DNA of 64,000 nt from Candidatus Berkelbacteria bacterium. Its GTDB lineage: Bacteria; Patescibacteriota; UBA1384; CAILIB01. Where the stretch lies: the NCBI GenBank assembly GCA_043751595.1, contig JAYUZR010000020.1, positions 336 to 64,335 of the forward strand. Direction: 5' to 3'. How positions within the stretch are numbered: the stretch's first letter is position 1; each line of letters starts with the position of its first letter. The notes beneath the pieces are model-generated. The model saw only the letters and a list, made by a program, of their open reading frames with translations. It made no database searches and was not told the origin of the DNA. Below are positions 1 to 64,000 of the stretch, in pieces. The translations under genes were made by a program, and so were the position numbers.

Positions 1-130
1 TACGGGCATGCCCCTCGTTTGCATACTTCATGTCCCAACTATTATCGCATTCATTTAGCTTACATGGGAAGGGCGTTAGAGCTGGCTTACACACCTCCCC
101 TGCCGACCCCAGATTGGCAGCTCAAAACAG

Positions 131-159
131 TTGATGAAACCCGCCACACCTGCTATCTT
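131..159 (+). promoter_or_regulatory. Candidate sigma70 promoter for the tRNA operon (TTGATG, 17-nt spacer, TATCTT), ending about 8 nt before the tRNA 5' end
   Basis: -35-like TTGATG at 131-136 and -10-like TATCTT at 154-159, read directly; spacing places the start near 168. Confidence 0.35.
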
Positions 160-167
160 CCCTGCGT

Positions 168-242
<75 letters not shown>

Positions 243-381
243 TACTTTTACATCTGAGGTCAGAGGCAAATATGGGCTCAGTGCCCGTTTATTTGTATGA
301 TGGTTAGGCGGTGGTTTTTGTCGGTATGCGCAGTATGATTTTTGTCAGCGGTAACGCTGTAAAAATCAGACGAGCACACAT

Positions 382-456
382 GCCTCCTTAGCTCAGGGGT
401 AGAGCAACTGTTTTGTAAACAGTGGGTCGTCAGTTCAAATCTGACAGGGGGCTCCA
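382..456 (+). tRNA. tRNA-Thr, anticodon TGT
   Basis: Acceptor GCCTCCT/AGGGGGC with one GU pair, D-stem GCTC/GAGC, anticodon stem ACTGT/ACAGT with loop TTTGTAA, T-arm GTCAG-TTCAAAT-CTGAC, CCA encoded. Confidence 0.85.
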
Positions 457-583
457 AATTTTTGATGGACGTGCTAGAGAAAACAGCCGAAGGCGGGCTT
501 ACAGAAATTGCTTTGCAATTTCTGCTACCCCTCATTCGCTCGGTCAAAATAAGCAAGCTTATTTTTGCACCTCACTCATTTCG

Positions 584-669
584 GGGCAGTTACTCAAGCG
601 GTCAACGAGGGGAGACTGTAAATCTCTTGGCATCAGCCTTCTCAGGTTCGAATCCTGAACTGCCCACCA
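584..669 (+). tRNA. tRNA-Tyr, anticodon GTA, class II with long variable arm
   Basis: Acceptor GGGCAGT/ACTGCCC, anticodon stem GGAGA/TCTCT with loop CTGTAAA, long variable arm, T-arm TCAGG-TTCGAAT-CCTGA, CCA encoded. Overall similar to bacterial tRNA-Tyr. Confidence 0.85.
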
Positions 670-711
670 CTCCACATTTTTGTTCTCTATTTAGTCAGTT
701 AGTTACGTCCC

Positions 712-900
712 ATGGCCAAAAAAGGCAACCGAACTTGGGTTGAAGTACTCAATAAGGAGAGTGGTCTCGCTTATGTTACTACCCGAAACAAGGTAAACCA
801 GGCGGTAAAGAAAGGTGCAGACAAAGCCAAGCTCGTTCTTAGTAAGTACGATCCAAAGCTTCGTAAGCACGTGAAGTTTACCGAGACCAAGCGCAAGTAG
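712..900 (+). CDS. rpmG: 50S ribosomal protein L33
   Basis: 62-aa ORF with the L33 signature YVTTRNKVN...KLVLSKYDPKLRKHVKFTETK. Sits between the tRNA cluster and tRNA-Trp, as in many bacteria. Confidence 0.85.
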   Translation: MAKKGNRTWVEVLNKESGLAYVTTRNKVNQAVKKGADKAKLVLSKYDPKLRKHVKFTETKRK

Positions 901-904
901 TGCT

Positions 905-936
905 TGGGGCGCTCACTCTGGTGAGCGCCATTTTTC
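905..936 (+). terminator. Rho-independent terminator after rpmG
   Basis: GGGGCGCTCAC-TCTG-GTGAGCGCC followed by ATTTTT. Confidence 0.7.
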
Positions 937-937
937 T

Positions 938-1011
938 AGGGGTATGGTGAAATGGTATCACACGGGTCTCCAAAACCCTTGTCGTAGGTCCGATTCCTAC
1001 TACCCCTGCCA
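938..1011 (+). tRNA. tRNA-Trp, anticodon CCA
   Basis: Acceptor AGGGGTA/TACCCCT, D-stem GTGA/TCAC, anticodon loop CTCCAAA, T-arm GTAGG-TCCGATT-CCTAC, CCA encoded. Confidence 0.8.
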
Positions 1012-1052
1012 AAGCGGTGTGCATGAGCTCGTCCTCAGGCACACCGCTTTTG
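1011..1052 (+). terminator. Strong hairpin terminator after tRNA-Trp
   Basis: 12-bp stem AAAGCGGTGTGC/GCACACCGCTTT with a 16-nt loop, then TTTTG. Two further hairpins lie at about 1082-1108 and 1114-1142. Confidence 0.65.
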
Positions 1053-1253
1053 TATTGGTGGAAGGAGAAATCGGAGATTCCTACTCCAGTGCATTTTGCA
1101 CTGGAGCAAACCGAGTCAAAATCAGGCGTTAGCCTGACTTGACGCGGGGATACTACCCCATCCTTTGCGTGAGCAAAGCGCAAGGCACGAGCGTAGCGAG
1201 TACTACCTCTGCCAAGTAAGTCATCCTTACTCATACACTAAACACCTATAGGA

Positions 1254-1282
1254 TTGACACAAAAAGAATCTTAGAGTATTTT
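1254..1282 (+). promoter_or_regulatory. Near-consensus sigma70 promoter (TTGACA, 17-nt spacer, TATTTT) for the 315-aa gene
   Basis: TTGACA at 1254-1259, a 17-nt spacer and TATTTT at 1277-1282, about 55 nt upstream of the ATG at 1337. Confidence 0.5.
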
Positions 1283-1336
1283 CCAGCGTCGCTAAACCAA
1301 AGGCGACCCTGGCACATGCCTTGAGGAAAAGGAAAA

Positions 1337-2284
1337 ATGATCGGAATCTTAACAGCAACACACGAAGGCGAACTAGCCGGCGACGATGGACGCACACCCA
1401 TCTCAAAAAGAGCCCTCGATACGGCAATGGCTCGCCAAGGATACCGCACCTATGCGGACCTCCTAAGCGCAGCCTTAGTTATTACCAACCACCTTACTCG
1501 GGAGATGGAGAAGCATGTCGGCATGCAACCTCGTGTGGTTTTCGAAGGTGACGAAACCAGACACTGGGTAGCGTGCGGGTACAGTGCTCTGCTTGAAAAG
1601 GGTAAGCCAGGCAATGACGAGATCTTGCCATGCCAGCCGGAGGACTTAGCCATCAACTTATACTGGGATGGCTACGAAGCAATTACCAGGATGGTGAGAT
1701 TTGGGTGGTTTGCCAATTCAGACCTGGCAATTAACAAAGCCCTTCTCTTCTTCTTGGAAATTGAGGAGCATCTCACGAGCTTTCCCAATGCCCGGATATT
1801 CATCGAGCTACTTGGAACTCGCACACGCAGTAGAGTTCTCACCGAAAGTAGTCGAGGGGTACTAATCCCCTTCGAAACCGGTATTAAGGGAATGAAATCA
1901 CCTGATATTTTACTTGAGGTGATTCTGTCGCTAGCAAGGCGCGAGTACGCGGATGAAGAGAGTCTGGAGGCACTCGGTGGAATAGAACAGCCGTACACCA
2001 TCACCTCCGCTAAAGCCACACTAACAGTGGCACCGAGGTGGAGCGACATGGGTGTACATAACATCTCCAACCCAGAGGCCTTGGACATGAAGGACTTCTC
2101 AGGCAACTGGAAGGTGCCACCGATAACACACGCCCTTGCGATCGCCGCAAAAGCCTGTAAGGATCGTGGACTCGTAGTAAAGGAAACTTTCCACTATGAC
2201 CGAGTTCCTTCTAGTAATCCCCTACTCAAGGGTGACGACAGTGACAACTTCATGGATGAAAGAGTGATTTTTATCCTGGGATAA
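1337..2284 (+). CDS. Hypothetical protein (315 aa) with no motif I recognise; a single-gene cassette
   Basis: Long ORF with its own promoter and terminator. The 11-mer AAGGCGACCCT occurs at both 1300-1310 and 2301-2311, flanking the gene. Confidence 0.6.
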   Translation: MIGILTATHEGELAGDDGRTPISKRALDTAMARQGYRTYADLLSAALVITNHLTREMEKHVGMQPRVVFEGDETRHWVACGYSALLEKGKPGNDEILPCQPEDLAINLYWDGYEAITRMVRFGWFANSDLAINKALLFFLEIEEHLTSFPNARIFIELLGTRTRSRVLTESSRGVLIPFETGIKGMKSPDILLEVILSLARREYADEESLEALGGIEQPYTITSAKATLTVAPRWSDMGVHNISNPEALDMKDFSGNWKVPPITHALAIAAKACKDRGLVVKETFHYDRVPSSNPLLKGDDSDNFMDERVIFILG

Positions 2285-2302
2285 TAATCCACAAAAAGAG
2301 AA

Positions 2303-2327
2303 GGCGACCCTAGCGGGTCGCTTTTTC
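2303..2327. terminator. Bidirectional rho-independent terminator
   Basis: GCGACCC-TAGC-GGGTCGC followed by TTTTT. Lies between the convergent genes ending at 2284 and 2341. Confidence 0.7.
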
Positions 2328-2340
2328 TCATTTAACCCTC

Positions 2341-2724
2341 TCACTCCCCCACCTTAATAATCCATCCAATACCAAACTTGTCCCTAAACATCCCGAAGTA
2401 TGCACCCTCAGGATCTTCGTCCATAAGCACCTCAACGGTTCCACCGGCTGAAAGCCCAGTAAATATCTTTTCAGCTTCCTCGCGGCTTTCAGCGCTAACA
2501 GATATTTTGGACCGGTTTTCATTTTCACTTACCCGACCCATACTTTCCGGCACGTCATTAGCGATCAAGGTAGTGCCGCCGATCGGCAATGTAATCTGCA
2601 TGATCTTGTCCGAACCCTCCACACGCGTAACCTTGCCAAAGTCTCCGCCAAATACCGATCGGTAAAACTCGAACGCCTCTTCGGCGTTTCCGTTGAAGTT
2701 AATCCAGGGATTAATCTGCGCCAT
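2341..2724 (-). CDS. VOC-superfamily protein, PhnB/YjdN-like (3-demethylubiquinone-9 3-methyltransferase-like domain)
   Basis: 127 aa. N-terminus MAQINPWINFNGNAEEAFEFY and C-terminal FGIGW motif are typical of PF06983. Confidence 0.65.
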   Translation of the reverse strand: MAQINPWINFNGNAEEAFEFYRSVFGGDFGKVTRVEGSDKIMQITLPIGGTTLIANDVPESMGRVSENENRSKISVSAESREEAEKIFTGLSAGGTVEVLMDEDPEGAYFGMFRDKFGIGWIIKVGE

Positions 2725-2753
2725 AGCTTTTTAGTTAGTAGCTAATAACAACC

Positions 2754-3161
2754 CTACTTCCCCATCTCCACAAACTTCTTAAAATTATCCAAATACGCCT
2801 GCCATCCCTCACGCTGTAGTTCTTCAGAGTTCTCTGTCTCAGGGTCAAATGACTCATCAACCCGAGTCCCGCCTTCAACCTCGGTAAATACCACACGAAT
2901 TTTTCGGCCATCATCCATCGTAGAATCGATAAGCTTCTCTGGCTCTACAGTGTTGTAGGTCCAGCCAAAAATAAACTCCGACGAGCCATCTTTAGCAAAG
3001 TTTCGTGAACTGCACTTACCGCCAACCCGTAAATCGTTTTCAATACCCTCGGCGCCCCAGGTATCACTTGCAAATGACCAAAACTGCACGCTCTTAACAT
3101 CGTTCCATTTGACCCACACTTCGCTCAGATCCGCCGCAATAGTTGTCGAAATATCGATCAT
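2754..3161 (-). CDS. SRPBCC / AHSA1-like (activator of Hsp90 ATPase homologue) family protein
   Basis: 135 aa with C-terminal EGWQAYLDNFKKFVE, characteristic of the PF08327 family. Confidence 0.55.
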   Translation of the reverse strand: MIDISTTIAADLSEVWVKWNDVKSVQFWSFASDTWGAEGIENDLRVGGKCSSRNFAKDGSSEFIFGWTYNTVEPEKLIDSTMDDGRKIRVVFTEVEGGTRVDESFDPETENSEELQREGWQAYLDNFKKFVEMGK

Positions 3162-3264
3162 ACTAACTCTAAGATTACATTACGTGGTGAGACCCGCTCT
3201 AACGCCTTCTATTTTGCTATTCTATTCGTAATCAAGCAATTGCATACCTTATAACGTTATTTGC

Positions 3265-4014
3265 ATGGAGGCAGAGCCCCAACCAAATCGAGTCGAGCGG
3301 ATAAGTACTAAGCGCAGCCCTCTTTTGCGGCGCCTCAAGCAAGGTGCTGCACTGGCCGCAAAAAATACTCAACATACCCTTGCACCTAAAAACGTACCCA
3401 GAAAACTCTTTGTGGCTACCCCCTACTATTCTCAGTGGGAATCCCCAGAAATGGTCTCCGACTTAATGCAGGGCAAGCGCAGAGCAGAAGACGATCCAAA
3501 GTGGAGAGAATCCGGTGCCAAAACAGAAAAAGAATACGCCCTCTGGAGCTGGTCCTGCTGCGGCATGGCATGCCTAAAGATGGTTCTTGCTCGCCGGACG
3601 GGTGGTATTCATCCTATTATTTCTCTCGCTCACGAAGTAGAAAAGTACGGCGGCTACCGTGCTAGCGAAGACTTTATTGACGGCCTGTATTACAAGCCGC
3701 TTTGCACCTACCTGCAAGAAAAACACCAGCTTTCTGCACGTCCCGTCCCCGCCTTGCCTATACATGAAATTATTTCTGCACTAGCTAAGGGTGAAGATGT
3801 CATACTCTCCGTAGTGGCCACCATTCGCTTCCCCGAAAGCCAGCCCCCGTCTCGCGGTGGGCACCTAGTACTTGTAGTGGGCTACGATCTTGATAAAGAA
3901 GAACTCTATATTCACAATCCTTCTGGGTTTTATGGAGAAACGCAAGAGGCTGCACCGATTACTTTTAAGCAACTAAAGAAGTTCTTTGATTACAAGGGAG
4001 TGATAATCAAGTGA
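3265..4014 (+). CDS. Papain-like cysteine peptidase, Peptidase_C39_2-like
   Basis: PYYSQWES and SCCGMACLKMVL (candidate catalytic Cys) plus GHLVLVVGYD (candidate His). The true start may be an internal Met. Confidence 0.5.
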   Translation: MEAEPQPNRVERISTKRSPLLRRLKQGAALAAKNTQHTLAPKNVPRKLFVATPYYSQWESPEMVSDLMQGKRRAEDDPKWRESGAKTEKEYALWSWSCCGMACLKMVLARRTGGIHPIISLAHEVEKYGGYRASEDFIDGLYYKPLCTYLQEKHQLSARPVPALPIHEIISALAKGEDVILSVVATIRFPESQPPSRGGHLVLVVGYDLDKEELYIHNPSGFYGETQEAAPITFKQLKKFFDYKGVIIK

Positions 4015-4027
4015 ATAGTCTCTAGCC

Positions 4028-4489
4028 ATGCAACAAGGAATCGATTACATCGGCCTAGGAGTTGGCGGAATCATCTTCAACGAAGACGGTAGAATCTTCG
4101 CCTCACTGCGCGGTAAGGGAGTGCGCAACGAACCCGGCACATGGGAGTTTCCTGGCGGCGGAGTCGAGTTTGGAGAAACCGCCATGCAGGCCATCGAGCG
4201 AGAAACCCTTGAGGAATTCGGCATGACTGTTACGGCAAAGGAGTCCCTTGGGTACATCGATTTTCTTCTTCCTGAGGTTGGTCAGCACTGGGTCGGACTA
4301 CACTTTTTGTGTGAACTAACCAGTGGCGAAGGCACCATTTGCGAGCCAGATAAGTGCGAAAAGATCGGCTGGTTTAGCGCAGAAGAATTACTAACACTAG
4401 ACCTATCTACGCCTACAAAAAAGCTGATTGCAAACTTGGAAGAGAAACGTAGCGCACCACTAACCTCAATCGAAATACATACCCCATGA
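4028..4489 (+). CDS. NUDIX hydrolase
   Basis: Nudix box GGGVEFGETAMQAIERETLEEFG. Confidence 0.8.
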   Translation: MQQGIDYIGLGVGGIIFNEDGRIFASLRGKGVRNEPGTWEFPGGGVEFGETAMQAIERETLEEFGMTVTAKESLGYIDFLLPEVGQHWVGLHFLCELTSGEGTICEPDKCEKIGWFSAEELLTLDLSTPTKKLIANLEEKRSAPLTSIEIHTP

Positions 4490-5145
4490 TCACCCTCGAG
4501 CTTATCTCACAAACCACCCTCACCGCAGACATTGCTCATTTTGTGTTCAGGCCTCACCGGCGCGTGGAGCGAAAAGCTGGCCAGTACGTAGTGCTCTTTG
4601 CTCCAAATGGCGATGCTCGAGCCCTCTCCATCGCCAGCGCACCGCACGAAGACACGATTGAGTTTATTACTCACATAAGTCCAAGTCCGTATAAGCAATC
4701 GCTGAATACCCTAGAGCCTGGTGAGACCGCCACTATGACCGAACCAATTAGCAGCTTTCTTTGGCCAGACAGTCAAGAAAATCCCCTCCTTATCGCCGGT
4801 GGCGTTGGTGTTAGCTCATTTCGGGCAATCTGGCGCGATCGAGCACACCGAAAACTAGATCTCACAGCTGAGCTCTATTATTATGCGGCGAGTAATCAGT
4901 TTTTGTTTACTGAAGAGCTAGATGAACTTACCGCAACCCATCCAGAATTTGCTGTACATCGAGTGACTAGCGGAATTACCGAGCGCGGGAGTATTAAGGA
5001 AGTGGAAACTCGTTCGGAACGACTCGTACTAATGTCTGGCGTGTATAGCCAAGGCAAGCCTCAAGATTTTGCCCAGCCCAACTTCCAGGAGGCTCTTGCG
5101 CGCGAGGAAGCAACTTTTGCAGAGGTAGTGCAGAAACTCTCGTAA
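4486..5145 (+). CDS. Ferredoxin-NADP reductase-like FAD/NAD(P)-binding oxidoreductase
   Basis: RALSIAS (the FAD-binding RxYS motif) and LIAGGVGVSSF (NAD-binding glycine-rich motif). Overlaps the upstream gene by 4 nt (ATGA). Confidence 0.6.
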   Translation: MITLELISQTTLTADIAHFVFRPHRRVERKAGQYVVLFAPNGDARALSIASAPHEDTIEFITHISPSPYKQSLNTLEPGETATMTEPISSFLWPDSQENPLLIAGGVGVSSFRAIWRDRAHRKLDLTAELYYYAASNQFLFTEELDELTATHPEFAVHRVTSGITERGSIKEVETRSERLVLMSGVYSQGKPQDFAQPNFQEALAREEATFAEVVQKLS

Positions 5146-5148
5146 GCC

Positions 5149-5502
5149 ATGAACCTAGATAGCGCCATCTTCTACAGTCACGATATTACCAAGGTAATCC
5201 CTTTTTACATTGACACTGTCGGCCTTACAGTCGAGTACAAAACCGAGCGTTTTGTATCGTTTAATTTTCCAAATGGGGCAAAGCTTGGGATCAAGAATCA
5301 AACCAAAGAACGAGAAGTCCCTGGTTTTCAAACCGTTTTTATCTCTGTTGAAGATGTGGCCACGCTTTATGCAAAACACAAAGAACAGAATCTTGATTTT
5401 TATGGCGAGCTAACCGAATTTGATTGGGGAACTGAATACAGTATTTTAGATCCTGATAAGAATAAAATTCTTTTTGTTCAGAAGCCCTCGTCTACTCCAT
5501 GA
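5149..5502 (+). CDS. Glyoxalase/bleomycin-resistance (VOC) family protein
   Basis: 117 aa with the typical VOC beta-alpha-beta-beta-beta pattern (ITKVIPFYIDTVGL...GTEYSILDPDKNKILF). Confidence 0.6.
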   Translation: MNLDSAIFYSHDITKVIPFYIDTVGLTVEYKTERFVSFNFPNGAKLGIKNQTKEREVPGFQTVFISVEDVATLYAKHKEQNLDFYGELTEFDWGTEYSILDPDKNKILFVQKPSSTP

Positions 5503-6143
5503 ACTCTCACTGGAAACTCCCCACCAGCATCGGAATTGCCACCTTTTTTCTGGGTTGGTGCGTTTGGATGATTGCCGCCTTTAGGTATAACGCGTTTTGG
5601 TATGGTGGCGGAGTAGATTACCCAGTGATAGCCAACCCCAGCCTCTTGATTGGTGATGCTCTTGCCCTCCCCTTCTTCAACGCCTTTGCTGCGCGATGGC
5701 TTTTTGCATATGGGTCTCGTAAACAACTAAGCGCGTCAATCTGGCTCACCATACTAGCTCTCGCATTAAGCGCCTACCAACACTGGATCTGGACCACCGA
5801 CACGACCAATGGCCTGATTGACCCGCACTACACCATATCGGTGGTCGGGGTTTGGCATGCGATATTTAGTGGACTGCAGCTTGGATTTATTCTTAGCTTC
5901 CTTAGCCAGTGGCTGCGTGTATCCCCAAACACAACTGCAGCACATGAAGGGCTAAGAGTCTGGTATATTTTTTATGGCTTCGCTTTCGTCTCTTTACTAG
6001 ATGGATTACTCGCCCATTATCTTAGTGGAGAAAGTGGCAGCCTTGTCCTTAGTTTAGTGACACATCCCGAAAGGCTGTATCAGCCGGTGCTTATTGTGGG
6101 GATTGGGTTATTTGCAGGCAGACGTATAAAGAAATTATCATGA
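5499..6143 (+). CDS. Hypothetical integral membrane protein (about 6 TM)
   Basis: Hydrophobic ORF of 214 aa with a 4-nt overlap on the previous gene. No recognised motif. Confidence 0.55.
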   Translation: MNSHWKLPTSIGIATFFLGWCVWMIAAFRYNAFWYGGGVDYPVIANPSLLIGDALALPFFNAFAARWLFAYGSRKQLSASIWLTILALALSAYQHWIWTTDTTNGLIDPHYTISVVGVWHAIFSGLQLGFILSFLSQWLRVSPNTTAAHEGLRVWYIFYGFAFVSLLDGLLAHYLSGESGSLVLSLVTHPERLYQPVLIVGIGLFAGRRIKKLS

Positions 6144-6529
6144 CCCAAGACATCACCAACTACAACGACCAGCAGTCGCCCACCAACAAAGCAATCTGCG
6201 AGACTCTTGCCCAAGAAATTACTGCCGGACTACCAGGTGCTGAAAGTAAAGTATGGCACGGGCACCCCGTCTGGTTTTTGGAAGGAAATCCCATTACTGG
6301 CTACAGCGTACTCAAGAACTCTGTTCAACTACTATTCTGGAGCGGCCAGTCATTTTGTGAACCAGGACTTGAAGATGAGGGCACTTTTAAAGCCTCACAA
6401 GTTCGCTATACCGATGTGGAACAGATTGCCGTTGACGATCTTAGGCGCTGGCTACAAAAAGGTTTTGAGATCCAGTGGGACTATAAGAATATCGTTAAGC
6501 GAAGGGGTGAGTTATTGCGCCTAAAGTAA
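6140..6529 (+). CDS. DUF1801 (YdhG-like) domain protein
   Basis: 129 aa with KVWHGHPVWF and EPGLEDEGTFKAS, resembling PF08818. Confidence 0.5.
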   Translation: MTQDITNYNDQQSPTNKAICETLAQEITAGLPGAESKVWHGHPVWFLEGNPITGYSVLKNSVQLLFWSGQSFCEPGLEDEGTFKASQVRYTDVEQIAVDDLRRWLQKGFEIQWDYKNIVKRRGELLRLK

Positions 6530-6538
6530 ATAGCTTAC

Positions 6539-7402
6539 TTACAACAGCTCTACGCCTTTTTCTTTTTTGGCTAGCACCAAAAAGTTTTCCCCACTCACCA
6601 CTTTCCTACCGGTTTCCTGCTCAAGCTGTTTACGCGCAGTACCCGCAACCGATCCGCCGCGCCTGGCAGCATCAGTATTTTCCAGCATACCCAGTGCGTC
6701 ATCGGTCCGAGCAATCTCAGTAGTTGCCGCCTCACCAAGCTGGGCAAAAAGCAGTTCCAGGTCGCCCATATGGTCTCGTAAGTTTTCGCGCTGTAAGCCC
6801 TTAAGCTTTTTTGTATTCGCTTGGTGTAACTCCGAAGGTTGCCTTGGAGATTTCAGCGGTAAGAATGGCAAAATCCTGCTTAGAGGTTACTCCGCGCCTC
6901 TCCCACTCATCGGTTAGCTCTTGCCGAACAGCAATACCGCGCACTCGGCGCTAGATCCATTCATCAGAGTGGCCTTTAGATTTGTAGAGTGCCTTCATTC
7001 GCTTTTGTGCCAATTCTGGATCTTCAATTTCTTGCACCCGTTCATACCCAGTCTTGGCCAACCACTTTTTAAACGGCTCTGCCTTTTTACTAGGGATAGA
7101 CTGGATAAGCCGAAATAGGCCTTCCGTATTCCAGGAAAGTAACTTTTGCTTGCCACCAGGTGTATCGAAGGCAAGTGCAAGGGGGGGTACAATTTGTACC
7201 CCCCTTTATCCTGAGGATAAAATAGCAGCGCAAGCTCGCTGTCACGTTGACGCAACCTTTTTAGGTATTGAGTTGGATCGACAGAGTCGGTAAGGACAGC
7301 AATTACATCGGTAATTACAAACCACCACTCTCCGCCGTGCAATTGCCGACGGATTTCCTTCTGGCGAAAGACAACTAACTTTTCTTGTGGTGCGCTATTC
7401 AT
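6539..7402 (-). pseudogene. dinD: dinD-like (Bro-N domain, DNA-damage-inducible protein D family) gene disrupted by an indel at a palindrome, an in-frame TAG and a +1 shift in an A-run
   Basis: Bro-N N-terminus KEIRRQLHGGEWWFVITDVIAVLTDSVDP from the ATG at 7402. Protein-like sequence then continues in two further frames: NTEGLFRLIQSIPSKKAEPFKKW...DEWI, then a TAG at 6951-6953, then RGIAVRQELTDEWERRG...ILTAEISKATFGVTPSEYKK, then a frame change in the A6 run at 6807-6812, then KGLQRENLRDHM...TEIARTDD. Confidence 0.6.
7181..7205. repeat. Perfect 25-bp palindrome GGGGGGGTACAA-T-TTGTACCCCCC at the first dinD lesion
   Basis: Read directly: 12-bp arms around a single central T (G7 run at 7181-7187); the frame switch lies in the ~30 nt straddling its left arm. 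Confidence 0.7.
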
Positions 7403-7412
7403 GCAACGGATT

Positions 7413-8027
7413 TTACTCCTTGGACCGCACAAAGTCATCCTGCAGCCCGATCCCGTCAAAAATAGCATCTCGCCACTTTTCAATCCGGTCCATACGGGTT
7501 TTTGATTGCTTAGCTCCGGCAAAGTACAAAAGGTAGCCGCGTTGACGGCCAGGAGTTAATTCTTCAAAAGCACGCCTGAAGCCCGGGTCTTCGTCGAAGG
7601 CCTCTTTTAGTTCATCGGGTATTTCGTAGTCTTCGGTTTTTCGGTATTCAACCTTAAGTCCGGCTTTTTCCACCCTAATTGCCTCCGCGATATAGTCTTT
7701 AAGCACTTGCTCTAACTGAACAATTTGAGCCATACTCGTGAATCGGATTTGTCTACCTGCTTGCACATTTTCAGTTTGCTGAATCAGCAAGTGCCCAGGG
7801 TCGGCCATAAGTGCGCCTTTGAAAAATAAGAGGGCGACATACTGCTTAAACCCATGAATAATCAGGACGTTTGCCCCATAAATGGTATAGCAAGCCTCTT
7901 CCCACTTTAGCTCCTCGGTAAGACCACAAGCCAGAACCAGCTCTCTAAGCGCCTGCGTTTCAGCCTGCCACTGGCTAAGGCGTTCGATACGGGCCGAGAC
8001 TTCTGGGTTATGAGTGGCCATTTGCAA
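7413..8027 (-). CDS. YdeI/OmpD-associated family protein (DUF1801-like N-terminus plus YdeI C-terminus)
   Basis: C-terminal FEELTPGRQRGYLLYFAGAKQSKTRMDRIEKW is typical of PF13376. Confidence 0.6.
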   Translation of the reverse strand: MQMATHNPEVSARIERLSQWQAETQALRELVLACGLTEELKWEEACYTIYGANVLIIHGFKQYVALLFFKGALMADPGHLLIQQTENVQAGRQIRFTSMAQIVQLEQVLKDYIAEAIRVEKAGLKVEYRKTEDYEIPDELKEAFDEDPGFRRAFEELTPGRQRGYLLYFAGAKQSKTRMDRIEKWRDAIFDGIGLQDDFVRSKE

Positions 8028-8030
8028 GGA

Positions 8031-9791
8031 CTATTCTTTTTCGTCGTGCTGTTGCGCCTGCCAAAGGCTGGCGTACTTGCCCTTCTTAGCGACAAGCTCT
8101 TTATGATTTCCAACCTCGGCAACCTTACCTTCTTCGAGCACGAAGATTTTGTCGGAATCAACCACGGTAGAAAGGCGGTGAGCAATAGCGATGGTAGTGC
8201 GACCCTCCCCTGCCTTACGCAAGGCTTCTACAATTTCTTTCTCGGTGTGAGTATCAAGGCTACTGGTTGCTTCATCAAATACCAGAATGCGAGGCTCACG
8301 GACTACCGCGCGCGCAATCGCTACGCGCTGACGCTCACCACCAGAGAGTTTTACTCCGCGCTCTCCCACGATTGTTTGCAAGCCTTCGGGTAGACGGCTA
8401 AGTAAGCCATCCAGCTGGGCAATATTTGCGGCGGAAGCTACTTGCTCATCAGTTGCCTCAGGATCACCAAAACGAATGTTCTCAGCAATGGTTCCGTGGA
8501 ACAAAACAGGATCCTGAGGAACTACTGCCAACAAGTGACGCAGTTGCTCAGAAGAAAGATCTTTGACGGCCACGCCATCAATCGTAACCTCACCGGAGTT
8601 GGGGTAGTACAAACGGAATAAGAGCTTAAGAATAGTACTCTTCCCGGCTCCAGAGCCACCAACAAAGGCAATGCTCTCCCCGGCTTTTACATCAAGCGTA
8701 AGACCCTGAAGAATTGGCCGTGCCTTCTCGTAGCCAAACTCAACATTCTTAAAGGAAACAGCCCCAACTGGGTTGGCAATAGTTTTTGGCTTTTTAGGAT
8801 CCTGAATAGTAAGTGGCTGTCGGACTAGCTCATCAGCTCCGGCAAGATCGGTAAGGCCATCCTTAAGCATGCGGTAGACTGCGCCGAAGAATCCTAGTGG
8901 AGCTGCGATGCGGATAATGTACCCGGATAACGCAACAAGATCACCAGCGCTTAGGTGGCCTGCACCAGATTCTCGAATAGCAAGCCACAGCACTAAGCCG
9001 GTACCAGTAAGCAGAATAAAGGCCTGGCCAGCTTCAACAATACTGTAGAGCTGATTACTCTTAGTATTAGCCGCCTCGCGGGTTGCCAAAAGTGGTTCAT
9101 AGCGAGCAATTTGCTGCTCTTCGGCGTGGAAGAGCTTAACAACATCGATAGAACCAAGACCAGTAACTTCTTGCGCTCCTACTTCTTCGTCGGAAGAAAT
9201 AGCCTTAATCCTCCACTTTTGGCGAAGCTCGGTAGCCGCGATCATGAAGGTAACATAGAGAACAATGGTGGCCACGATAATAACCGCGTAAATACCACCA
9301 AAGACGCGAGTGAGAATTACTGAAGTAGCAATAAGCTCAACCACAGTTGGTAACATGCTAATTACTAGCATATCAAGCAAAAAGGTAACCGAACGGCTGG
9401 CGCGAGTAATGCGCTGCGCCACTGCACCGATGCGTTGATCGTTATGGAAGGAAACCGGCAAGCGTAGTAAGTGACCAAATACCTGGCGGGACATACTGCG
9501 AGCCACACCCATTTGCACCTTGGCAAATAAGGTATCTCGGATGAGGTCGCCCAGCAGAATTGCTAGACGGAAACCAAGGAGCATGATAAGCACCGAAATT
9601 GCTGTTGCCATTCCGGCACCAGCTGGCCCCAACGCATCTACGATGCGACCAAGTAGGATTGGTTCAAAAACCGAGGCAACACGAGCTACAATGAGGGCCA
9701 GTAGTGCCACTGAAGTAATCGGCCAGAACCCTTTAAGGTGCTGGGTTACAAAGTGAATTGGCGCCCCCTTGGGCTTATCGGGATTCATCAT
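8031..9791 (-). CDS. ABC transporter ATP-binding/permease fusion (exporter type, MsbA-like)
   Basis: 586 aa with an N-terminal 6-TM domain, Walker A GGSGAGKST, signature LSGGERQRVAIARA and Walker B ILVFDEATS. Confidence 0.9.
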   Translation of the reverse strand: MMNPDKPKGAPIHFVTQHLKGFWPITSVALLALIVARVASVFEPILLGRIVDALGPAGAGMATAISVLIMLLGFRLAILLGDLIRDTLFAKVQMGVARSMSRQVFGHLLRLPVSFHNDQRIGAVAQRITRASRSVTFLLDMLVISMLPTVVELIATSVILTRVFGGIYAVIIVATIVLYVTFMIAATELRQKWRIKAISSDEEVGAQEVTGLGSIDVVKLFHAEEQQIARYEPLLATREAANTKSNQLYSIVEAGQAFILLTGTGLVLWLAIRESGAGHLSAGDLVALSGYIIRIAAPLGFFGAVYRMLKDGLTDLAGADELVRQPLTIQDPKKPKTIANPVGAVSFKNVEFGYEKARPILQGLTLDVKAGESIAFVGGSGAGKSTILKLLFRLYYPNSGEVTIDGVAVKDLSSEQLRHLLAVVPQDPVLFHGTIAENIRFGDPEATDEQVASAANIAQLDGLLSRLPEGLQTIVGERGVKLSGGERQRVAIARAVVREPRILVFDEATSSLDTHTEKEIVEALRKAGEGRTTIAIAHRLSTVVDSDKIFVLEEGKVAEVGNHKELVAKKGKYASLWQAQQHDEKE

Positions 9792-9929
9792 GGAAAATAG
9801 AAAAAATGTAAGAGTGATTCAGGAATGGACATTACCAGATTACGAAGAAGATAAGAAGCAATCCCGATTCCCCTTCCTTCTAAAAGTTGGTAATAATGAA
9901 GGCAGATCTCACCCACTTCTCTCGCCTTT

Positions 9930-10328
9930 ATGGAAATTAATTTCCTTGCTGTTGGCCTCGCCGCTCTTGCCGCCTTTTTCTTAGGCTACCTTTGGTACAC
10001 CGTTATCTTTGAAAAACCTTGGATGGCCGAGCTTGGCATGAAGATGAATAAAGCCACTCCGGTTGCACCACCCAACATGGCCAAGCTATTGATTGGTTCT
10101 TTTCTCCTGGAGCTTATCATGGCCTTCAACCTGGCCGCGTTCATCGGTACCAACGCCGACTGGAAGTTTGGACTAGGCGCAGGCCTCGCGGCCGGGCTTG
10201 GGTGGGTGGGCATGGCCTTTGGGGTTAATTATTTGTTTGAAGGAAAAAGTCTCCGCCACTGGATGATTAATGCCGGTTATAACACGGTAGTTTTTGCCGT
10301 AATGGGATTGATTATCGGGGCGATGTAG
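9930..10328 (+). CDS. Small membrane protein, DUF1761-like
   Basis: N-terminus MEINFLAVGLAALAAFFLGYLWY resembles the PF08570 start. About 4 TM. Confidence 0.45.
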   Translation: MEINFLAVGLAALAAFFLGYLWYTVIFEKPWMAELGMKMNKATPVAPPNMAKLLIGSFLLELIMAFNLAAFIGTNADWKFGLGAGLAAGLGWVGMAFGVNYLFEGKSLRHWMINAGYNTVVFAVMGLIIGAM

Positions 10329-10838
10329 TTATACCTTCCGGGTATCATATCCCCACTGCAATAACGCCTGGCGCTGGCGGGGACGGCACTGTAGATCCCC
10401 CACACGGCAGGCTTTTTGAATCTGCGCCAAGTGACGCTTCATCATCTTCCAGCGCTTAATTTGGCGAGAATCTTCCTGAGGAATCCTTCGCCCTAAGTAG
10501 TAGCGGCAATACCACTGAAACCAACCGCGAGGATCTTCTTCGTAGATCCAGCCTTTTGCCTTCCAGACCTCATACGACTGACCAGCTTCTACTGCAAAGA
10601 AGTTGTATTTTGGACTGGACTTTTCCCCCCGCCCTGCAAGTCGGGCTTTTTCGTGCCATTCCTTAGGAAACTCGTCAAAGTCTGCGATGTAGCGACCAGT
10701 AAATACCCCGAGCTCCAGCATTTCTTGCGGGGTAAGATCGGGCGTAAAATCTGGGTCAAAGCTTGTACCGGCAACCTCGGAGAGCTGATAAGTGTAGCCG
10801 GGTTGCCAGGGGTCTTGGGAGGTGATCGTTGGAATCAT
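10329..10838 (-). CDS. Conserved hypothetical protein (GWFQWYCRYYLGRR motif)
   Basis: 169-aa ORF. Motif noted but family not recognised. Confidence 0.5.
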   Translation of the reverse strand: MIPTITSQDPWQPGYTYQLSEVAGTSFDPDFTPDLTPQEMLELGVFTGRYIADFDEFPKEWHEKARLAGRGEKSSPKYNFFAVEAGQSYEVWKAKGWIYEEDPRGWFQWYCRYYLGRRIPQEDSRQIKRWKMMKRHLAQIQKACRVGDLQCRPRQRQALLQWGYDTRKV

Positions 10839-10876
10839 TACAGTACTCTACCATATGCCGACTGAGGAGGCCTCAG

Positions 10877-11254
10877 CTACGCAAACACCGCACGCTGAGC
10901 CAACCTCCACTGTGGTCGCAAGGTATCGGTAGCTTCATCCCACGCCTCGGGAGGAAGACAACCTTTACAACCCATTACCCTACACACCGAAGAAGTGGGA
11001 TACCTGCCACTACTAGAGAATATTTCTTGTGCGGAAATAGGAAAACCAGATCGTTTGGAAAGGGCTTCAACAATAGCCGCGGTAAGTAAGTAGCTTGGAC
11101 TGCTTTTTTGGTTAGCTAGGCGCGAAATAGTAGACTTAGAAAAACCAGTATCTTTTGCCAAGCGAGCAAGGCCTTCTATGGAATAAAACGGCACATGAAA
11201 CAAGATGCTGCGAAGCCGATTTGCCACCCGTGGTGTGGTGATAAACTGAGACAT
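10877..11254 (-). CDS. Helix-turn-helix (XRE/Cro-like) transcriptional regulator
   Basis: HTH segment GLARLAKDTGFSKSTISRLANQ. Divergent from the pentapeptide-repeat gene. Confidence 0.55.
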   Translation of the reverse strand: MSQFITTPRVANRLRSILFHVPFYSIEGLARLAKDTGFSKSTISRLANQKSSPSYLLTAAIVEALSKRSGFPISAQEIFSSSGRYPTSSVCRVMGCKGCLPPEAWDEATDTLRPQWRLAQRAVFA

Positions 11255-11331
11255 AAGAGCGAATTAAATGGGTTACTATCATGCGCGTGATGCACCCATT
11301 AAACCGAACATAAACCGATAGTGCAATATGC

Positions 11332-12003
11332 GTGCCGCCGCTCGCTTCGTTGGCAGCATTCCCCTATCCTTATTTCATGTCTCAAGCCCTCAAGTCTTTC
11401 GACCTTAGCTCAGAGTTATTAGAAAGCGAGCAAGAATACTCCCACCTCCGCATGAGTGGAACGTTTCTTGGAGCCAGCCCTGTAAGCAATGTACAGATTA
11501 GTGATAGCACCTTAGAAAAAGCGGACCTTAGCGCTACGAAGCTCCCCAAGTTACGAGCAATCGATAGTACCGTTACCCAGTCATCACTAGTAGGAACTAA
11601 TCTCTCGGAGTCGTCCCTTAACGCCACCACCTTCACTAACTGCAGGCTAACTGGAACTATCTTCAGTAACGCACTCCTAGATGGCTGCACCTTTAAGGAT
11701 TGCGCCATAAATATGGGACTCTTTAGGTTTTCGTCACTTAAAAAGGTGAAGTTTATTGGTTGCAACCTTCAGAGTTCAGACTTTTTTGAGGCAAAACTAA
11801 AAGAGGTAAGTTTCGAAGCCTGCAATCTTGAGCAGGCCGACTTCTCTCGAGTAATCGGCACAAAAGTAGATTTTAGAAAGTCGAACATTGGCTCTATTCG
11901 TGGTATTTCTGGACTCAAGGGTGCAATAATTTCTTCAGATCAGCTTATTTCTTTAGCGCAATCGTTGGCTTACGAGATTGGAATTATCGTGCAGGACGAC
12001 TAA
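11332..12003 (+). CDS. Pentapeptide-repeat protein (Qnr/MfpA/McbG-like size and architecture)
   Basis: Tandem A(D/N)LxX pentapeptides throughout (ADLSATKL, CRLTGTIFSNALLDGCTFKDC, CNLQSSDFFEAKLKEVSFEACNLEQADFS). The alternative start at 11380 gives 207 aa. Confidence 0.65.
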   Translation: MPPLASLAAFPYPYFMSQALKSFDLSSELLESEQEYSHLRMSGTFLGASPVSNVQISDSTLEKADLSATKLPKLRAIDSTVTQSSLVGTNLSESSLNATTFTNCRLTGTIFSNALLDGCTFKDCAINMGLFRFSSLKKVKFIGCNLQSSDFFEAKLKEVSFEACNLEQADFSRVIGTKVDFRKSNIGSIRGISGLKGAIISSDQLISLAQSLAYEIGIIVQDD

Positions 12004-12071
12004 TATATTCAAATATTTTTATCATTTGCATAGCTAGTCATCACACATAAAAGAGCTACAATTGATCGCAA

Positions 12072-13106
12072 ATGAACCACACTTCGCCCTCCACTCGTAA
12101 GCAGCGTGTAGCTATCAGTAGCCTTTTGGTTGGCGTTTTTGTACTAGGTATCGTTGCTGGCTGGGCACTTAAGCGTACTCCAGTAGTAGCAACAGCTGCT
12201 CAGCCCTCACCCCAAAGTTGCCTCAGGCTTGGTGGCTACCGCTTCATCCAGCCACTTCTCGCCTGCGACACCACTCCTCGGGATACCTCCATGAACTACC
12301 CCGAGCTTCAAAAAAGTATTACCTCCGTCATTGCAACAGGCAAAGCAAATGGGTCAATTACCACCGCCTCTATTTATTTGCGTAATCTAGATAGCCGAAA
12401 AGAGCTTCTTATTAACCCCATTGAAGAATTCTTCCCTGCCAGCCTAAAAAAAGTTCCGCTTCTTATTCAATACTACAAAGAGTCAGAAACAACTCCTGGG
12501 TTTTTATCTCAAACCGTTACCATTACCGATAGCACTGATTACAACGCAAACACCACTGTTCGCCCGAGCCAAGTTCCCGAATATGGCAAAACATATACCT
12601 ACGCCCAGCTTCTCGAGTATATGATCAAATACTCAGACAATATTAGCTTCCAGGTACTTGTTAAGCAGTTGAGCCTCGAAAAGTTTAATCAAGCCTACCT
12701 CGATCTCCACCTGCACTACCCCGATAACCTAGTGTCTATCGACGACTACATGACGCCGTATCAGTTCTCGCTCTTCTTCCGCACCCTCTTTAATGCCACC
12801 TACCTCAACCGAGAAAACTCCGAAGCGGTCCTTACACTATTAACCAGCACCGAGTATAAAAATGGCATAGTTGCTTCAATCCCTTCCAGCGTCAACATTG
12901 CGCATAAGTTTGGGGTAGGATTCGTTCCACAGCCAGATAATATTTCACGAGGAGAGCTGCACGATTGCGGTATTATTTATAATCCCGGCAAGCCCTATCT
13001 TCTCTGTGTGATGACAAAAAGCGAATCCGGAGATATCGCTGAAGTAGAGAAAACACTGAGCGGAATCTCTAACGAAGTATATAAGTACGCGGTAAAAAAC
13101 TTCTAG
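12072..13106 (+). CDS. Membrane-anchored class A beta-lactamase-fold serine hydrolase-like protein
   Basis: N-terminal TM, SDN motif (KYSDNISF) and a KTG-like HKFG. The expected SxxK reads SIYL, so it may be non-catalytic. Confidence 0.45.
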   Translation: MNHTSPSTRKQRVAISSLLVGVFVLGIVAGWALKRTPVVATAAQPSPQSCLRLGGYRFIQPLLACDTTPRDTSMNYPELQKSITSVIATGKANGSITTASIYLRNLDSRKELLINPIEEFFPASLKKVPLLIQYYKESETTPGFLSQTVTITDSTDYNANTTVRPSQVPEYGKTYTYAQLLEYMIKYSDNISFQVLVKQLSLEKFNQAYLDLHLHYPDNLVSIDDYMTPYQFSLFFRTLFNATYLNRENSEAVLTLLTSTEYKNGIVASIPSSVNIAHKFGVGFVPQPDNISRGELHDCGIIYNPGKPYLLCVMTKSESGDIAEVEKTLSGISNEVYKYAVKNF

Positions 13107-13128
13107 ACGCAATTCAGCTGCTGACCCA

Positions 13129-13668
13129 CTATTTAATCAGGCTGAAGAACTCTTCTCGCTTGCCATTTTCTTCAAGAAATACCCCGCGCATGGCAGAGGT
13201 AACTGTCTTGCTCCCCTGACGCTCAACCCCACGCATCATCATGCACATATGAGCCGCTTCAATTACTACCGCCACACCTTTTGGCTGTAAATGCTCCTGA
13301 AGCGCATCGGCAATTTGCATAGTCAGCCGTTCTTGCACTTGCAGGCGCCTGGCATACACATCGGTAAGACGCGCAAGCTTAGAAAGACCGACCACCTTTC
13401 CATTGGGAACATAGGCAATGTGGATTTTGCCAAAGAATGGCAGCATATGGTGCTCGCAGAGACTATACAGCTCAATATCTTTTACCAGCACCATCTCGTC
13501 GTAGCTTTCGGTAAACACGGTACCCAGTTGCTCGGCCGGATCCATGCCGTAGCCTTGCGTCAAAAAACCATATGCCTTAGCAACACGGGCTGGAGTCTTA
13601 AGTAAGCCTTCGCGAGTAGGATCTTCGCCAATGCCCTTGAGAATCTGAGTAATAGCTTCTTCAATCAT
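13129..13668 (-). CDS. folE: GTP cyclohydrolase I
   Basis: [30 protein letters not shown] motif. Confidence 0.9.
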
Positions 13669-13752
13669 GGTAGAGAATTACAGTACAACGCGACTAGCTT
13701 AGCCCTTTCTAAAGTAAAGCTCCAGACATCCTGTTTCTGATACTATTTAGCC

Positions 13753-14532
13753 ATGCAAAACCCCTACCTCACCTTCGCCCTCGATCTCGCTCACGCTGCG
13801 GGAGATATTATGCGCCAGCATTTTTCCTCAACCTTAGCCGTGGAGAGAAAATCAGATAACTCGCCAGTGACCATTGCCGATACCAGCATTAACGCCATGG
13901 TCATTGAGCGCATCATGGCCGCTTACCCTGATCATGGTATCTTAGGAGAAGAGCAAAGCCATAACCCAGGAACTAGTAAGTATACTTGGGTCTGCGACCC
14001 AATCGATGGCACGATGCCCTTTATTTTCCACCTACCAATCTCTATGTTTTCTTTGGCACTCGTAGAAGATGGAGTGCCTATTTTAGGGGTTCTTTACAAT
14101 CCTTTTACCGAGCAACTTTTTACCGCTGAAAAAGGCAAGGGAGCGTTTATGAACAATACCCCAATCCATGTTTCGTCTCATGCAACTGTTGCCAAGGCAA
14201 TGATCGGAAATGAATCTGGCCGATTAAGTGCACTTGATCCGGTACTCTATACCATGAAGGCGCGCATGAGCCGGTTTTATTGCACCACCTGCGTAGGCGC
14301 ACTCGTTGCCAATGGCCAGTACGATGCCCTCCTCTTTGGCGTAGATACCACTTGGGACATTGCCGCTATTAAGGTAATCGTGGAGGAAGCCGGCGGAAAA
14401 GTGACTGATAAGGAAGGGAATGAGCAGCGCTACGACAGGCCAATTAATGGCGCCATTGTGAGCAATGGACTAATCCATGAGGAGTTATTGGAGATGGTAC
14501 AGTCACTAACCCAGAGTCCCGTTAATGTATAA
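13753..14532 (+). CDS. Inositol monophosphatase family protein (SuhB/HisN-like)
   Basis: GEEQ and WVCDPIDGT metal-binding motifs. Confidence 0.8.
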   Translation: MQNPYLTFALDLAHAAGDIMRQHFSSTLAVERKSDNSPVTIADTSINAMVIERIMAAYPDHGILGEEQSHNPGTSKYTWVCDPIDGTMPFIFHLPISMFSLALVEDGVPILGVLYNPFTEQLFTAEKGKGAFMNNTPIHVSSHATVAKAMIGNESGRLSALDPVLYTMKARMSRFYCTTCVGALVANGQYDALLFGVDTTWDIAAIKVIVEEAGGKVTDKEGNEQRYDRPINGAIVSNGLIHEELLEMVQSLTQSPVNV

Positions 14533-14989
14533 CCACGAACCCGCCGACTACCAGTGCCCATTCTGTGCGGTAGTTGCAGGAGCCGAGGGAGACTTTCCTC
14601 TCACCAACCAAGGCGACATTGTCTACCAGGACGATCTGATCACAGCTTTTATTTCATCTCATTGGTGGCCCAAAAACCCCGGGCACGTTCTCATTATCCC
14701 CAATCAGCACGCCGAAAATCTCTACGATATTCCGGACGATATTCTGGCTTATATCCATAGTTTTTCTAAGCGGGTAGCGATCGCCCTAAAGGGCGCTTAC
14801 GACTGCGATGGTGTATCTGTACGGCAGCACAATGAAGAAGCAGGAAACCAAGACGTGTGGCATTATCATTTACACGTCTTCCCGCGCTTCAAGAATGACC
14901 AGCTCTATCTGAGTCACAATCAAAAAGCTTTAGCAGAGCCTGGTGAACGTGCCCGGTACGCAGCAAAGCTACGCCCCTACCTTCAGTAG
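14525..14989 (+). CDS. HIT family hydrolase
   Basis: Histidine triad HYHLHVFPR. Overlaps the upstream gene by 8 nt. Confidence 0.8.
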   Translation: MYNHEPADYQCPFCAVVAGAEGDFPLTNQGDIVYQDDLITAFISSHWWPKNPGHVLIIPNQHAENLYDIPDDILAYIHSFSKRVAIALKGAYDCDGVSVRQHNEEAGNQDVWHYHLHVFPRFKNDQLYLSHNQKALAEPGERARYAAKLRPYLQ

Positions 14990-15056
14990 GCAACGCACCT
15001 GGCCTTTTTACCTATTTTGACTTACAACTAAACTACTTAATCTCTAAAAAAGAAGT

Positions 15057-15518
15057 ATGCAAAAAATTACTCCATTCCTTTGGTTCGATACTCAGGCCGA
15101 AGAAGCTGCAAATTACTATGTTTCTATCTTCAGTAACTCAACCCTCGGAGATATTAGTCGCTACCCAGAGGGTGGTCCTCGCCCTGCAGGAATGGCAATG
15201 GGAGTAAACTTTAGCCTTGATGGGCTCGATTTTATCGCTCTCAATGCAGGTCCAGAGTTTACCTTCACCGAGGCCATTTCAATGTTCGTAAGCTGCGAAG
15301 ATCAAGCCGAAGTAGATTACTTTTGGGAAAAGCTTACCGAAGGCGGCCAAGAAAGCCGCTGCGGCTGGCTTAAGGATAAGTTTGGCGTTTCTTGGCAGGT
15401 TATCCCTAAGCAAATGGGCGAATACCTCGGTAACCCAGACCCAGAAAAAGCCGGGCGCGCCATGCAGGCAATGATGGGCATGAGCAAGATTATTATCGAC
15501 GATCTTAAAAACGCTTAA
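15057..15518 (+). CDS. VOC-superfamily PhnB-like protein
   Basis: ITPFLWFDTQAEEAANYY ... CGWLKDKFGVSWQV, the PF06983 pattern. Confidence 0.65.
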   Translation: MQKITPFLWFDTQAEEAANYYVSIFSNSTLGDISRYPEGGPRPAGMAMGVNFSLDGLDFIALNAGPEFTFTEAISMFVSCEDQAEVDYFWEKLTEGGQESRCGWLKDKFGVSWQVIPKQMGEYLGNPDPEKAGRAMQAMMGMSKIIIDDLKNA

Positions 15519-15543
15519 TTTAACCAATACGTAATCCAGCACC

Positions 15544-15951
15544 ATGATCAAGTTCAATCCTTACATTTTCTTCCCAGGCAACTGTCGCGAAGCTGCAACC
15601 TTCTACCACGAAGTATTCGGAGGTAGCGTTACTATTCAAACCCTCGGCGAAGCCATTGGCGAAACCGACCCTGCCAAAAAAGACCGTATCATGCATGCCG
15701 ATCTTACTGGTGGCGCAGTAGAGTTTATGGCCAGCGACAGCGACCGAAACGAGCCATATCCACCAAGCTTTATCACCCTCTCTATTGGTGGAGAAGACGA
15801 AACACTTATTACGGCACTCTTCAAAAAGCTAGCCGAAGGTGGCGCAGTTACTTCCGAGCTCAAAAAAGAATACTGGGGAGATACCTTCGGTACCGTTACC
15901 GATAAATTTGGCGTCGATTGGATGGTAAATATTTCTGGACCAAAGGAGTAA
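15544..15951 (+). CDS. VOC-superfamily PhnB/YjdN-like protein
   Basis: FNPYIFFPGNCREAATFYHEVFGG ... DKFGVDWMV. Paralogue of the previous gene. Confidence 0.65.
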   Translation: MIKFNPYIFFPGNCREAATFYHEVFGGSVTIQTLGEAIGETDPAKKDRIMHADLTGGAVEFMASDSDRNEPYPPSFITLSIGGEDETLITALFKKLAEGGAVTSELKKEYWGDTFGTVTDKFGVDWMVNISGPKE

Positions 15952-15968
15952 GCAGTCCCATTCAAGTA

Positions 15969-15999
15969 AAGAAGCCCGGCACTTACGGGCTTCTTTTTA
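15969..15999 (+). terminator. Rho-independent terminator
   Basis: GAAGCCCG-7 nt loop-CGGGCTTC followed by TTTTTATTT. Confidence 0.7.
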
Positions 16000-16017
16000 T
16001 TTCTGTAAAGTTATCTC

Positions 16018-16572
16018 ATGTACGGACCCTCTCTTTCCTCTGGTACCACCAAATCTGGTGCGCACATCACTCTTACCCCTCCTTCTAGCTCACACATAGA
16101 AAAACTTGTTGCGTGGCTAAGTACCGAAGAAGTAATGAAGCACCTTAACCCCGATTGGCAGCCTACTACCGCTGAACAGGAACAAGAAACCCTCAAAACA
16201 TTTGAACAAGCCAAAGATAGTATCCATTGGGACATTGTGGTGGATAGCAAGCCAGTTGGAGCCGCCTGGATTAACGAAATTGATCACACCTTTCAGTGGG
16301 GTTCGTTTGGGCTCCTTATTGGCGAGCAAGATGCCTGGGGAATGGGCATTGGCACCGAGGTTGCTCGAGCCGTATGCGACTACGCCTTCTCCCAGACCAC
16401 TCTTCACTCCATTAAAATTGCTTTCACTAAAGAAAATATTGGTAGTAAAAAGATTGCCGAAAAACTAGGCTTTACCCTTACTCCCGGAGTTGCTCACTTT
16501 ACCGATGGTAAAAGCTATCCAGGGTGGGATGGCGTGCTGTTAAAGCCCATTCCCGACCAGACTAAGGATTAA
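16018..16572 (+). CDS. GNAT family N-acetyltransferase (RimJ/RimL-like)
   Basis: Acetyl-CoA-binding core QWGSFGLLIGEQDAWGMGIGTEVARAV. Confidence 0.7.
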   Translation: MYGPSLSSGTTKSGAHITLTPPSSSHIEKLVAWLSTEEVMKHLNPDWQPTTAEQEQETLKTFEQAKDSIHWDIVVDSKPVGAAWINEIDHTFQWGSFGLLIGEQDAWGMGIGTEVARAVCDYAFSQTTLHSIKIAFTKENIGSKKIAEKLGFTLTPGVAHFTDGKSYPGWDGVLLKPIPDQTKD

Positions 16573-16574
16573 TC

Positions 16575-17033
16575 ATGTTCCTTGTACTTTTCCTGGCTAT
16601 TGTTGTTCCACTCTGCGTCTACGCTGCCATGCCGTGGCTAGTTACGCTACTCTCCGGCAAAAAGGCTACGCAAAATACCGTCTTACTTCTGGGGTGTATT
16701 TTGTACGCAGTTTCCTGGTTTGTTCCCTCTCCCCTTATTCATGGAGTAGATACTTCCTTTAGCACCCACTTTATCGGGGGTGGCTTATTTACCGGCTGCA
16801 TCTGGCTCTATCTTAAGCAGCAACTTTCCTGGAAAGCATCTCCCTTACTGGAGCTTATTAGTTTGTACGCACTAGTAAGCATGCTTGGCGTAGCCAATGA
16901 GCTTGCCGAATTGCTTCTGCAGGAAGTAGGTATTCATTTCGCAAATAGCAGCGATACCTGGTGGGATTTACTCGCCAATACTGCTGGCGCGTTTGCATTT
17001 TGGGTAGGATACCGCAGCCTGAAAGCCAAGTAG
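16575..17033 (+). CDS. VanZ-like membrane protein
   Basis: 4 TM plus the C-terminal WWDLLANTAGAFAFWVGY motif seen in PF04892. Confidence 0.45.
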   Translation: MFLVLFLAIVVPLCVYAAMPWLVTLLSGKKATQNTVLLLGCILYAVSWFVPSPLIHGVDTSFSTHFIGGGLFTGCIWLYLKQQLSWKASPLLELISLYALVSMLGVANELAELLLQEVGIHFANSSDTWWDLLANTAGAFAFWVGYRSLKAK

Positions 17034-17034
17034 C

Positions 17035-17763
17035 GTGGATACCCCTCCCATCCTTACAAGAGTTAAAACCTTACTCGCTCTTTTTCAGAATGGGCAGATT
17101 CCCACCCTTCCCAACCACGAGGTACACCCGCAGGTGCCACTTGGAAGTAGAGAAAACTACCTCTATTTTACCTTGCCAGTGTGTATCAACTTTCAGCGCA
17201 GCTCGCCTGCTATGTGGCAAAGTGCACTCAAAACCTATCAAGACCCGGAAACAAACTATCTATTCTTCCCTGAGCTTTCCACCGCAACTCCACCAGAAAA
17301 AGTACGCGACGATTTACTCAAACATAAGCTCGGACTCCAACCAAACAAACACACCGAAATCTGGCTGGCAATTTCTCATACCCTGCACAAGCACTTTCAG
17401 GATGATCCCCGCCAAGTTATTGCCGCCGCAGATAATGATGCAGGAAAGTTAGTACAACTGCTCCAGGTAGATCGCCGAAGCGACTTTCCCTATCTGCGCG
17501 GCCCAAAGCTTTCAAATTATTGGCCATTCATTCTTTCCGAATATACCGATGTACAGTTTAGTAACTCGCATTTAATTTCGATTATTCCAGATACTCACGT
17601 GATCCAGTGCTCAGTACACCTTGGATTAGTGCCTGAAGGAGCGACCACACCCCAAGTGGAGCAAGCCTGGCGAGAACTACTTGAAGGCAGCGGCATTAGT
17701 CCAGTTACTATGCATCCCGTGCTTTGGAATTGGAGTCGAAATCACTTTAAACCTGAAGCATGA
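17035..17763 (+). CDS. HhH-GPD superfamily DNA-glycosylase-like protein (uncharacterised subfamily)
   Basis: IPDTHVIQCSVHLGLVPEG matches the xVDTHVxRVxxRLGL motif of Nth/MutY-type proteins, and YLRGPKLS is HhH-like. Confidence 0.4.
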   Translation: MDTPPILTRVKTLLALFQNGQIPTLPNHEVHPQVPLGSRENYLYFTLPVCINFQRSSPAMWQSALKTYQDPETNYLFFPELSTATPPEKVRDDLLKHKLGLQPNKHTEIWLAISHTLHKHFQDDPRQVIAAADNDAGKLVQLLQVDRRSDFPYLRGPKLSNYWPFILSEYTDVQFSNSHLISIIPDTHVIQCSVHLGLVPEGATTPQVEQAWRELLEGSGISPVTMHPVLWNWSRNHFKPEA

Positions 17764-17785
17764 ACCCAGAAGTAACTCTCTAACT

Positions 17786-18298
17786 ATGAAGAACCTCGCG
17801 ACTATTACCGCCCTTGAAGTATTGGGCGAAAAAGTTACCACACCCACCACGCTTACCGAGCGCCGAGCTGCTCGCGCCGTGATAACCCGCATGGGAGAAG
17901 TCGCGCTTCTTCACATACCTAAGAACGCTTTTTACAAGTTAGCTGGTGGTGGTATTGAAGAAGGTGAGAATATAATCGACGCACTCACCAGAGAAATACG
18001 GGAAGAGACTGGGTTAAGCATAGCGATCGTAGGTGAAGTTGGCATGACAGAAGAAGTAAGAGCTGAATCAGCCCTATGCCAGATTTCATACTGCTACTAT
18101 GGGGAGGTTACTGGAGAAGTAAGCGAAACCACGCTAACAGACTTTGAAAAAGATCAAAATCTCACCTTGGTTTGGGCGAAAGACATCGACGAGGCCATTG
18201 TTCTTGTTGAGCAGTGCAAGCCCGAGAACTATGCCGGCAAGTTTATCCGCTATCGCGATTTATTACTCCTAAAAGAATACCGAGAAATAACCGCCTAA
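17786..18298 (+). CDS. NUDIX hydrolase
   Basis: Nudix box GGGIEEGENIIDALTREIREETG. Start chosen at the internal ATG (MKNLAT) of the 17681 ORF. Confidence 0.7.
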   Translation: MKNLATITALEVLGEKVTTPTTLTERRAARAVITRMGEVALLHIPKNAFYKLAGGGIEEGENIIDALTREIREETGLSIAIVGEVGMTEEVRAESALCQISYCYYGEVTGEVSETTLTDFEKDQNLTLVWAKDIDEAIVLVEQCKPENYAGKFIRYRDLLLLKEYREITA

Positions 18299-18360
18299 CT
18301 CTTTACTGGAGCCCTAATTGTGCCTATAAATACGCTTACTCCATAGGAGGTGGAGCGTAG

Positions 18361-18867
18361 TTGGAAAAAAGAATAGATATTGGCAAGGCATTCGCGCATG
18401 CCGCTATGTGCCTTTCGGCTGTACTGAACGCCCTGCCCACGGGCGAGCAAGGCCGAACAGGAGGAGTACTAACCATCCTCCCCCTTACTCCTCACAGCTT
18501 GCACGGTGTACCCCAAGCTACAATAGATGTAGTCGGCGTACTCGACGCTGAATCTGTGGCAAAATATGCAGGAAATAGCCTGGAGAAGGCGCTGCGCCTG
18601 CGCGATAACCCTCAGCACATGTTCAGTCGCGAGTCTCGCGACGAGGCGAAGGGATTCTGGGCAGGTGCTATCCGGATTGGGGACTACATCTTCAGTTTTT
18701 CGGGCTTGCCCGAAGAAGCAGACGAGTGCCTCATCTTAGTATTGGCGGTGGTACTAGGACTCCTCAACCCTATTCAGGCCGCCGGCCTGGCCACACATCT
18801 AGAAAATACATTGTATGGAAAGCTGATGGAGCAAAGTCAGGATCTGCAAGAGCCTGCCCTAAGCTAA
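18361..18867 (+). CDS. GlcG/DUF336-like (haem-binding/degrading family) protein
   Basis: GFWAGAIRIGDYIFSFSGLPEEADEC resembles the DUF336 core. The start at 18361 is a TTG; an ATG at 18406 is the alternative. Confidence 0.4.
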   Translation: MEKRIDIGKAFAHAAMCLSAVLNALPTGEQGRTGGVLTILPLTPHSLHGVPQATIDVVGVLDAESVAKYAGNSLEKALRLRDNPQHMFSRESRDEAKGFWAGAIRIGDYIFSFSGLPEEADECLILVLAVVLGLLNPIQAAGLATHLENTLYGKLMEQSQDLQEPALS

Positions 18868-18876
18868 ATACGACGA

Positions 18877-18912
18877 CACCCCCTGCCAGATCTGGCAGGG
18901 GGTGTATGTTTT
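18877..18912. terminator. Bidirectional terminator, perfect 14-bp-arm palindrome
   Basis: CACCCCCTGCCAGA/TCTGGCAGGGGGTG followed by TATGTTTTTG, between convergent genes. Confidence 0.7.
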
Positions 18913-18919
18913 TGTCTGA

Positions 18920-19786
18920 CTACTTTTTATTGTAGGACTCAACCCAGTCGGCGTACTTCCTCGCAGCCACTCCATGCTCCCTTCCTTCAGCAATAAGTGA
19001 TGACTGCGCAGCACAGACACCAAGCTCTACGAGTACACCCAACTCAATATTCGTGACGCTTTTCATCACCGTTAGTATCTGTTGACCAAGAACTGTGCGC
19101 TCGACTACCAGCTGACCCTTGGTCACTAACACTCCTGACTTCTGCAGTGCTCGCATCCTTTCCTTTATCGCATTGAAGGGGCCTCCTGCCCCGGGATAAA
19201 GTTGGATAAGTAAACGCCCAGTATAGGCATCAGCATCCATTTGTGCGAGCAAGACGCTCTCGTGACCATTTCGAATAAGGCTATCGTAGAAATACCACTC
19301 CTTAAGGAGTAGAATCCCCAACACCTCCCTTTCAAGACCATAGCCCTGGACAAAGACTAGCGGCTTACGCCCTTTCTCAGAGCTGTTCCCAGCAGTCATC
19401 TTGGAATTAAGTAACCTCTTCCAGAAACTACCAAGTACAGCATCTTCATTAATTATGAAAACTACAGGCAACCCATCATCCACCGCGTTTTTTGCAAGAA
19501 TACCGGTGTCGGTTGGCAATACTGGATACACATACCGCTGTGCACCGCGCAAGTCTTTTTCGAATGGAGTACCAGCGAGACGCGAAAGTGACTCAAGTGA
19601 TTCAACTACCTTTCGGTCGTCTGCACTTAGAACCTTAGCCGCAGTCGCGCGCTTTTCGGGTGTCTCACCAATATAGAGATGCTGCACCCTCTCTACTGAC
19701 GGCGGAATAGTACTTGGAAGTACTTCTTCCTTTTCCCCGCAACCCACAGCAAGCAGACAAAATGCGAATACAAAAAACCATCTCAT
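18920..19786 (-). CDS. Hypothetical lipoprotein
   Basis: Start at 19786 has a perfect SD (AGGAGGTG, 8 nt upstream). Signal peptide MRWFFVFAFCLLAVGC with lipobox LAVGC. Confidence 0.65.
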   Translation of the reverse strand: MRWFFVFAFCLLAVGCGEKEEVLPSTIPPSVERVQHLYIGETPEKRATAAKVLSADDRKVVESLESLSRLAGTPFEKDLRGAQRYVYPVLPTDTGILAKNAVDDGLPVVFIINEDAVLGSFWKRLLNSKMTAGNSSEKGRKPLVFVQGYGLEREVLGILLLKEWYFYDSLIRNGHESVLLAQMDADAYTGRLLIQLYPGAGGPFNAIKERMRALQKSGVLVTKGQLVVERTVLGQQILTVMKSVTNIELGVLVELGVCAAQSSLIAEGREHGVAARKYADWVESYNKK

Positions 19787-19885
19787 AACCACACACCTCC
19801 TTAAGGTACAAATCGTGGTGAACCTACAACAAAAAGAGCATGAGAGCAATCAGTCGCTCCTCGTAATTCTTGATATACTGCAGTC

Positions 19886-20530
19886 ATGATCCTCACCCTC
19901 TTCGAACAATCCGGTTTTACCTTAGAAAGTGCAGGCAAAAAGCTAGCCATCGACGTCGGTCGCTTTACGAGCACTGAATCACTTCAAGCCATCGGCAAGC
20001 CAGATTACTCCTTGGTTTCACACATGCATGGGGATCATTTTTATGAAGAGAACCTTACTAGCCTAGCAGCCTCCATCATAACGGTTGCAGAAGTCGCAAG
20101 CCTCATTACCGATACCAACCTCATAGTTACCACCATTACCGAAGGTGAAACTATTACCCTACCTGAAACCCTATTTACGATTACGGCCACCGCAAGTAAC
20201 CATGGCACGGGCATTTCTGCACCAGTAGAAAATATTGGGTTTCTTATTTCAGCAGAAGGAAAAGCTGTGTATTTCTTGGGTGATATGGCTATTAGTACTC
20301 CCCCACCTACGCAAACTTTCAACATTGCCTTAGTCCCAGTAGGGAACCATGGATATGTGTTTACCCCGGAGCAAGCAGCTGAACATATTCAATCAATTGG
20401 ATTCACCGGATTAGTAATTCCAATTCATTACACCAACGGCGATCCAGAATCAGGAAAGATATTTGCCGACCTTATTAAAGCTACAAACCCAGTACAGGCA
20501 TTAGAGATCGGCCAATCAATCCAGCTCTAA
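19886..20530 (+). CDS. MBL-fold metallo-hydrolase
   Basis: HMHGDH (HxHxDH) motif, 214 aa. Confidence 0.7.
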   Translation: MILTLFEQSGFTLESAGKKLAIDVGRFTSTESLQAIGKPDYSLVSHMHGDHFYEENLTSLAASIITVAEVASLITDTNLIVTTITEGETITLPETLFTITATASNHGTGISAPVENIGFLISAEGKAVYFLGDMAISTPPPTQTFNIALVPVGNHGYVFTPEQAAEHIQSIGFTGLVIPIHYTNGDPESGKIFADLIKATNPVQALEIGQSIQL

Positions 20531-21471
20531 CCCGTAAACGTCTGCGCGCTAGCCTTATTATACTCAGGCCGTATCTCAACTCCGCCCGCCTTCACCTCGC
20601 CGTGCAAATCCGAAACATTGGTATCGGCATCAGGCGCCGTAACGGAAAGATGGGTCACTCGCGCCAGCTGCTTACCCACCGGATTCTTACCCTTGCCAGT
20701 TGAGCAGGATACCAGTACGACCGAGGCGTCATCCTCCAGATGAGTTGCCAGTGTTTCTGAAAAAATATCAAAACTACTTTTCTCACCCTCCTCCCCTTCT
20801 TCCTCAAAACCATTCATCGTAACTTCCGGCAGGCCTTCAGGCTCTTCATCAACAGGTTCATCCACCTCCACCCTTCCACCTTCAACATCATCAAAGGTAA
20901 ATCCTTTTTCAGAGCCATGAGCTACCACAATACCGAAGGATGCCTTGCCATACTTAGCAACCAAGGCGGCGGTCAGCTCCGAGGCTTCTTCCGGACTAGA
21001 CGCCTCTACAACCCGTATAGCTGCCTCCTCGCGTAAGTCCTCATGTAAACCAGATAACTGCGGCATATACTCGAGAGCACCGTTACTATCATACTTTGCA
21101 ACAACCACTATCCCCCACGGCTTACCTGTCATATCACCATCGAGCATCTGCTGGAGAACCTCGGAAGGATAGCGATCTGGGAAATCGATATTAAACTCGC
21201 TCTTTAGCCGGGCGGTATCGAGTGGTGCTTCTTGGGTTTTTTGGTTAAACTCCGGAAAATCTTCTCGCAGACCAAGCTTTGGGTCTAACTGATCAAGCTC
21301 ATCCAGAACATCTTGTAGATTACAGCGAGCCGCAAAGATTTCGAGTGCATGCTGAATTAATTCTACTCTTTCCTTTTGCAACGCTACTTCAGGATTACTA
21401 TCCAAAATACTTTCAGCGATATCCCTCGGGGTTACTTCCGCATCTTCTGGGAGTGTGAACTGTTCGTGCAT
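20527..21471 (-). CDS. Acidic hypothetical protein with three internal GIVVxA...G / VVLVSCSTGKG repeat-like segments
   Basis: 314-aa ORF, very acidic (D/E-rich). No recognised family. Confidence 0.5.
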   Translation of the reverse strand: MHEQFTLPEDAEVTPRDIAESILDSNPEVALQKERVELIQHALEIFAARCNLQDVLDELDQLDPKLGLREDFPEFNQKTQEAPLDTARLKSEFNIDFPDRYPSEVLQQMLDGDMTGKPWGIVVVAKYDSNGALEYMPQLSGLHEDLREEAAIRVVEASSPEEASELTAALVAKYGKASFGIVVAHGSEKGFTFDDVEGGRVEVDEPVDEEPEGLPEVTMNGFEEEGEEGEKSSFDIFSETLATHLEDDASVVLVSCSTGKGKNPVGKQLARVTHLSVTAPDADTNVSDLHGEVKAGGVEIRPEYNKASAQTFTG

Positions 21472-21488
21472 AGATACATGCTACCAGC

Positions 21489-22493
21489 TTGGCAATTACT
21501 TGTCGCTTGCGTAGAGTAAGCTCCACTATGTCATTCACTCCCCGCCCCGAAGTCTACGATACGTATTGGTACTTTGCGGCGGAACGGCAAAATACTTTTA
21601 TAAAGCGCCTAAGTGGGGCGAAGGCACCGTACACGCAAGATCCGATTCTGGCGCAGTATAAGTTCTGCAATACGTACCGCGCCCTCGACCGCGAGACACA
21701 GTTTTTAATTCGGGAGGTTATCTATTCAAGTAGCTATTCCCCTCAAGATACGCTGTTTCGGATTATGCTCTTTCGCCTTTTTAACAAACATCAAACTTGG
21801 GTGGCGTTAGAGAAGCTACTGGGCGAAATTAGCCTGACAACCTTTTCTCCGGGAGCCTATAGCGCATTACTCGAAAAGATCCGCGAAGAAGGGCCCATCT
21901 ACGGAAATGCCTTTATTCTTTGCGCTAATAAGGCGTTTGGATTTGATCAAAAACACAATAATCACCTTGCCCTGCTTGAATATACTTTTCTACGCAGTGA
22001 GATGGGTAGAAAGCTAGAAGAGGCAAAAAGCCTCCGTGAGCTCTTTATGGTTTTGCGTGAACTGCCGCTGATTGGCAACTTTATGGCGTATCAAATCGCC
22101 ATAGACATGAATTACTCCGAAGTATTCAACTTTAGCGAGAATGATTTTACGATTGCCGGTCCCGGGGCTGAGCGCGGCATCGCTAAATGCTTTAGCTCTT
22201 ACGAAAAGTCCGATCGCGAGGCAATTATTATGTACATGGTCGAAAACCAAGAAAAAGAGTTCCAGCGGCTAGGGCTCAACTTTGCGCGAATTGGTAATCG
22301 CCCACTGCAAGCCATAGATTGTCAGGGACTCTTTTGTGAAACCGATAAATACTCGAGAGTACGATTTCCAGAATTAGCCAGTAATCGCAAGCAAATAAAA
22401 GCCAGCTTCACCCCAAGCCCAGCACCGATTGAATACTTCTTCCCACCTAAATGGCAGATAGAAGCAATTTGCACCGGGCAACAACTTCTTTAA
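21489..22493 (+). CDS. Conserved hypothetical protein (YWYFAAERQNTF ... QYKFCNTYRALDRETQ motifs); family not recognised
   Basis: 334-aa ORF, likely start at 21528 (MSFTPRPE). Its 3' end overlaps the convergent kinase gene by 47 nt. Confidence 0.55.
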   Translation: MAITCRLRRVSSTMSFTPRPEVYDTYWYFAAERQNTFIKRLSGAKAPYTQDPILAQYKFCNTYRALDRETQFLIREVIYSSSYSPQDTLFRIMLFRLFNKHQTWVALEKLLGEISLTTFSPGAYSALLEKIREEGPIYGNAFILCANKAFGFDQKHNNHLALLEYTFLRSEMGRKLEEAKSLRELFMVLRELPLIGNFMAYQIAIDMNYSEVFNFSENDFTIAGPGAERGIAKCFSSYEKSDREAIIMYMVENQEKEFQRLGLNFARIGNRPLQAIDCQGLFCETDKYSRVRFPELASNRKQIKASFTPSPAPIEYFFPPKWQIEAICTGQQLL

Positions 22494-23016
22494 GACTGGC
22501 ATCTATTTCAGAAAAGTTGGTCGTATCGAGCTCAATTAACTCACCTGCTTGAATGGGCTGAATCCGTCCATCACTCAAAAGAGTGCGAAACTTGCCACTT
22601 GTAATATCGCTTGTTTCCATATGGGCCGGGTGACGCTCTCCGGTATCTATACGATTCTTCACTCGCTCCAATAGCACTTCTGGATCAGCTTTAAGAAGAA
22701 CTTGCAGTACGGTACATGAGTACTTCTTGGACCACGCCCGTACCTTGGGGGTATAAAAACCTGCACCAAAGTTACTCTCAACAATAAAGCTCTGTCCGAT
22801 CTTTAAGTGCTCCTCAATAAGAAAATCTAGGATAGCGTATGTGGCGCGACCAACTTTTTGTGACTCTTCTCTATCTGCCACACCAAGCTCATCCGCTAGT
22901 CGCTCTTTAATATCGTCCTTGTTAAGACAGAGGAGATTGAGCTCAGCAGCAAGGCGGCGGCTAAAGCTTGTTTTGCCTGTGCCAGAATGGCCGGTGACGA
23001 TAACTAATAAACTCAT
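22447..23016 (-). CDS. Small P-loop kinase (AAA_33/zeta-toxin/CPT-like nucleotide or small-molecule kinase)
   Basis: Walker A GHSGTGKTS, 189 aa. Overlaps the upstream NUDIX gene by 4 nt. Confidence 0.6.
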   Translation of the reverse strand: MSLLVIVTGHSGTGKTSFSRRLAAELNLLCLNKDDIKERLADELGVADREESQKVGRATYAILDFLIEEHLKIGQSFIVESNFGAGFYTPKVRAWSKKYSCTVLQVLLKADPEVLLERVKNRIDTGERHPAHMETSDITSGKFRTLLSDGRIQPIQAGELIELDTTNFSEIDASLKEVVARCKLLLSAI

Positions 23017-23414
23017 AGCAATGCGTCCTTCAGTGCGAGTGGCCTGAGATCAATTTCTTGAATACTCGAAAGGCTAATCCACTCTACTCGATAAAAATCT
23101 TCTGTCGTTTGTTTTTCTTCTTCCTGCCACATTGCCCTATCAGGCAACACTCCTTCAGCTAAGGTGGCCCAAAAGAAGTATTGGATCCTGCCGTCTGACT
23201 CATGAAGCTCAGTAAGAGGTTCCCCGATTTCTACTACAACCCCAGCCTCTTCAAGTAATTCACGCTCAGCTGCCTGCTGTGGTGTTTCGCCAGGATCTAT
23301 TCCGCCTCCAGGGGCAATATAGTACTCACCACGCTCATTCTTGCGATACACCAACAAGATAGCGTCTTCATGGCGAACAAGGGCAACTGCTCGGTGGCGT
23401 GGGGATTGATTCAT
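23013..23414 (-). CDS. NUDIX hydrolase
   Basis: Nudix box GGGIDPGETPQQAAERELLEEAG. Confidence 0.8.
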   Translation of the reverse strand: MNQSPRHRAVALVRHEDAILLVYRKNERGEYYIAPGGGIDPGETPQQAAERELLEEAGVVVEIGEPLTELHESDGRIQYFFWATLAEGVLPDRAMWQEEEKQTTEDFYRVEWISLSSIQEIDLRPLALKDALL

Positions 23415-23480
23415 GCAAGAATACTAGCAGATCTTCCTGACCACGCTTATAGTAAGAGTACTACCCACCTAGCCCTTCCT

Positions 23481-23702
23481 ATGCGAGGCTTTATTCATCA
23501 CCGCACCCCTCATTTTATCGGCGTTGCTCTGGCAACCATTATTACTGGAGCTGGCGTAACTGCCGTTGGTCTTGTTCAGCTTACCTGGAATATTTTCGGC
23601 GAGATGGCATTTAATGCACCCTTCTCAAAAGTAGTGGCTGGCTTGGTTATTATTTCTCTTGGCTATATTCACCTAGAGCTTGAGTTGATTCGGACAAAGT
23701 AA
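23481..23702 (+). CDS. Small membrane protein, DUF378-like
   Basis: 73 aa from the internal ATG. Two TM with HFIGVALATIITGAGVTAVGL...FSKVVAGLVIISLGY. Confidence 0.4.
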   Translation: MRGFIHHRTPHFIGVALATIITGAGVTAVGLVQLTWNIFGEMAFNAPFSKVVAGLVIISLGYIHLELELIRTK

Positions 23703-23703
23703 G

Positions 23704-24285
23704 TTAGCCAACTAACAGCTTCCGCAACTCTTCCTTCTTTTCTTGACTATATAGCGCATGAATCGCCATGCGCGCCAGCATTCCATCTCGCTCAGCCGAA
23801 GCTTCATCAGCCAGAAAGGAAATAAGCTCATCAAAAGAAAGGGTGGTTAACGCAATCTTTTCGCCTGCATCTAGCGATTGCTCTGCCACCTTTTTAGGAT
23901 TGCGAGCGGCAAAGGTATACACCGACCACTCAATCTTACTTATTGGCTGAAGGGCATCGATTAAGATCCATTCTTCGGCCTCTAACCCTGCTTCTTCGAG
24001 CAATTCTCGCTTGGCCGCAACCAGAGGATCTTCCCCCGCCTCTACTCGTCCACCAATAAAGCCGGTAAATGGCGCCTTACCTGGCTGTTCTTCGTGTACT
24101 AGTGTTACGGTGCCGTCCACATCAACCGGAATGACTAAGACGGTACTTGAGCGAGTAAGCTTTTCAAAAATAGCCGTGGTACCGTTGTATTGCTCTTGCT
24201 CCCACTGGTAGACATCAAACACCTTACCTTCAAATACTTTTTGAGCGTGAGCAGGTAGTGGTTGTTTTGAGGGAGGAATCGTCAT
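23704..24285 (-). CDS. NUDIX hydrolase (ADP-ribose pyrophosphatase-like)
   Basis: Nudix box GGRVEAGEDPLVAAKRELLEEAG. Confidence 0.8.
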   Translation of the reverse strand: MTIPPSKQPLPAHAQKVFEGKVFDVYQWEQEQYNGTTAIFEKLTRSSTVLVIPVDVDGTVTLVHEEQPGKAPFTGFIGGRVEAGEDPLVAAKRELLEEAGLEAEEWILIDALQPISKIEWSVYTFAARNPKKVAEQSLDAGEKIALTTLSFDELISFLADEASAERDGMLARMAIHALYSQEKKEELRKLLVG

Positions 24286-24302
24286 GTACTAATGCTAGCA
24301 GA

Positions 24303-24956
24303 TTATTCCCACGCCGGAGCATGGCATTCGGCGCCATTATTAGCTTGCGTACCCCTACCTGGGTGCGGCACCGAGCGGTCAAGCGCATCACCACTTCCGG
24401 CAACTACCGGGCCACTGGAGAGTGATCCACTGGCCGACCAAGCGTAAGCATCGTTGCTGGTAAGCTCATCAGCAATAGGCGTAACGATCACATATTCATC
24501 TTTACGAGAAAGGCCAAAGTGAGTTTTATTCTGCGCATTTACCAGTGTAGTAGCCGTACAATCGCGCGTGTAATAATACAGCTGAAATCCCGAACCATTC
24601 AGTTCAGGAGTGTCAAAATTAGTAGGCCGGGTATAGCCATTTGAGCTCTCGAATAACCAAGTAATTGGACTAGTAGCATCGAAGGGTGGAACGCCCGTTA
24701 GCCGGTACACATAGGTGTTAGTAGGAGTATCAAGAAAGGGCTGAGTACTAGCAAAATTAGGAGCAATGGCCGCCCCGTGCTCGAGCACAAACCTATCGAC
24801 TGTCCCGCTTAACGTAGCAATAACGGCTTTATTGCGAGCATTACGCGCCTTAACTCGCAAAATAAGAAGTGGCGTAATAATTAATGAAGCTAAAATACCG
24901 ATCAACGCCAATACCACCATAATTTCGATCAGAGTAAAGGCCTTGGTCTTGCGCAT
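24303..24956 (-). CDS. Type IV pilin / pseudopilin-like protein (prepilin N-terminal cleavage-methylation domain)
   Basis: MRKTKAFTLIEIMVVLALIGILASL, class III signal with the conserved E+5. Confidence 0.7.
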   Translation of the reverse strand: MRKTKAFTLIEIMVVLALIGILASLIITPLLILRVKARNARNKAVIATLSGTVDRFVLEHGAAIAPNFASTQPFLDTPTNTYVYRLTGVPPFDATSPITWLFESSNGYTRPTNFDTPELNGSGFQLYYYTRDCTATTLVNAQNKTHFGLSRKDEYVIVTPIADELTSNDAYAWSASGSLSSGPVVAGSGDALDRSVPHPGRGTQANNGAECHAPAWE

Positions 24957-25056
24957 TTGGATTAGTATGACAGCCCAAGATAGGTGCCAGCAACTACCCC
25001 CTTCCAGTTCCAACATGAAGTGGTAGTATCCGATTACACTACTTCGCTATTTTCTT

Positions 25057-26871
25057 ATGCCTCCAAGAAGAATCCAACCTAAGCCAAAAGCTCGTTCAGA
25101 CCAGCTCGAAGCAGTCTGGTTTACCTGTAAGCTGGCTCTTAAGCTAGAGCCGACTATGTTTGTGGTCACCCTTATTACCGAAATAAGCAGTGCCCTCTAC
25201 CCTATTCTTACCTCGTACCTTGCCGGACAACTCACCACCCAGCTCTATGAAGCGGTAAAGAATCATCAGGATACGGGCAAGGTTTACCCGATCTTAATAG
25301 GCCTTGGTCTACTTGGTGTCTTTTACCGAGCCCTGCAATCGCTCCTTAGAGTTATTCAATCGATAGCCGGCGATAAGTTACGAATCTCAGTTCGCGAAAA
25401 ACTAATTGCTAAGTTTACCAACCTCCCTATCGCTCAATATGAAGAAAAGGTGGTTATGGACCGCCTCGAGCGAGTACGCAGCTTTAGTAGTAATGTTTCT
25501 TGGGTACTGGATACCATTATTAGTATTGGTGGAACCCTAACTGGCGTGGTCGCGGCTGGCATCGCCCTTGCCAGCATTTCTCCGCTAATTGGCGGCGTGG
25601 TTGTTGCCGCACTTATTCCTCTAGCTATTCTTAACCAGCGTATTCGCAAGAAACATACTGAAGAGTGGAAAGAAAACAGCACCAATCGCTTTATTGCCAA
25701 CGATATTGAATCGCAGCTTTTGCAGCCAAGAATCATTCCCGAACTTCGGCTTTACGGATTAGTCGATTTCTTTCTTGCACGGGTACGAGAACTTCGGATG
25801 AGCACGGTTACCATGGAGCGCCGGCAAGAGCGGCAGCGCGCCCTGTATAGCAACTTGGAGAATATTACCGAAACCATTGTCACTACCGGCGCCCTTCTCT
25901 GGGTGGTGGGCAAGATTATCGTTGGCAATCTGGAGGTTGGTAAGTTTGTCTTCTTCCAGCAGGTAATCGAGCGATTCTCTGGCCAGATTAGTAGCCTCTT
26001 GAACCAACTAACCAGCCGCGAGCAAGAGCTGAGCGACGCCCACGACTTTATGCTCTTTATGCAGGAGGCCGATCACCCCGGTGGAGAAACCAGGCTCCCA
26101 GAAGCAGTTCCAACTATTGCCTTACAAAACGTTTCTTTTTCGTACCCTGGAGCCAAGCACCGTGCTCTTGAGGATGTCTCACTCACTATTACTCCCGGTG
26201 AGCGGATTGCCTTTGTGGGAGAAAATGGAGCCGGCAAAAGTACGCTCATTAAACTTATCCTTGGCTTTTACGAGCCATCTAACGGCAGGGTACTAGTTGA
26301 TGAAATCCCAATGCAAGAAGTATTTCAAAAGGACTGGCTGGCTAAAGTTGGCGTACTCTTCCAGCACTTTGAGCACTTCCCCTTTACCACCGTGGCCGAA
26401 AACATCCGCCTCGGAAGGGTGCAACGCGAGACCTCTGAAGAAGCCATTCAGGAGGCCCTCAGCCTGGCCAAGGCCGATAGTTTTGTAAATAAACTCTCTC
26501 ACGGTACGGGAACCTACTTAAATAAGTGGACCAACGAAGAAAACGGGACCGATCTTTCCGGTGGTCAGTGGCAGCGAATTGCCTTGGCTCGGAACTTTTA
26601 CCGAAATCCTCAGGTTATTGTGTTGGATGAGCCCACCTCGGCCATGGACGCCCAGGCCGAGTTTGATGTCTTTAAAAACCTACTGGAGAGCAAAGAGCTG
26701 CAGAGCATGATTATTGTTTCACACCGCTTTAGCACCGTGCGCAAAGCTGATCGTATTTATGTTCTAGAAGCGGGAAAGATTACCGAGCAAGGCACTCATG
26801 GTGATCTTATGAAGCTAGAAGGAACCTACGCCAGACTCTACCGACAACAAGCCGAAAGCTATCAAGATTAA
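25057..26871 (+). CDS. ABC transporter ATP-binding/permease fusion (exporter)
   Basis: TM domain plus Walker A GENGAGKST, signature LSGGQWQRIALAR and Walker B VIVLDEPTS. Confidence 0.9.
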   Translation: MPPRRIQPKPKARSDQLEAVWFTCKLALKLEPTMFVVTLITEISSALYPILTSYLAGQLTTQLYEAVKNHQDTGKVYPILIGLGLLGVFYRALQSLLRVIQSIAGDKLRISVREKLIAKFTNLPIAQYEEKVVMDRLERVRSFSSNVSWVLDTIISIGGTLTGVVAAGIALASISPLIGGVVVAALIPLAILNQRIRKKHTEEWKENSTNRFIANDIESQLLQPRIIPELRLYGLVDFFLARVRELRMSTVTMERRQERQRALYSNLENITETIVTTGALLWVVGKIIVGNLEVGKFVFFQQVIERFSGQISSLLNQLTSREQELSDAHDFMLFMQEADHPGGETRLPEAVPTIALQNVSFSYPGAKHRALEDVSLTITPGERIAFVGENGAGKSTLIKLILGFYEPSNGRVLVDEIPMQEVFQKDWLAKVGVLFQHFEHFPFTTVAENIRLGRVQRETSEEAIQEALSLAKADSFVNKLSHGTGTYLNKWTNEENGTDLSGGQWQRIALARNFYRNPQVIVLDEPTSAMDAQAEFDVFKNLLESKELQSMIIVSHRFSTVRKADRIYVLEAGKITEQGTHGDLMKLEGTYARLYRQQAESYQD

Positions 26872-27141
26872 GTGCTCTAGTAGATAACTTCTTTTACCCC
26901 GCGGCCCTCAATGTATCGTTTTTAGCTCGCTCTCGATGGTCAGAGTATTGTGGTAATTACGATTAAAACCCATAATTTGTGTCGATAGCGTCCCACTATC
27001 CACTACATATAGGGGTTACAGACGGCGAGCACCCACTAGCTAGGCTCGCAGCTTGCCTTCATCACAACCCGAATCCCCCCACCCTAAGCCGCACCCCTTG
27101 CATTTCTTAGGGCTTATTTTACCTGGCTAATTTTCGACACC

Positions 27142-30096
27142 ATGCCACTTACCAAAATTAGAAAGCGCGACGGCTCCGTCGTTCCGTTCGATGTCGTCAA
27201 AATCCGCGTTGCAATGGAAAAAGCCATCCGTGAGGTAAATCCTCTGGCCGATCTCCGCGGCATGGATATTATGGCCGACCACGTTGTTCGCCACATTGAG
27301 CTTGCCTTCCCAAATAGCCTTCCCGATGTAGAAAAGGTACAAGATTTAGCAGAACAAACGCTTATGGAATTCGGGCTGTTTGATGTAGCCAAGGCCTACA
27401 TTCTCTACCGTGCCGAGCACACCAAGGTACGCCAAACGCAGCCAGATCCCGCTGTTGCAGCTGGCCGTTCTGTTCAGTATCAACTCAATACCGGAGAAGA
27501 AAAGCAACTCGATCGCAATGTACTTCGCCGTCGCTTTGAGAGCGCTGCACGTTATGTAGAAGATGCCGCTCCCCTTAATTTTGATGCCCTGGTAAACCAA
27601 GCCGAAAGTGCCTTGTACGATGGCATGAGTGAGCGCGATCTCCAGCTTACCCTCATCATGGCCGCTCGTAGCTTTATCGAGCGAGATCCTGCCTACGATC
27701 GTCTCTCTGCCCGCCTCACCCTCGAAATGGTCCGCCTCGAGGTACTCGGCAGCACCAAGCCAGAGGCCTACGCAGAGCGCTTCGCCAGTAATTTGCAAAA
27801 GGCAGTAGATGAAGGCCGCGTCGATAAAGAACTGCTCACCTTCGATCTAGAAACCCTTGCCAAAGCACTAGTTCCGGAGCGCGATTACCTCTTCGATTTC
27901 ATGGGAGCACAGGTAGTGTACGATCGCTACTTCCTTCGCGCACAAGGTAGCGAGCTTCGCATCGAGGCTCCCCAAACCTTCTGGATGCGCATTGCCATGG
28001 GTCTTTCCCTTGCCGAGGCTCCAGAAAAGCGTACCGAGTGGGCGATCAAGTTTTACAATATTCTTTCCACCCTTCGCTACACACCTTCTACTCCTACCCT
28101 TTTCCACGCTGGCACCACCTACCCACAACTTTCTTCCTGCTACCTCAATATGGTAGAGGACGATCTCGGGCACATCTTCAAAGTCTACGGCGATAACGCT
28201 CAGCTCTCCAAGTACTCTGGCGGAATCGGAACGAGCTGGACCAAAATCCGTGCTACCGGCGCCCTCATTAAGAGTACCAATCTCGAGAGCCAGGGAGTCG
28301 TCCCATTCTTGCGCATCGCAAACGATGTAAACATTGCCATTAACCGCAGTGGCAAGCGCCGCGGAGCCGCCTGTGTCTACCTAGAAACCTGGCACTACGA
28401 AGTAGAAGACTTCCTCGATCTTCGCAAGAATACTGGCGACGAGCGCCGCCGCACCCACGATATCAACACCGCTCACTGGATTCCCGATCTCTTCATGAAG
28501 CGCGTCGCCAGCGATAGCGAGTGGACCCTCTTTAGTCCAGAAGAAGTTGAAGATCTTAACGATATCTTCGGCAAAGCCTTCGAGCTTAAGTATGTAGAGT
28601 ACGAAAAGATGGCCGACGAAGGTCAGATTCGCCTCTTTAAGCGTATTCGCGCCCGAGATCTTTGGCGCAAAATGATCTCCATGCTCTTTGAAACTGGCCA
28701 CCCTTGGGTCACCTTTAAAGACGCCTGCAACATCCGCTCCCCTCAAGATCACGTTGGTGTTATTCACAACTCAAATCTCTGCACCGAGATCACCCTCAAT
28801 AACTCCAAAGAGGAAACAGCCGTTTGCAACATTGGTTCAGTCAATCTTTCTCGCCACCTTACAAACGGTACCTTCGATTACACCCTCCTTGAAGAAACGG
28901 TTACCATCGCTATCCGCATGCTGGATAACACGATCGACCCTAACTTCTACCCAACCGAAGAAACTCGACTGGCCAACATGCGCCATCGTCCAATCGGCCT
29001 TGGTATTATGGGCTTCCAAGATGCCCTCTACGTGCTTGATATCGATTTTGAATCCGAAGAAGCGATTCGCTTTGCCGACGAGAACATGGAGTTCATCTCC
29101 TATCACGCTATCAAAGCATCTGCTCTTATCGCTAAAGAAAAGGGTGCCTACGCAAGCTTTAAGGGCTCTAAGTGGGATCGCGGATTCTTCCCAGTCGATA
29201 CCCTCAACCTACTAGAAGAAGCTCGCGGCATTCCTATCAGCGTTAACCGCTCCGGCAAGCTCGATTGGGCTCCTGTTCGTGCCCTAGTGGCCGAGCACGG
29301 CCTGCGCAACTCAAACATGATGGCCGTTGCTCCTACCGCAACTATCTCCAACATTAATGGCTGCTTCCCAACTATCGAGCCGGCCTACAAAAACCTCTAC
29401 GTTAAGTCCAATATGAGTGGCGAGTTTACTGTCGTAAACGAGTACCTCGTAAACGATCTCAAGCGCCTAGGTCTTTGGAATCAAACCATGCTCGAGGCCA
29501 TTAAGGCGGCCGATGGTTCAGTCCAAGATGTAACCACCATCCCACCCAAGCTCCGTGCCAAGTATAAAACTGCCTTCGAGATTAATCCTCAATCCCTTCT
29601 TAAGGTAGCTGCCTACCGTGGAAAATGGATCGATCAATCTCAGAGCCTTAATATCTTCTTCCAGGGTTCTTCTGGGCGCGCACTAGCCGATGTCTATCTT
29701 TCTGCTTGGCACCTAGGCCTTAAAACCACCTACTACCTTCGTACGATGGGCGCTAGCAACATCGAAAAGAGCACGATCGATATTTCCGCGCAGACTATCA
29801 TTCATAAGGAAAAGGTTCTCCCAGTGGCAGCTCCAGTAGCTTCATTCACCGCACCTGCTATTGTACCTCCAGTAGTAGCTGAACCCGAGCCGATCATGGC
29901 TCAGGAAGAAGATCCTAAGCCTGTTGGTGTGGTAATTACTGAAGCAAGTTACGCTCAAGAAAAAAGTGAAGCACCGCAACCCGCTTTCGCGTTCTCAATG
30001 GCAAACTTCTCAGTTCCTACCCTAACCCTTGGCGACGACGCGCTTCCAGTTAAGGCCTGCCTCATTGAAGACCCAGACTGCGAATCCTGCCAATAA
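27142..30096 (+). CDS. nrdA: Ribonucleoside-diphosphate reductase alpha subunit (class I, with N-terminal ATP-cone and C-terminal Cys tail)
   Basis: ATP-cone KIRKRDGSVVPFDVVKI, active-site region NLCTEI, C-terminal DPDCESCQ. 984 aa. Confidence 0.9.
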   Translation: MPLTKIRKRDGSVVPFDVVKIRVAMEKAIREVNPLADLRGMDIMADHVVRHIELAFPNSLPDVEKVQDLAEQTLMEFGLFDVAKAYILYRAEHTKVRQTQPDPAVAAGRSVQYQLNTGEEKQLDRNVLRRRFESAARYVEDAAPLNFDALVNQAESALYDGMSERDLQLTLIMAARSFIERDPAYDRLSARLTLEMVRLEVLGSTKPEAYAERFASNLQKAVDEGRVDKELLTFDLETLAKALVPERDYLFDFMGAQVVYDRYFLRAQGSELRIEAPQTFWMRIAMGLSLAEAPEKRTEWAIKFYNILSTLRYTPSTPTLFHAGTTYPQLSSCYLNMVEDDLGHIFKVYGDNAQLSKYSGGIGTSWTKIRATGALIKSTNLESQGVVPFLRIANDVNIAINRSGKRRGAACVYLETWHYEVEDFLDLRKNTGDERRRTHDINTAHWIPDLFMKRVASDSEWTLFSPEEVEDLNDIFGKAFELKYVEYEKMADEGQIRLFKRIRARDLWRKMISMLFETGHPWVTFKDACNIRSPQDHVGVIHNSNLCTEITLNNSKEETAVCNIGSVNLSRHLTNGTFDYTLLEETVTIAIRMLDNTIDPNFYPTEETRLANMRHRPIGLGIMGFQDALYVLDIDFESEEAIRFADENMEFISYHAIKASALIAKEKGAYASFKGSKWDRGFFPVDTLNLLEEARGIPISVNRSGKLDWAPVRALVAEHGLRNSNMMAVAPTATISNINGCFPTIEPAYKNLYVKSNMSGEFTVVNEYLVNDLKRLGLWNQTMLEAIKAADGSVQDVTTIPPKLRAKYKTAFEINPQSLLKVAAYRGKWIDQSQSLNIFFQGSSGRALADVYLSAWHLGLKTTYYLRTMGASNIEKSTIDISAQTIIHKEKVLPVAAPVASFTAPAIVPPVVAEPEPIMAQEEDPKPVGVVITEASYAQEKSEAPQPAFAFSMANFSVPTLTLGDDALPVKACLIEDPDCESCQ

Positions 30097-30128
30097 GTTT
30101 AGTCAAAGTCAGTACATAACACTTATTT

Positions 30129-31139
30129 ATGCCTCCTCAGCAAAAATCCCTCCTCAACGCGGGGTCTGATACCGACCCCAACAAGATTCTTCCCATTAAG
30201 TACCATTGGGCCCGCAAGCACTATAAGGCTGGCGTCGCCAATAACTGGACTCCAGACGAAATCGCCATGCAAAGCGATATTGAACTCTGGAAGCACCCAA
30301 CTGGTCTTTCACCAGAAGAGCGCCGCCTCATCATGTGGAATATGGGATTCTTCTCAACCGCTGAATCCCTTACGGCCAACAACATCGTAATGTCCATTTA
30401 CAAGCACCTCACTAACCCCGAGTGCCGACAATACTTGTTGCGCCAAGCCTACGAAGAAGCGGTTCACACCGATACCTTCATCTACTGCTGCGATTCTCTC
30501 GGACTCGACCCAGAAGAGGTGTACACCATGTACATGTCCATTCCATCTATTCATTCTAAGGACGAGTTTGTCGTAGAGATGACAAAGTCGGTAATGGACC
30601 CCAACTTCAAAACCGATAGTCCTGCCCAAATACAACGTTTCGTGCACGATCTTATCGGCTACTACGTTATCATGGAGGGCATCTTCTTCTATGCCGGGTT
30701 TGTAATGATGCTTTCTTTCGCCCGCCAAAACAAGATGGTCGGTGTAGCAGAGCAGTTCCAATACATCTTGCGCGATGAATCCGTTCACCTTGCCTTCGGC
30801 GCCGATGTAGTCAATACCATTATTGATGAAAACCCAGAAATCTGGACTCCTGCCTTCCAGCAAGAGGTGAGTAAGAATATCCGTGATGCGGTCGAGCTCG
30901 AGGTAGCTTACGCACACGACTGCATGCCTAAGGGCATTTTGGGTCTAAACGCTGAAGCTGTGGCGCAATATGTTCGCTATGTGGCTGATCGCCGCCTAGA
31001 GCGCATCCGCCTTCCCCGTATTTACGGCGATGCCAATCCATTCCCATGGATGAGTGAGATTATGGATCTCAAAAAGGAGAAGAACTTCTTCGAAACCCGC
31101 GTAACCGAATACCAGACGGCTGGTAATCTTGAGTGGTAG
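30129..31139 (+). CDS. nrdB: Ribonucleoside-diphosphate reductase beta subunit (class Ia)
   Basis: Ferritin-like di-iron ligands (EEAVHTDTF, DESVHLAF) and a radical-Tyr context GIFFYAGF. Confidence 0.9.
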   Translation: MPPQQKSLLNAGSDTDPNKILPIKYHWARKHYKAGVANNWTPDEIAMQSDIELWKHPTGLSPEERRLIMWNMGFFSTAESLTANNIVMSIYKHLTNPECRQYLLRQAYEEAVHTDTFIYCCDSLGLDPEEVYTMYMSIPSIHSKDEFVVEMTKSVMDPNFKTDSPAQIQRFVHDLIGYYVIMEGIFFYAGFVMMLSFARQNKMVGVAEQFQYILRDESVHLAFGADVVNTIIDENPEIWTPAFQQEVSKNIRDAVELEVAYAHDCMPKGILGLNAEAVAQYVRYVADRRLERIRLPRIYGDANPFPWMSEIMDLKKEKNFFETRVTEYQTAGNLEW

Positions 31140-32233
31140 GAAGAAAACGATTCATAACCCTCGATCTATTAAGGGGCTTTCTTCTCATTGCCGTCTGCGT
31201 TAATCACGCACAGCGCACACCCGGAATCTTAGAGTACCTCACCGGTGGTGGGGTACTCTGGGTTTCGGGGGCAGAGCTTTTCTTTATTCTTTCCGGATTC
31301 ACGTTTAGCTATGTGCGAAAAAAGACCTTAGCCGAAAAAGGCTTTGGTGAAGTACTGAAGAAAAGCTTAACCCGCGCACTCGGCATCTACGTTCTTACTA
31401 TCATCGCAAGTTGTATCACCCTTCTCATTGCCGATGCCGTAGATTGCCAAGTTGGCATCCGAAACGGAGGAGCGTCGGTCTGCAGTACGCTTACTTGGCA
31501 AGCTTTTAGTGATGTTGCCACTCTACAAAAAACCGTTTACTGGGTGGCGATGCTTGGCTATTACACGCTCTATGTAGCGCTCGCCCCATTGGCATTACTG
31601 CTTTTGCAGCGGAAGGCATGGTACATCCTTCTCACCATTTCCACCGGCATCTTCCTCCTTCGCGATCAGTCACCCATCCTTATTTACCAGCTCCTCTTCA
31701 GCCTAGGCCTTATCCTTGGCTGGTATTTTAGACCGCTCCTTGCACCAAGTAAAAAGGCAACCTATCTCCTAACACTGGCTGGTTTCTGGAGCCTTATTAC
31801 CTATGCGCTTAGCCTCGCACTAAACGAAGGCACCCTCGCCCGAGCCATGCCGCAGGCGCACCGTTGGTATCAAACCTTTTGGGCACCGTATTTTGATCGC
31901 ACTGAAATGGACTTCCCCAGGCTTGCCATGGCCGTCCTGTGGTTTCTAAGCCTATTCTACTTTTTCACTAGGTTCGAGCAGCCAATTAACCGAGCCCTGG
32001 GCTGGCTTCTTCTTCCTTTTGGGCGAGACTCGCTCTGGACCTTCGCATTACATGCGCCACTTGTCTTTGCTCTCAATATTTTTATTGTTTTTGATAATGC
32101 TGGGAGAATTAGCAATACCCTGCAATCAGTTGTAATTATTGCCGTTCTTTATTTGTTAGTATGGATAAAGAACCAGATCAGCCAACTCATAAACCATGCA
32201 TACCAGTCTCGAAGAATTACGATTGAAGCTTAA
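31133..32233 (+). CDS. Acyltransferase-3/OpgC-like integral membrane protein
   Basis: N-terminal FITLDLLRGFLLIAVCVNH and a 10-TM profile. Overlaps nrdB by 7 nt. Confidence 0.55.
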   Translation: MVGRKRFITLDLLRGFLLIAVCVNHAQRTPGILEYLTGGGVLWVSGAELFFILSGFTFSYVRKKTLAEKGFGEVLKKSLTRALGIYVLTIIASCITLLIADAVDCQVGIRNGGASVCSTLTWQAFSDVATLQKTVYWVAMLGYYTLYVALAPLALLLLQRKAWYILLTISTGIFLLRDQSPILIYQLLFSLGLILGWYFRPLLAPSKKATYLLTLAGFWSLITYALSLALNEGTLARAMPQAHRWYQTFWAPYFDRTEMDFPRLAMAVLWFLSLFYFFTRFEQPINRALGWLLLPFGRDSLWTFALHAPLVFALNIFIVFDNAGRISNTLQSVVIIAVLYLLVWIKNQISQLINHAYQSRRITIEA

Positions 32234-32453
32234 TGAAGCAGCTCAAAGCATAGAAATTGGTGGGCACTATATGCATTACAAAACTCCCACAACCACGTAC
32301 GAGGTTAAGGAGTTAGTAATTAACGAAGCAGACGAACAACTACTTGTTCTGTATTTTCCCGTAGTTAGTCCGGAGACTGTTTTTGCCCGCCCTCTCACAA
32401 GCTGGCTTGAAGAAGTTGGTCCTGGCGTACGTCGGTTTAGGACGCTTCAATAA
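32196..32453 (+). CDS. DUF1653 domain protein
   Basis: [35 protein letters not shown]...[13 protein letters not shown] fits the PF07866 consensus. Overlaps the upstream gene by 38 nt; start uncertain. Confidence 0.5.
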
Positions 32454-33378
32454 AATTGAGCGCCAGCGAGTTCATGCAGTAGCGAAGGCCAGTTGGCTCG
32501 GGGCCATCATTAAAGACATGACCCAAGTGGGACTGACAACGACCACAAACTACTTCGTCGCGAACCATGCCGTGCGAAGTATCGCCCTCAAGCGCGATGG
32601 CATCTGGAGAAGCGGTCTGCCAAAAGCTAGGCCAGCCGGTGCCGGAATCAAACTTTTCTTCTGAATTAAATAGTAGCTGACCACAAGCACCACAGAAGTA
32701 CTGGCCCTCTTCGTGATTATCCCAGTACTCGTTGCGGAAGGCAGGCTCAGTACCATGCCCACGCAGTACTTCGAACTTCTCGGGACTCAGTACTTCTTGC
32801 CACTCTTCTGGGGTTTGGGGTAGGGGTTCGCGTAAATATGACATAGGAGGTGTAGTGCGGAGAAAAGCTTGGTGCTTTGTCCGTAGTTTAGAAAGTTTAG
32901 GAACGATCACTACATTGCAGTAGCCCATACTCGGGTTACGAGCATAGTACTGCTGATGTGATTCTTCCGCCGGATAAAATGGGACTACTTCTTCAAGTAC
33001 CGTAACGAGAGGATCTGGATAGGCCTCTGTAAGCTCAGTCATAACCTGCTCAGCAACCGCCAGCTGCTCTTCGGTTCCAAAGATACACGAGCGATATTCA
33101 ATTCCCACATCGGCCCCCTGGCGGTTAAGCGAGGTCGGATCGTGAGTAGTAAAAAATACCTCGAGTATATCGTGCAGACTAATAACCTCAGCATCAAAGA
33201 TAAGCTCGAGCACTTCGGCGTGCGTATTGCCGGCGCTATGCAGGTCTCGGTAGGTTGGGAACTCTTTTTGTCCGCCAGCATAGCCGCAAAGGGTATGGAG
33301 CACTCCATTAATCTGACTAAAAACTGCTTCGGTGCACCAGAAGCACCCGCCACCAAGAATAATTCGTTCAGGCTTCAT
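32437..33378 (-). CDS. msrAB: Bifunctional peptide methionine sulfoxide reductase, MsrA-MsrB fusion
   Basis: N-terminal GGGCFWC (MsrA), C-terminal CGACG...GWPSF...[17 protein letters not shown] (MsrB). Confidence 0.9.
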
Positions 33379-34030
33379 GAGTACGCTTTAGAGGTAATCG
33401 TTCTTTAAGCTTTGCACCAAGACCCACCAGATGAGGGAAGATAAACTCAGTTACTGCAAGCTTTAAGGCAAAGAATACACCGATATTACCGGCAATCAAC
33501 ATGGTAAAGGTAAAGGCATTCCCCACTGAAAGCAGGGCGCGATAGATGAGGAAGGAGCTCATCATGCACAAGGTATGGATGATGATAAAGCCTGCAATCG
33601 TGCGTAGCACTTGGGTTTGAGGAGCCGAAAACCCTTGGCTAAAGACAATTTTAGCCGCCATTTTACGCTCGGCCTTAACCTTGGTAACTTTTGAAACCTT
33701 AACCAAGCGCACAATTTCAATTCCCAAAATAATAAGAACAGCCAATGTTACCAACGCCAGCGCTCCTAAGAAGTAAAAGCTATGCCAAATTACTAATTGA
33801 TCAAGCGAAGCGTCGCGCGAACTTAGTACCCAGAGCAGAGCAAACGAAAGTACTACCTGAGAAAAGAAGGCGACAAACTTAAACCACGGCCAGTAGCCAA
33901 GCAACGTAAGGGCAATGGAGTAGCCGCCAAGAACGAGCAACGATTGCAGCAACGCAACTGTAACTGCAACCACTCCGCTTACTTCGGACTGAGGGCTCAA
34001 CAGGTTTACTAGCGCATCGTACAATAACAT
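33368..34030 (-). CDS. Hypothetical integral membrane protein
   Basis: Hydrophobic ORF. Start moved to the internal Met ([11 protein letters not shown]). Confidence 0.5.
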
Positions 34031-34052
34031 ACGAATATGATACCGTACCTGT

Positions 34053-35006
34053 ATGATTGTCGTCACCTCATACCCCACTCCCGATCTCGATGGTGTTGCC
34101 TGCAGCATTGCCTACGCCGAGCTTCTCCAGGCTCAAAACCGGCCAGCGCAAGCCTTCATTGAAGGAGCCCCTCATCTGGTGGCCCAGCACATTCTTGCTA
34201 AGGCAGGTCTTTCCTTCCAAGATTTTGAGCACCTACCAAACGAGATCTCAGAAGTCTTTTACACCGACGATTCTTTCATCGATTCCGTCCCTGTTGCCAT
34301 CGATCCCTATCAAATTACCGAAATCGTAGATCATCATTCCGATGGTCGCCCGGAAGAGTTTCCCAATCTTGTTACTATTCAAAATGAAGAAGTTGGCGCG
34401 GCGGCCACCCTTATTGCCGAAAAGTTTAAAGCAGGCGGCGTGGACCCAACTAAGGCCAGCGCATTACTGCTATACGGCGCCATTATCGATAACTCGCTCA
34501 ACTTCTCAACCAGCAACACCAGCGATCGAGATAGAGAAATGGCTACCTGGCTTCGTCAGCTCCACCAGCTTTCCTCCGAAGACGAACTAGCCAGCGAAAT
34601 CTTTACTACCCGAAGCGAGCTTACCGATTCAGAAATAGTGCAGTGCTTAATTGAAGATAACTTCCCTATTAAAGGGCTCGCCGAAGGCTACTCGCTAGCG
34701 GTTGGCCAGCTTGAAATCTCATTTGAGCATTCCGGCATACTAGAGAAGGGCGCCTTACTCGCTCGCGCAACCAAGGGCATTGCCTCGCGCTACGATTGCA
34801 AGCAAAGTGCCGCCATCTTAGTTGATCTAAGCGCCGATAGATCGCACATCATTACCCTCACTCCAGAGCTTGCCCGTCTCTTTGCCAATGCCATTGAGGG
34901 ATCAAATTTGCTCGATGCCTGCCAGCTAGAACTGCCACACAGAATGCAGCGAAAAACAATTGTCCCCCTCTTCCGCAGCCACCTTGAGCACATCTTCAGT
35001 GCATAA
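34053..35006 (+). CDS. ppaC: DHH-family phosphoesterase, Mn-dependent inorganic pyrophosphatase (family II)-like
   Basis: N-terminal SYPTPDLDGVACSIAYAELL, DHH motif EIVDHHSDG, and a DHHA2-type C-terminal region. 317 aa. Confidence 0.6.
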   Translation: MIVVTSYPTPDLDGVACSIAYAELLQAQNRPAQAFIEGAPHLVAQHILAKAGLSFQDFEHLPNEISEVFYTDDSFIDSVPVAIDPYQITEIVDHHSDGRPEEFPNLVTIQNEEVGAAATLIAEKFKAGGVDPTKASALLLYGAIIDNSLNFSTSNTSDRDREMATWLRQLHQLSSEDELASEIFTTRSELTDSEIVQCLIEDNFPIKGLAEGYSLAVGQLEISFEHSGILEKGALLARATKGIASRYDCKQSAAILVDLSADRSHIITLTPELARLFANAIEGSNLLDACQLELPHRMQRKTIVPLFRSHLEHIFSA

Positions 35007-35046
35007 ACGGCGCCAGCTTTTTCTCCTCCTCTTTTTTGTGCTGAGC

Positions 35047-35526
35047 TGGATGACGGTAGGGTATGATATTCCCTTTCTCTACACTACCGTTCCACCCCAG
35101 CTCTGGCCTTTCATCGCCGTCTGCCCGCTGTATCCCCCGCTCCTGGCTCGCTACCTACTAAAAGGCAACCGCAAAGAAGATGCCGCCGATACCATTGGCC
35201 TTCTTGGTTGTGCAGTATATGGCATCTTAAGCATTGCCTACTACACCATCCAGCCCTTCTTTCCCCTCCTTGTTCTTTCTATGATCTGGGTAGCAGGCTA
35301 CGGTACACTTGCCCTTTTCTCGCGACCTATCCAATCACTCAGACTACGATTACTGGCCTTACTCTGGATTTTCGCCGCACTCAGCGCGCAGTATCTTACC
35401 AACACCTTTGGCTATTTTGATTTTAGCCAGTTACCCGCAGGGGCTATCGGCTGGTTTTACGTCGCCGGAATTATCTTGGCCGTAGCACTTACCCTGGCAC
35501 CCTACCGACGAACCATCGTTCGGTGA
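35047..35526 (+). CDS. Hypothetical membrane protein
   Basis: Hydrophobic ORF. The start is uncertain: the ORF opens at 34960 inside ppaC. Confidence 0.4.
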   Translation, partial: WMTVGYDIPFLYTTVPPQLWPFIAVCPLYPPLLARYLLKGNRKEDAADTIGLLGCAVYGILSIAYYTIQPFFPLLVLSMIWVAGYGTLALFSRPIQSLRLRLLALLWIFAALSAQYLTNTFGYFDFSQLPAGAIGWFYVAGIILAVALTLAPYRRTIVR

Positions 35527-36251
35527 GCCACCTTCTTCTCCACTGCCTCGGCTAGTAAATCTTTGTATTCCATCTCACTTGGGGCAATTTTAAGCGCCTT
35601 TTTAAACGAAGATTCAGCCTTGGCATATTGGCGCATTGCCAAATACGCCATCCCAAGATTAGCGTGACGAGAAGCATTGGCTTCATCTAACCGCACCGAT
35701 TGCTCGAAGACGCGCACTGCCTCGGCAAACTTATCTTGATGATACAAAACTAAGCCTAAGTTATTAAGCAGATTGCCGTTATCGGGATCGGTCTTCAGCG
35801 CCTGGCGAAAAGCAGCTTCGGCGTCGGTATAATCTTCGCCCAGCTCGAGATAGATGACACCAAGACGAGCATAGGCCTTACTGCAACGCGGATCTTCAGC
35901 CGCAATTTTTACATAGGATTCTTCGGCGGCCTTATATTCACCCTTTCTAAAATGAGCATCGGCTTCGTCCATTAGCTTTTGCAGAGGCTCGGGCAACGAA
36001 GGGGTTTTTGGCTCAACAGGATCGTTATACCTTGCCTGGGTATGCAGCGGATCTGGAAGCGAGCGCATCGGAACATCTTCCATAAAATCTTTCATCGATT
36101 GCTTAGCCGCTGAGCGGGGCTGAGCTGGAGCTTTTTCTTTCTTAATACGAGGCTCTCCCCTACCACTGAAAAGGCGCGCGCGAACTTCTTGCCAATCTAT
36201 AAAAAGACTAACAAGGATAAGAACGAGAAGTGCGACAACGTAGGGAAGCAT
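35502..36251 (-). CDS. Tetratricopeptide-repeat protein with N-terminal TM anchor
   Basis: Several TPR units (AYARLGVIYLELGEDYTDAEAAFRQALKTDPDNGN...). Confidence 0.7.
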   Translation of the reverse strand: MLPYVVALLVLILVSLFIDWQEVRARLFSGRGEPRIKKEKAPAQPRSAAKQSMKDFMEDVPMRSLPDPLHTQARYNDPVEPKTPSLPEPLQKLMDEADAHFRKGEYKAAEESYVKIAAEDPRCSKAYARLGVIYLELGEDYTDAEAAFRQALKTDPDNGNLLNNLGLVLYHQDKFAEAVRVFEQSVRLDEANASRHANLGMAYLAMRQYAKAESSFKKALKIAPSEMEYKDLLAEAVEKKVAHRTMVRR

Positions 36252-36254
36252 TCG

Positions 36255-36782
36255 TTAAGGTTTAGTGAACAACGGTAGCGTATCACTCCTGATACCCTGA
36301 TGGACAGATGGCACGAGCGACAAGGTATCGCGAAGGAGTTGGCGATCATCTGGATTCTCGATCGAATACGAAGTAAGGACTGATTTCCAGGGTGTTTGCG
36401 ATGCGCCCTTACTAACCACTACCATCTGCACCCGTGAGCGAATGGTGGGTAATACGCCATCTTTTTCTGCTAATAAAATGAGGTGCACCCCCGGTGGTGG
36501 CTCCTCGAGCGTTTTAAGGAGGGTATTTGCCGCTTCGCGCAGCAGGCGATCTGCCTGTGGGATAATTACCATTCTTCCCTTTTCTCCCACAGCACTTACC
36601 TGGACAAAACGTCGTAGCTCTTGTGCCAGTTGCACCGAGGGCACGTTAGTAAGATTTTCTGGAGCCCAAAAATCGGCCGGATGCACCAGCTCGGCGCAAG
36701 CATCGGCAATTACTCGCCACTCAGCACTTGGCGCAAGAAAAAGCCAGGCCGGAAAGGAAAAAACAGCAGGTAATTTCACCAC
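36255..36782 (-). CDS. holB: Short DNA polymerase III delta-prime (HolB)-like protein lacking the P-loop region
   Basis: LLKTLEEPPPGVHLILL and LPTIRSRVQ clamp-loader motifs. Only 175 aa. Confidence 0.55.
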   Translation of the reverse strand: MVKLPAVFSFPAWLFLAPSAEWRVIADACAELVHPADFWAPENLTNVPSVQLAQELRRFVQVSAVGEKGRMVIIPQADRLLREAANTLLKTLEEPPPGVHLILLAEKDGVLPTIRSRVQMVVVSKGASQTPWKSVLTSYSIENPDDRQLLRDTLSLVPSVHQGIRSDTLPLFTKP

Positions 36783-36813
36783 ACCAGACTAGCACCTTGT
36801 AAGCACCCTCACC

Positions 36814-37290
36814 ATGGTGTACACCTTAACCATGCAAGATAGCGTTCCACCACAACCTTCTTCCCCCGTCCGTAGCTCGCGCATTCCTGAGAAAAAGGAG
36901 ATTATTACTCCTAAGTTTCAGGACATGGTGTTGTTTGATGAACGAACCGGCGAGCCTTTTGTCTTTAGTGCCAAGCAGCAAGAATATTTTACCGATCAGG
37001 GTCTACAAACCATCCCCAATAAAACTCCCGCTCGCCGCAAAGAGAACGAGCTTAAGCGCTACGAAGGCAAGGAGCTTATTAAGGTTACCTGCAAAGTCTG
37101 CAAGAAAATCGGAAAAGTACTGCAAGAGGTAGCCGATCCCGAAGAAGTATACTGCGACGAATGCTTCGCCAAGGCCTGGCAGGCCCGCCTCGATTCCGAC
37201 CCTGTCTTTGCCGCCCAGTTTGCCGAAGAAGAAGCTGCCGCCGACGCCGAGCTTGAACGACTCAAGCAAGAATCTGAGTTACGGAATTAA
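36814..37290 (+). CDS. Hypothetical zinc-ribbon protein (CxxC-x17-CxxC)
   Basis: CKVCKK...CDEC pair and an acidic C-terminus. Confidence 0.5.
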   Translation: MVYTLTMQDSVPPQPSSPVRSSRIPEKKEIITPKFQDMVLFDERTGEPFVFSAKQQEYFTDQGLQTIPNKTPARRKENELKRYEGKELIKVTCKVCKKIGKVLQEVADPEEVYCDECFAKAWQARLDSDPVFAAQFAEEEAAADAELERLKQESELRN

Positions 37291-37322
37291 AAAAATGGCT
37301 ACCTATGCGGTGGCCATTTTTT
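37290..37322. terminator. Bidirectional terminator
   Basis: AAAAA-ATGGCTACC-TATGC-GGTGGCCAT-TTTTT; also covers the last codons of rpmB. Confidence 0.65.
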
Positions 37323-37491
37323 CTTGCATCTGACGAGACGCGGTTTTGATGGTGCGGATGCAGCGAGTGCAAACCATCATGCCTTGTACCTTTTGGATAT
37401 TTGGCTGGAAAAACCGCGGAGTCTTGTGCTGGGACTTAGGGATGTTGCGTCCAGCAACTGGACCCTTCCCGCATAGCTGACATTTAGACAT
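37303..37491 (-). CDS. rpmB: 50S ribosomal protein L28
   Basis: MSKCQLCGKGPVAGRNIPKSQHKTPRFFQPNIQKV...MVCTRCIRT. Start chosen at MSKC rather than the ORF-track start. Confidence 0.75.
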   Translation of the reverse strand: MSKCQLCGKGPVAGRNIPKSQHKTPRFFQPNIQKVQGMMVCTRCIRTIKTASRQMQEKMATA

Positions 37492-37614
37492 GACGCGCGT
37501 AACAAATGATTGAAAGTACTGTGGGACACTACCAGGTATAGAAGAGATGTGCAAGATTAAGGAGGGTACGTATACGTTAAGTGCCGCTCACGATACATCG
37601 TGAGCGGCACTTGG

Positions 37615-38259
37615 TTATTTGGTCTCCAGGAGACTCCCGAGGATTTGTCTTAGCTTGCAGAATGTTACTTCTGCAAGGCTATCATTGAGCAAAATATGGA
37701 GTTGGCCCCTTTTTGCTCTTTCCTCAGAATCCGCCTTCCCGTCCTTAAACATCTGTAACCGCGCCCTTATCTCAGCCGATCCAACCACTTGACCGTTTTT
37801 CTCTGCCCGAGAAAGGATTCTCTGCTTGAGAGTCCTTTGTTTGCTTACTGTCACGTAAACAATAACGGGCTCAAGATCTGACGGGAGTGCCGCAAGAAGA
37901 CTATCGAGAGTGCTAATTCCGATATCTACCACTGGCACGCAGTCGGGTGAAACACGAGCGAGATCCTCGAAGGCTTTTAGGTAGTAGCCGTAACTATTGC
38001 CATTTAAGCCTAAAAACGTGATCGCACCCTCCTTGGTAAGACCCGTCTTCTGGACATATTGCCGGAATGCCTGACCGGGCACTCGCTCCAACTCTTCGTT
38101 GCGAAGGTCTCTCTCGCACCATGAAGGTACGCGTTGAAACTTTCGAAATAAAGAAAAGAGCAACTCAGCCATCTTCCCCTTGCCAGCGCCACTTGGGCCT
38201 AGCAGTATTAAAATCTTTCCTGATCGAAATAATCCTTCAGGAATCCTTACCTCTACCAA
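37615..38259 (-). CDS. gmk: Guanylate-kinase-like P-loop kinase
   Basis: LLGPSGAGKG P-loop, NSYGY region aligns with Gmk's NYYGT. Divergent sequence. Confidence 0.5.
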   Translation of the reverse strand: MVEVRIPEGLFRSGKILILLGPSGAGKGKMAELLFSLFRKFQRVPSWCERDLRNEELERVPGQAFRQYVQKTGLTKEGAITFLGLNGNSYGYYLKAFEDLARVSPDCVPVVDIGISTLDSLLAALPSDLEPVIVYVTVSKQRTLKQRILSRAEKNGQVVGSAEIRARLQMFKDGKADSEERAKRGQLHILLNDSLAEVTFCKLRQILGSLLETK

Positions 38260-38392
38260 CTCATCACCTCTCCCAATCGCTGCTGGAACAGCGAGTATTT
38301 CGCCTACTATCCGTAGGCTACGAAGGGATATTTACTGCTAATTTCATTAAATAGCAATGGGTGCCATACCTTGATTCTGCTATACTTGGCCT

Positions 38393-39013
38393 ATGAACCT
38401 GCTTTCTCTTCTTATCTCCTCCCCCATTACCGCGCTCAGCGCAATTCTCTGCTTAGTGGCTGCTCTTACCGTGCACGAATGGGCTCACGCCTGGGTAGCG
38501 TATAAGCTAGGCGACGATACTCCGTATTATGATGGCCGGGTTACGCTTAATCCTCTCGCGCATCTTGATCCTCTAGGCACGATTGCCTTCCTCATTTTTA
38601 GCTTTGGCTGGGGTAAGCCCGTACTCATTAACCCAAATAACTTTAAGCGCCGAAGCGATGAATTATTAGTTGCGTTGGCGGGGCCAGCCAGTAATCTTGT
38701 TTTTGCCCTCCTTCTCAATCTTCTTGCCTTTGCGGTTGGAGGCATCTTTGGAGAACTCCTAAGACTAGCCTCACTTATTAATGTAAGTCTGGCCGCCTTT
38801 AATATCCTGCCAATTCCCCCATTGGATGGCTCGAGCATTATCGATATCTTTTTCCCTGGCTATAAGCAGTTGGGCGGAAGCTTGCCAGCTCTCATCGGCC
38901 TACTCATTCTCATCAACTTACCGATTGGCGATACCACCCTTATTCGGTATCTAATGAACCCGGTTATCCACCTATTTTCCTACCTTACCACTCTTGGCTG
39001 GCACCTTTCGTAG
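38393..39013 (+). CDS. Site-2 protease family (M50) zinc metalloprotease
   Basis: HEWAHAW (the HExxH motif), TLNPLAHLDPLGT and a multi-TM profile. Confidence 0.75.
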   Translation: MNLLSLLISSPITALSAILCLVAALTVHEWAHAWVAYKLGDDTPYYDGRVTLNPLAHLDPLGTIAFLIFSFGWGKPVLINPNNFKRRSDELLVALAGPASNLVFALLLNLLAFAVGGIFGELLRLASLINVSLAAFNILPIPPLDGSSIIDIFFPGYKQLGGSLPALIGLLILINLPIGDTTLIRYLMNPVIHLFSYLTTLGWHLS

Positions 39014-39586
39014 ATCGTACACGTACATACGCTTCTGCCAGCTGGTAAGCTCAATAGTTTCAGTGGGCTCTAGCCCTTCAATCGCAAAAGTAAGAGAAAG
39101 TACTAGGCAGTTATCCAGCTTCTTCTCGGTGTACAGCTTGGTAATAAGCTGCGGAAATAAATAGCAATACACTACTCCAGGAGGCGCATAATCTACCTTA
39201 AAAAGATCGGCGTATACCCAGGTAACCGCCGTTTTAGTACGTGCCAACATAAAGCGGATCTTACCAGCCACTAAAATTGCTGGCCCGATCTCGATTGCCA
39301 CAACTTGCTTCCATTTGTAGGCTGCCGCTAAGTAGTAGGCCACAATTCCCATTCCTGCCCCTGGTTCATATAACGTATACTTGGCAATTTCTTGCTCCTC
39401 TCCTACGTATTTCTCCAGCACTTTCTTTACCACTTTCCCTTGCTCTTTAATGTTTGAGCCATGGTACAGCACGCGATCTTTTTTAGAGCTCTGCTGGGTT
39501 TCAAATAAAAAGGCCAAGTACCACAAAATCACCACTCCGATAACTACCTGGAGAAAAACCGCCAATCCCTGAAGAAAGGTAACCAT
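38972..39586 (-). CDS. Class I SAM-dependent methyltransferase with N-terminal TM
   Basis: Motif I YEPGAGMG. Confidence 0.6.
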   Translation of the reverse strand: MVTFLQGLAVFLQVVIGVVILWYLAFLFETQQSSKKDRVLYHGSNIKEQGKVVKKVLEKYVGEEQEIAKYTLYEPGAGMGIVAYYLAAAYKWKQVVAIEIGPAILVAGKIRFMLARTKTAVTWVYADLFKVDYAPPGVVYCYLFPQLITKLYTEKKLDNCLVLSLTFAIEGLEPTETIELTSWQKRMYVYDLRKVPAKSGKVGK

Positions 39587-40041
39587 TAACCTTGTAGCTC
39601 GGCGATAGCCGCCAAGAGCTCATCCGCGTGGCCGGCCGGCGTGACCCCGGCAAAAGTACGGACAATCTCGCCCTTGGGATCTACTAAATAGGTATTGCGC
39701 AAAATACCCTCGTATTCCTTGCCCATAAACTTTTTGAGACCCCAGGCGCCAAGGTCTTTAATAAACCCAAGCTCAGGATCGGAAAGAAGGGTAAAGGGAA
39801 GATCAAACTTTTGGGCAAACTTCTTGTGTGAAGCAACGCTATCTTTAGAAACACCGATCACCTTTACCCCTTTTTCGGTCAGGGTCACAAATGAATCGCG
39901 AAAACCGCAGGCCTCGGTGGTGCAGCCGGGGGTATCATCCTTGGGATAGCAATAAACGATGATCCACTTACCGGCAAAATCGGCATTAGTACGAGTCTCG
40001 CCGGTTTGATCAGGAAGAGAAAAGGAAGGGAGTTTAGTCAT
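39586..40041 (-). CDS. bcp: Thioredoxin-dependent thiol peroxidase (peroxiredoxin Bcp)
   Basis: DDTPGCTTEACGFRD active site. Confidence 0.85.
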   Translation of the reverse strand: MTKLPSFSLPDQTGETRTNADFAGKWIIVYCYPKDDTPGCTTEACGFRDSFVTLTEKGVKVIGVSKDSVASHKKFAQKFDLPFTLLSDPELGFIKDLGAWGLKKFMGKEYEGILRNTYLVDPKGEIVRTFAGVTPAGHADELLAAIAELQG

Positions 40042-40061
40042 ACGTGTATGCTAGCAGGCGG

Positions 40062-40886
40062 TTAGGCGATCTGTACATTCTCTTTTTCCAGCCGTACAAA
40101 ACCTTCGCGGGCCATCTCTAGCAAGATCTCTTCGAGCAACTCAGGTTCCACGGCTAATTCGGTAAAAAGATCGTCACGGATTAGTACTCCACCGTGCGCA
40201 AGGAGGAGTTTGAGAATATTTCCCCGCACCTGTCGCCTCGAACCTTCAAACTTGGATTGTTTCGTATAGTGCTTACTGCGCCGATTAGGATTTGGCAGCA
40301 CCGTAGCCAAGTAGGTGCCGTAATCCATTAGTGCCGAATACCAGATTCTAGGCGAAGATTCATCCTGAGTTGCTGCAATAATCGGACGAAGTTGTTCGTC
40401 TCCAATCCCCTCTTGCCCTTCAAAAAAGTGATGAAGGTAGACGCGGCGAATGTTTGTCTCCAGTACTACCGCGGGCAGATTATGAGCAAAGGCGCGAATG
40501 GCGGCCGCTGTGTACGGGCCAATACCTGGGAGTTGCTGGAGCGCTCCTTCGTCTTCTGGAATCTTCCCCCCAAAATGCATCAAGCAATACTGCGCCGCCC
40601 GCTGCAAATTAAGGGCACGGCGGTTGTAGCCCAACCCCTGCCAGTATTCTAATAGTTCGGCCACGGGTGCCTCGGCCAAAACCTGAGCCATGGGAAAACG
40701 CTGCATAAATGCCTCAAACTTTGGCGCTACCCGAGGGGCCTGCGTCTGCTGCAGCATGATCTCGGAGACCATAATAGCGTAAGGGTCGTGCGTTTCTCGC
40801 CAAGGAAAGGTCCGGCCATGCTCGGTAAAATATCCGTACACGGTGGCTCTAAAATCAGAATAATCTTCCATGTCACTATCATGCAC
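40062..40886 (-). CDS. HhH-GPD DNA glycosylase (MutY/Nth-like) apparently lacking the 4Fe-4S cysteine cluster
   Basis: IMLQQTQ, LPGIGPYTAAAI (HhH-GPD). No Cx6Cx2Cx5C in the C-terminus. Confidence 0.65.
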   Translation of the reverse strand: MHDSDMEDYSDFRATVYGYFTEHGRTFPWRETHDPYAIMVSEIMLQQTQAPRVAPKFEAFMQRFPMAQVLAEAPVAELLEYWQGLGYNRRALNLQRAAQYCLMHFGGKIPEDEGALQQLPGIGPYTAAAIRAFAHNLPAVVLETNIRRVYLHHFFEGQEGIGDEQLRPIIAATQDESSPRIWYSALMDYGTYLATVLPNPNRRSKHYTKQSKFEGSRRQVRGNILKLLLAHGGVLIRDDLFTELAVEPELLEEILLEMAREGFVRLEKENVQIA

Positions 40887-40935
40887 ACCACCCCACTAGG
40901 CGACAAGCCTTAGCGGCCGGTGCTACACTAAGTAT

Positions 40936-41517
40936 ATGTTTGGGCAATTTCAAATGAACTACACCATCCGCAGACTTATGCTGTCGGATGCCCTTATTTT
41001 TACCGGAATCGGCCTGGTAGTACCCATTCTCTCCATCTTTGTAAAGGATAATTTGAGCGGCGGAAGTATTGCTGCAGCAGGAATTGCCACCTTTATCTTT
41101 TTGGCGACCAAATCGATGGTCCAGATTCCCTTTTCCAATTTTACCGATGGCAACCCTGGGATACGGATGAAGTTTCTTATCTTTGGCACTTTTTTGATGT
41201 CCGGTGCCGCCCTGCTTTTTGTTCCCGCCACCACCGTAGCCACTATTTACCTTGCCCAGCTCCTGCGCGGGATTGGCGCCGGCCTCGCCTACCCGTGCTG
41301 GCAAGAATTGTGGACTTCTCACCTCGATAAACACCACGAAGGATTCGAGTGGAGCCTCTACAATGGCGCTATTTCTGTAGGTATGGCCACCTCGGCCTTA
41401 GTTGGAGGCACACTTGCTGAACTTATTGGCTTTGGTTGGACCTTTAGCTTGATGTCACTTCTTATTTTTATTGCTGGATTAAGCCTGGTGCAGCTGTACC
41501 ACTCACACCACAAATAA
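40936..41517 (+). CDS. Half-size MFS-type transporter (6 TM only)
   Basis: 193 aa and 6 TM. The GNPGIRMK loop resembles MFS motif A. No second 6-TM half adjacent. Confidence 0.5.
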   Translation: MFGQFQMNYTIRRLMLSDALIFTGIGLVVPILSIFVKDNLSGGSIAAAGIATFIFLATKSMVQIPFSNFTDGNPGIRMKFLIFGTFLMSGAALLFVPATTVATIYLAQLLRGIGAGLAYPCWQELWTSHLDKHHEGFEWSLYNGAISVGMATSALVGGTLAELIGFGWTFSLMSLLIFIAGLSLVQLYHSHHK

Positions 41518-41584
41518 GGGTGGCCAACCTAGATTGAGACTGCTAAGGTGACATGGTTACATCCTACTCGCCACTAGCCTGTCG

Positions 41585-43612
41585 ATGCGTCGCACTCTTG
41601 TTATTAGTTCAGTCATTATCGTAGCCACTGCTCTTGCGGTGGGTGGTTATGGTATTGCTAAAAAGTTTTCAAAAAGCACAAGCGCCAGTCTTACTGTAAG
41701 TGCCAAAGATAAAGGCAGTGTCGCAACCATTGCTCAGCAAGCTACCTACAACCTGAGTGCAGAGCTCCAAAAAAAGGCAGTCCCAACCAATACGTGGTGG
41801 ATAAGTGCCCTTACCGGAGATGTTCCGGAAACACTTTCTCCCCTTCCTTTTATGATTCAGTTTGTGGAGGGTGAGGTACGTTTTGGACTCCCAAGTGAGA
41901 CCGCCCAAAAGAACTCGGTGATTGCCGTGCCAAATCCCGATATCTCACTCAAACTTGCCTCAGGAAGGGCAATTACCCGAACCACGATTACCGCCTACGA
42001 TGCCACTCGGGTTTCGCTCGATCTACATGACCCACAAAACACCCCCTCACTTTCACTCACGCTGCAAAAGGGAAGTCCTTTTCAAGATGTAAGCATTACT
42101 CAGCCGCTGTACCTTAAGGCCGTTGGCGCCACACTTGAACAGCTTAAAGATTCTCGCTGGGTGCTAAGTAGCACTAAAGAAGGCAGATCGTACCGGATAT
42201 ATAGCGCAACCAAGCCAAGTACCATTTCCGAAAATACCTTCCTCTATAGTGGCGGATCTATCCGTATTGGAGCGCTCCCCTCTGGTATTAGCACGGAGAA
42301 TATCGGCACTTTTGATACCCTAAGCTTAGCCCAGGTAACCAAAGTTTCCACCGAGTATGAGGTGCGCGAAGCCAATAGTATTACCCGGCTCAGCTTTACT
42401 ACGAGCAACGGAAAGCCAACTGCGTTCCTATTGCTACCGCATCAACAGTTAAGCAGTGCCCAAGAAAAACTCGGCACCTACTGGACCATTCGTGGCACGG
42501 CGTTTCTTTCTAGTGGCAATACGATTAGTACTATTATTCCGCGCCAGCAGGCGGCTGGTCAGCTTACCCTCCCCGACCAAGACTCTGCCTTTTTCTTCAA
42601 AGAAAAACTGGAGCAGTATCTCCAAAAAGAGCTACAAGTTCCCCAAACCACCCCTGCTGGCTCATACTCTGGAGGGAAAGAACTCTATCGCTTGGCAAAT
42701 CTTGCCCAGCTTGCTGAGCAAACCAAAAGCGCCACTGCGGATGGGTTCACCGAGCGTTTGCGAGTTCAGCTAATCGATTGGCTCACTTATACCCCAGACG
42801 AAAACGGCCACTATTTTGCCTACGATACCATTCAGCGAGGGTTAATCGCCCAAAGCCCCGAGTTTGGCATCGAGCAGTATAATGACCACCACTTCCAGTA
42901 CGGCTATTTCTTATACGCCGCATCTATTTACGCCCGCTACGATTCCTCGTTTGTAAAAGAATACGGCTCCACAGTAGACGCCATTATTCGCGATATCGCC
43001 TCGAGCGATGCAACGGCGACCGAGTTCCCGTACTTTAGAACCATCGATTGGTACGAAGGCCACAGCTGGGCTGGCGGGACTGCCCGTTTTGCTGATGGCA
43101 ATAATCAGGAATCGGTTTCCGAAGCGATTAACGCTTGGTACGGCTTACTTGAGTGGGGCAAAGCTACTAATAATAGTGAACTCACTAAACGTGGCCAGTG
43201 GTTGTACGACCAAGAAATTACCGCCGCCTACACCTACTGGTTTAACCAGGGACCAGCTACTGCCAAAAAACCAGCCATCTTCGGCCAAAGCAGTGCCTCC
43301 TTGGTGTGGGCCAGCAAGTACGATTGGGCAACCTGGTTCTCCGATAAGCCCGAGGCTAAGCACGGCATTCTGTATCTTCCACTTTCTCCAGGCTCAGCCT
43401 ACTTAGATCATCAAGATCTTATCGATGAAGAAATGACCAGCCTTACCGCAGCGCTTGGCGGGGGAACTCCAACCGAGTGGAAAGACACCATTCTTATGGT
43501 GCAAGCTCTCAAGGACCCAACAAAGGCCCAGCAAGGATTCTCGGAAACCGTTCCCCTCGATCCTTCTAATTCCCTTCCCTATTTCTACGCTTGGTTAGCC
43601 GCTGTACGATGA
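41585..43612 (+). CDS. Glycoside hydrolase family 81 (endo-beta-1,3-glucanase) with N-terminal membrane anchor/signal
   Basis: GH81 signatures YNDHHFQYGYF, FRTIDWYEGHSWAGG and ESVSEAINAWYG. Confidence 0.75.
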   Translation: MRRTLVISSVIIVATALAVGGYGIAKKFSKSTSASLTVSAKDKGSVATIAQQATYNLSAELQKKAVPTNTWWISALTGDVPETLSPLPFMIQFVEGEVRFGLPSETAQKNSVIAVPNPDISLKLASGRAITRTTITAYDATRVSLDLHDPQNTPSLSLTLQKGSPFQDVSITQPLYLKAVGATLEQLKDSRWVLSSTKEGRSYRIYSATKPSTISENTFLYSGGSIRIGALPSGISTENIGTFDTLSLAQVTKVSTEYEVREANSITRLSFTTSNGKPTAFLLLPHQQLSSAQEKLGTYWTIRGTAFLSSGNTISTIIPRQQAAGQLTLPDQDSAFFFKEKLEQYLQKELQVPQTTPAGSYSGGKELYRLANLAQLAEQTKSATADGFTERLRVQLIDWLTYTPDENGHYFAYDTIQRGLIAQSPEFGIEQYNDHHFQYGYFLYAASIYARYDSSFVKEYGSTVDAIIRDIASSDATATEFPYFRTIDWYEGHSWAGGTARFADGNNQESVSEAINAWYGLLEWGKATNNSELTKRGQWLYDQEITAAYTYWFNQGPATAKKPAIFGQSSASLVWASKYDWATWFSDKPEAKHGILYLPLSPGSAYLDHQDLIDEEMTSLTAALGGGTPTEWKDTILMVQALKDPTKAQQGFSETVPLDPSNSLPYFYAWLAAVR

Positions 43613-44571
43613 GCACCAAGATGTACACTCCACCACTTTCCCTGGTTATTCCCCTCTTTAATGAAGCAGGAAATGTTGGAAAGCTGCACGAAGAAATCTC
43701 TACAGTTTTAGAGGACTACCCAAACGCCTGGGAAATTATTTTTGTAAATGATGGCAGCCGCGATTCCAGCGCGCAGGTTTTGAGCGCGCTCTTTATCCAG
43801 GACCCAACCCATGTGCGCGTGATTACCTTGCGCACCAATAGTGGCAAAGCGCTCGCCCTGCAGGCTGGCTTTAGTGAGGCTAAGGGCGAGTACATCTTTA
43901 CCATGGACGCTGATCTGCAGGACGATCCGGAAGAGATTCCTGCCTTTATTAAAAAAATAAATGAAGGATACGATCTAGTCTCTGGCTGGAAACACAACCG
44001 CCTTGATTCTCCCCTTAAAAACACTACCTCCAAGTTCTACAACTGGATTACCCGAAAAGTTTCTGGCATCGAGCTACGCGATTTTAACTGCGGCTTTAAA
44101 TTGTACCGAGCCGAAACCGCCAAAGATCTTACCCTCTATGGCGAACTCCACCGCTACATTCCGGTTATGGCCGGGAACTTGGGCTATACCATCGGCGAGA
44201 TTCCAGTTAACCATCGCAAGCGCTTTTCGGGCAGTACTAAGTATGGCGCCATCCGTTTTATTAACGGGTTGCTCGATCTTATGACGGTAATGTTTATTAC
44301 CAAGTACCGGTTCCGCCCACTCCATCTTTTCGGATACTTAGGGATTAGCTTCTTTGGCCTAGGCGCACTCGGTGCTAGCTACCTTACTATCCTGAAGTTT
44401 GCTACCGGAGCATCTATTGGCGAGCGACCACTCCTTCTTTTCTCAGTTCTACTGATGATTGTTGGTGTACAGCTCGCCATGAGCGGCTTAATTGCCGAGC
44501 TTATGACCAGCTCATCCCAGCGCCCAAAGGTGACTCCTCCCATTTCTCAAATAGAGCGCTCCGATGTCTGA
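43609..44571 (+). CDS. GT2 polyprenyl-phosphate glycosyltransferase (GtrB/DPM1/ArnC-like) with two C-terminal TM
   Basis: PLFNEAGNV...IFVNDGSRDSS...MDADLQDDPEE. The ATG overlaps the upstream stop (ATGA). Confidence 0.8.
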   Translation: MSTKMYTPPLSLVIPLFNEAGNVGKLHEEISTVLEDYPNAWEIIFVNDGSRDSSAQVLSALFIQDPTHVRVITLRTNSGKALALQAGFSEAKGEYIFTMDADLQDDPEEIPAFIKKINEGYDLVSGWKHNRLDSPLKNTTSKFYNWITRKVSGIELRDFNCGFKLYRAETAKDLTLYGELHRYIPVMAGNLGYTIGEIPVNHRKRFSGSTKYGAIRFINGLLDLMTVMFITKYRFRPLHLFGYLGISFFGLGALGASYLTILKFATGASIGERPLLLFSVLLMIVGVQLAMSGLIAELMTSSSQRPKVTPPISQIERSDV

Positions 44572-46531
44572 GTCATTTGGTGAATGGAAAGAGGGATTCT
44601 TGCGCACTTGGTGGCGCGATCTCCTTGCCGTTCTTGTGGTGGTTGCGGGATCCGCCGCCAGCATTCTCTTTCTTCGTAATGCCCAGTATTTTGTTACCGG
44701 CTACCAAGACTGGGTATATAACGCTGCTCGCGCCAACTTCTTAGCCATTCACGGCCTTACCTCTTGGGATCACGTTTGGGCGATGGGTATGAATTACTGG
44801 CGAGGATTCCAGTTTGTCCCCAGTTACGCCATTATCGCCGTTGCCAAGCTTTTTGATGTATCCATTCATCGCTCGATGGTCCTCAGTGCCCTCGGGCTTT
44901 TTATACTCTTCAGAGTTGGTATTTATGCAGCAGCTCGAAGTTTTAGAGCCCGCCCACTCTACGCTGCTGTGGCTGCCTTTTTCTCGCTGCTATACCCTGG
45001 ATTCTGGAATGTAGTTACCGATTTTAATATCTTGTACGGCGCCGCGCTCTTCCCATTCTTCCTTATTCTTTGGAATCACAGCTTTACTAGCCGGCGCGCC
45101 CGCACCCTTTTTGCTGCAGTACTTGGTCTTTCGGTGTATATTCACCCTCTCTTGGCCCTCGCCCTAGGCACATTGTGGGTTACAGGCTTAATTACCACCC
45201 ACCAAAAGCCAGGTGCCAAACAGATTATCTTAGAGGTAGTCTTAATGGCCTTAGGCGCGTGGTTCTATGCTTGGGGACTCTTTGTAGTTGATCATTCCAA
45301 CGCCGTAGTTTCTTCCTACCAATTAACCCGCGAGTTTATTGGGGTACTAGGAGAAAATAGCGCTAAGTTTAACGTTATCTACCCGATTGTAGCGCTCGGA
45401 CTTTGGTGTTTGGTGGTGATTAAAGGAAAGGGCATCAAGCCTTCGAGCCGAGCTCTGCTTCTTGGTGCCAGCATTATCTGGGCTGCCATCTACCTTAATC
45501 TCTCCACTAGTAGTTTGGATATTCTTAACCGGTTCCAGATTATTAGAATGGGATTTGTTCCAGCGGCCGCCATTGCTGTATTACTTGCTGAACAGCTGAG
45601 TACCGGCACTAGGGTACGAACTCAATCGCTGTATCGTAGTATTTCAGTAGCAACCAGTGTTACCGCTCTTGTTTTCTCACTGTATTACGCAAGTACCTAC
45701 GCTCCAAAAGCCGCTGCCACTATTCCCGATCCCGTTGGCGAGTTTTTTGTTGATCACGATCAGCCCCAGGGCCGGATTTTTATTGTTGATTCGATTATTG
45801 CCAGCTACAAAAACCCGCAGTGGCGCTATGTAATTGGCTACAACGAGCACCTTCTGCCTTCGCCTGCTGGAATCAGACTCCGAGAGCTTCTCACCTCCAC
45901 AAGTCCCAATATCACCCTGAGCAAGACTGACCTAGAGTTAATAACCAGCTATACTCAGGCCCTTGGAGTAAGCCATCTTTTCTTACCTCAAGATAGTCCT
46001 TTTATTACTCCACTTCTGGGTACTGGTAGCTTTACCTTGGCTGGAAGCCTGCTTGAAGAAAAAGCAAAGTACGATGTCTTGCAGGTAGTCACACTGGCGC
46101 CCTCGGCTTCATACCTAACCACCCGCGAAGAAGAACAACTTACCGGTTGCGCAAGCGAATCCACCGGCTCAGCCGCTTTCGATGCCTGTACTCGCCAAGT
46201 AGCTTCCATCATCACTAACCCCGCTACCGAGAAACCACCGGTACTATACCCGGCCAATAACCAACTCGAGGTCCAGGCCCGCGCACCAGGGACTATCCTC
46301 TTACAAGAGCACTACTCGGACCTCTGGAAAACAAAAACAGGCAGCATTACCAAAACCCCAACCGGCACCATGCTCCTCAAGATTGCTAGCCCTCCTCCTG
46401 AAAACGTGGTACTGACTAACAACTGGAACCCACTTTCAAAGATCTGGGAAATCCTCCTTCTCACCGAGCTCCTCCTTATTGCCCTAGCCCTTACTGTTCC
46501 AACCCTGTTCATGAGACAACGTCATGATTGA
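44564..46531 (+). CDS. Large polytopic membrane protein, putative GT-C-type glycosyltransferase or polymerase
   Basis: 655 aa, more than 10 TM plus a soluble C-terminal domain and terminal TM. 8-nt overlap with the upstream gene. Function inferred from context only. Confidence 0.5.
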   Translation: MSESFGEWKEGFLRTWWRDLLAVLVVVAGSAASILFLRNAQYFVTGYQDWVYNAARANFLAIHGLTSWDHVWAMGMNYWRGFQFVPSYAIIAVAKLFDVSIHRSMVLSALGLFILFRVGIYAAARSFRARPLYAAVAAFFSLLYPGFWNVVTDFNILYGAALFPFFLILWNHSFTSRRARTLFAAVLGLSVYIHPLLALALGTLWVTGLITTHQKPGAKQIILEVVLMALGAWFYAWGLFVVDHSNAVVSSYQLTREFIGVLGENSAKFNVIYPIVALGLWCLVVIKGKGIKPSSRALLLGASIIWAAIYLNLSTSSLDILNRFQIIRMGFVPAAAIAVLLAEQLSTGTRVRTQSLYRSISVATSVTALVFSLYYASTYAPKAAATIPDPVGEFFVDHDQPQGRIFIVDSIIASYKNPQWRYVIGYNEHLLPSPAGIRLRELLTSTSPNITLSKTDLELITSYTQALGVSHLFLPQDSPFITPLLGTGSFTLAGSLLEEKAKYDVLQVVTLAPSASYLTTREEEQLTGCASESTGSAAFDACTRQVASIITNPATEKPPVLYPANNQLEVQARAPGTILLQEHYSDLWKTKTGSITKTPTGTMLLKIASPPPENVVLTNNWNPLSKIWEILLLTELLLIALALTVPTLFMRQRHD

Positions 46532-48113
46532 TTCATCCACACGCCCAGATAAGTTATCTAACGCCGCCCTCTTCTTCTTAGTATTGGCGCCGCTTGTGGT
46601 GGTTAATTATGGTTTGTACGTTTTCAATCCTGAAAATATCAGCAGCCCTATCGTGTACGGCTTCCAGGTTCTGGCCGATTTCTTCTCGATTCTTACCGTA
46701 TCTGGGCTGTGGCTTACTATTTTGGTCGATCTTCTTACTCCGGCGCACCAGTTTACCGATCGCTCCACTCGCCGCCGCTGGCTTTTGGCTAACACGCCAA
46801 CTGCCGATATTTTTATTCCTACCGCCGGCGAGCCACCAGCCTTAGTTGCCAAAACGATTGCCGCTGCTGTGGCCATTAGCTATCCCCACAAAACCATTGT
46901 TTTGGATGATGGTCGATCAGACGCTATTAAAAAACTAGCTGCACAGTACGGCGCCGAATACGTCCGCCGCGATCACAACCGCAACGCCAAATCTGGCAAC
47001 ATTAATAACGGACTCGCCAAAAGCCAAGCCGAGTTCTTTGCCGTTTTGGATGCCGATTTTATTGCCGAGCCAAGCTTCTTAGAAGAGCTTCTAAGCTATA
47101 TGCAAGATAAAACGATTGCTTTTGTGCAATCTCCCCAGGCTTATACTAATTTGCAGCATTTTATCGCTAAGGGCACGGCGGCGGCTCAAGATATCTTCTA
47201 TAAATACGTGCTCCCTTCACGTAACTCCAGTGAATCTGCCTTTTGCGTAGGAACTAACGTAGTATTCCGACGTAAAGCGGTGGATGAAATTGGTGGCATT
47301 TTTGAGCTTGATCACTCCGAAGATATTTGGACGTCGTTAGTGCTTCACGAAAAAGGTTGGCGCTCTTTGTTTGTAAACAAGGTGCTAGCCCGCGGCCTGG
47401 CGCCAGATAACATGATCTCGTACTTTAAGCAGCAAAAGCGTTGGGCACAGGGTGGATTCTCAATTTTCTTTAAAAAGAATCCCTTGTTTATTGCCGGCCT
47501 TAGCTTTGATCAGCGCATGCAGTACCTGTTTACTTCCATGTTCTACTTTGTAGGCTTCTCGATTCTCACTTACCTCTTACTGCCGATTATTTACTTGATG
47601 ACAGGAGCGAGCCCGATTCATGCTCAAAGCTCTATTCAATGGGTGTGGCATTATCTTCCCTTCTTTGTGCTGTTCTACAGCATCCCTATTTTGCTGAATG
47701 GAAAGATTTCGGTGCCACTGGTAAGCACTGCGCTCGCCACCTTTGCACCGTTTATCCAAGCCTTTTTCAGTACCATTTTTGGGCAGCGCTACACCTGGGT
47801 AACCACCGCCTCTAATAAGTTCACCATTAAAGATCAGGTTAGCTTGTACCTGTGGCCGCATCTGATGCTCATCTCACTTTCGGTTTCTAGCGTTTTGGTA
47901 GCCTGGGTAGTGGTTCGCGATCCTACTAATACGGCAATCAATAGTTTTTGGGCCTTGGTAAATGCCTATCTCCTTGGTGTCTTTGTTCGTCGCAGCTTTG
48001 TGCCAGAAACTGAAGAAGAAGAGCCAGTACTCGTTATTACACCAAAACGCACAACCAAAAAGAGCACTCCTTCGCCTCAGGAAGAGCAGCCCCTGGATCA
48101 TCACCTAATCTGA
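46524..48113 (+). CDS. Processive GT2 beta-glycan synthase (cellulose/curdlan-synthase-like)
   Basis: D, DxD (LDADF), QSPQ and QQKRW (the QxxRW motif) plus flanking TM helices. Confidence 0.8.
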   Translation: MIDSSTRPDKLSNAALFFLVLAPLVVVNYGLYVFNPENISSPIVYGFQVLADFFSILTVSGLWLTILVDLLTPAHQFTDRSTRRRWLLANTPTADIFIPTAGEPPALVAKTIAAAVAISYPHKTIVLDDGRSDAIKKLAAQYGAEYVRRDHNRNAKSGNINNGLAKSQAEFFAVLDADFIAEPSFLEELLSYMQDKTIAFVQSPQAYTNLQHFIAKGTAAAQDIFYKYVLPSRNSSESAFCVGTNVVFRRKAVDEIGGIFELDHSEDIWTSLVLHEKGWRSLFVNKVLARGLAPDNMISYFKQQKRWAQGGFSIFFKKNPLFIAGLSFDQRMQYLFTSMFYFVGFSILTYLLLPIIYLMTGASPIHAQSSIQWVWHYLPFFVLFYSIPILLNGKISVPLVSTALATFAPFIQAFFSTIFGQRYTWVTTASNKFTIKDQVSLYLWPHLMLISLSVSSVLVAWVVVRDPTNTAINSFWALVNAYLLGVFVRRSFVPETEEEEPVLVITPKRTTKKSTPSPQEEQPLDHHLI

Positions 48114-48117
48114 TCAC

Positions 48118-48921
48118 ATGAAATCTACCACCGCCCAATCCGCCATCCTCACCTACGCTATTAACATTAGCGTCATCGCCCTGGTCTGCCTGGCCACCCT
48201 TGGCGTAACCGCCCTCGCCCTGGCCAATAAAGTAAGTGGCAACAAAAGAACGTCTACAGGAGCTGTTCTTACCGTGCAAAAGAAGGAGTTTAAGATTGTA
48301 AGCGCAACTTCTGGAACGGTGAGCAAGGTAGTGGCCAAGTCTGGAACCTTTGTAAAAAAGGGAGATCTTTTGGCCGAAACCGTGAATGAGATTCGCGATC
48401 GCCAGATTACTGTTCTTGAGAGCTTTGGCAATGCCAATGCCTCGGCCCAGACCCAGCTCGTACAGCTACAGATTGAGAAGGAAAAAGAAAAGATTTACGC
48501 CCCAACCACTGGCGTACTGGCCAACATTGATCAAGAAGGCGAGTACATCTGGCCACAGCAACAGGTAGGGCTTATCTATGCCGCCGAAGGAGTAGTCCTT
48601 ACCGCTAGCATTACGGCAGATGATTTTAAACTACTCCAGCAGCACACCGGGCCATTAAACCTTACCCAGTCCCGGCTTGAGCGCGATTACCAGGTAAACT
48701 TTGTCGGCAGTCGCACCGCCCTTACTAATGCCGAGTACCAAGAAAGTAAGATTGGGGCTGAGTTTTCTTTTGTAGATCCAGCCGACGCCGTTAATATGCT
48801 ACAAAACGAAAAACTTAAGCTCGATCTTACCCAGCTACACGACGATAGCCAGAACCGCCCATTCCAGGTAGTGCTTGATTGGTACGATAGTTTACTTACC
48901 AAGCTTGGGGCGGACCAGTAG
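48118..48921 (+). CDS. HlyD-like periplasmic adaptor (biotin-lipoyl-like barrel) protein
   Basis: N-terminal TM, KSGTFVKKGDLLAE lipoyl-like motif and a coiled-coil-like middle region. Confidence 0.5.
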   Translation: MKSTTAQSAILTYAINISVIALVCLATLGVTALALANKVSGNKRTSTGAVLTVQKKEFKIVSATSGTVSKVVAKSGTFVKKGDLLAETVNEIRDRQITVLESFGNANASAQTQLVQLQIEKEKEKIYAPTTGVLANIDQEGEYIWPQQQVGLIYAAEGVVLTASITADDFKLLQQHTGPLNLTQSRLERDYQVNFVGSRTALTNAEYQESKIGAEFSFVDPADAVNMLQNEKLKLDLTQLHDDSQNRPFQVVLDWYDSLLTKLGADQ

Positions 48922-48996
48922 CAGTTTGCAGAGTTTCTTTCTGCTGGAGCCTAGTTTTTTACAAGTCGCTTTAAGGCTGTTGTATCGGTAAATGAT

Positions 48997-49017
48997 ATAT
49001 ATCACTATGTGATATAT
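48997..49017. promoter_or_regulatory. Candidate PadR operator: 9-bp inverted repeat ATATATCAC-TAT-GTGATATAT overlapping the padR start codon
   Basis: Perfect inverted repeat read directly. ATG at 49016. Confidence 0.45.
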
Positions 49018-49300
49018 GAATCAGTTTATCTCACCCTCATTCCTTGTTCTTTCCGCCTTAGTCGACGGCGATAAGCATGGCTACGCCATCATGCAGTGGG
49101 TCGCTGCTAAAACCGAGGACAGCATTCACCTCGGCCCTGCCAGTCTCTACACCACTATCCGCAAACTTGAGCATTCAGGACTCATCTGCGAAGTCCCTGA
49201 TTCTGACCCGAAGCGCCGAACCTACCACTGCACCGATCTTGGCCAAAGCACGCTTGAGCAAGAGATGAAAACTGCCTTACTTCTTTTTAAGGCATCATGA
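49016..49300 (+). CDS. PadR family transcriptional regulator
   Basis: GYAIMQ...LYTTIRKLEHSGLI...RRTYHCTDLG winged-helix motifs. Confidence 0.75.
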   Translation: MNQFISPSFLVLSALVDGDKHGYAIMQWVAAKTEDSIHLGPASLYTTIRKLEHSGLICEVPDSDPKRRTYHCTDLGQSTLEQEMKTALLLFKAS

Positions 49301-51003
49301 AATCAACTGATCTTACCCAGCAAAAAGAGCGCTCATTAAAAACACTTAGTTTTTTGGTCGGCCTCTACCCCCTCGCTTTTCAGGAACGACACGGGGAAGA
49401 AATGAAAGAGCACTACCACCAGACTATTTCTCAGGCGGCCAAGCACGGCGATAGCCTTATTCTTAGCGAACACTTCTTGGGCCTGCTCCTAGAACTTCCC
49501 GCCAGCCTTAGTACTGAGTGGTGGCATCACCTAGTATATAAAACCACTAGTACGCAAGAACGAGTCGCCATCAGTATCGAGTACAGCAAAAAGCCGAGCC
49601 TTGTCTGGGCAATTCTTGCCTGCATCTACTTTTATATCGGTCCGCAACTTTCTTCATTCACCTACTTTTTAGCCTTTCCTGGAGTGGATAGCGCTTCTAC
49701 CTTAGTATTTTGGCTACCGATTGTTATTTGGTGGATATCGCTCGGAGTGGCAACCTTCCGGTTTACCAAAAGGCTTTTCATTGGCTTTTTGGCACTCATT
49801 CCTCTTCCACTTATTCTTCTGGGGTATAGCACCCTCTTCCCGGTTGGAATCTATGGGTTTTTGGATGATAGCTTCTTCGCCCTGGCGTTTATCATTCAAT
49901 ACTTTTCCGTTTTCTTCATTTTTAAACACCCGGAACGGTTTAAGCGTAAAGACCTAAGTGCAGTAAGTGCGAAAGACAGTGAAAGCTACACTACCTTTAC
50001 AAAAACCCGAAGAAACCGCCGACTGATTACCTTTGGAGTTGTATTTGGCTTGATACTATTTGCCAATGGGATCGCCTATGGCGTAGATCAGGCCGTAGAG
50101 GTCACTCCAATCGAGCCACTGCTTATGTACGGTGCTGGGCAGTCTAGGATGTACTTAATGACTTCCATTGAGGATATTGCACCTAAGGATCGTGGTGAAA
50201 AGATTACTGACTACATCAATAGTCCTGCCGCTCTCCCAGTTCCGCAAGATGTACAGAAAGAAGTTAGCACTCGGTATGTCTCATCTAAAAAGGCACTGGA
50301 GATTCTAGATAGCGTCGCCCTGCGCTCATGGGACTTTGACCCTACAATCTCAATGGAACGCCCAAATGACTTTGCCGCTACTCTCTCAATGCAAGTTGTC
50401 TCATTGCATGGATTAGCCACCAATAACGCAGAAGATATTCACCTAGTCTTTTCTTGTCTTCAAAAGTACCTTTCTGCCCAGGGCAAGCTTGAGTTCGATT
50501 ACTTTTCTGGGACTAAACTCCTAGCCCGGCAGCTTGAGCAGTACCAGCTTATTTCAGCAAGTTTTACCCAAGAAGAACGCCAAGAAATAGTGGCGATTCT
50601 CACCAAGTTGCCCGATCTTCACCGAGCCTACTCCGCCGCCATTGCCCACGAATATCAGGTGCAAACTACGTGGGATTCTACTCTCGACTTTTACAAAACC
50701 CTGCGCTACATGCCGTATGTATTTATGCCAAATACCACTCATGCACGAGCGGCAAAGTTTTTTAAAGCAGCACAAGAGCGAATGCTAGCAGCGTGCACAC
50801 CAGAAGATGCGGTGGCACAGTTATCGATTCAAGATGGAAGTGGCTTCATGGAGTATAAGGTCTCAACCATTTTGACTCCAAATTCAATTGGAAACTGGAT
50901 GACAAGTGACCGAGTTCCCCCTTCGGCTGATACCTACCGGATTAACGGCAAGCGCAACTTATGTAGGGCGGAGGCAAAGTTAAACGAGGTACTTAAGAGT
51001 TAA
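49297..51003 (+). CDS. PadR-associated multi-TM membrane protein (hypothetical)
   Basis: 568 aa, 4-nt overlap with padR. Central hydrophobic block. Confidence 0.55.
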   Translation: MKSTDLTQQKERSLKTLSFLVGLYPLAFQERHGEEMKEHYHQTISQAAKHGDSLILSEHFLGLLLELPASLSTEWWHHLVYKTTSTQERVAISIEYSKKPSLVWAILACIYFYIGPQLSSFTYFLAFPGVDSASTLVFWLPIVIWWISLGVATFRFTKRLFIGFLALIPLPLILLGYSTLFPVGIYGFLDDSFFALAFIIQYFSVFFIFKHPERFKRKDLSAVSAKDSESYTTFTKTRRNRRLITFGVVFGLILFANGIAYGVDQAVEVTPIEPLLMYGAGQSRMYLMTSIEDIAPKDRGEKITDYINSPAALPVPQDVQKEVSTRYVSSKKALEILDSVALRSWDFDPTISMERPNDFAATLSMQVVSLHGLATNNAEDIHLVFSCLQKYLSAQGKLEFDYFSGTKLLARQLEQYQLISASFTQEERQEIVAILTKLPDLHRAYSAAIAHEYQVQTTWDSTLDFYKTLRYMPYVFMPNTTHARAAKFFKAAQERMLAACTPEDAVAQLSIQDGSGFMEYKVSTILTPNSIGNWMTSDRVPPSADTYRINGKRNLCRAEAKLNEVLKS

Positions 51004-51991
51004 GCAGCCTTCTCAGTGCCTCAAGCCGTTGCTCATAATACCCCCTAAAAACTCCCTCTTCGCGGCGTAATAACTCAGCGCCAGTACCCAACCGCTCGCG
51101 CTCAAGGTTGCCGAGCGACCAAACAAGATCGGCAATTCTGGAGCCTAGATCGTGAACAGTGATCCTCGCTTGCAAATAGGGATCTGCATGACGCTCCTCA
51201 TACGCCGCGAGAAAGCCCTCTTTAAACTCGGAACTAACATGATTAACCGTAAAGAGAAACGATAACTCAGCCGCAGGGTCACCATACTCCGACTCACTCC
51301 AATCGATGAAGGTAATACCCTGGTCGTGCCACAGCACGTTCCCGGGATTGGGGTCGCCGTGTAGGAGTGCAAAGGAAGAGCCTGCAAAGGCTCTAGCATT
51401 CTGCTGAATATGCTCTTCATACCTAGTAATAGCACGATTCAACAACTGAGCCGCCTCAGAGTAATGCTCCAGATTAACCTTACCTAGAGGAGTTATCACC
51501 CAGGTTTGGTGCGCTGCCTTAGCCGCATCTAAGTAGGTTCCTTCTTGGTGCGGAGTACCGGGAGACGGAGAAAAGGTAGGGCTACGTTGAGCGTGAATAT
51601 CGGCCAGCACTCCAGCTAAGGCCTGTACATGCTCCTTAGGCATGGCATCGTATGAGCGGTGCTCACCTGGGATAAACTCCATCAACAAAAAGGAACCTGG
51701 AAGAAAGTCAGGATTACCGAGATGGTACACTCTGGGAGCCAGTACACCATCTAGAACCTTAAGCCTTGTATGCTCATGCACGATCACATCCACCCCATCC
51801 TCTTGAGGGGTTGGATAAAACCGCAGTACGTGCGAAGGGCGCTCATCACCTTTGAAGTGGACTGAGTAGTTTACATTGTGATGCCCACCACTTAGCCGAT
51901 TAAGTTGGAACGGCGCATGGGTATCGCGTCCGAAAACGGAAGGATGAAGTCCAGAAAGATGATCAGAGAGCTGAGTGAGGAGTTCGGACAT
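50993..51991 (-). CDS. Aminoglycoside-phosphotransferase (APH)/protein-kinase-like phosphotransferase
   Basis: LLHGDPNPGNVLW (the HGDxxxxN motif) and IDWSESEYGD. Start moved to MSELLTQL. Confidence 0.65.
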   Translation of the reverse strand: MSELLTQLSDHLSGLHPSVFGRDTHAPFQLNRLSGGHHNVNYSVHFKGDERPSHVLRFYPTPQEDGVDVIVHEHTRLKVLDGVLAPRVYHLGNPDFLPGSFLLMEFIPGEHRSYDAMPKEHVQALAGVLADIHAQRSPTFSPSPGTPHQEGTYLDAAKAAHQTWVITPLGKVNLEHYSEAAQLLNRAITRYEEHIQQNARAFAGSSFALLHGDPNPGNVLWHDQGITFIDWSESEYGDPAAELSFLFTVNHVSSEFKEGFLAAYEERHADPYLQARITVHDLGSRIADLVWSLGNLERERLGTGAELLRREEGVFRGYYEQRLEALRRLLNS

Positions 51992-52127
51992 ACTGACAGG
52001 ATAGCAAATACTAGAGACGACTTCACTAGATGCAACCCAATAAAACCTGTAATACTTGCACCATGCACACACCCTCTTACGAAATTGAGGCGAATTACGT
52101 GGCACCAAACTAATAAGTAGTATCGAA

Positions 52128-52703
52128 ATGGAAGAAGCACCAAACAAACTTGGAGAAGTCTTATTTGAAAATCGCACCATCTCGAGAAAGAGCAACGAAC
52201 TCCTACTTCAATACATCGCAATCACCGCATTTAGCGGACTCTTTGGCTTAGTATTCTCAGCGATAGTTGGCAGTAATTACTTGATTACAGGCCTCATTAC
52301 TATTTCGCCAATACTAGCGCTCGCACTGTATCAAAAACTCAGTGGAGGTTTTCGTACTTTCATTCTCTACGAGAAGGCCATTATTGACCTGCCCTCCGGC
52401 ACCATGACCACCGTTGATCGCATCACTGAGGTTCAGGTTTCTGTAGTTGCTGGTAGTAACTACAAAGTCCATATCATTACCGATACCGGTCGTGCTTCCT
52501 ATCCCTTGTATTGGGCGGGTGTTGATCCATTACAATCTGATGCCCTACAACAAAACCCTGGCTTAAAAAAGTTTGAAGTAGCACTAGAAAAACTTGGGTT
52601 TACCAAAGAGCCCTTTTATAGTTCGAGCGAAGCCGCACTAAGTCGGGTAACCCTTTTCCTCCTTAATCGTAAGGTTGTATATCGGTATAGACGGACCAAA
52701 TAA
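52128..52703 (+). CDS. Hypothetical membrane protein
   Basis: ORF with two TM. No recognised motif. Confidence 0.45.
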   Translation: MEEAPNKLGEVLFENRTISRKSNELLLQYIAITAFSGLFGLVFSAIVGSNYLITGLITISPILALALYQKLSGGFRTFILYEKAIIDLPSGTMTTVDRITEVQVSVVAGSNYKVHIITDTGRASYPLYWAGVDPLQSDALQQNPGLKKFEVALEKLGFTKEPFYSSSEAALSRVTLFLLNRKVVYRYRRTK

Positions 52704-52715
52704 GACCTCTCGAGA

Positions 52716-53366
52716 CTAGTTTTGTATCTCATCGTAGCTAGCCAGGTTTTCGCCGCTATACGCATCGATGTATACGCGCCAGTTAGTAAGCTTAATAAAC
52801 CACGCAAGGTGAGGAACCCCCTCGTAACGGATGAATACCTTTTGCGGATCATCCTTAACATCAGCTCGCACTACCGTATAGGTTTGAGGATGCTTATTAA
52901 TATCGTAGCGAACAAGCTCTTTTCCGATTAATGTATCGAGCGCCTGATCTGCCGAGATATCCGCCTTCGTTGGCGTTGTGCCCGGAATGCTTAGATAGCG
53001 CCCCGTCTGCACTATTGGCATCTTTGCCAGATCCTTTGGTACATCGACCATAAACTGGTTTTCAGCGATGGCAATACCTTGAAACCTAGCCTGATTAAAG
53101 GTTATCGAATATGCACTGCCGCCATCAAAAACCTTTACCAGCTCTACTTGATCAGCAGCTGGCACCGCACTTTCCTCGCCCTGAATAAGCGCCTGCTTTG
53201 CGGCAATAACCGATGATGCCTCATCGCGCTGCGCTACTTGCTTGGTCGCCACTGCAAGGGCAGCGGACTTCTGACTCTGCCGAGTAAGCGCGAACTGAAC
53301 AATAGTAAGTAGCCCCAAGATACTTACCACCACCAAAGAAACAAGCAAGCGATTAGTTGAGCGCAT
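52716..53366 (-). CDS. Hypothetical membrane-anchored protein
   Basis: N-terminal TM. No recognised motif. Confidence 0.45.
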   Translation of the reverse strand: MRSTNRLLVSLVVVSILGLLTIVQFALTRQSQKSAALAVATKQVAQRDEASSVIAAKQALIQGEESAVPAADQVELVKVFDGGSAYSITFNQARFQGIAIAENQFMVDVPKDLAKMPIVQTGRYLSIPGTTPTKADISADQALDTLIGKELVRYDINKHPQTYTVVRADVKDDPQKVFIRYEGVPHLAWFIKLTNWRVYIDAYSGENLASYDEIQN

Positions 53367-53441
53367 TATAATGCTTATAGTTGATGCGCTTATAGTACTA
53401 CTGCCATTTTGACAGGTAAATCAGACATCAGAAAAAGACAG

Positions 53442-54194
53442 TTAGAGTGATTGAGTAAGACTCAGTAGGACAGCATGAGTCGCTTGATTACCACCAATAA
53501 ACTCCCTGTCCTCGGCGCTAATATCTAGCGAACCATCAAAAGAAGTGAATACACCTCCCGCCTCCTCTAGAATAAGCTTACCGGCAAATTCAGGAAAAAC
53601 ATCTTTGGTGAGACTTAAAAATCCATCGTATCGGCCAGCTGCCGTCCAACAATAACTAACAGCAAAAGAGGCGGGGTTTCGGTAAGCAGAAAAGTGATGA
53701 ACAATATCCCAGCCCTTATCACCAGCAATAGTCCCCTCCTGTTTTTTACTGAGATTATAGACCACTTTTTTTGAGTCGCTAGAAACGTGAATAGGGCTGC
53801 CATTTAAGGTTGTACCCTTTCCTTTTTCGGCAACAAATAGTTCTTGCACCGAAGGATCGTACACAGCTGCGAAGACAGGCTCACCATTCTTTAAGTGACT
53901 AATAACACAAGCGTAGTGTGGGATGCCGGCAATAAAAGATGAGGCTCCGCTGATAGGATCGATCACCCAGACATCTTCATTGTCTTTGTACTGATCATGC
54001 TCTTCTTCGGCAAATATATGATGGTCTGGATATGTGCCGTGAATGAGCGTAACCAATTCTCGCTCAATACGCAGATCTTCTTCAGTTAAGTATTCTTTAA
54101 GAACGCCAATATCGGCTACGTTTCCGGTTTTGGTGAGTAGTCGTTTGCCCGAAACAACTAGCTGATCGATGAGGGTTTTGTAGAGGGAGTCCAT
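53442..54194 (-). CDS. Inositol monophosphatase family protein
   Basis: FAEEE and WVIDPISG motifs. Start at MDSLYK. Confidence 0.75.
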   Translation of the reverse strand: MDSLYKTLIDQLVVSGKRLLTKTGNVADIGVLKEYLTEEDLRIERELVTLIHGTYPDHHIFAEEEHDQYKDNEDVWVIDPISGASSFIAGIPHYACVISHLKNGEPVFAAVYDPSVQELFVAEKGKGTTLNGSPIHVSSDSKKVVYNLSKKQEGTIAGDKGWDIVHHFSAYRNPASFAVSYCWTAAGRYDGFLSLTKDVFPEFAGKLILEEAGGVFTSFDGSLDISAEDREFIGGNQATHAVLLSLTQSL

Positions 54195-54283
54195 GAGTAG
54201 ATGGTAGCAGAATAGGATCAACTCCACTTGACTAGTAGTGGCACAAAGTTAGTCTAGGCTCATGGAGATACATAACCAATCCC

Positions 54284-54997
54284 ATGAAATCACTCCATCC
54301 GCTCCAACTAGAAATCCTTCAGAAACTTCTTTTCTCCACTTCCCTTCGCTTTACCGACCTTAGACCAAACGAAGAAGTAGAGAATAATCAACTAGATTTT
54401 CATCTTCATAAGCTAATAGAGCTGAGCTACGTAGAAAAACGTGGCCTTGGATACGGCTTAACCTCACTTGGAAAGGAGTACGCCGGTAGAATCGATACAT
54501 CCAACCGACTTATCACTCGGCAAGGAAAGATTGGTGTCATTATTGGCTGTATTCGGGAGCGAAATGGCGAGAATGAGTTTCTTTTTTACACCCGCCTTAA
54601 GCAACCATTTTTTGAATGCCAGGGATTTCCTACCGGTAAGATCCAATTTGGCGAGAGCATTGTAGAAACGGCTGAACGAGAGTTATTTGAGGAAACCGGA
54701 TTAACCGGCAAGGCATCTGTTATTCAGCTTACCCATTATCGAGTACGAGCCATCGGTACCTCTGAGCTACTCGAGGATAAGTACTTATTCCTCTGCAAAG
54801 TGTCCGAGCCCGAAGGCGAGCTAATAGAGCGATCGGAAGAGGGCTTGTATTACTGGGTGAAGGAATCAGAAGTAGAAACAGTCATCACTAATCCCTTTGA
54901 TCCTATTGATGAATATCCGCGAGGAATTGAGCTACTTAAGAAAGATAATCCGATGGTTGAGATCATTGAGATTGAGCATGAGGGGAAGAAGTTTTAG
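54284..54997 (+). CDS. Winged-helix (MarR-like) plus NUDIX hydrolase fusion
   Basis: N-terminal wHTH, then Nudix box GKIQFGESIVETAERELFEETG. The stop codon abuts the 16-bp repeat. Confidence 0.7.
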   Translation: MKSLHPLQLEILQKLLFSTSLRFTDLRPNEEVENNQLDFHLHKLIELSYVEKRGLGYGLTSLGKEYAGRIDTSNRLITRQGKIGVIIGCIRERNGENEFLFYTRLKQPFFECQGFPTGKIQFGESIVETAERELFEETGLTGKASVIQLTHYRVRAIGTSELLEDKYLFLCKVSEPEGELIERSEEGLYYWVKESEVETVITNPFDPIDEYPRGIELLKKDNPMVEIIEIEHEGKKF

Positions 54998-55012
54998 GTC
55001 GGGGAAAGAGGA
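54997..55012. repeat. 16-bp direct repeat of the tRNA-Pro 3' end (GGTCGGGGAAAGAGGA); second copy at 55131-55146 inside the tRNA
   Basis: Exact 16-mer seen twice, 118 bp apart, in the same orientation. Confidence 0.7.
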
Positions 55013-55095
55013 AGTCGCGCTTCGCGCTCAACATTTCTCCATACTTCCTTAGTAGAAATGGTGAACCTTGGTTTCAAGCCTCGCTTCGCGACATA

Positions 55096-55127
55096 CCAAA
55101 AGAACCGCCGTTAGGCGGTTCTTTTGG
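55096..55127. terminator. Bidirectional terminator with perfect 14-bp stem
   Basis: CCAAAAGAACCGCC-GTTA-GGCGGTTCTTTTGG, immediately 3' of tRNA-Pro. Confidence 0.7.
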
Positions 55128-55129
55128 TA

Positions 55130-55206
55130 TGGTCGGGGAAAGAGGATTTGAACCTCCGATCTCCGGACCCCCAGCCCGGCGCACTAGGCCACTATGCTAT
55201 TCCCCG
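55130..55206 (-). tRNA. tRNA-Pro, anticodon GGG
   Basis: Reverse complement folds: acceptor CGGGGAA/TTCCCCG, D-stem GCAT/GTGC, anticodon stem CCGGG/TCCGG with loop CTGGGGG (G37), T-arm GGAGG-TTCAAAT-CCTCT, CCA encoded. Confidence 0.8.
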
Positions 55207-55536
55207 AGAGAGTGAGGCAGAAAAGTAAGCTAGCTTACTTTTTGCCGAGCGAATGAGGGGAGATATCGCGAAGCGATATTACCCGAATCTTAACTGGAGC
55301 ACTTACAAGGGGGATTCCGACATAAAGAAAGATGACCCCCTTTCCTCGTATGCGGCCTGGATCTAATTCCAGGTGGGTAACCTCACGCATAGCCCACGGG
55401 CTATGCAAATATTGGAATTCCCGTAGCGTTTGATGGTGACCACATACGAAGCGGTAGGTCGCTGGCATCCTACCTCCATCTGCCAGATATATCAAGCTTT
55501 CGCACACTGCTAAAAACTTGGTATACTCTCACGTAT

Positions 55537-57804
55537 ATGAGTCAGTCCCTCGTGCGGCTTTGCCGCATTGTGGCCCCAGAACGCCTATCAGATCGCTTCC
55601 TTACCTCGGGTGTTCTCACCCAGCAAGAGGGCGATTTTGATGCTCAAAAAAGCGTCATCCTCTGCTACGTTCTCGAGATCACACGTCCCTGGTTCCCCTC
55701 CTCCACTGTGTTTGCAGCGGTGCGTGATGCACTTGCTGAAACCCTGCCATCGCTCACGCCTGGCGAAACCCTCATTGATCAGATCGAAGAACTTCTTCGC
55801 CTGGTTAACCGTCGCCTGGCCGATATCTCTGATCAAGGCGAAACCGACTGGATCGGCAACCTAAACGGTATGATTGTCGCGATTGGCGGCAACGAACTTC
55901 ACTTCTCTCAAGCCGGCAGTATTCCGGCTTATCTCTTGCAAAACAACAGAATCCGTCAGATTACCGACGATCAGCCGCAGCAACAAGATCCTAATCCCCT
56001 CCGCACCTTTGCTAACCTTTCTTCTGGCCAACTCCAAGAAGATGACCGGATCCTCTTTGGTACCCACGAACTCTACCGCGAGCTTTCGCTCGATGCTCTT
56101 CGCCGGATCGTCGGCAAAAGCTCTCCGTATCAGGCGAGCCAGAGCATTCTTCGAGAGCTTAAGCGAGCTAAAAATCCAGGCGTACTAAGTACCATTGTTT
56201 GGTTTGGCGCAACACCAGGAGCTACGGAACCTGATTCTGTTTCCCTAGAAGAAGCCCTGCGCACTCCAATGCAAAAGGTAGTGCACACCGTTACGCCAAT
56301 TGCTCACAAAACGATTCAGCACGGAAAAAGAGCAACTGGAGCCCTAAAAAAGGCAGCTGAAGTTGGCGCCCAGTATGTACAGGAGAAGGCAATTCCTGCC
56401 ACTGGCCGCATCATTAAAGCTGGCGAGAATCAGGCAGAACAGGTCTTCCAAAAGATTGATACTAAGTTTCATACTACCTCCCCTGCCCTTACCGATATTC
56501 CGGTAGAGGACCCTCTGGCCGATGGCACGATTATTATCCGCCTCTATCCTCAGGTAAAAGTAAGGACCAAAACATCTCCGCTAGTTGCGGCTCAGCGCGC
56601 TTTCTTTATTAGCCTCCACAAGCTGGCGCAAGCCTACCGTTGGGTGCAAGCAACGCAACTACGCAGAAGAGTTGGCCTGGCTGGTATTATTGTAGTGTGC
56701 GCCGGCGTTGGCACGCTCGCCATTTATGCCCGCAAGCAGCCGGTTGCTCTTACCCCTACTCAGAGCCAAAATACTACCGTTATTACTCGCCTCCGCGAAA
56801 TTGAGGCTGCGGTAAAGACCGAGACCAATCAAACCACCTTGGCCCAGCTTACCACCGAGGCAAATACCCAGTACGATGCTCTGCAAAGCCCCGGCGAAGG
56901 CCAAAAGCGCGAGGCAGACCGCCTCTGGATAAGTATTACCGACCAACTGGATACCATTACCAAAACGGTTCGCTTTGTTGATTCCACCGAAAGTTACACC
57001 CTACCCGCGGCTGGAAAACAGGTAATTGCCAGCCTGCCCTTTATGTACGCCACCCCAAGCGGCAACCTTACTAGCCTGCTTCGTACCGGCAAGGGGAATG
57101 CTTCCGCCACCCAACGCACGCTTCCTATTACCGGCGACGAAGTACCAGTTGCCCTTACCCGAAGTCTTGAGGCCGATACCGCGGGTTACATTTTTACCAA
57201 CCAGCGCAGCATGTATCGCATCACTCAAGAAGATGCCGAGACTACCCTTCGTAAAGTGGAGCTTGATGGCGGCGAAAAGTTCTCCAGCGGCGATATGATC
57301 GGAACCTACCACGGCAACCTCTATATTGTAGATAGTGTAAACGGGCTCCTCTGGCGCTATGCCACCACCGGTACCGCCTACGGCAAGGGCTCCAGCGTGA
57401 TTGATAAAACCAAGTACGATCTTAAGGGAGCTACTTCCTTTGCAATTGATGGCGCGATCTACCTGCTTAAAAAGGATGGGACGGTCCAGAAGTTTGTCAC
57501 CGGAAAACAGGATACTAATTTTGCCCTTACCGGCATTCCGGAAGCTTCGCCAAAGGTGGTGCAGCCGCTCCAGATTCTTACAAATGAAAATACCGATAAT
57601 CTCTATTTGCTGGATGGCGGCATTACCAGTAGCGCTCGCCCGACTGCCCGTATTTTAGAGTTTAGTAAGAGCGGAAGTTTTATTCGCCAGTTTGCCTTCC
57701 CTGCAAGTGTAACGGCGGTTAAATCGGTTGATATTAGCGAGCAAGAGCGCATGATCTGGGCGTTGAGTGGCGATAAGGTGACGGCATTTAGCCTTCCACA
57801 ATAG
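55537..57804 (+). CDS. Membrane protein with N-terminal PP2C/SpoIIE-like (probably inactive) domain, a TM helix, and a C-terminal beta-propeller-like domain
   Basis: IVAIGGNELHFSQAGSIPAYLLQNNRIRQITDD and DDRILFGTHEL align with PP2C motifs, but GDSR reads GGNE and SDGL reads GTHE. TM VGLAGIIVVCAGVGTLAIYA. Repeats with the pattern NLY(I/L)(V/L)D...G. Confidence 0.6.
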   Translation: MSQSLVRLCRIVAPERLSDRFLTSGVLTQQEGDFDAQKSVILCYVLEITRPWFPSSTVFAAVRDALAETLPSLTPGETLIDQIEELLRLVNRRLADISDQGETDWIGNLNGMIVAIGGNELHFSQAGSIPAYLLQNNRIRQITDDQPQQQDPNPLRTFANLSSGQLQEDDRILFGTHELYRELSLDALRRIVGKSSPYQASQSILRELKRAKNPGVLSTIVWFGATPGATEPDSVSLEEALRTPMQKVVHTVTPIAHKTIQHGKRATGALKKAAEVGAQYVQEKAIPATGRIIKAGENQAEQVFQKIDTKFHTTSPALTDIPVEDPLADGTIIIRLYPQVKVRTKTSPLVAAQRAFFISLHKLAQAYRWVQATQLRRRVGLAGIIVVCAGVGTLAIYARKQPVALTPTQSQNTTVITRLREIEAAVKTETNQTTLAQLTTEANTQYDALQSPGEGQKREADRLWISITDQLDTITKTVRFVDSTESYTLPAAGKQVIASLPFMYATPSGNLTSLLRTGKGNASATQRTLPITGDEVPVALTRSLEADTAGYIFTNQRSMYRITQEDAETTLRKVELDGGEKFSSGDMIGTYHGNLYIVDSVNGLLWRYATTGTAYGKGSSVIDKTKYDLKGATSFAIDGAIYLLKKDGTVQKFVTGKQDTNFALTGIPEASPKVVQPLQILTNENTDNLYLLDGGITSSARPTARILEFSKSGSFIRQFAFPASVTAVKSVDISEQERMIWALSGDKVTAFSLPQ

Positions 57805-57814
57805 GTTACGGATT

Positions 57815-57852
57815 AAAAAAGCCGCAGTCCCCGGAGGGTCTGCGGCTTTTTC
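57815..57852. terminator. Bidirectional terminator
   Basis: AAAAAAGCCGCAG...CTGCGGCTTTTTC between convergent genes. Confidence 0.7.
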
Positions 57853-57869
57853 TTTGCGATATTCTGTTT

Positions 57870-59165
57870 TTAGAACGGCGGAGGCGTGGGACTGGGCGCC
57901 GGCGTTGCCAGCGGGTCCCGCGCCTTCACTTCCACCGTGAGGGTGGCGGAAATGAGGTCGCGATTTTCCGTTCCCTCGGCCATCAGGAGCTTGCCGAAGA
58001 CAAGATTATCCAGGCGGCGTAGTGCATCCTGGTGAAAATCGGTCGGTAGCTCGAAGTCGATCGACTCCGTTTTACCGTCCATTCCGTCAAACAAGTAGGT
58101 CAGCTTGGCTTTTATGTCCCACGACGCTGGCAAAGCCGAGCCGAGCCGATTTGCGACCGGAATCAGCAACCCGTAATAGGTCCCGGCGCCCTGAGCGCCC
58201 TGCCCGTTGTCGCGACAAACGAAGTGCGTGATCGTCTCCTGGGGTTTCCCAGGCATCGTGATCTTTACTTCGAGCGTCCCGACTGCCGGCGCCCCGGCTT
58301 TGATCAGAGACCCGAACTGGCCGTCGAAGGCCAGCGTGTGCGTGGGGGCACCCATCGCACGAGTGACGACGCTCCCATCGAGCAGGCGGAAGTCTGATGT
58401 ACCAATCGCAACGGGCAAGCGACGCGGACCGAGGTCGTCGATCGCGTGCCCAGTGGCAATCCAGCCGCCTTTCTGAGGCGAGTAATCAGTGAGGGTTGCC
58501 GAGCCGTAGAGCTCGACTTCCGGACCATACACCGCGAAGAACACGTACTTGCGCCCGGGGGCGAATTCGGTGTCTCTCACGGCACGGCTGGAGCTCACTT
58601 GTCCGCTAATGGGGGTAATCCCCGTCTTGGAGAAGTGAGTGAGATTGATAGACGAAGGCGCTCCTTTCAGCACCCAGGGAATGCGAGGCGGTGTTGTACC
58701 GCCACGACCACGACCGGAGTAGCTGAGCTGCAGCATCTGACTAAAGCTGCGAGCATAGACGCTTTTCGCGTCGTACCCGGACCAAACAGCCGCAACCAAC
58801 TTGCCGTCTGCGGTAACTACCGGACTACCGGAGTCACCTGGTCCAAGCTTCTGATCGGCCTGAGGCAGAATAGCAATCTGATCGTTGCCATTGTCCGCCC
58901 CCGCAGAAATCAATTGAACCTCACGCTTATAGACGCCGGTTCCGGCATCATTCGTGAGAACATAAAGCTTGGTACCTGACGCAAGCGCACGGGTGTCATC
59001 CCACCCAAGCATCCCCGTGTAAGGAAAGATACCGGAGATGAGCTCACCCTTAGGCGTGTCGTAGGTTGCGACGTTACCATCACTCCCTCCACCACAGCCC
59101 GAAATAAGCACTCCGCAAGCAAAAAACATGCAGAGCATCCAATAACGCAACATGTTAACCATCAT
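57870..59165 (-). CDS. GC-rich lipoprotein with SpoIVB/S55-like serine-peptidase motif
   Basis: SD AAGGA 6 nt upstream. Lipobox LISGC. Motif GPGDSGSPVVTADGKLVAAVWSG resembles SpoIVB GMSGSPIIQNGKVIGAV. No His lies N-terminal to it. Sampled GC is about 63-67%, against about 42-58% elsewhere. Confidence 0.6.
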   Translation of the reverse strand: MMVNMLRYWMLCMFFACGVLISGCGGGSDGNVATYDTPKGELISGIFPYTGMLGWDDTRALASGTKLYVLTNDAGTGVYKREVQLISAGADNGNDQIAILPQADQKLGPGDSGSPVVTADGKLVAAVWSGYDAKSVYARSFSQMLQLSYSGRGRGGTTPPRIPWVLKGAPSSINLTHFSKTGITPISGQVSSSRAVRDTEFAPGRKYVFFAVYGPEVELYGSATLTDYSPQKGGWIATGHAIDDLGPRRLPVAIGTSDFRLLDGSVVTRAMGAPTHTLAFDGQFGSLIKAGAPAVGTLEVKITMPGKPQETITHFVCRDNGQGAQGAGTYYGLLIPVANRLGSALPASWDIKAKLTYLFDGMDGKTESIDFELPTDFHQDALRRLDNLVFGKLLMAEGTENRDLISATLTVEVKARDPLATPAPSPTPPPF

Positions 59166-59315
59166 GTTTCCTTTCCAACCGAAGCACTTTAAATGTGCTA
59201 GAGAGCATTTACTTTAGATTTAATCAAATGTCAATCTGTCAGAGGCCTTCTTCTTGGGGCTTTAACCCGCCGCAGAAGAGCGCATTTCATTATTGAAATG
59301 CTCTCTTCGAGGCTC

Positions 59316-61079
59316 TTACATACGTGAGGGAACCGGCATTCCTAACACCCCATTCGCCAGCTGCACTAATACGCGTTCGGTAAGTTCAGTTACCGCAATC
59401 CAACGCACCTGCTCATCGCCCGCTGCCTGCATAATGCGGCATTGCTCGTAAAAGCGGTTCGCTGCCTGCGCTACACTAAAGAGGTGATCAGCAACGGTAT
59501 GTGGCGTAAGCGTTACGGCCACTTCAGCCAAAACCTTTGGAGTGGCAAGCAATACAAGGAGCAAGGCGCGCTCGCTTTCGGCCAGATTACTACCAACCCA
59601 AGCGCCAGCCACACCAGCTTTACGCAACACCGCCCGCAAGCGAACAATGGTATACAGAATAGAAGGACCAGTCTTGCCCTCAAAACTGGCAAAACGTGCG
59701 GGATCAAACTTATAATCCGACTTTTTATCGCTAGAGAGATCCCCAAACTTAAGCGCTGCCACCGCTACTTTTTCAGCAATTTCTTGCTGTTCTTCTTCGG
59801 AGTAATCCTTAGCTACACCGGCACGCTGCATAGTTTCTTTAGCGGCGGCAAGCAGGGTATCGATAAGCTCCTCGAGGCGCATTACGCCGCCATCGCGAGA
59901 TTTAAACGGCTTGCCATCTTCTCCGTTAAGCGTGCCAAACCCATGGAAAGTAAGCACTTGATCTTCAGGCACATAGCCGGCCTGGCGGCCAGCATCAAAC
60001 ACTTGCTCAAAGTGCAGTCCCTGACGCTTATCTACCACATAGTGACTCTCATCGAATCCATTTTTGGTTCGATCTACGATGGTGGCGATATCGGTGGTGG
60101 CGTACAGGTAGGCGCCGTCCGATTTAAGCAAAATAAGTGGAGGTGAATCTTCTCCTACCGGAATAATCGTGGCGCCGTTGTCTTGCTTAGCAATTCTTCT
60201 ATCCAGTAAGTCCTTAACGATCCCCGGAATCATATCATTGTAATAGCTTTCGCCGTGCCAATAATCAAAGATAATACCCAATCGCTCATACTGGCGCTTG
60301 GCATCCGCCAAAGAAATCTTTGCAAACTGCCCCCACAGAGCCAAATACCCCCTTCTCCCCTGCTGAAGTTCTAGGGTAGCCTTAAGGGCCGCGGCTTTAG
60401 CTTCGGGATCGGTCTTAGCTAGACCCGATTCAAAAGGATAAATCCGGCCGAGATCTTCGAGCGTTACCGGAGATTCGGTTGGATATTCACCAGCAAACAA
60501 TTCATCGAAGTATGGAAGATCTGGTTGTTCGCGCTGAATACCGATAATTACCATTCCCATTTGAGTGCCCCAATCTCCCTGATGAACATCACCCAGTACT
60601 TCGTGACCGAGCAGCTGCATGAGCCGAATTAGCGAGTTTCCAATAACAGCCGAGCGCATATGCCCTACGTGTAACGGCTTTGCTACGTTTGGCCCACCAT
60701 AATCTACGGCGATTTTCTTCTTTTTCTGAGCCAGTGGAGCGAGCAGTCTATCACTCTCGGCAAGTTGCTCAGCAGCCCTCATTACAACGCTCTCGGAAAG
60801 GCGAAGATTCACAAATCCAGGTCCCGCACTACTTACTTCAGAAAAATCAGTGTCTTTCTGTAAAAACTCAACCACCTGCACAGCAATCTCTTGGGGAGAC
60901 TTTTGCAATTGCTTAGCTAGGGCCAAGGCACCATTCCATTGATAATCGGCAAGATCGGGGCGACCAGAAACCACTACCTCCACTCCGTAATCTTGTATCA
61001 AAAAACCAAGCGCACTGAGCGCATCCGTAATTTTGGCTCGCAAGACCTCAGAAATAACTTCCGACGAGAGGGTGATCAT
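59316..61079 (-). CDS. argS: Arginine--tRNA ligase
   Basis: 587 aa with class I HIGH-type PLHVGHMRS and the ArgS anticodon-binding C-terminus. Confidence 0.9.
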   Translation of the reverse strand: MITLSSEVISEVLRAKITDALSALGFLIQDYGVEVVVSGRPDLADYQWNGALALAKQLQKSPQEIAVQVVEFLQKDTDFSEVSSAGPGFVNLRLSESVVMRAAEQLAESDRLLAPLAQKKKKIAVDYGGPNVAKPLHVGHMRSAVIGNSLIRLMQLLGHEVLGDVHQGDWGTQMGMVIIGIQREQPDLPYFDELFAGEYPTESPVTLEDLGRIYPFESGLAKTDPEAKAAALKATLELQQGRRGYLALWGQFAKISLADAKRQYERLGIIFDYWHGESYYNDMIPGIVKDLLDRRIAKQDNGATIIPVGEDSPPLILLKSDGAYLYATTDIATIVDRTKNGFDESHYVVDKRQGLHFEQVFDAGRQAGYVPEDQVLTFHGFGTLNGEDGKPFKSRDGGVMRLEELIDTLLAAAKETMQRAGVAKDYSEEEQQEIAEKVAVAALKFGDLSSDKKSDYKFDPARFASFEGKTGPSILYTIVRLRAVLRKAGVAGAWVGSNLAESERALLLVLLATPKVLAEVAVTLTPHTVADHLFSVAQAANRFYEQCRIMQAAGDEQVRWIAVTELTERVLVQLANGVLGMPVPSRM

Positions 61080-62272
61080 GAAATACGAATGCGAGCTAGT
61101 TGGCGCTTTCCTTTTTGAACCAATACACCATCTTCAACAACTGTCAGAGGATTTTCGAGGGTTTCACCATTAACACGCACCCCACCCTGCTCAATAACGC
61201 GGCGACCGTCGCCCTTACTGGTTACCCAGCCAAGTTGAACCAAGAGATCGAGGTAGGTTGTGTCTGGCGCAACGGCAATTTCTTCAATTGTTTCAGGGAG
61301 CTGATGCTGACTAAATTGTGCCTGCCAGTTTTCGGAAGATTCCTGCGCAACTTCGGCTCCGTGATAAAGTTCGACGATTGCCGAAGCAATCTCTAGCTTG
61401 ATATCGCGGGGGTTTTCTCCACTACTCATACGAGTGGCGAGTGTTTCTTGAGTAAAGGGCTGAGCAGAGCGCGGAATCAGCAGCAAGAGCTCGGCCAATA
61501 CATCGTCATGAGCAGACATGGCCTTACCAAACTTATCAGCCGGGGTATCGAGCAAATAAATGCCATTATCCAGGCTTTTACTCATTTTTCGACCATCAAG
61601 ACCGGCGACCAATACATTCATAATGAGCGATTGCTCAGGCTTTCCTGCTTGCTCCTGGAGCGCACGACCAGCTAGCAAATTAAAGCGTTGATCCGTCCCA
61701 CCCAATTCGACATCGGCATTGATAGCGACAGAATCGTAGCCCTGCATAATAGGGTACATAAGCTCGCGCATCGAGACGCGACTACCAGAATCGAGCCTTT
61801 TAGCGACCAGTTCTCGCTTAATAAAATCGTTGACCGAAAAAGCTCCAGCCAGGTAACTAACCTGCGCAAAACTAAGCGGTGCAAGCCACTCACTATTGCG
61901 ATGGAAAAAGATTTGATCAGCTTTTTCTTTGTTCAGAATCATCCAGAGCTGTTCTTCGTAGCGCTGCATATGGCTCTGCACCTCGGCCTCGGAGAGCATA
62001 GGGCGCTCTTTGTCTTTATCGGAGGTATCGCCAATTTGGCCAGTAAAATCGCCAATGATAAGATGGATCTCGTGTCCTAGCTCTTGAAAAGCGCGTAACC
62101 GCCAAATAGGCAACGTGTGCCCCAGGTGCATATTAGGACCGGTGGGATCGATGCCAAGCTTTACCTTTAGAGGGGTTTTTGAGCTACCAATACGAGTAAC
62201 CAGCATTTCTTTGCCGATTACTTCGCTAACACCGTAATGAAGAATGTCTTCTTCGGTAAATGTGAGGTTCAT
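61076..62272 (-). CDS. tyrS: Tyrosine--tRNA ligase
   Basis: HLGH (HIGH) and KMSKS motifs, C-terminal S4-like domain. 4-nt overlap with argS. Confidence 0.9.
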   Translation of the reverse strand: MNLTFTEEDILHYGVSEVIGKEMLVTRIGSSKTPLKVKLGIDPTGPNMHLGHTLPIWRLRAFQELGHEIHLIIGDFTGQIGDTSDKDKERPMLSEAEVQSHMQRYEEQLWMILNKEKADQIFFHRNSEWLAPLSFAQVSYLAGAFSVNDFIKRELVAKRLDSGSRVSMRELMYPIMQGYDSVAINADVELGGTDQRFNLLAGRALQEQAGKPEQSLIMNVLVAGLDGRKMSKSLDNGIYLLDTPADKFGKAMSAHDDVLAELLLLIPRSAQPFTQETLATRMSSGENPRDIKLEIASAIVELYHGAEVAQESSENWQAQFSQHQLPETIEEIAVAPDTTYLDLLVQLGWVTSKGDGRRVIEQGGVRVNGETLENPLTVVEDGVLVQKGKRQLARIRIS

Positions 62273-62417
62273 ACTCTGGCAGCGTAGCTGCTTTTCTGGT
62301 AGGGTTCAACCTATGGTGCGGCCCGAGCGTAAGAAGAAACCCCTATTTAAACTACCTGGCCGCGGTGCTGGGCGTGTTATGTTAGCTAAAAAGAAGGCAA
62401 CATCCGCCAAGGTAGGT

Positions 62418-64000
62418 ATGGCACTTCCCGCTCCCAAGACTTCTTTCTTTAGTAAGTTCAAAAAAAAGAAACTTTCTCCTAAAGGTAATCGTCCACTTCC
62501 GGCAGGTAAAATACTCAAGCCAAAGCGCCCGTTATGGCGTCGCATTCTCCTTGGCTTTGGTATTTTCTTTGCTCTCCTCATTCTTGGCGGAGCTCTTGCC
62601 TTTGGTTACTACGCGCCGCAGCTGCCAAATCCTCGTAAAATTACCGAGCGCACCGTCGATCAATCTACCCAGATTTACGATCGTAACGGAACTAAGCTCT
62701 ACGACTTCCACGGAGATGAAAATCGCACGATTACTACCTATGCAAAAATTAGTCCATTTATTACTAAGGCAGTAGTCGCCACCGAAGACGCAGATTTTTA
62801 TAACCACCACGGCTTTAGCCCAAAGGGTATTTTACGCTCAGTACTTGCCCGCGTAGTGCCAGGGTTTAATCGTGCAGAAGGTGGCGGATCTACCCTTACT
62901 CAGCAATACATTAAGAACGCCCTTCTTACCGACGATCATAGCCTGGATCGTAAGTTGCGTGAGCTTATTTTGGCGATTGAGATTGAGCTTAACTACCCTA
63001 AAAACGATATTCTTACCGGCTACCTCAACGAGATTAGTTACGGTGGCAATATTTACGGTGTAGAAACCGCTTCAGAAACCTTTTTCAATAAGCACGCGAG
63101 CGATGTAACCCTTAGTGAGGCTGCCGTCTTAGCTGCTATTCCTCAGGCTCCAAGTTACTACTCTCCGTACGGAAGTAATCTCGACGATCTTTTTGATCGA
63201 AAAAACTATGTGCTTAGCCGAATGGTAACCACCGGCGCCATTACTCAAGCCGAAGCCGACGAAGCCAAAAAAGCCACTCCCAACAAAGAAAGTCCTGCCT
63301 TTTCTGCTAGTTCAAATCTTACCGCTCCTCATTTTGTGTTTTATGTTCGCCAAAAACTAATCGAGCAACTTGGCGGAGACCCGGTTGATGCAGAAAAACG
63401 CCTCGATACCGAAGGGTTCACCGTTATTACCTCGCTCGATCTGCCCACCCAGCGCATGGCTGAAAAGATTTTGGCCGATATGGGTCCCGGTACCATCGCT
63501 AAATACAATGGAACCAATGCCTCACTTACCGCCATCGATCCTAAAACTGGAGAAGTCTTGGCGATGGTTGGAAGTATCGACTACGAAAAGAGTAAATCTG
63601 GTAACAATAATTTCGCCAACGCCCCGCTACAGCCTGGTTCTTCTATTAAGCCATTGGTATATGCCAGTGCGTTTAGCCCGACAGCTCAAACTAAGATGAA
63701 TCCCGGTAGTACCACCTTTGATGTGCAAACCGATTTTGGTGGAGGCTATAAACCAAACGATTACGACGGCAAGTTCCGTGGGCCCATTAGCAACCGCTCT
63801 GCGCTAGCCGGATCGTTAAACATTCCTACCCTCAAAAACCTGGCCCTAGGAGGAATCGATAACTTCTTAAGCATTGCCCGCGGCCTAGGTATTACCACCT
63901 TTACCGGTACTGCTAACGATTACGGCCTTTCTATCGGTCTTGGTGCTGGAGAAGTGCGTCAGGTAGAGCTTGCTGGAGCCTATACCGCCGTTGCTAATGG
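62418..64000 (+). CDS. Penicillin-binding protein 1A (GT51 transglycosylase plus transpeptidase), 3'-partial at window end
   Basis: SD AAGGTAGGT before the ATG at 62418 (alternative ATG at 62379, in frame). GT51 motifs EDADFYNHHG, GGSTLTQQ, RKLRE. Transpeptidase SSIKP (the SxxK motif). ORF runs off the window. Confidence 0.85.
   Translation, partial: MALPAPKTSFFSKFKKKKLSPKGNRPLPAGKILKPKRPLWRRILLGFGIFFALLILGGALAFGYYAPQLPNPRKITERTVDQSTQIYDRNGTKLYDFHGDENRTITTYAKISPFITKAVVATEDADFYNHHGFSPKGILRSVLARVVPGFNRAEGGGSTLTQQYIKNALLTDDHSLDRKLRELILAIEIELNYPKNDILTGYLNEISYGGNIYGVETASETFFNKHASDVTLSEAAVLAAIPQAPSYYSPYGSNLDDLFDRKNYVLSRMVTTGAITQAEADEAKKATPNKESPAFSASSNLTAPHFVFYVRQKLIEQLGGDPVDAEKRLDTEGFTVITSLDLPTQRMAEKILADMGPGTIAKYNGTNASLTAIDPKTGEVLAMVGSIDYEKSKSGNNNFANAPLQPGSSIKPLVYASAFSPTAQTKMNPGSTTFDVQTDFGGGYKPNDYDGKFRGPISNRSALAGSLNIPTLKNLALGGIDNFLSIARGLGITTFTGTANDYGLSIGLGAGEVRQVELAGAYTAVAN

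Follow-up and report, generated by a model that had tools for sequence, protein, structure and literature searches.

The CPR/Patescibacteria are ultra-small bacteria with tiny genomes, in which signalling proteins of a recognisable kind are few; the means by which they perceive their hosts and control the growth of their envelopes are largely obscure. The locus described here raises the question of what a protein that appears to join a degenerate PP2C domain to a sensor-like propeller across a membrane could do in such cells. The gene lies in a window of 64,000 nucleotides, the whole stretch of DNA that was analysed, and its extent had been given exactly in a preliminary description made without database searches.

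55537..57804, + strand: complete target open reading frame, ATG to TAG, 755 amino acids plus stop codon (from the ORF listing)
55499..55527, + strand: promoter-like site, TTCGCA-17-TATACT, TG-extended (consensus scan only, with no evidence of function)

Homologues of the protein begin with a common MSxxL...CRIVAPEKL, and the ATG at 55537 is therefore favoured over a database start that lies five residues further on. The -10 element of the promoter-like site ends 9 nt before this ATG, with no Shine-Dalgarno sequence between the two; the consensus scan found five such sites in the region, against 2.6 expected.

The protein belongs to a family of 700-800 amino acids that comprises thousands of sequence clusters and is without a Pfam or NCBIfam model. 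Clustering at 50% identity yields 4,065 representatives at E<=1e-3 and 1,674 at E<=1e-10, numbers far above chance expectation, and full-length homologues share 25-44% identity with the query. All 24 loci recovered in the genome scan are from Patescibacteria, with one family member per locus. The gene is a single-copy core gene, vertically inherited and kept across several CPR classes. Source annotations of the family are nearly all "hypothetical". No description of it was found in the literature on PP2C in CPR, on bacterial transmembrane PP2C pseudophosphatases or on Ser/Thr kinases of Patescibacteria. In the accessible part of the supplement to the Tn-seq study of Southlakia epibionticum (Wang et al. 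2023), no gene is annotated as PP2C or phosphatase-2C and no orthologue of the target was identified; according to the same material, the hypothetical gene adjoining ArgRS (SEML1_0028) is 168 bp only, and a HAD hydrolase gene lies upstream of TyrRS-PBP.

Scans of the query protein with Pfam and NCBIfam models gave no match, even at E<=10, and the PP2C model PF00481 touched just 7 of 45 homologues (best E=0.012). Searches of PDB sequences by phmmer with the query, and by hmmsearch with a full-length 45-sequence profile, likewise returned only noise (E>=0.06). A PP2C signal emerged only when the N-terminal domain was compared by a profile of its own, by hhalign or by fold.

55537..56244, + strand: predicted cytoplasmic PP2C-fold domain, amino acids 1-236, catalytically degenerate (Foldseek, hhalign, profile against PDB)

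In the AF2 model of the protein (mean pLDDT 85.5), this domain is mostly placed with pLDDT above 90. Its best Foldseek match is the mycobacterial phosphatase PstP (1txo; E=1e-10, TM 0.65-0.67, identity about 16%), and the top matches, PstP, PppA, tPphA and Stp1, span E-values of 1e-10 to 1e-8 and TM-scores of 0.57-0.71 normalised to the target; SpoIIE and RsbU are also among the matches. Alignment to a PP2C profile by hhalign gives 98.7% (E=2e-15, 215 columns), the best 14 PDB matches of the domain-only profile are all PP2Cs, and a four-sequence PP2C HMM picks only the target family among 2,678 ORF fragments. Judged by model and profiles together, the N-terminal domain has a PP2C fold, and the likeness to PP2C proposed in the preliminary description is borne out. 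A 5.8-billion-protein database was also searched with the N-domain profile, for proteins of other architecture and for active intermediates, but yielded just 11 fragments, located on short contigs. In an alignment of 181 sequences, conservation is highest in the PP2C-like domain (1.95 bits per column, compared with 1.78 for the propeller and 1.2-1.3 for the linkers), and this domain includes the near-invariant residues E47, E84, N91, W105, G127, P154, T157, F158, G164 and D170.

The catalytic columns were read from the hhalign mapping to PstP over the 181 homologues.

55675..55677, + strand: codon of E47, the one acidic residue left among the PP2C metal-ligand positions, corresponding to PstP D38 (hhalign; Glu in 178/181, 98%)
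55915..55926, + strand: G127-S-I-P130, equivalent to the PP2C GDSR motif, with an invariant Gly and R/K/N/Q/S at the Asp position (hhalign and hmmsearch)
55993..56010, + strand: N153-P-L-R-T-F158 (consensus HPLKTF), equivalent to the PstP flap HPQRSL (P in 172/181, T in 167/181, F in 173/181)
56062..56073, + strand: T176-H-E-L179, equivalent to the PP2C SDGL motif, with S/Q/P/H at the Asp ligand position (hhalign and hmmsearch)

This mapping changes the register in which the degenerate motifs had been read. The GGNE previously equated with GDSR (amino acids 117-120) aligns to A107-G-N-R110 of PstP, a turn between two strands, and the GTHE previously equated with SDGL (175-178) is off by one. 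With the register corrected, the claim that the key catalytic motifs are degenerate still holds. The set of metal ligands is incomplete: across the 181 homologues a conserved acidic counterpart exists for D38 alone, in E47. The columns of PstP R20, of D25, D191 and D229, which together with D38 hold the binuclear Mn/Mg centre, and of the third-metal ligand D118 are variable, with mostly non-acidic residues. The column of the phosphate-binding Arg R20 holds E, R, K, Q, T or S, and that of the general-acid His of the DGxGGH motif (PstP H43) holds Trp in 144/181. An Asp is found at none of the four core ligand columns in 173 homologues and at one in the remaining 8. The binuclear-metal catalytic set has been lost family-wide.

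It is possible that a different site has taken the place of the lost one. Conserved acidic and polar residues besides E47, namely E84 (99%), E102, D/E104, D/E144 (88%), E/D178 (65%) and H153 (76%), might together make up a remodelled site for a metal or a substrate, and the protein could then be an active PstP analogue, with a site built, for example, from E47 with D/E144, E/D178, H153 and T157 and perhaps one metal, a protein or small phospho-metabolite as substrate and the propeller as regulator. E47 stands exactly at the position of the bridging Asp, 65% of members have an acidic residue in the column following the lost D191, the flap HPxKTF is kept (T157 in 92%) and in PstP carries the third-metal ligand S160, the best-conserved part of the protein is the domain in question, and one member has been named "PrpC" by JGI. 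If such a site were active, it would widen the catalytic range of the PPM family. We nevertheless consider this quite unlikely. None of R20, D25, D118, D191, D229 and the general-acid His is kept, and the varied replacements in ligand columns include Lys, Arg and Pro; at most one core Asp is present in any of the 181 members; and Pfam and NCBIfam models fail to recognise the protein. In PstP, either D38G or D229G alone abolishes more than 90% of activity, and R20G abolishes about 60% (PMC3052367). The domain resembles a pseudophosphatase in that the PP2C fold is kept, the metal ligands are lost and the domain is under purifying selection, and its sequence suggests that catalysis is probably absent.

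The remainder of the protein was delimited from the model and from hydropathy.

56245..56661, + strand: cytoplasmic juxtamembrane linker of long helices, amino acids 237-375 (DSSP; pLDDT below 50 at amino acids 311-350)
56668..56730, + strand: single TM helix, amino acids 378-398, N-terminus inside and C-terminus outside (Kyte-Doolittle peak 2.2)
56737..56964, + strand: extracytoplasmic three-helix segment, amino acids 401-476 (DSSP helices 407-428, 432-447 and 454-474; pLDDT above 90)
56965..57801, + strand: extracytoplasmic six-bladed beta-propeller, amino acids 477-755 (24 strands in the model, amino acids 477-752)

The juxtamembrane linker is poorly conserved (1.21 bits per column) and variable in length among homologues, and weak apolipoprotein-like matches were obtained for 6 of 45 members. 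The single TM helix noted earlier is confirmed at about residues 378-398, and 161/181 homologues also have one hydrophobic segment. Net charge at the flanks of this segment is +3.6 on the N side versus +1.5 on the C side in the homologues, and a signal-peptide-like N-terminus is present in 0/181. The protein is thus predicted, from sequence and model, to be a bitopic membrane protein with the PP2C-like domain inside and the propeller outside.

The extracellular part had been described as some 360 residues of beta-propeller-like repeats. The all-beta C-terminus does match propellers, but the propeller spans about 280 residues (477-755), as the 75 residues after the TM helix form three helices. 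Of the NLY(I/L)(V/L)D repeats that had been proposed, two strict copies (594 and 688) and two looser ones (640 and 739) are present, but no more than two are strict. By TM-score, the best Foldseek match is the extracellular sensor of PknD (1rwl; TM 0.71 over 290 columns, identity about 15%), for which reason the comparison with sensor modules of Ser/Thr kinases made in the preliminary description is apt; strictosidine synthase matches with TM 0.58. Weak matches to Pfam models of unrelated beta-propeller families were found in some of the 45 members (Beta-prop_CGLA in 9, Beta-prop_ACSF4 in 7 and DUF5128 in 5), while the NHL repeat signature PF01436 was matched by one of the 45 (E=0.011), so that the family does not carry a recognisable NHL sequence signature.

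Taken together, these features lead us to favour, at a probability of roughly 0.55, a PstP-like transmembrane pseudophosphatase that would act without catalysis as a receptor or scaffold, linking the outside of the cell to the inside by binding. The propeller may bind an envelope-derived or host-derived ligand. The flexible, helical linker and the one TM helix would tether the PP2C-like domain to the extracytoplasmic helical stalk and propeller, and the former active-site face (E47, P51-W52, G127, the HPLKTF flap and N176/E178) could bind a cytoplasmic partner. The peak of conservation in the PP2C-like domain, with its near-invariant residues, points to functional constraint without catalysis. 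The role of a signalling scaffold, which had been suggested earlier, would be consistent with this arrangement.

A simpler function would be that of a structural or adhesive envelope anchor, in which the propeller binds the cell's own wall, an S-layer or the host surface and the cytoplasmic domain is a mere anchor or assembly platform, with no information passing through the membrane. In favour of this, the propeller shows good conservation, the linker and TM helix show the low conservation expected of a passive tether, and CPR bacteria are described as epibionts dependent on surface contacts. Such an anchor, however, would not require that conservation be highest in the cytoplasmic domain, or that near-invariant polar residues be kept on its former active-site face. 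Proteins of host contact are, moreover, usually fast-varying and accessory, whereas the target belongs to the single-copy core genes and sits in a housekeeping block. We therefore regard an anchor as unlikely.

The order of target, ArgRS/TyrRS, class A PBP, RadA, RecJ and FtsQ is conserved in Saccharibacteria, Berkelbacteria and Nealsonbacteria.

62244..64000, + strand: 5' part of the gene of a class A penicillin-binding protein, cut off where the window ends (its product clusters with Transgly+Transpeptidase+Big_7 proteins)

Present in 26 of 32 loci, the class A PBP gene is a conserved neighbour downstream of the target and on its strand, and the six loci that do not show it are short contigs ending about 3 kb or less downstream of the target. 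In two loci (L029 and L030) it follows the target directly, on the same strand, after a gap of 39-44 bp. The genes around the target form a housekeeping backbone (HolB, PSP1, a TPR protein, a zinc-finger protein, M50, RadA, RecJ and aaRS genes), and the synteny of target and PBP may for this reason reflect genome conservatism rather than shared function. An operon of the two genes was set aside, because two convergent aaRS genes usually lie between them and because of the housekeeping block; the arrangement is kept as weak context. A link of the target to peptidoglycan synthesis may be suggested, and the transmembrane receptor or scaffold could possibly serve the cell-wall and division machinery encoded nearby.

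The absence of a nearby cognate kinase, also noted in the preliminary description, is upheld for kinases of the Hanks type: none was found in six-frame ORFs of the window and 31 related loci (559 kb, about 20 kb per genome) with a PknB kinase domain as bait. A kinase-like gene of the APH family lies 3.3 kb upstream of the target (50993-52195, - strand); it is not of the Hanks type, is on the opposite strand and is absent from the 31 other loci, and it was rejected as the cognate kinase.

In many genomes the gene before the target encodes a small M50 site-2 protease, which could cut the TM helix and free the PP2C-like domain to the cytoplasm, as in regulated intramembrane proteolysis of the anti-sigma-factor type. 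Typical substrates of that process have a single TM helix, an extracytoplasmic sensor and a cytoplasmic effector, which is the architecture of the target, and in 12 of 32 loci the next gene upstream, on the target's strand, is a 207-amino-acid Peptidase_M50 gene (HExxH). However, the gap of 100-400 bp between the two genes indicates that they are not translationally coupled, the upstream neighbour of the target differs in other loci, and the M50 gene of the window is 16.6 kb away (38393-39013) with unrelated accessory genes between. Since M50 itself is part of the housekeeping backbone, release by proteolysis seems very unlikely.

A wider version of the receptor reading would make the target a phylum-wide core receptor with a kinase-independent PP2C-fold output, whose PknD-like propeller senses wall or host ligands and thereby controls the single class A PBP and the divisome. 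We hold this to be doubtful. If it were true, the system would parallel the PknB/PstP cell-wall control module without depending on kinases, and it could serve epibiotic bacteria as a host-sensing device. Recognition of a PstP-like pseudophosphatase with a PknD-like sensor propeller gives a testable handle on CPR "dark matter", and the pseudophosphatase reading would add a bacterial, membrane-bound case to the short list of PP2C-fold pseudoenzymes.

Known systems resemble the target in different parts. The pseudokinase domains of EssB/YukC (type VII secretion) and of mycobacterial MviN belong to bacterial proteins, single-pass or membrane-embedded, that combine a dead cytoplasmic kinase-fold scaffold with an extracytoplasmic domain. 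The concept is alike, although the fold is that of a kinase and not of a phosphatase, the systems are different and there is no homology. A precedent for the proposed non-catalytic action is the eukaryotic TAB1. This PP2C-fold pseudophosphatase no longer has metal-ligand residues that the fold requires for catalysis, and it serves as a protein-binding adaptor. TAB1 is unrelated to the target in origin and is absent among its best 50 Foldseek matches; it is soluble and tied to the regulation of kinases (TAK1 and p38).

For the outer half of the protein, the closest comparison is PknD, whose sensor (1rwl) is a six-bladed propeller of the NHL type. In both cases a single-pass protein has the propeller at its C-terminus, outside the membrane, and in the cytoplasm an N-terminal domain from the Ser/Thr phospho-signalling toolkit. 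This domain is an active kinase in PknD and, as far as its sequence indicates, a dead phosphatase in the target, and the NHL repeat signature is undetectable in the target family.

For the whole, the closest is PstP of Mycobacterium tuberculosis. PstP, PknA, PknB and FHA proteins are encoded in one operon, and peptidoglycan synthase genes are near both proteins: pbpA and rodA near PstP and the class A PBP at the target. The extracellular domain of PstP, 191 amino acids long, is not known to be a propeller. PstP (Rv0018c) begins with a cytoplasmic PP2C domain of about 237 amino acids, continues through a juxtamembrane linker into one TM helix and ends in an extracellular domain (PMC3052367), so that domain order and topology are like those of the target, for whose N-terminal domain PstP is also the best structural match. 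The two differ in that the Hanks kinases PknA and PknB are encoded beside PstP (PMC3052367), whereas none was found in the 559 kb of the window and the 31 related loci, and in that PstP is an active Mn2+ enzyme needing R20, D38 and D229 (PMC3052367), positions that in the target family are variable, Glu and variable, respectively.

The gene at 55537-57804 belongs to a large, unnamed CPR family. Its ATG at 55537 is likely the true start, judging from sequence conservation, because homologues open with the same N-terminal MSxxL...CRIVAPEKL; the database copy (P0001) starts five residues downstream. Pfam and NCBIfam scans of the protein gave no match even at E<=10, and neither these databases nor literature searches yielded a family model or a paper describing the family. 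A word-indexed search found 60 full-length relatives, and exhaustive phmmer against 1.84 billion cluster representatives returned 4,065 homologues at E<=1e-3, of which 1,674 also pass E<=1e-10; among the matches listed, nearly all are 700-800 aa and aligned over their whole length. The gene is real and widespread. An AlphaFold2 model built from 45 homologues is a confident prediction (mean pLDDT 85.5; 476 residues at 90 or above), and with the hydropathy profile it divides the protein as follows.

55537..57804, + strand: the ORF, ATG to TAG, 755 aa
aa 1-236: alpha/beta domain (AlphaFold2 model)
aa 237-375: long helices, in part of low confidence (AlphaFold2 model)
about aa 378-398: hydrophobic helix, the sole Kyte-Doolittle peak
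aa 407-474: three short helices (AlphaFold2 model)
aa 477 to 752: 24 beta-strands (AlphaFold2 model)

The single transmembrane helix of the preliminary description is borne out by this peak and by the family, in which exactly one hydrophobic segment, at mid-length, occurs in 161 of 181 homologues. Net charge over the 15 residues on the N side of the segment is +3.6, versus +1.5 on the C side (181 homologues), and a signal-peptide-like N-terminus occurs in 0/181. Given these three features, the N-terminal domain is cytoplasmic and the beta-domain extracytoplasmic.

The best Foldseek matches of the model in the PDB are bacterial PP2C phosphatases, headed by Mycobacterium tuberculosis PstP (1txo; E=1e-10, target-normalised TM 0.65-0.67, approximately 250 columns, 16% identity) and followed by PppA, tPphA and Stp1; SpoIIE and the Rv1364c RsbU domain rank lower. 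Profile comparison concurs: hhalign of the 181-sequence N-domain profile against an alignment of PstP, tPphA, Stp1 and PrpC gave 98.7% probability (E=2e-15, 215 columns). In this reference set the PstP and tPphA sequences are identical to PDB entries and Stp1 comes from a PDB alignment, and compared with Stp1 the PrpC sequence scores E=3e-52. Searched against the PDB by hmmsearch, a diverse profile of the domain alone (A2) retrieved PP2Cs as all of its top 14 matches (Stp1 1.5e-4, PstP 5.7e-4, tPphA 1.4e-3). In the reverse direction, a small PP2C HMM run on the window and 31 related loci (2,678 ORF fragments) matched only this family (22 ORFs, E=2e-5 to 9e-3). The PP2C-like character first ascribed to the N-terminal domain is thus upheld. 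For the C-terminal domain, Foldseek matches are beta-propellers, the top TM-score (0.71) belonging to 1rwl, the extracellular sensor of PknD, a receptor kinase; six-bladed strictosidine synthases come next. The proposed propeller fold therefore stands, but not its size of about 360 aa, since the strands span aa 477-752. Weak Pfam matches to PP2C (7/45 members, best E=0.012) and to propeller families (five to nine of 45) were also seen; the homology is real, yet past the reach of the curated models.

Residues were mapped from PstP through the hhalign alignment, with column counts taken over the 181 homologues.

PstP R20: T28 here; family column variable
PstP D25: D33; column a gap in 176/181
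PstP D38: E47; Glu in 178/181
PstP G39: I48; column I or V
PstP H43: W52; Trp in 144/181
PstP D118 (GDSR): S128; column R/K/N/Q/S
PstP D191 (SDGL): H177; column S/Q/P/H
PstP D229: P214; column K/P/R/L

PP2C structures (Pullen et al. 2004) also give roles to PstP D25, D118, D191 and S160, and to the His after DGMGG. In PstP, catalytic Mn2+ is coordinated by Asp38 and Asp229, and phosphate by Arg20; more than 90% of activity is lost in D38G or D229G, and about 60% in R20G (PMC3052367). Across the four core ligand columns, Asp is wholly absent from 173 members and occurs once in 8, so the canonical PP2C metal centre is missing from the whole family. The loss of metal ligands anticipated for a pseudophosphatase-like domain thus survives careful PP2C alignment. 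The motifs initially read as GGNE for GDSR and GTHE for SDGL were out of register: hhalign and hmmsearch alike place GGNE (117-120) in a hairpin turn aligned to PstP A107-R110, and make G127-S-I-P130 the equivalent of GDSR and T176-H-E-L179 that of SDGL. Apart from motif register and propeller size, the preliminary description was essentially right. The protein has the PP2C fold but matches no curated model and lacks the metal ligands, the Arg and the His; it is not a PP2C enzyme family member as defined by models and ligands.

The dead PP2C-like domain is the most constrained region, with a mean column information of 1.95 bits against 1.78 for the propeller, 1.6 for the transmembrane helix and 1.2-1.3 for the two helical linkers. 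Near-invariant positions include E47, E84, N91, W105, G107, G127, P154, T157, F158, G164 and D170. Several conserved positions fall at the active-site face and flap of the PP2C fold, namely E47, P51-W52, G127, N176/E178 and the HPLKTF segment, which aligns to the PstP flap HPQRSL. Such a pattern would be expected of a binding surface derived from an old active site. From sequence alone it would equally be compatible with a catalytic or metal site that has been remodelled; an active enzyme of that kind, set beside the near-total absence of core Asp residues, seems quite improbable.

All 24 loci carrying the family in a two-motif scan (one genome per GTDB species) are Patescibacteria, comprising Saccharibacteria, Berkelbacteria, Nealsonbacteria and unclassified members. 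Two database entries probably stem from CPR contigs that were mis-binned into other MAGs: a full-length member deposited as Verrucomicrobiae bacterium (P0009), and a fragment of 237 aa with 52% identity to the N-domain, deposited as Methanothrix sp. (P0198). The latter label is notable because Patescibacteria are reported to parasitise methanogenic archaea (PMC10936435).

ORF clustering of 32 loci gave one copy per locus, and the gene order is highly conserved: target (+), ArgRS (-), TyrRS (-), class A PBP (+), RadA (-), RecJ (-), FtsQ (-). The PBP is present in 26/32, the other six being short contigs that end approximately 3 kb or less downstream of the target; two loci without the synthetase pair (L029, L030) have it directly after the target on the same strand (39-44 bp gap). 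The neighbourhood is a housekeeping backbone and the gene is core and vertically inherited; as evidence for a specific functional partner such synteny is weak. The only tight operon-like linkage seen is with an LPG_synthase_TM-family membrane protein gene downstream in six loci (L006, L007, L015, L016, L021, L031), on the same strand and 6-23 bp away in five and seemingly overlapping the target in L016; the next gene in five loci encodes a transmembrane or secreted protein of 188 aa that matches nothing in Pfam. In keeping with the preliminary description, which saw no cognate kinase nearby, a search of 559 kb of window and loci (approximately 20 kb per genome) turned up no Hanks-type kinase.

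Upstream, 12 loci carry on the same strand genes for a treble-clef zinc-finger protein and an M50 peptidase of 207 aa; before these come HolB, PSP1 and a TPR protein. In the window the equivalent block (35535-39013: TPR protein, HolB (DNA pol III delta'), treble-clef zinc-finger protein, small M50 peptidase) is separated from the target by approximately 16.6 kb of accessory genes (38900-55500); in 12 other CPR genomes nothing interrupts the backbone and the peptidase lies directly upstream of the target. There is only a slight chance that the protein is a substrate of this neighbouring protease.

38393-39013: small M50 peptidase, HExxH family
55130-55206, - strand: tRNA-Pro (anticodon GGG), Rfam 60.4 bits and ARAGORN
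55235-55507, - strand: 90-aa ORF
57815-57895, - strand: Rfam match to Salmonella sRNA STnc40, 33.2 bits (gathering score 45), E=0.009
57870-59165, - strand: lipoprotein-like ORF, 431 aa, N-terminal LISGC lipobox

The accessory stretch, which looks like a glucan or exopolysaccharide island, encodes a peroxiredoxin, an HhH-GPD glycosylase, a truncated MFS gene, a GH81 glucanase, two GT2 enzymes (one cellulose-synthase-like), an HlyD-like protein, an APH-family kinase-like gene, a PepSY protein, an IMPase and a wHTH-NUDIX protein; two large ORFs (655 and 568 aa) have no Pfam match. The tRNA and the 90-aa ORF, which is probably spurious, both lie in the 540 bp that separate the NUDIX gene from the target. 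With this opposite-strand tRNA upstream and a convergent gene downstream, the target is monocistronic in the window. A TG-extended -10-like element (TATACT; 55499-55537, +; consensus match only) ends 9 nt 5' of the ATG, and the interval holds no Shine-Dalgarno sequence; the mRNA may be leaderless or have a very short leader. The STnc40 match, in the 65-bp convergent gap 3' of the target and overlapping the neighbour's 3' end, is most likely chance or a terminator-like hairpin. The lipoprotein-like ORF (weak Trypsin_2 match, E=1.9e-4, below gathering score) separates the target from ArgRS in this genome only and sits in the highest-GC stretch of the window (0.53-0.55 versus about 0.48); it may be a lineage-specific insertion.

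From N- to C-terminus, the protein has a PP2C-fold domain in the cytoplasm that lacks the PP2C catalytic set, then a flexible linker, a single transmembrane helix, a helical stalk and, outside, a six-bladed propeller. The propeller would bind a ligand from the cell's own envelope or a host and the conserved pseudophosphatase face a cytoplasmic partner, making a non-catalytic transmembrane receptor or scaffold, a reading to which we give a probability of roughly 0.55. Because of persistent adjacency to the only class A PBP and FtsQ, it could plausibly serve wall synthesis or division. A mainly structural or adhesive anchor, with the cytoplasmic domain the most constrained, we hold to be unlikely.

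The protein fits the concept of a PP2C-fold pseudophosphatase, for which eukaryotes offer a precedent in TAB1; a parallel in concept is given by membrane pseudokinases of bacteria such as EssB. The family would be a moderately interesting entry point into CPR envelope or host sensing, but not a mechanistically surprising one. The sensor half is closest to PknD (Foldseek, TM 0.71), and the closest architecture is that of PstP, with a cytoplasmic PP2C domain, a juxtamembrane linker, one transmembrane helix and an extracellular domain (PMC3052367). Three known kinds meet in this protein: a topology like that of PstP, a sensor like that of PknD and a pseudoenzyme of the PP2C type.

What the first reader, a model, noticed from the sequence alone, without database searches (positions are those of the whole stretch)
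57815..59280. GC-rich (about 63-67% in sampled windows) lipoprotein gene with a SpoIVB/S55-type Ser motif, boxed between a perfect terminator and its own consensus promoter; probable horizontal acquisition
Hand counts of 100-nt samples give 67% and 63% GC, against about 42-58% elsewhere. Many long alternative-frame ORFs on the same span are consistent with high GC. The gene has its own TTGACA-17-TAAATG promoter (59234-59206, minus strand) and an AAGGA Shine-Dalgarno. It encodes a lipobox lipoprotein with GPGDSGSPVVTADGKLVAAVWSG, which is closest to the SpoIVB/S55 catalytic Ser region. However, no His lies N-terminal to it. That suggests a permuted or non-canonical peptidase, or a binding module. 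It lies within 2.7 kb of the tRNA-Pro scar.
Basis: partly seen in the sequence, partly recalled or inferred. Interest (0 to 1): 0.6.

Follow-up and report, generated by a model that had tools for sequence, protein, structure and literature searches.

The report
Acquired lipoprotein protease with swapped halves
A single GC-rich gene, probably acquired from another phylum, encodes a membrane-anchored protein that looks like a SpoIVB-type serine protease with its two halves in reversed order, and it belongs to a small family that no database describes.

Summary
The gene is real: window 57870-59165, minus strand, 431 aa. It is the strongest compositional outlier in the 64 kb. GC is 58.6% against 48.9% (z 4.5), GC3 is 66% against 50% (z 4.0), and tetranucleotide distance ranks 1 of 291 windows.

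The gene is absent from the same five-gene neighbourhood in the closest available genome, a Berkelbacteria MAG. Its nearest homologues are about 30-33% identical (Fimbriimonas, soil contigs). Two of them were checked, and both sit natively in genomes of about 57% GC. Horizontal acquisition is well supported, but no donor is identified.

The protein has a lipobox (ISGC, Cys24) and no Pfam or NCBIfam family. It belongs to a rare family: 39 clusters among 1.84 billion representatives. Only four alignment columns are invariant: S112, G113, H240 and D281. The Ser region matches the C-terminal barrel of SpoIVB (hhalign 95.5%, E 1.6e-8). The His region matches SpoIVB's His236 region more weakly (E 4e-4). 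The order is therefore Ser, His, Asp, the reverse of SpoIVB and clan PA.

The fold search confirmed only one trypsin-like barrel. Triad geometry could not be checked. The promoter is only half consensus, and the tRNA-Pro link is not supported.

The parts
57870..59165 (-). Complete gene, 431 aa. A second ATG at 59162 gives the 430-aa product P0001 and has better spacing from the Shine-Dalgarno sequence.
   Evidence: ORF list. The identical protein and identical DNA occur in three independent samples.
59094..59165 (-). Signal peptide with lipobox L-I-S-G-C, aa 1-24. Cys24 is the predicted lipidated residue.
   Evidence: Read from the sequence. The G23 and C24 columns are at least 90% conserved in the family alignment.
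58716..59021 (-). Ser-bearing beta-barrel, aa 49-150. It is equivalent to the C-terminal barrel of SpoIVB and trypsin-like peptidases.
   Evidence: Pfam Trypsin_2: aa 56-125 match profile positions 72-143 of 144. hhalign to SpoIVB 308-417: 95.5%, E 1.6e-8, score 57.7 against a shuffled mean of 13.6 +/- 2.7. The model shows three strands, then Ser, then three strands, then a helix.
58821..58838 (-). G110-D-S112-G-S-P115, the predicted nucleophile and oxyanion-hole motif. The Ser112 codon is 58830-58832.
   Evidence: S112 and G113 are invariant in 30 sequences whose mean column identity is 23%.
58551..58715 (-). Poorly conserved, low-confidence linker, aa 151-205, rich in Ser, Arg and Gly.
   Evidence: pLDDT is 54-87 here, against 90-97 in the flanking domains. 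The alignment is gappy here.
58209..58550 (-). All-beta region, aa 206-319, carrying the invariant His240 (codon 58446-58448) and Asp281 (codon 58323-58325). It is the proposed equivalent of the His-bearing N-terminal barrel.
   Evidence: H240 and D281 are invariant. hhalign to SpoIVB 214-346 aligns GTLT...GH with GTMTF...GALGH236: E 3.6e-4 to 6.3e-4, scores 30.6-32.0 against a shuffled maximum of 23.2. A Pfam S55 hit matches profile positions 15-40. The sub-model has pLDDT 92.9 but found no PDB fold match.
57918..58208 (-). C-terminal alpha/beta domain, aa 320-416, of unknown role. Counting the preceding strand 310-317, the element order is beta-alpha-beta-beta-alpha-beta.
   Evidence: Secondary structure of the model. 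No match to SpoIVB or to Pfam.
57873..57917 (-). Pro/Thr/Ala-rich tail, aa 417-431.
   Evidence: Read from the sequence.
57816..57851 (.). Bidirectional intrinsic terminator hairpin shared with the convergent 755-aa gene.
   Evidence: Inverted repeat I5. Fold energy -27.3 kcal/mol, z -6.2, with 0 of 200 shuffles as stable.
59206..59234 (-). Promoter-like site: TTGACA, 17-nt spacer, TAAATG. The -35 is perfect and the -10 matches 3 of 6.
   Evidence: Read from the sequence. The consensus scan did not call it.
59169..59173 (-). AAGGA Shine-Dalgarno sequence, 3 nt before the first ATG and 6 nt before the second.
   Evidence: Read from the sequence.
59275..59308 (-). Stem-loop just downstream of the ArgRS stop codon. 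It separates ArgRS from this gene's promoter region and has no U-tract.
   Evidence: Fold of 59240-59318: -30.4 kcal/mol, z -4.3.

Best explanation
This is a single-gene horizontal insertion between ArgRS and a conserved 755-aa gene in a Berkelbacteria-related (candidate phyla radiation) genome. It encodes a lipid-anchored extracytoplasmic serine endopeptidase.

The enzyme belongs to a rare, unannotated family that is homologous to SpoIVB (MEROPS S55, clan PA) but has its two halves in reversed order. The signal peptide is cleaved at Cys24. The Ser barrel comes first (aa 49-150, nucleophile Ser112 in GDSGSP). A flexible linker follows. Then comes the His/Asp region (aa 206-319, His240 as general base, Asp281 orienting it). 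An extra alpha/beta domain and a Pro-rich tail finish the protein.

Shown: the compositional anomaly, absence from the syntenic locus of the one relative available, family membership, invariance of Ser, His and Asp, homology of the Ser half to SpoIVB, and the reversed order of the motifs.

Inferred: lipidation, that the three residues form a working triad, that the second region is the true counterpart of the N-terminal barrel, proteolytic activity, and the substrate.
For: Acquisition:
- GC is 58.6% against 48.9%, z 4.55, the window maximum.
- GC3 is 0.662 against 0.497, z 4.0, rank 1 of 56.
- Tetranucleotide distance is z 5.4, rank 1 of 291.
- The Berkelbacteria MAG WC_12 keeps the order PBP1, TyrRS, ArgRS, [slot], 733-aa homologue. 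Its slot holds a different 163-aa ORF.
- Homologues P0005 and P0004 have gene GC of 0.586 and 0.590 in flanks of 0.566 to 0.567. The target has 0.586 in flanks of 0.485.
- The closest homologue is Fimbriimonas ginsengisoli OP10G_0722, phylum Armatimonadota.

Enzyme:
- phmmer found 39 clusters with E<1e-3 among 1.84 billion representatives, mostly 400-450 aa and mostly with a lipobox.
- The invariant columns are S112, G113, H240 and D281 only. H and D stay invariant when two S55-annotated proteins are added.
- hhalign of the family against P0040, which passes the Pfam S55 cutoff: 98.9%, E 3.4e-17, 270 collinear columns.
- P0040-42 carry the C-terminal part of the S55 and TIGR02860 models at their own N-terminus.
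- Ser half to SpoIVB 308-417: 95.5%, E 1.6e-8. His half to SpoIVB 214-346: E 3.6e-4. Both exceed 40 column shuffles.
- In the PDB, SpoIVB 9lnf matches the profile's His segment at chain residues 121-145 and its Ser segment at 276-318. That order is opposite to the query's.
- The AF2 model has pLDDT 85.2 and pTM 0.83.
- Foldseek finds HtrA, Spl, Esp and Rv3671c proteases with probability about 1, but only over 90-116 columns. That is what a sequential aligner gives if only one barrel is collinear.
Against: - The isolated His/Asp region, modelled at pLDDT 92.9, found no protease or any other significant fold in the PDB. The best E was 0.19 and the hits were noise.
- Its sequence profile alone found nothing in the PDB.
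- hhalign probability for that half is only 28-37%.
- The coordinates of the models were not available to me, so the distances between Ser, His and Asp are unchecked.
- The target misses the Pfam S55 cutoff (11.6 bits against 25), and it also misses the Trypsin_2 cutoff (22.7 bits against 27.6).
- For acquisition, only one relative was available, and it is distant (ArgRS 56% identical).
- The best homologue is only 30-33% identical, so there is no donor.
- No mobility gene or flanking repeat is present.
- Codon-usage distance is only z 1.8.
Confidence: 0.6

Rival explanations
1. The protein is a hybrid, not a true circular permutant. It keeps a trypsin/S55-type Ser barrel, but the downstream beta region has an unrelated fold. 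That fold supplies His and Asp by convergence, or does something else entirely.
For: The sub-model of aa 196-322 has no PDB fold match. The A2 profile finds no PDB sequence match. hhalign probability for this half is only 28-37%. The region has about ten strands rather than six.
Against: hhalign places it exactly on the SpoIVB His236 motif (GTxTF...GALGH). It also pairs the family's conserved-Gly, Asp281 and Gly285 columns with SpoIVB's invariant G285, N290 and G294. Scores of 30.6-32.0 compare with a shuffled maximum of 23.2. The matching segment of P0040 hits Pfam S55 profile positions 13-97 as its only Pfam match. The His-to-Asp spacing is 41 residues, which to my knowledge is close to the chymotrypsin His57-Asp102 spacing.
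Confidence: 0.2
2. It is a catalytically dead pseudo-protease or binding module. The surface lipoprotein would use the old substrate groove to bind a ligand or a partner.
For: No activity data exist. The target fails every curated family cutoff. An extra C-terminal domain of unknown role is present. Asp111 of the GDSG motif varies within the family.
Against: Across 30 sequences with a mean column identity of 23%, the only invariant columns are the nucleophile Ser, the next Gly, one His and one Asp. From general knowledge, dead homologues usually lose these residues first.
Confidence: 0.1
3. The gene is native, not transferred. Its high GC would reflect its amino-acid content or local mutation bias, and the relative simply lost it.
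For: Only one distant relative could be compared. The slot is variable, because the relative has another gene there. The neighbouring 755-aa gene is also slightly GC-rich at 52.3%. No integrase or flanking repeats are present. Codon-usage distance is only z 1.8.
Against: The GC excess is largest at third codon positions (0.66 against 0.50), so it is not an amino-acid effect. The tetranucleotide signature is the most deviant of 291 windows. The gene's GC equals that of homologues sitting in genomes of about 57% GC. The family is extremely sparse, and the only homologue whose organism is named is in another phylum.
Confidence: 0.12

Closest known systems
SpoIVB, the sporulation signalling peptidase of Bacillus (MEROPS S55; Pfam PF05580; TIGR02860; PDB 9lnf)
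   Same: The Ser barrel is homologous, including G-x-S-G-S-P followed by GK.(I/V)(G/A)AV (hhalign 95.5%, E 1.6e-8). A His motif of the form GT.T...G.GH is shared. The G-x4-(D/N)-x3-G motif after it pairs with SpoIVB G285, N290 and G294.
   Different: The order is reversed: SpoIVB has His236 then Ser378, whereas the target has Ser112 then His240. There is no PDZ domain. The target has a lipoprotein anchor rather than the membrane-spanning N-terminal signal sequence that, to my knowledge, SpoIVB carries. Its third residue is an invariant Asp where SpoIVB has Asn290. It has an extra C-terminal domain. The organism is not a spore former. It scores below both family cutoffs.
About 590-aa 'Peptidase S55 domain' proteins of non-sporulating bacteria (P0040, P0041, P0042)
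   Same: They show the same Ser-first, His-later, Asp order and are collinear over 270 columns (98.9%, E 3.4e-17). Only the C-terminal part of the S55 and TIGR02860 models matches, and it matches at their own N-terminus.
   Different: They are longer, with a longer linker and a C-terminal extension of about 250 aa. Those seen here show no lipobox. They pass the Pfam S55 cutoff and the target does not. BLASTP to the target aligns only 4-19% of it.
Trypsin_2-type bacterial S1 peptidases (HtrA/DegP, staphylococcal Spl and Esp, Rv3671c)
   Same: They share the GDSG nucleophile motif. One beta-barrel superposes at rmsd 3-5 A over 90-116 columns with Foldseek probability about 1. Pfam Trypsin_2 gives E 1.9e-4 over the C-terminal half of the profile.
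   Different: Nothing precedes the Ser barrel that could carry His and Asp. The whole protein is not collinear with them. There is no PDZ domain.
Fimbriimonas ginsengisoli OP10G_0722 (AIE84090.1), a hypothetical protein
   Same: It is the closest sequence: phmmer E 1e-30, and BLASTP 30% identity over 319 aa with the same motifs. It has similar length. Its 409-aa gene call lacks a lipobox. A 424-aa version, WP_144240973.1, is in the same cluster but was not examined.
   Different: It comes from a different phylum, Armatimonadota, whose genome to my knowledge is high in GC. It is uncharacterised, so it says nothing about function.

Membership tests
Peptidase S55 (SpoIVB) | Match to PF05580 or TIGR02860 above the curated cutoff | tested here: not met
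   PF05580 scores 11.6 bits against a cutoff of 25, E 0.28. There is no NCBIfam hit.
Peptidase S55 (SpoIVB) | Ser-bearing barrel with G-M/D-S-G-S-P and GK.IGAV | tested here: met
   hhalign to 59 canonical SpoIVBs, positions 308-417: 95.5%, E 1.6e-8. The PDB profile search hits 9lnf residues 276-318.
Peptidase S55 (SpoIVB) | Catalytic His in a GT.TF...GALGH motif | tested here: inconclusive
   The motif is present (SATLTDY..WIATGH240) and aligns to His236. Support is weak: E 3.6e-4 to 6.3e-4 and probability 28-37%, although above all shuffles.
Peptidase S55 (SpoIVB) | His precedes Ser in the chain (clan PA order) | tested here: not met
   Ser112 precedes His240 and Asp281. In SpoIVB the order is His236 then Ser378 (PMC12502668).
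Peptidase S55 (SpoIVB) | PDZ domain N-terminal to the protease domain | tested here: not met
   There is no PDZ hit at E<=1. Only about 25 residues lie between Cys24 and the Ser barrel.
Clan PA chymotrypsin fold | Two six-stranded beta-barrels that each superpose on known members | tested here: inconclusive
Clan PA chymotrypsin fold | Ser, His and Asp within hydrogen-bonding distance at the barrel interface | not testable with these tools
   I had no access to the model coordinates. Only pLDDT (91-97 in the blocks holding the three residues) and pTM 0.83 are known.
Bacterial lipoprotein | Lipobox [LVI][ASTVI][GAS]C after a positively charged n-region and a hydrophobic h-region | tested here: met
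   The sequence reads MMVNMLRYW-MLCMFFACGVL-ISG-C24. The G and C columns are at least 90% conserved in the family.
Bacterial lipoprotein | Actual lipidation by Lgt and cleavage by LspA | not testable with these tools
   This needs an experiment. I did not search for the host's lgt and lspA genes.
Unnamed lipoprotein family (P0002-P0039, including Fimbriimonas OP10G_0722) | Full-length homology with shared Ser, His and Asp columns | tested here: met
   phmmer E values run from 1e-30 to 5e-4 for 38 clusters. Alignment A1 shows the shared columns.
tRNA-associated genomic island | Integrase, direct repeats of the tRNA 3' end flanking the insert, and the insert adjacent to the tRNA | tested here: not met
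   No integrase occurs in the neighbourhood. The only tRNA-Pro repeat lies 134 nt away on the far side of the tRNA. A syntenic 755-aa gene separates the tRNA from the target. No repeats flank the gene.

The most novel reading that the evidence does not exclude
This gene and its approximately 39-cluster family, together with the approximately 590-aa 'S55 domain' proteins, form a natural circularly permuted branch of the chymotrypsin-fold (clan PA) serine peptidases with catalytic order Ser-His-Asp. I found no description of this arrangement for the clan. One member has been transferred into a candidate-phyla-radiation bacterium as a surface lipoprotein. As a by-product, the alignment nominates the invariant Asn290, not Asp363, as the residue of SpoIVB that occupies the Asp102 position.
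Probability: 0.45. Interest if true: 0.7.

Novelty: new variant of a known kind. Interest (0 to 1): 0.55.

Why it matters
To my knowledge, the order His-Asp-Ser is treated as a defining constant of clan PA peptidases. A natural family that keeps the chemistry but swaps the two barrels would be a clean case for asking how two-barrel enzymes evolve and fold. It would also explain why automated annotation gives this family nothing, or only half a domain. The comparison also offers a testable candidate, Asn290, for the disputed third catalytic residue of SpoIVB. For the host, a reduced-genome Berkelbacteria-like organism, a foreign surface protease is a plausible tool for dealing with a partner cell or with environmental protein. 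That last point is speculation.

Tried and rejected
- The first word-indexed homologue search found only the protein itself. The exhaustive HMMER search was needed to find the family.
- I spent my last homologue search on a 43-aa SpoIVB fragment. It returned only 48-76-aa fragments. I recovered full-length SpoIVBs instead by scanning metagenome contigs and extracting ORFs.
- The Foldseek search with the His/Asp sub-model gave noise. Its HMM search of the PDB gave chance hits to citrate synthase and cystathionine lyase.
- I rejected the tRNA-Pro island idea.
- I considered strain polymorphism at the junction, because two Logan contigs begin at exactly 57804. I rejected it because the partner contig from the same sample ends at 57827, inside the palindromic terminator. 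All copies are 100% identical, and no alternative junction exists for the flanking proteins.
- PHROGs and PADLOC gave no hits, so there is no phage or defence affiliation.
- Literature searches for a permuted S55 or clan PA protease found nothing relevant. The GREB1 paper matched only on residue numbers.
- No conserved gene neighbours were found around two homologues.
Full report
**Observation**

The ORF at 57870-59165 on the minus strand encodes 431 aa. Its GC content is 58.6% against 48.9% for the window. This is the highest value of any 1296-nt window, z 4.55.

Among 56 non-overlapping long ORFs, the gene ranks first for GC (z 4.5) and for GC3 (0.662 against a mean of 0.497, z 4.0). It ranks third for codon-usage distance (z 1.8). 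Its tetranucleotide distance from the window is the largest of 291 windows (z 5.4). After normalising for base composition it is still z 2.4.

The downstream hairpin at 57816-57851 folds at -27.3 kcal/mol (z -6.2). It has an A-run on one side and a U-run on the other, so it can terminate both convergent genes. The upstream site is TTGACA, 17 nt, TAAATG. The -35 is perfect, but the -10 matches only 3 of 6 positions, and the consensus scan did not call it. A separate stem-loop at 59275-59308 follows the ArgRS stop codon. AAGGA lies 3 nt before the first ATG and 6 nt before the second.

**Genomic setting and acquisition**

The neighbourhood is PBP1, TyrRS, ArgRS, the target, a 755-aa protein with no Pfam match, a 77-aa ORF, then a NUDIX protein. 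tRNA-Pro lies near the 77-aa ORF.

The closest genome among 185,579 species representatives is a Candidatus Berkelbacteria MAG, with ArgRS 56% identical. It keeps the order PBP1, TyrRS, ArgRS and a 733-aa homologue of the 755-aa protein (31% identity, E 1e-108). Between ArgRS and that gene it has a 163-aa ORF resembling a phosphopantetheinyl transferase instead of the target. That ORF has no counterpart in the window.

The target's homologues P0005 and P0004 sit in contigs of 56.6% to 56.7% GC and have gene GC of 58.6% and 59.0%, so they are compositionally at home there. The target has the same GC in a 48.5% background. The best hit is a hypothetical protein of Fimbriimonas ginsengisoli, phylum Armatimonadota. 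BLASTP gives 30% identity over 319 residues.

The caveats are that only one distant relative was available, that no donor can be named at 30-33% identity, and that no mobility gene or flanking repeat is present.

The tRNA-Pro gene is intact. Its 16-nt duplicate lies on the side of the tRNA away from the target. The syntenic 755-aa gene lies between the tRNA and the target. The tRNA is therefore not the insertion site. The gene is 100% identical at the DNA level in three independent samples.

**What the protein is**

A single-sequence search gives only sub-threshold hits. Trypsin_2 scores E 1.9e-4, covering aa 56-125 against profile positions 72-143 of 144, which is the Ser-bearing half only. 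A faint S55 hit (E 0.28) lies at aa 221-246 against profile positions 15-40, not at the Ser motif. NCBIfam, PHROGs and PADLOC give nothing useful.

The word-indexed search of 5.8 billion proteins found only the protein itself. An exhaustive phmmer search of 1.84 billion cluster representatives found 39 clusters with E<1e-3, the best at E 1e-30. Most are 400-450 aa.

In an alignment of 30 of these (mean column identity 23%), nearly all begin with a lipobox. Exactly four columns are invariant: Ser112, Gly113, His240 and Asp281. The target has no His before residue 177. This is the signature of a Ser-His-Asp enzyme whose nucleophile comes first in the chain.

**Relation to SpoIVB**

The family profile retrieves proteins of about 590 aa (P0040-42) that pass the Pfam S55 cutoff. 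They do so only with profile positions 112-198 of 210, and that match lies at their own N-terminus. TIGR02860 behaves the same way, matching positions 301-382 of 402. hhalign of the family against P0040 gives 98.9%, E 3.4e-17, collinear over 270 columns that include the Ser, His and Asp motifs.

In the PDB, the best protease hit of the family profile is SpoIVB 9lnf. The profile's His segment (231-254) matches chain residues 121-145. Its Ser segment (104-147) matches chain residues 276-318. The order in SpoIVB is therefore opposite to the order in the query.

To quantify this, I extracted 59 full-length SpoIVB ORFs from metagenome loci. One of them, L088, shares the numbering of the B. subtilis protein: H236, D363 and S378 are all invariant (PMC12502668).
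- The target's Ser half (aa 49-150) aligns to SpoIVB 308-417 at 95.5%, E 1.6e-8, score 57.7. Forty column-shuffled controls gave 13.6 +/- 2.7.
- The His half (aa 218-319) aligns to SpoIVB 214-346 at E 3.6e-4 to 6.3e-4, scores 30.6-32.0. The controls reached at most 23.2.
- GTLT...GH falls on GTMTF...GALGH236.
- The family's conserved Gly column (His276 in the target), Asp281 and Gly285 fall on SpoIVB's invariant G285, N290 and G294.

Homology of the Ser half is therefore firm. Homology of the His half is supported but modest. The reversed order is what the sequences show directly.

**Structure**

The AlphaFold2 model built on the 30-sequence alignment is confident: pLDDT 85.2 and pTM 0.83. The linker (aa 150-200) and the region after the signal peptide are weak.

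The Ser region shows three strands, then Ser, then three strands, then a helix. To my knowledge this is the topology of the chymotrypsin C-terminal barrel.

Foldseek against the PDB returns HtrA, SplA/B, Esp, V8 and Rv3671c proteases at probability about 1. The alignments cover only 90-116 columns at rmsd 3-5 A. The longer alignments have rmsd above 13 A. A sequential aligner should give this result if only one barrel is collinear.

**Mechanism proposed**

Step 1 (inferred): the protein is exported, lipidated and cleaved at Cys24, which tethers it to the outer face of the membrane.

Step 2 (inferred from invariance and homology): the Ser barrel and the His/Asp region pack to form a Ser112-His240-Asp281 triad. 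The backbone of G110 and S112 forms the oxyanion hole, as in GDSG proteases.

Step 3 (speculative): the flexible Ser/Arg-rich linker may be a self-processing site, by analogy with SpoIVB autoproteolysis. The C-terminal beta-alpha-beta-beta-alpha-beta domain may regulate or target the enzyme.

The substrate is unknown. Homologues have no conserved neighbours.

**Novelty**

Neither Pfam nor NCBIfam covers the family. This was tested with Pfam on all 30 members and with NCBIfam on the target and four homologues. Full-text searches found no description of a permuted S55 or clan PA peptidase. The library lacks most subscription journals, so absence there is not proof.

The Ser-first arrangement is already latent in the databases as half-domain S55 hits on the proteins of about 590 aa. 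I therefore rate this as a new variant of a known kind, with moderate interest. It would rise if the triad geometry and activity are confirmed.

Noticed in passing
Loci L088-L167 (canonical SpoIVB ORFs), compared with window 58323-58325 (the Asp281 codon): The profile alignment pairs the family's invariant Asp281 with SpoIVB Asn290. Asn290 is 100% conserved in 59 SpoIVBs and is flanked by the invariant G285 and G294. The 2025 crystal paper (PMC12502668) finds that the textbook third residue, Asp363, lies about 24 A from His236. Asn290 may therefore occupy the Asp102 position in SpoIVB. The alignment has low probability (28-37%), so this is only a lead.
   Followed up: partly
Proteins P0040, P0041 and P0042 (not in the window): These proteins of about 590 aa pass the Pfam S55 cutoff with only the C-terminal part of the model, which is placed at their own N-terminus. 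They carry GT.TY...AFGH about 150 residues further on. They have the same Ser-first order as the target, so the reversed arrangement is wider than the lipoprotein family.
   Followed up: partly
window 54997-55012 and 55131-55146; also 55092-55131: An exact 16-nt copy of the 3' end of tRNA-Pro(GGG) lies 134 nt beyond the tRNA. A perfect 18-bp hairpin abuts the tRNA's 3' end. This could be an old integration scar and a terminator. It lies on the side away from the target gene.
   Followed up: partly
window 55537-57804 (+): A 755-aa protein with no Pfam match is conserved (31% identity, full length) next to ArgRS in the Berkelbacteria MAG. It is an uncharacterised protein that appears specific to this lineage.
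   Followed up: no
L004 11666-12157: In the Berkelbacteria relative, the slot between ArgRS and the 733-aa gene holds a 163-aa ORF with a phosphopantetheinyl-transferase-like motif (WSHSGEW...GIDIE). It has no homologue in the window. This intergenic slot is a site of gene turnover.
   Followed up: partly
window 57804-57827: Two independent Logan assemblies start a contig at exactly 57804, and a third contig ends at 57827. The break falls inside the palindromic terminator, so it is most likely an assembly artefact and not a strain junction.
   Followed up: yes
window 168-1011: A cluster of four tRNA genes (Thr-GGT, Thr-TGT, Tyr-GTA, Trp-CCA) lies at the start of the window.
   Followed up: no
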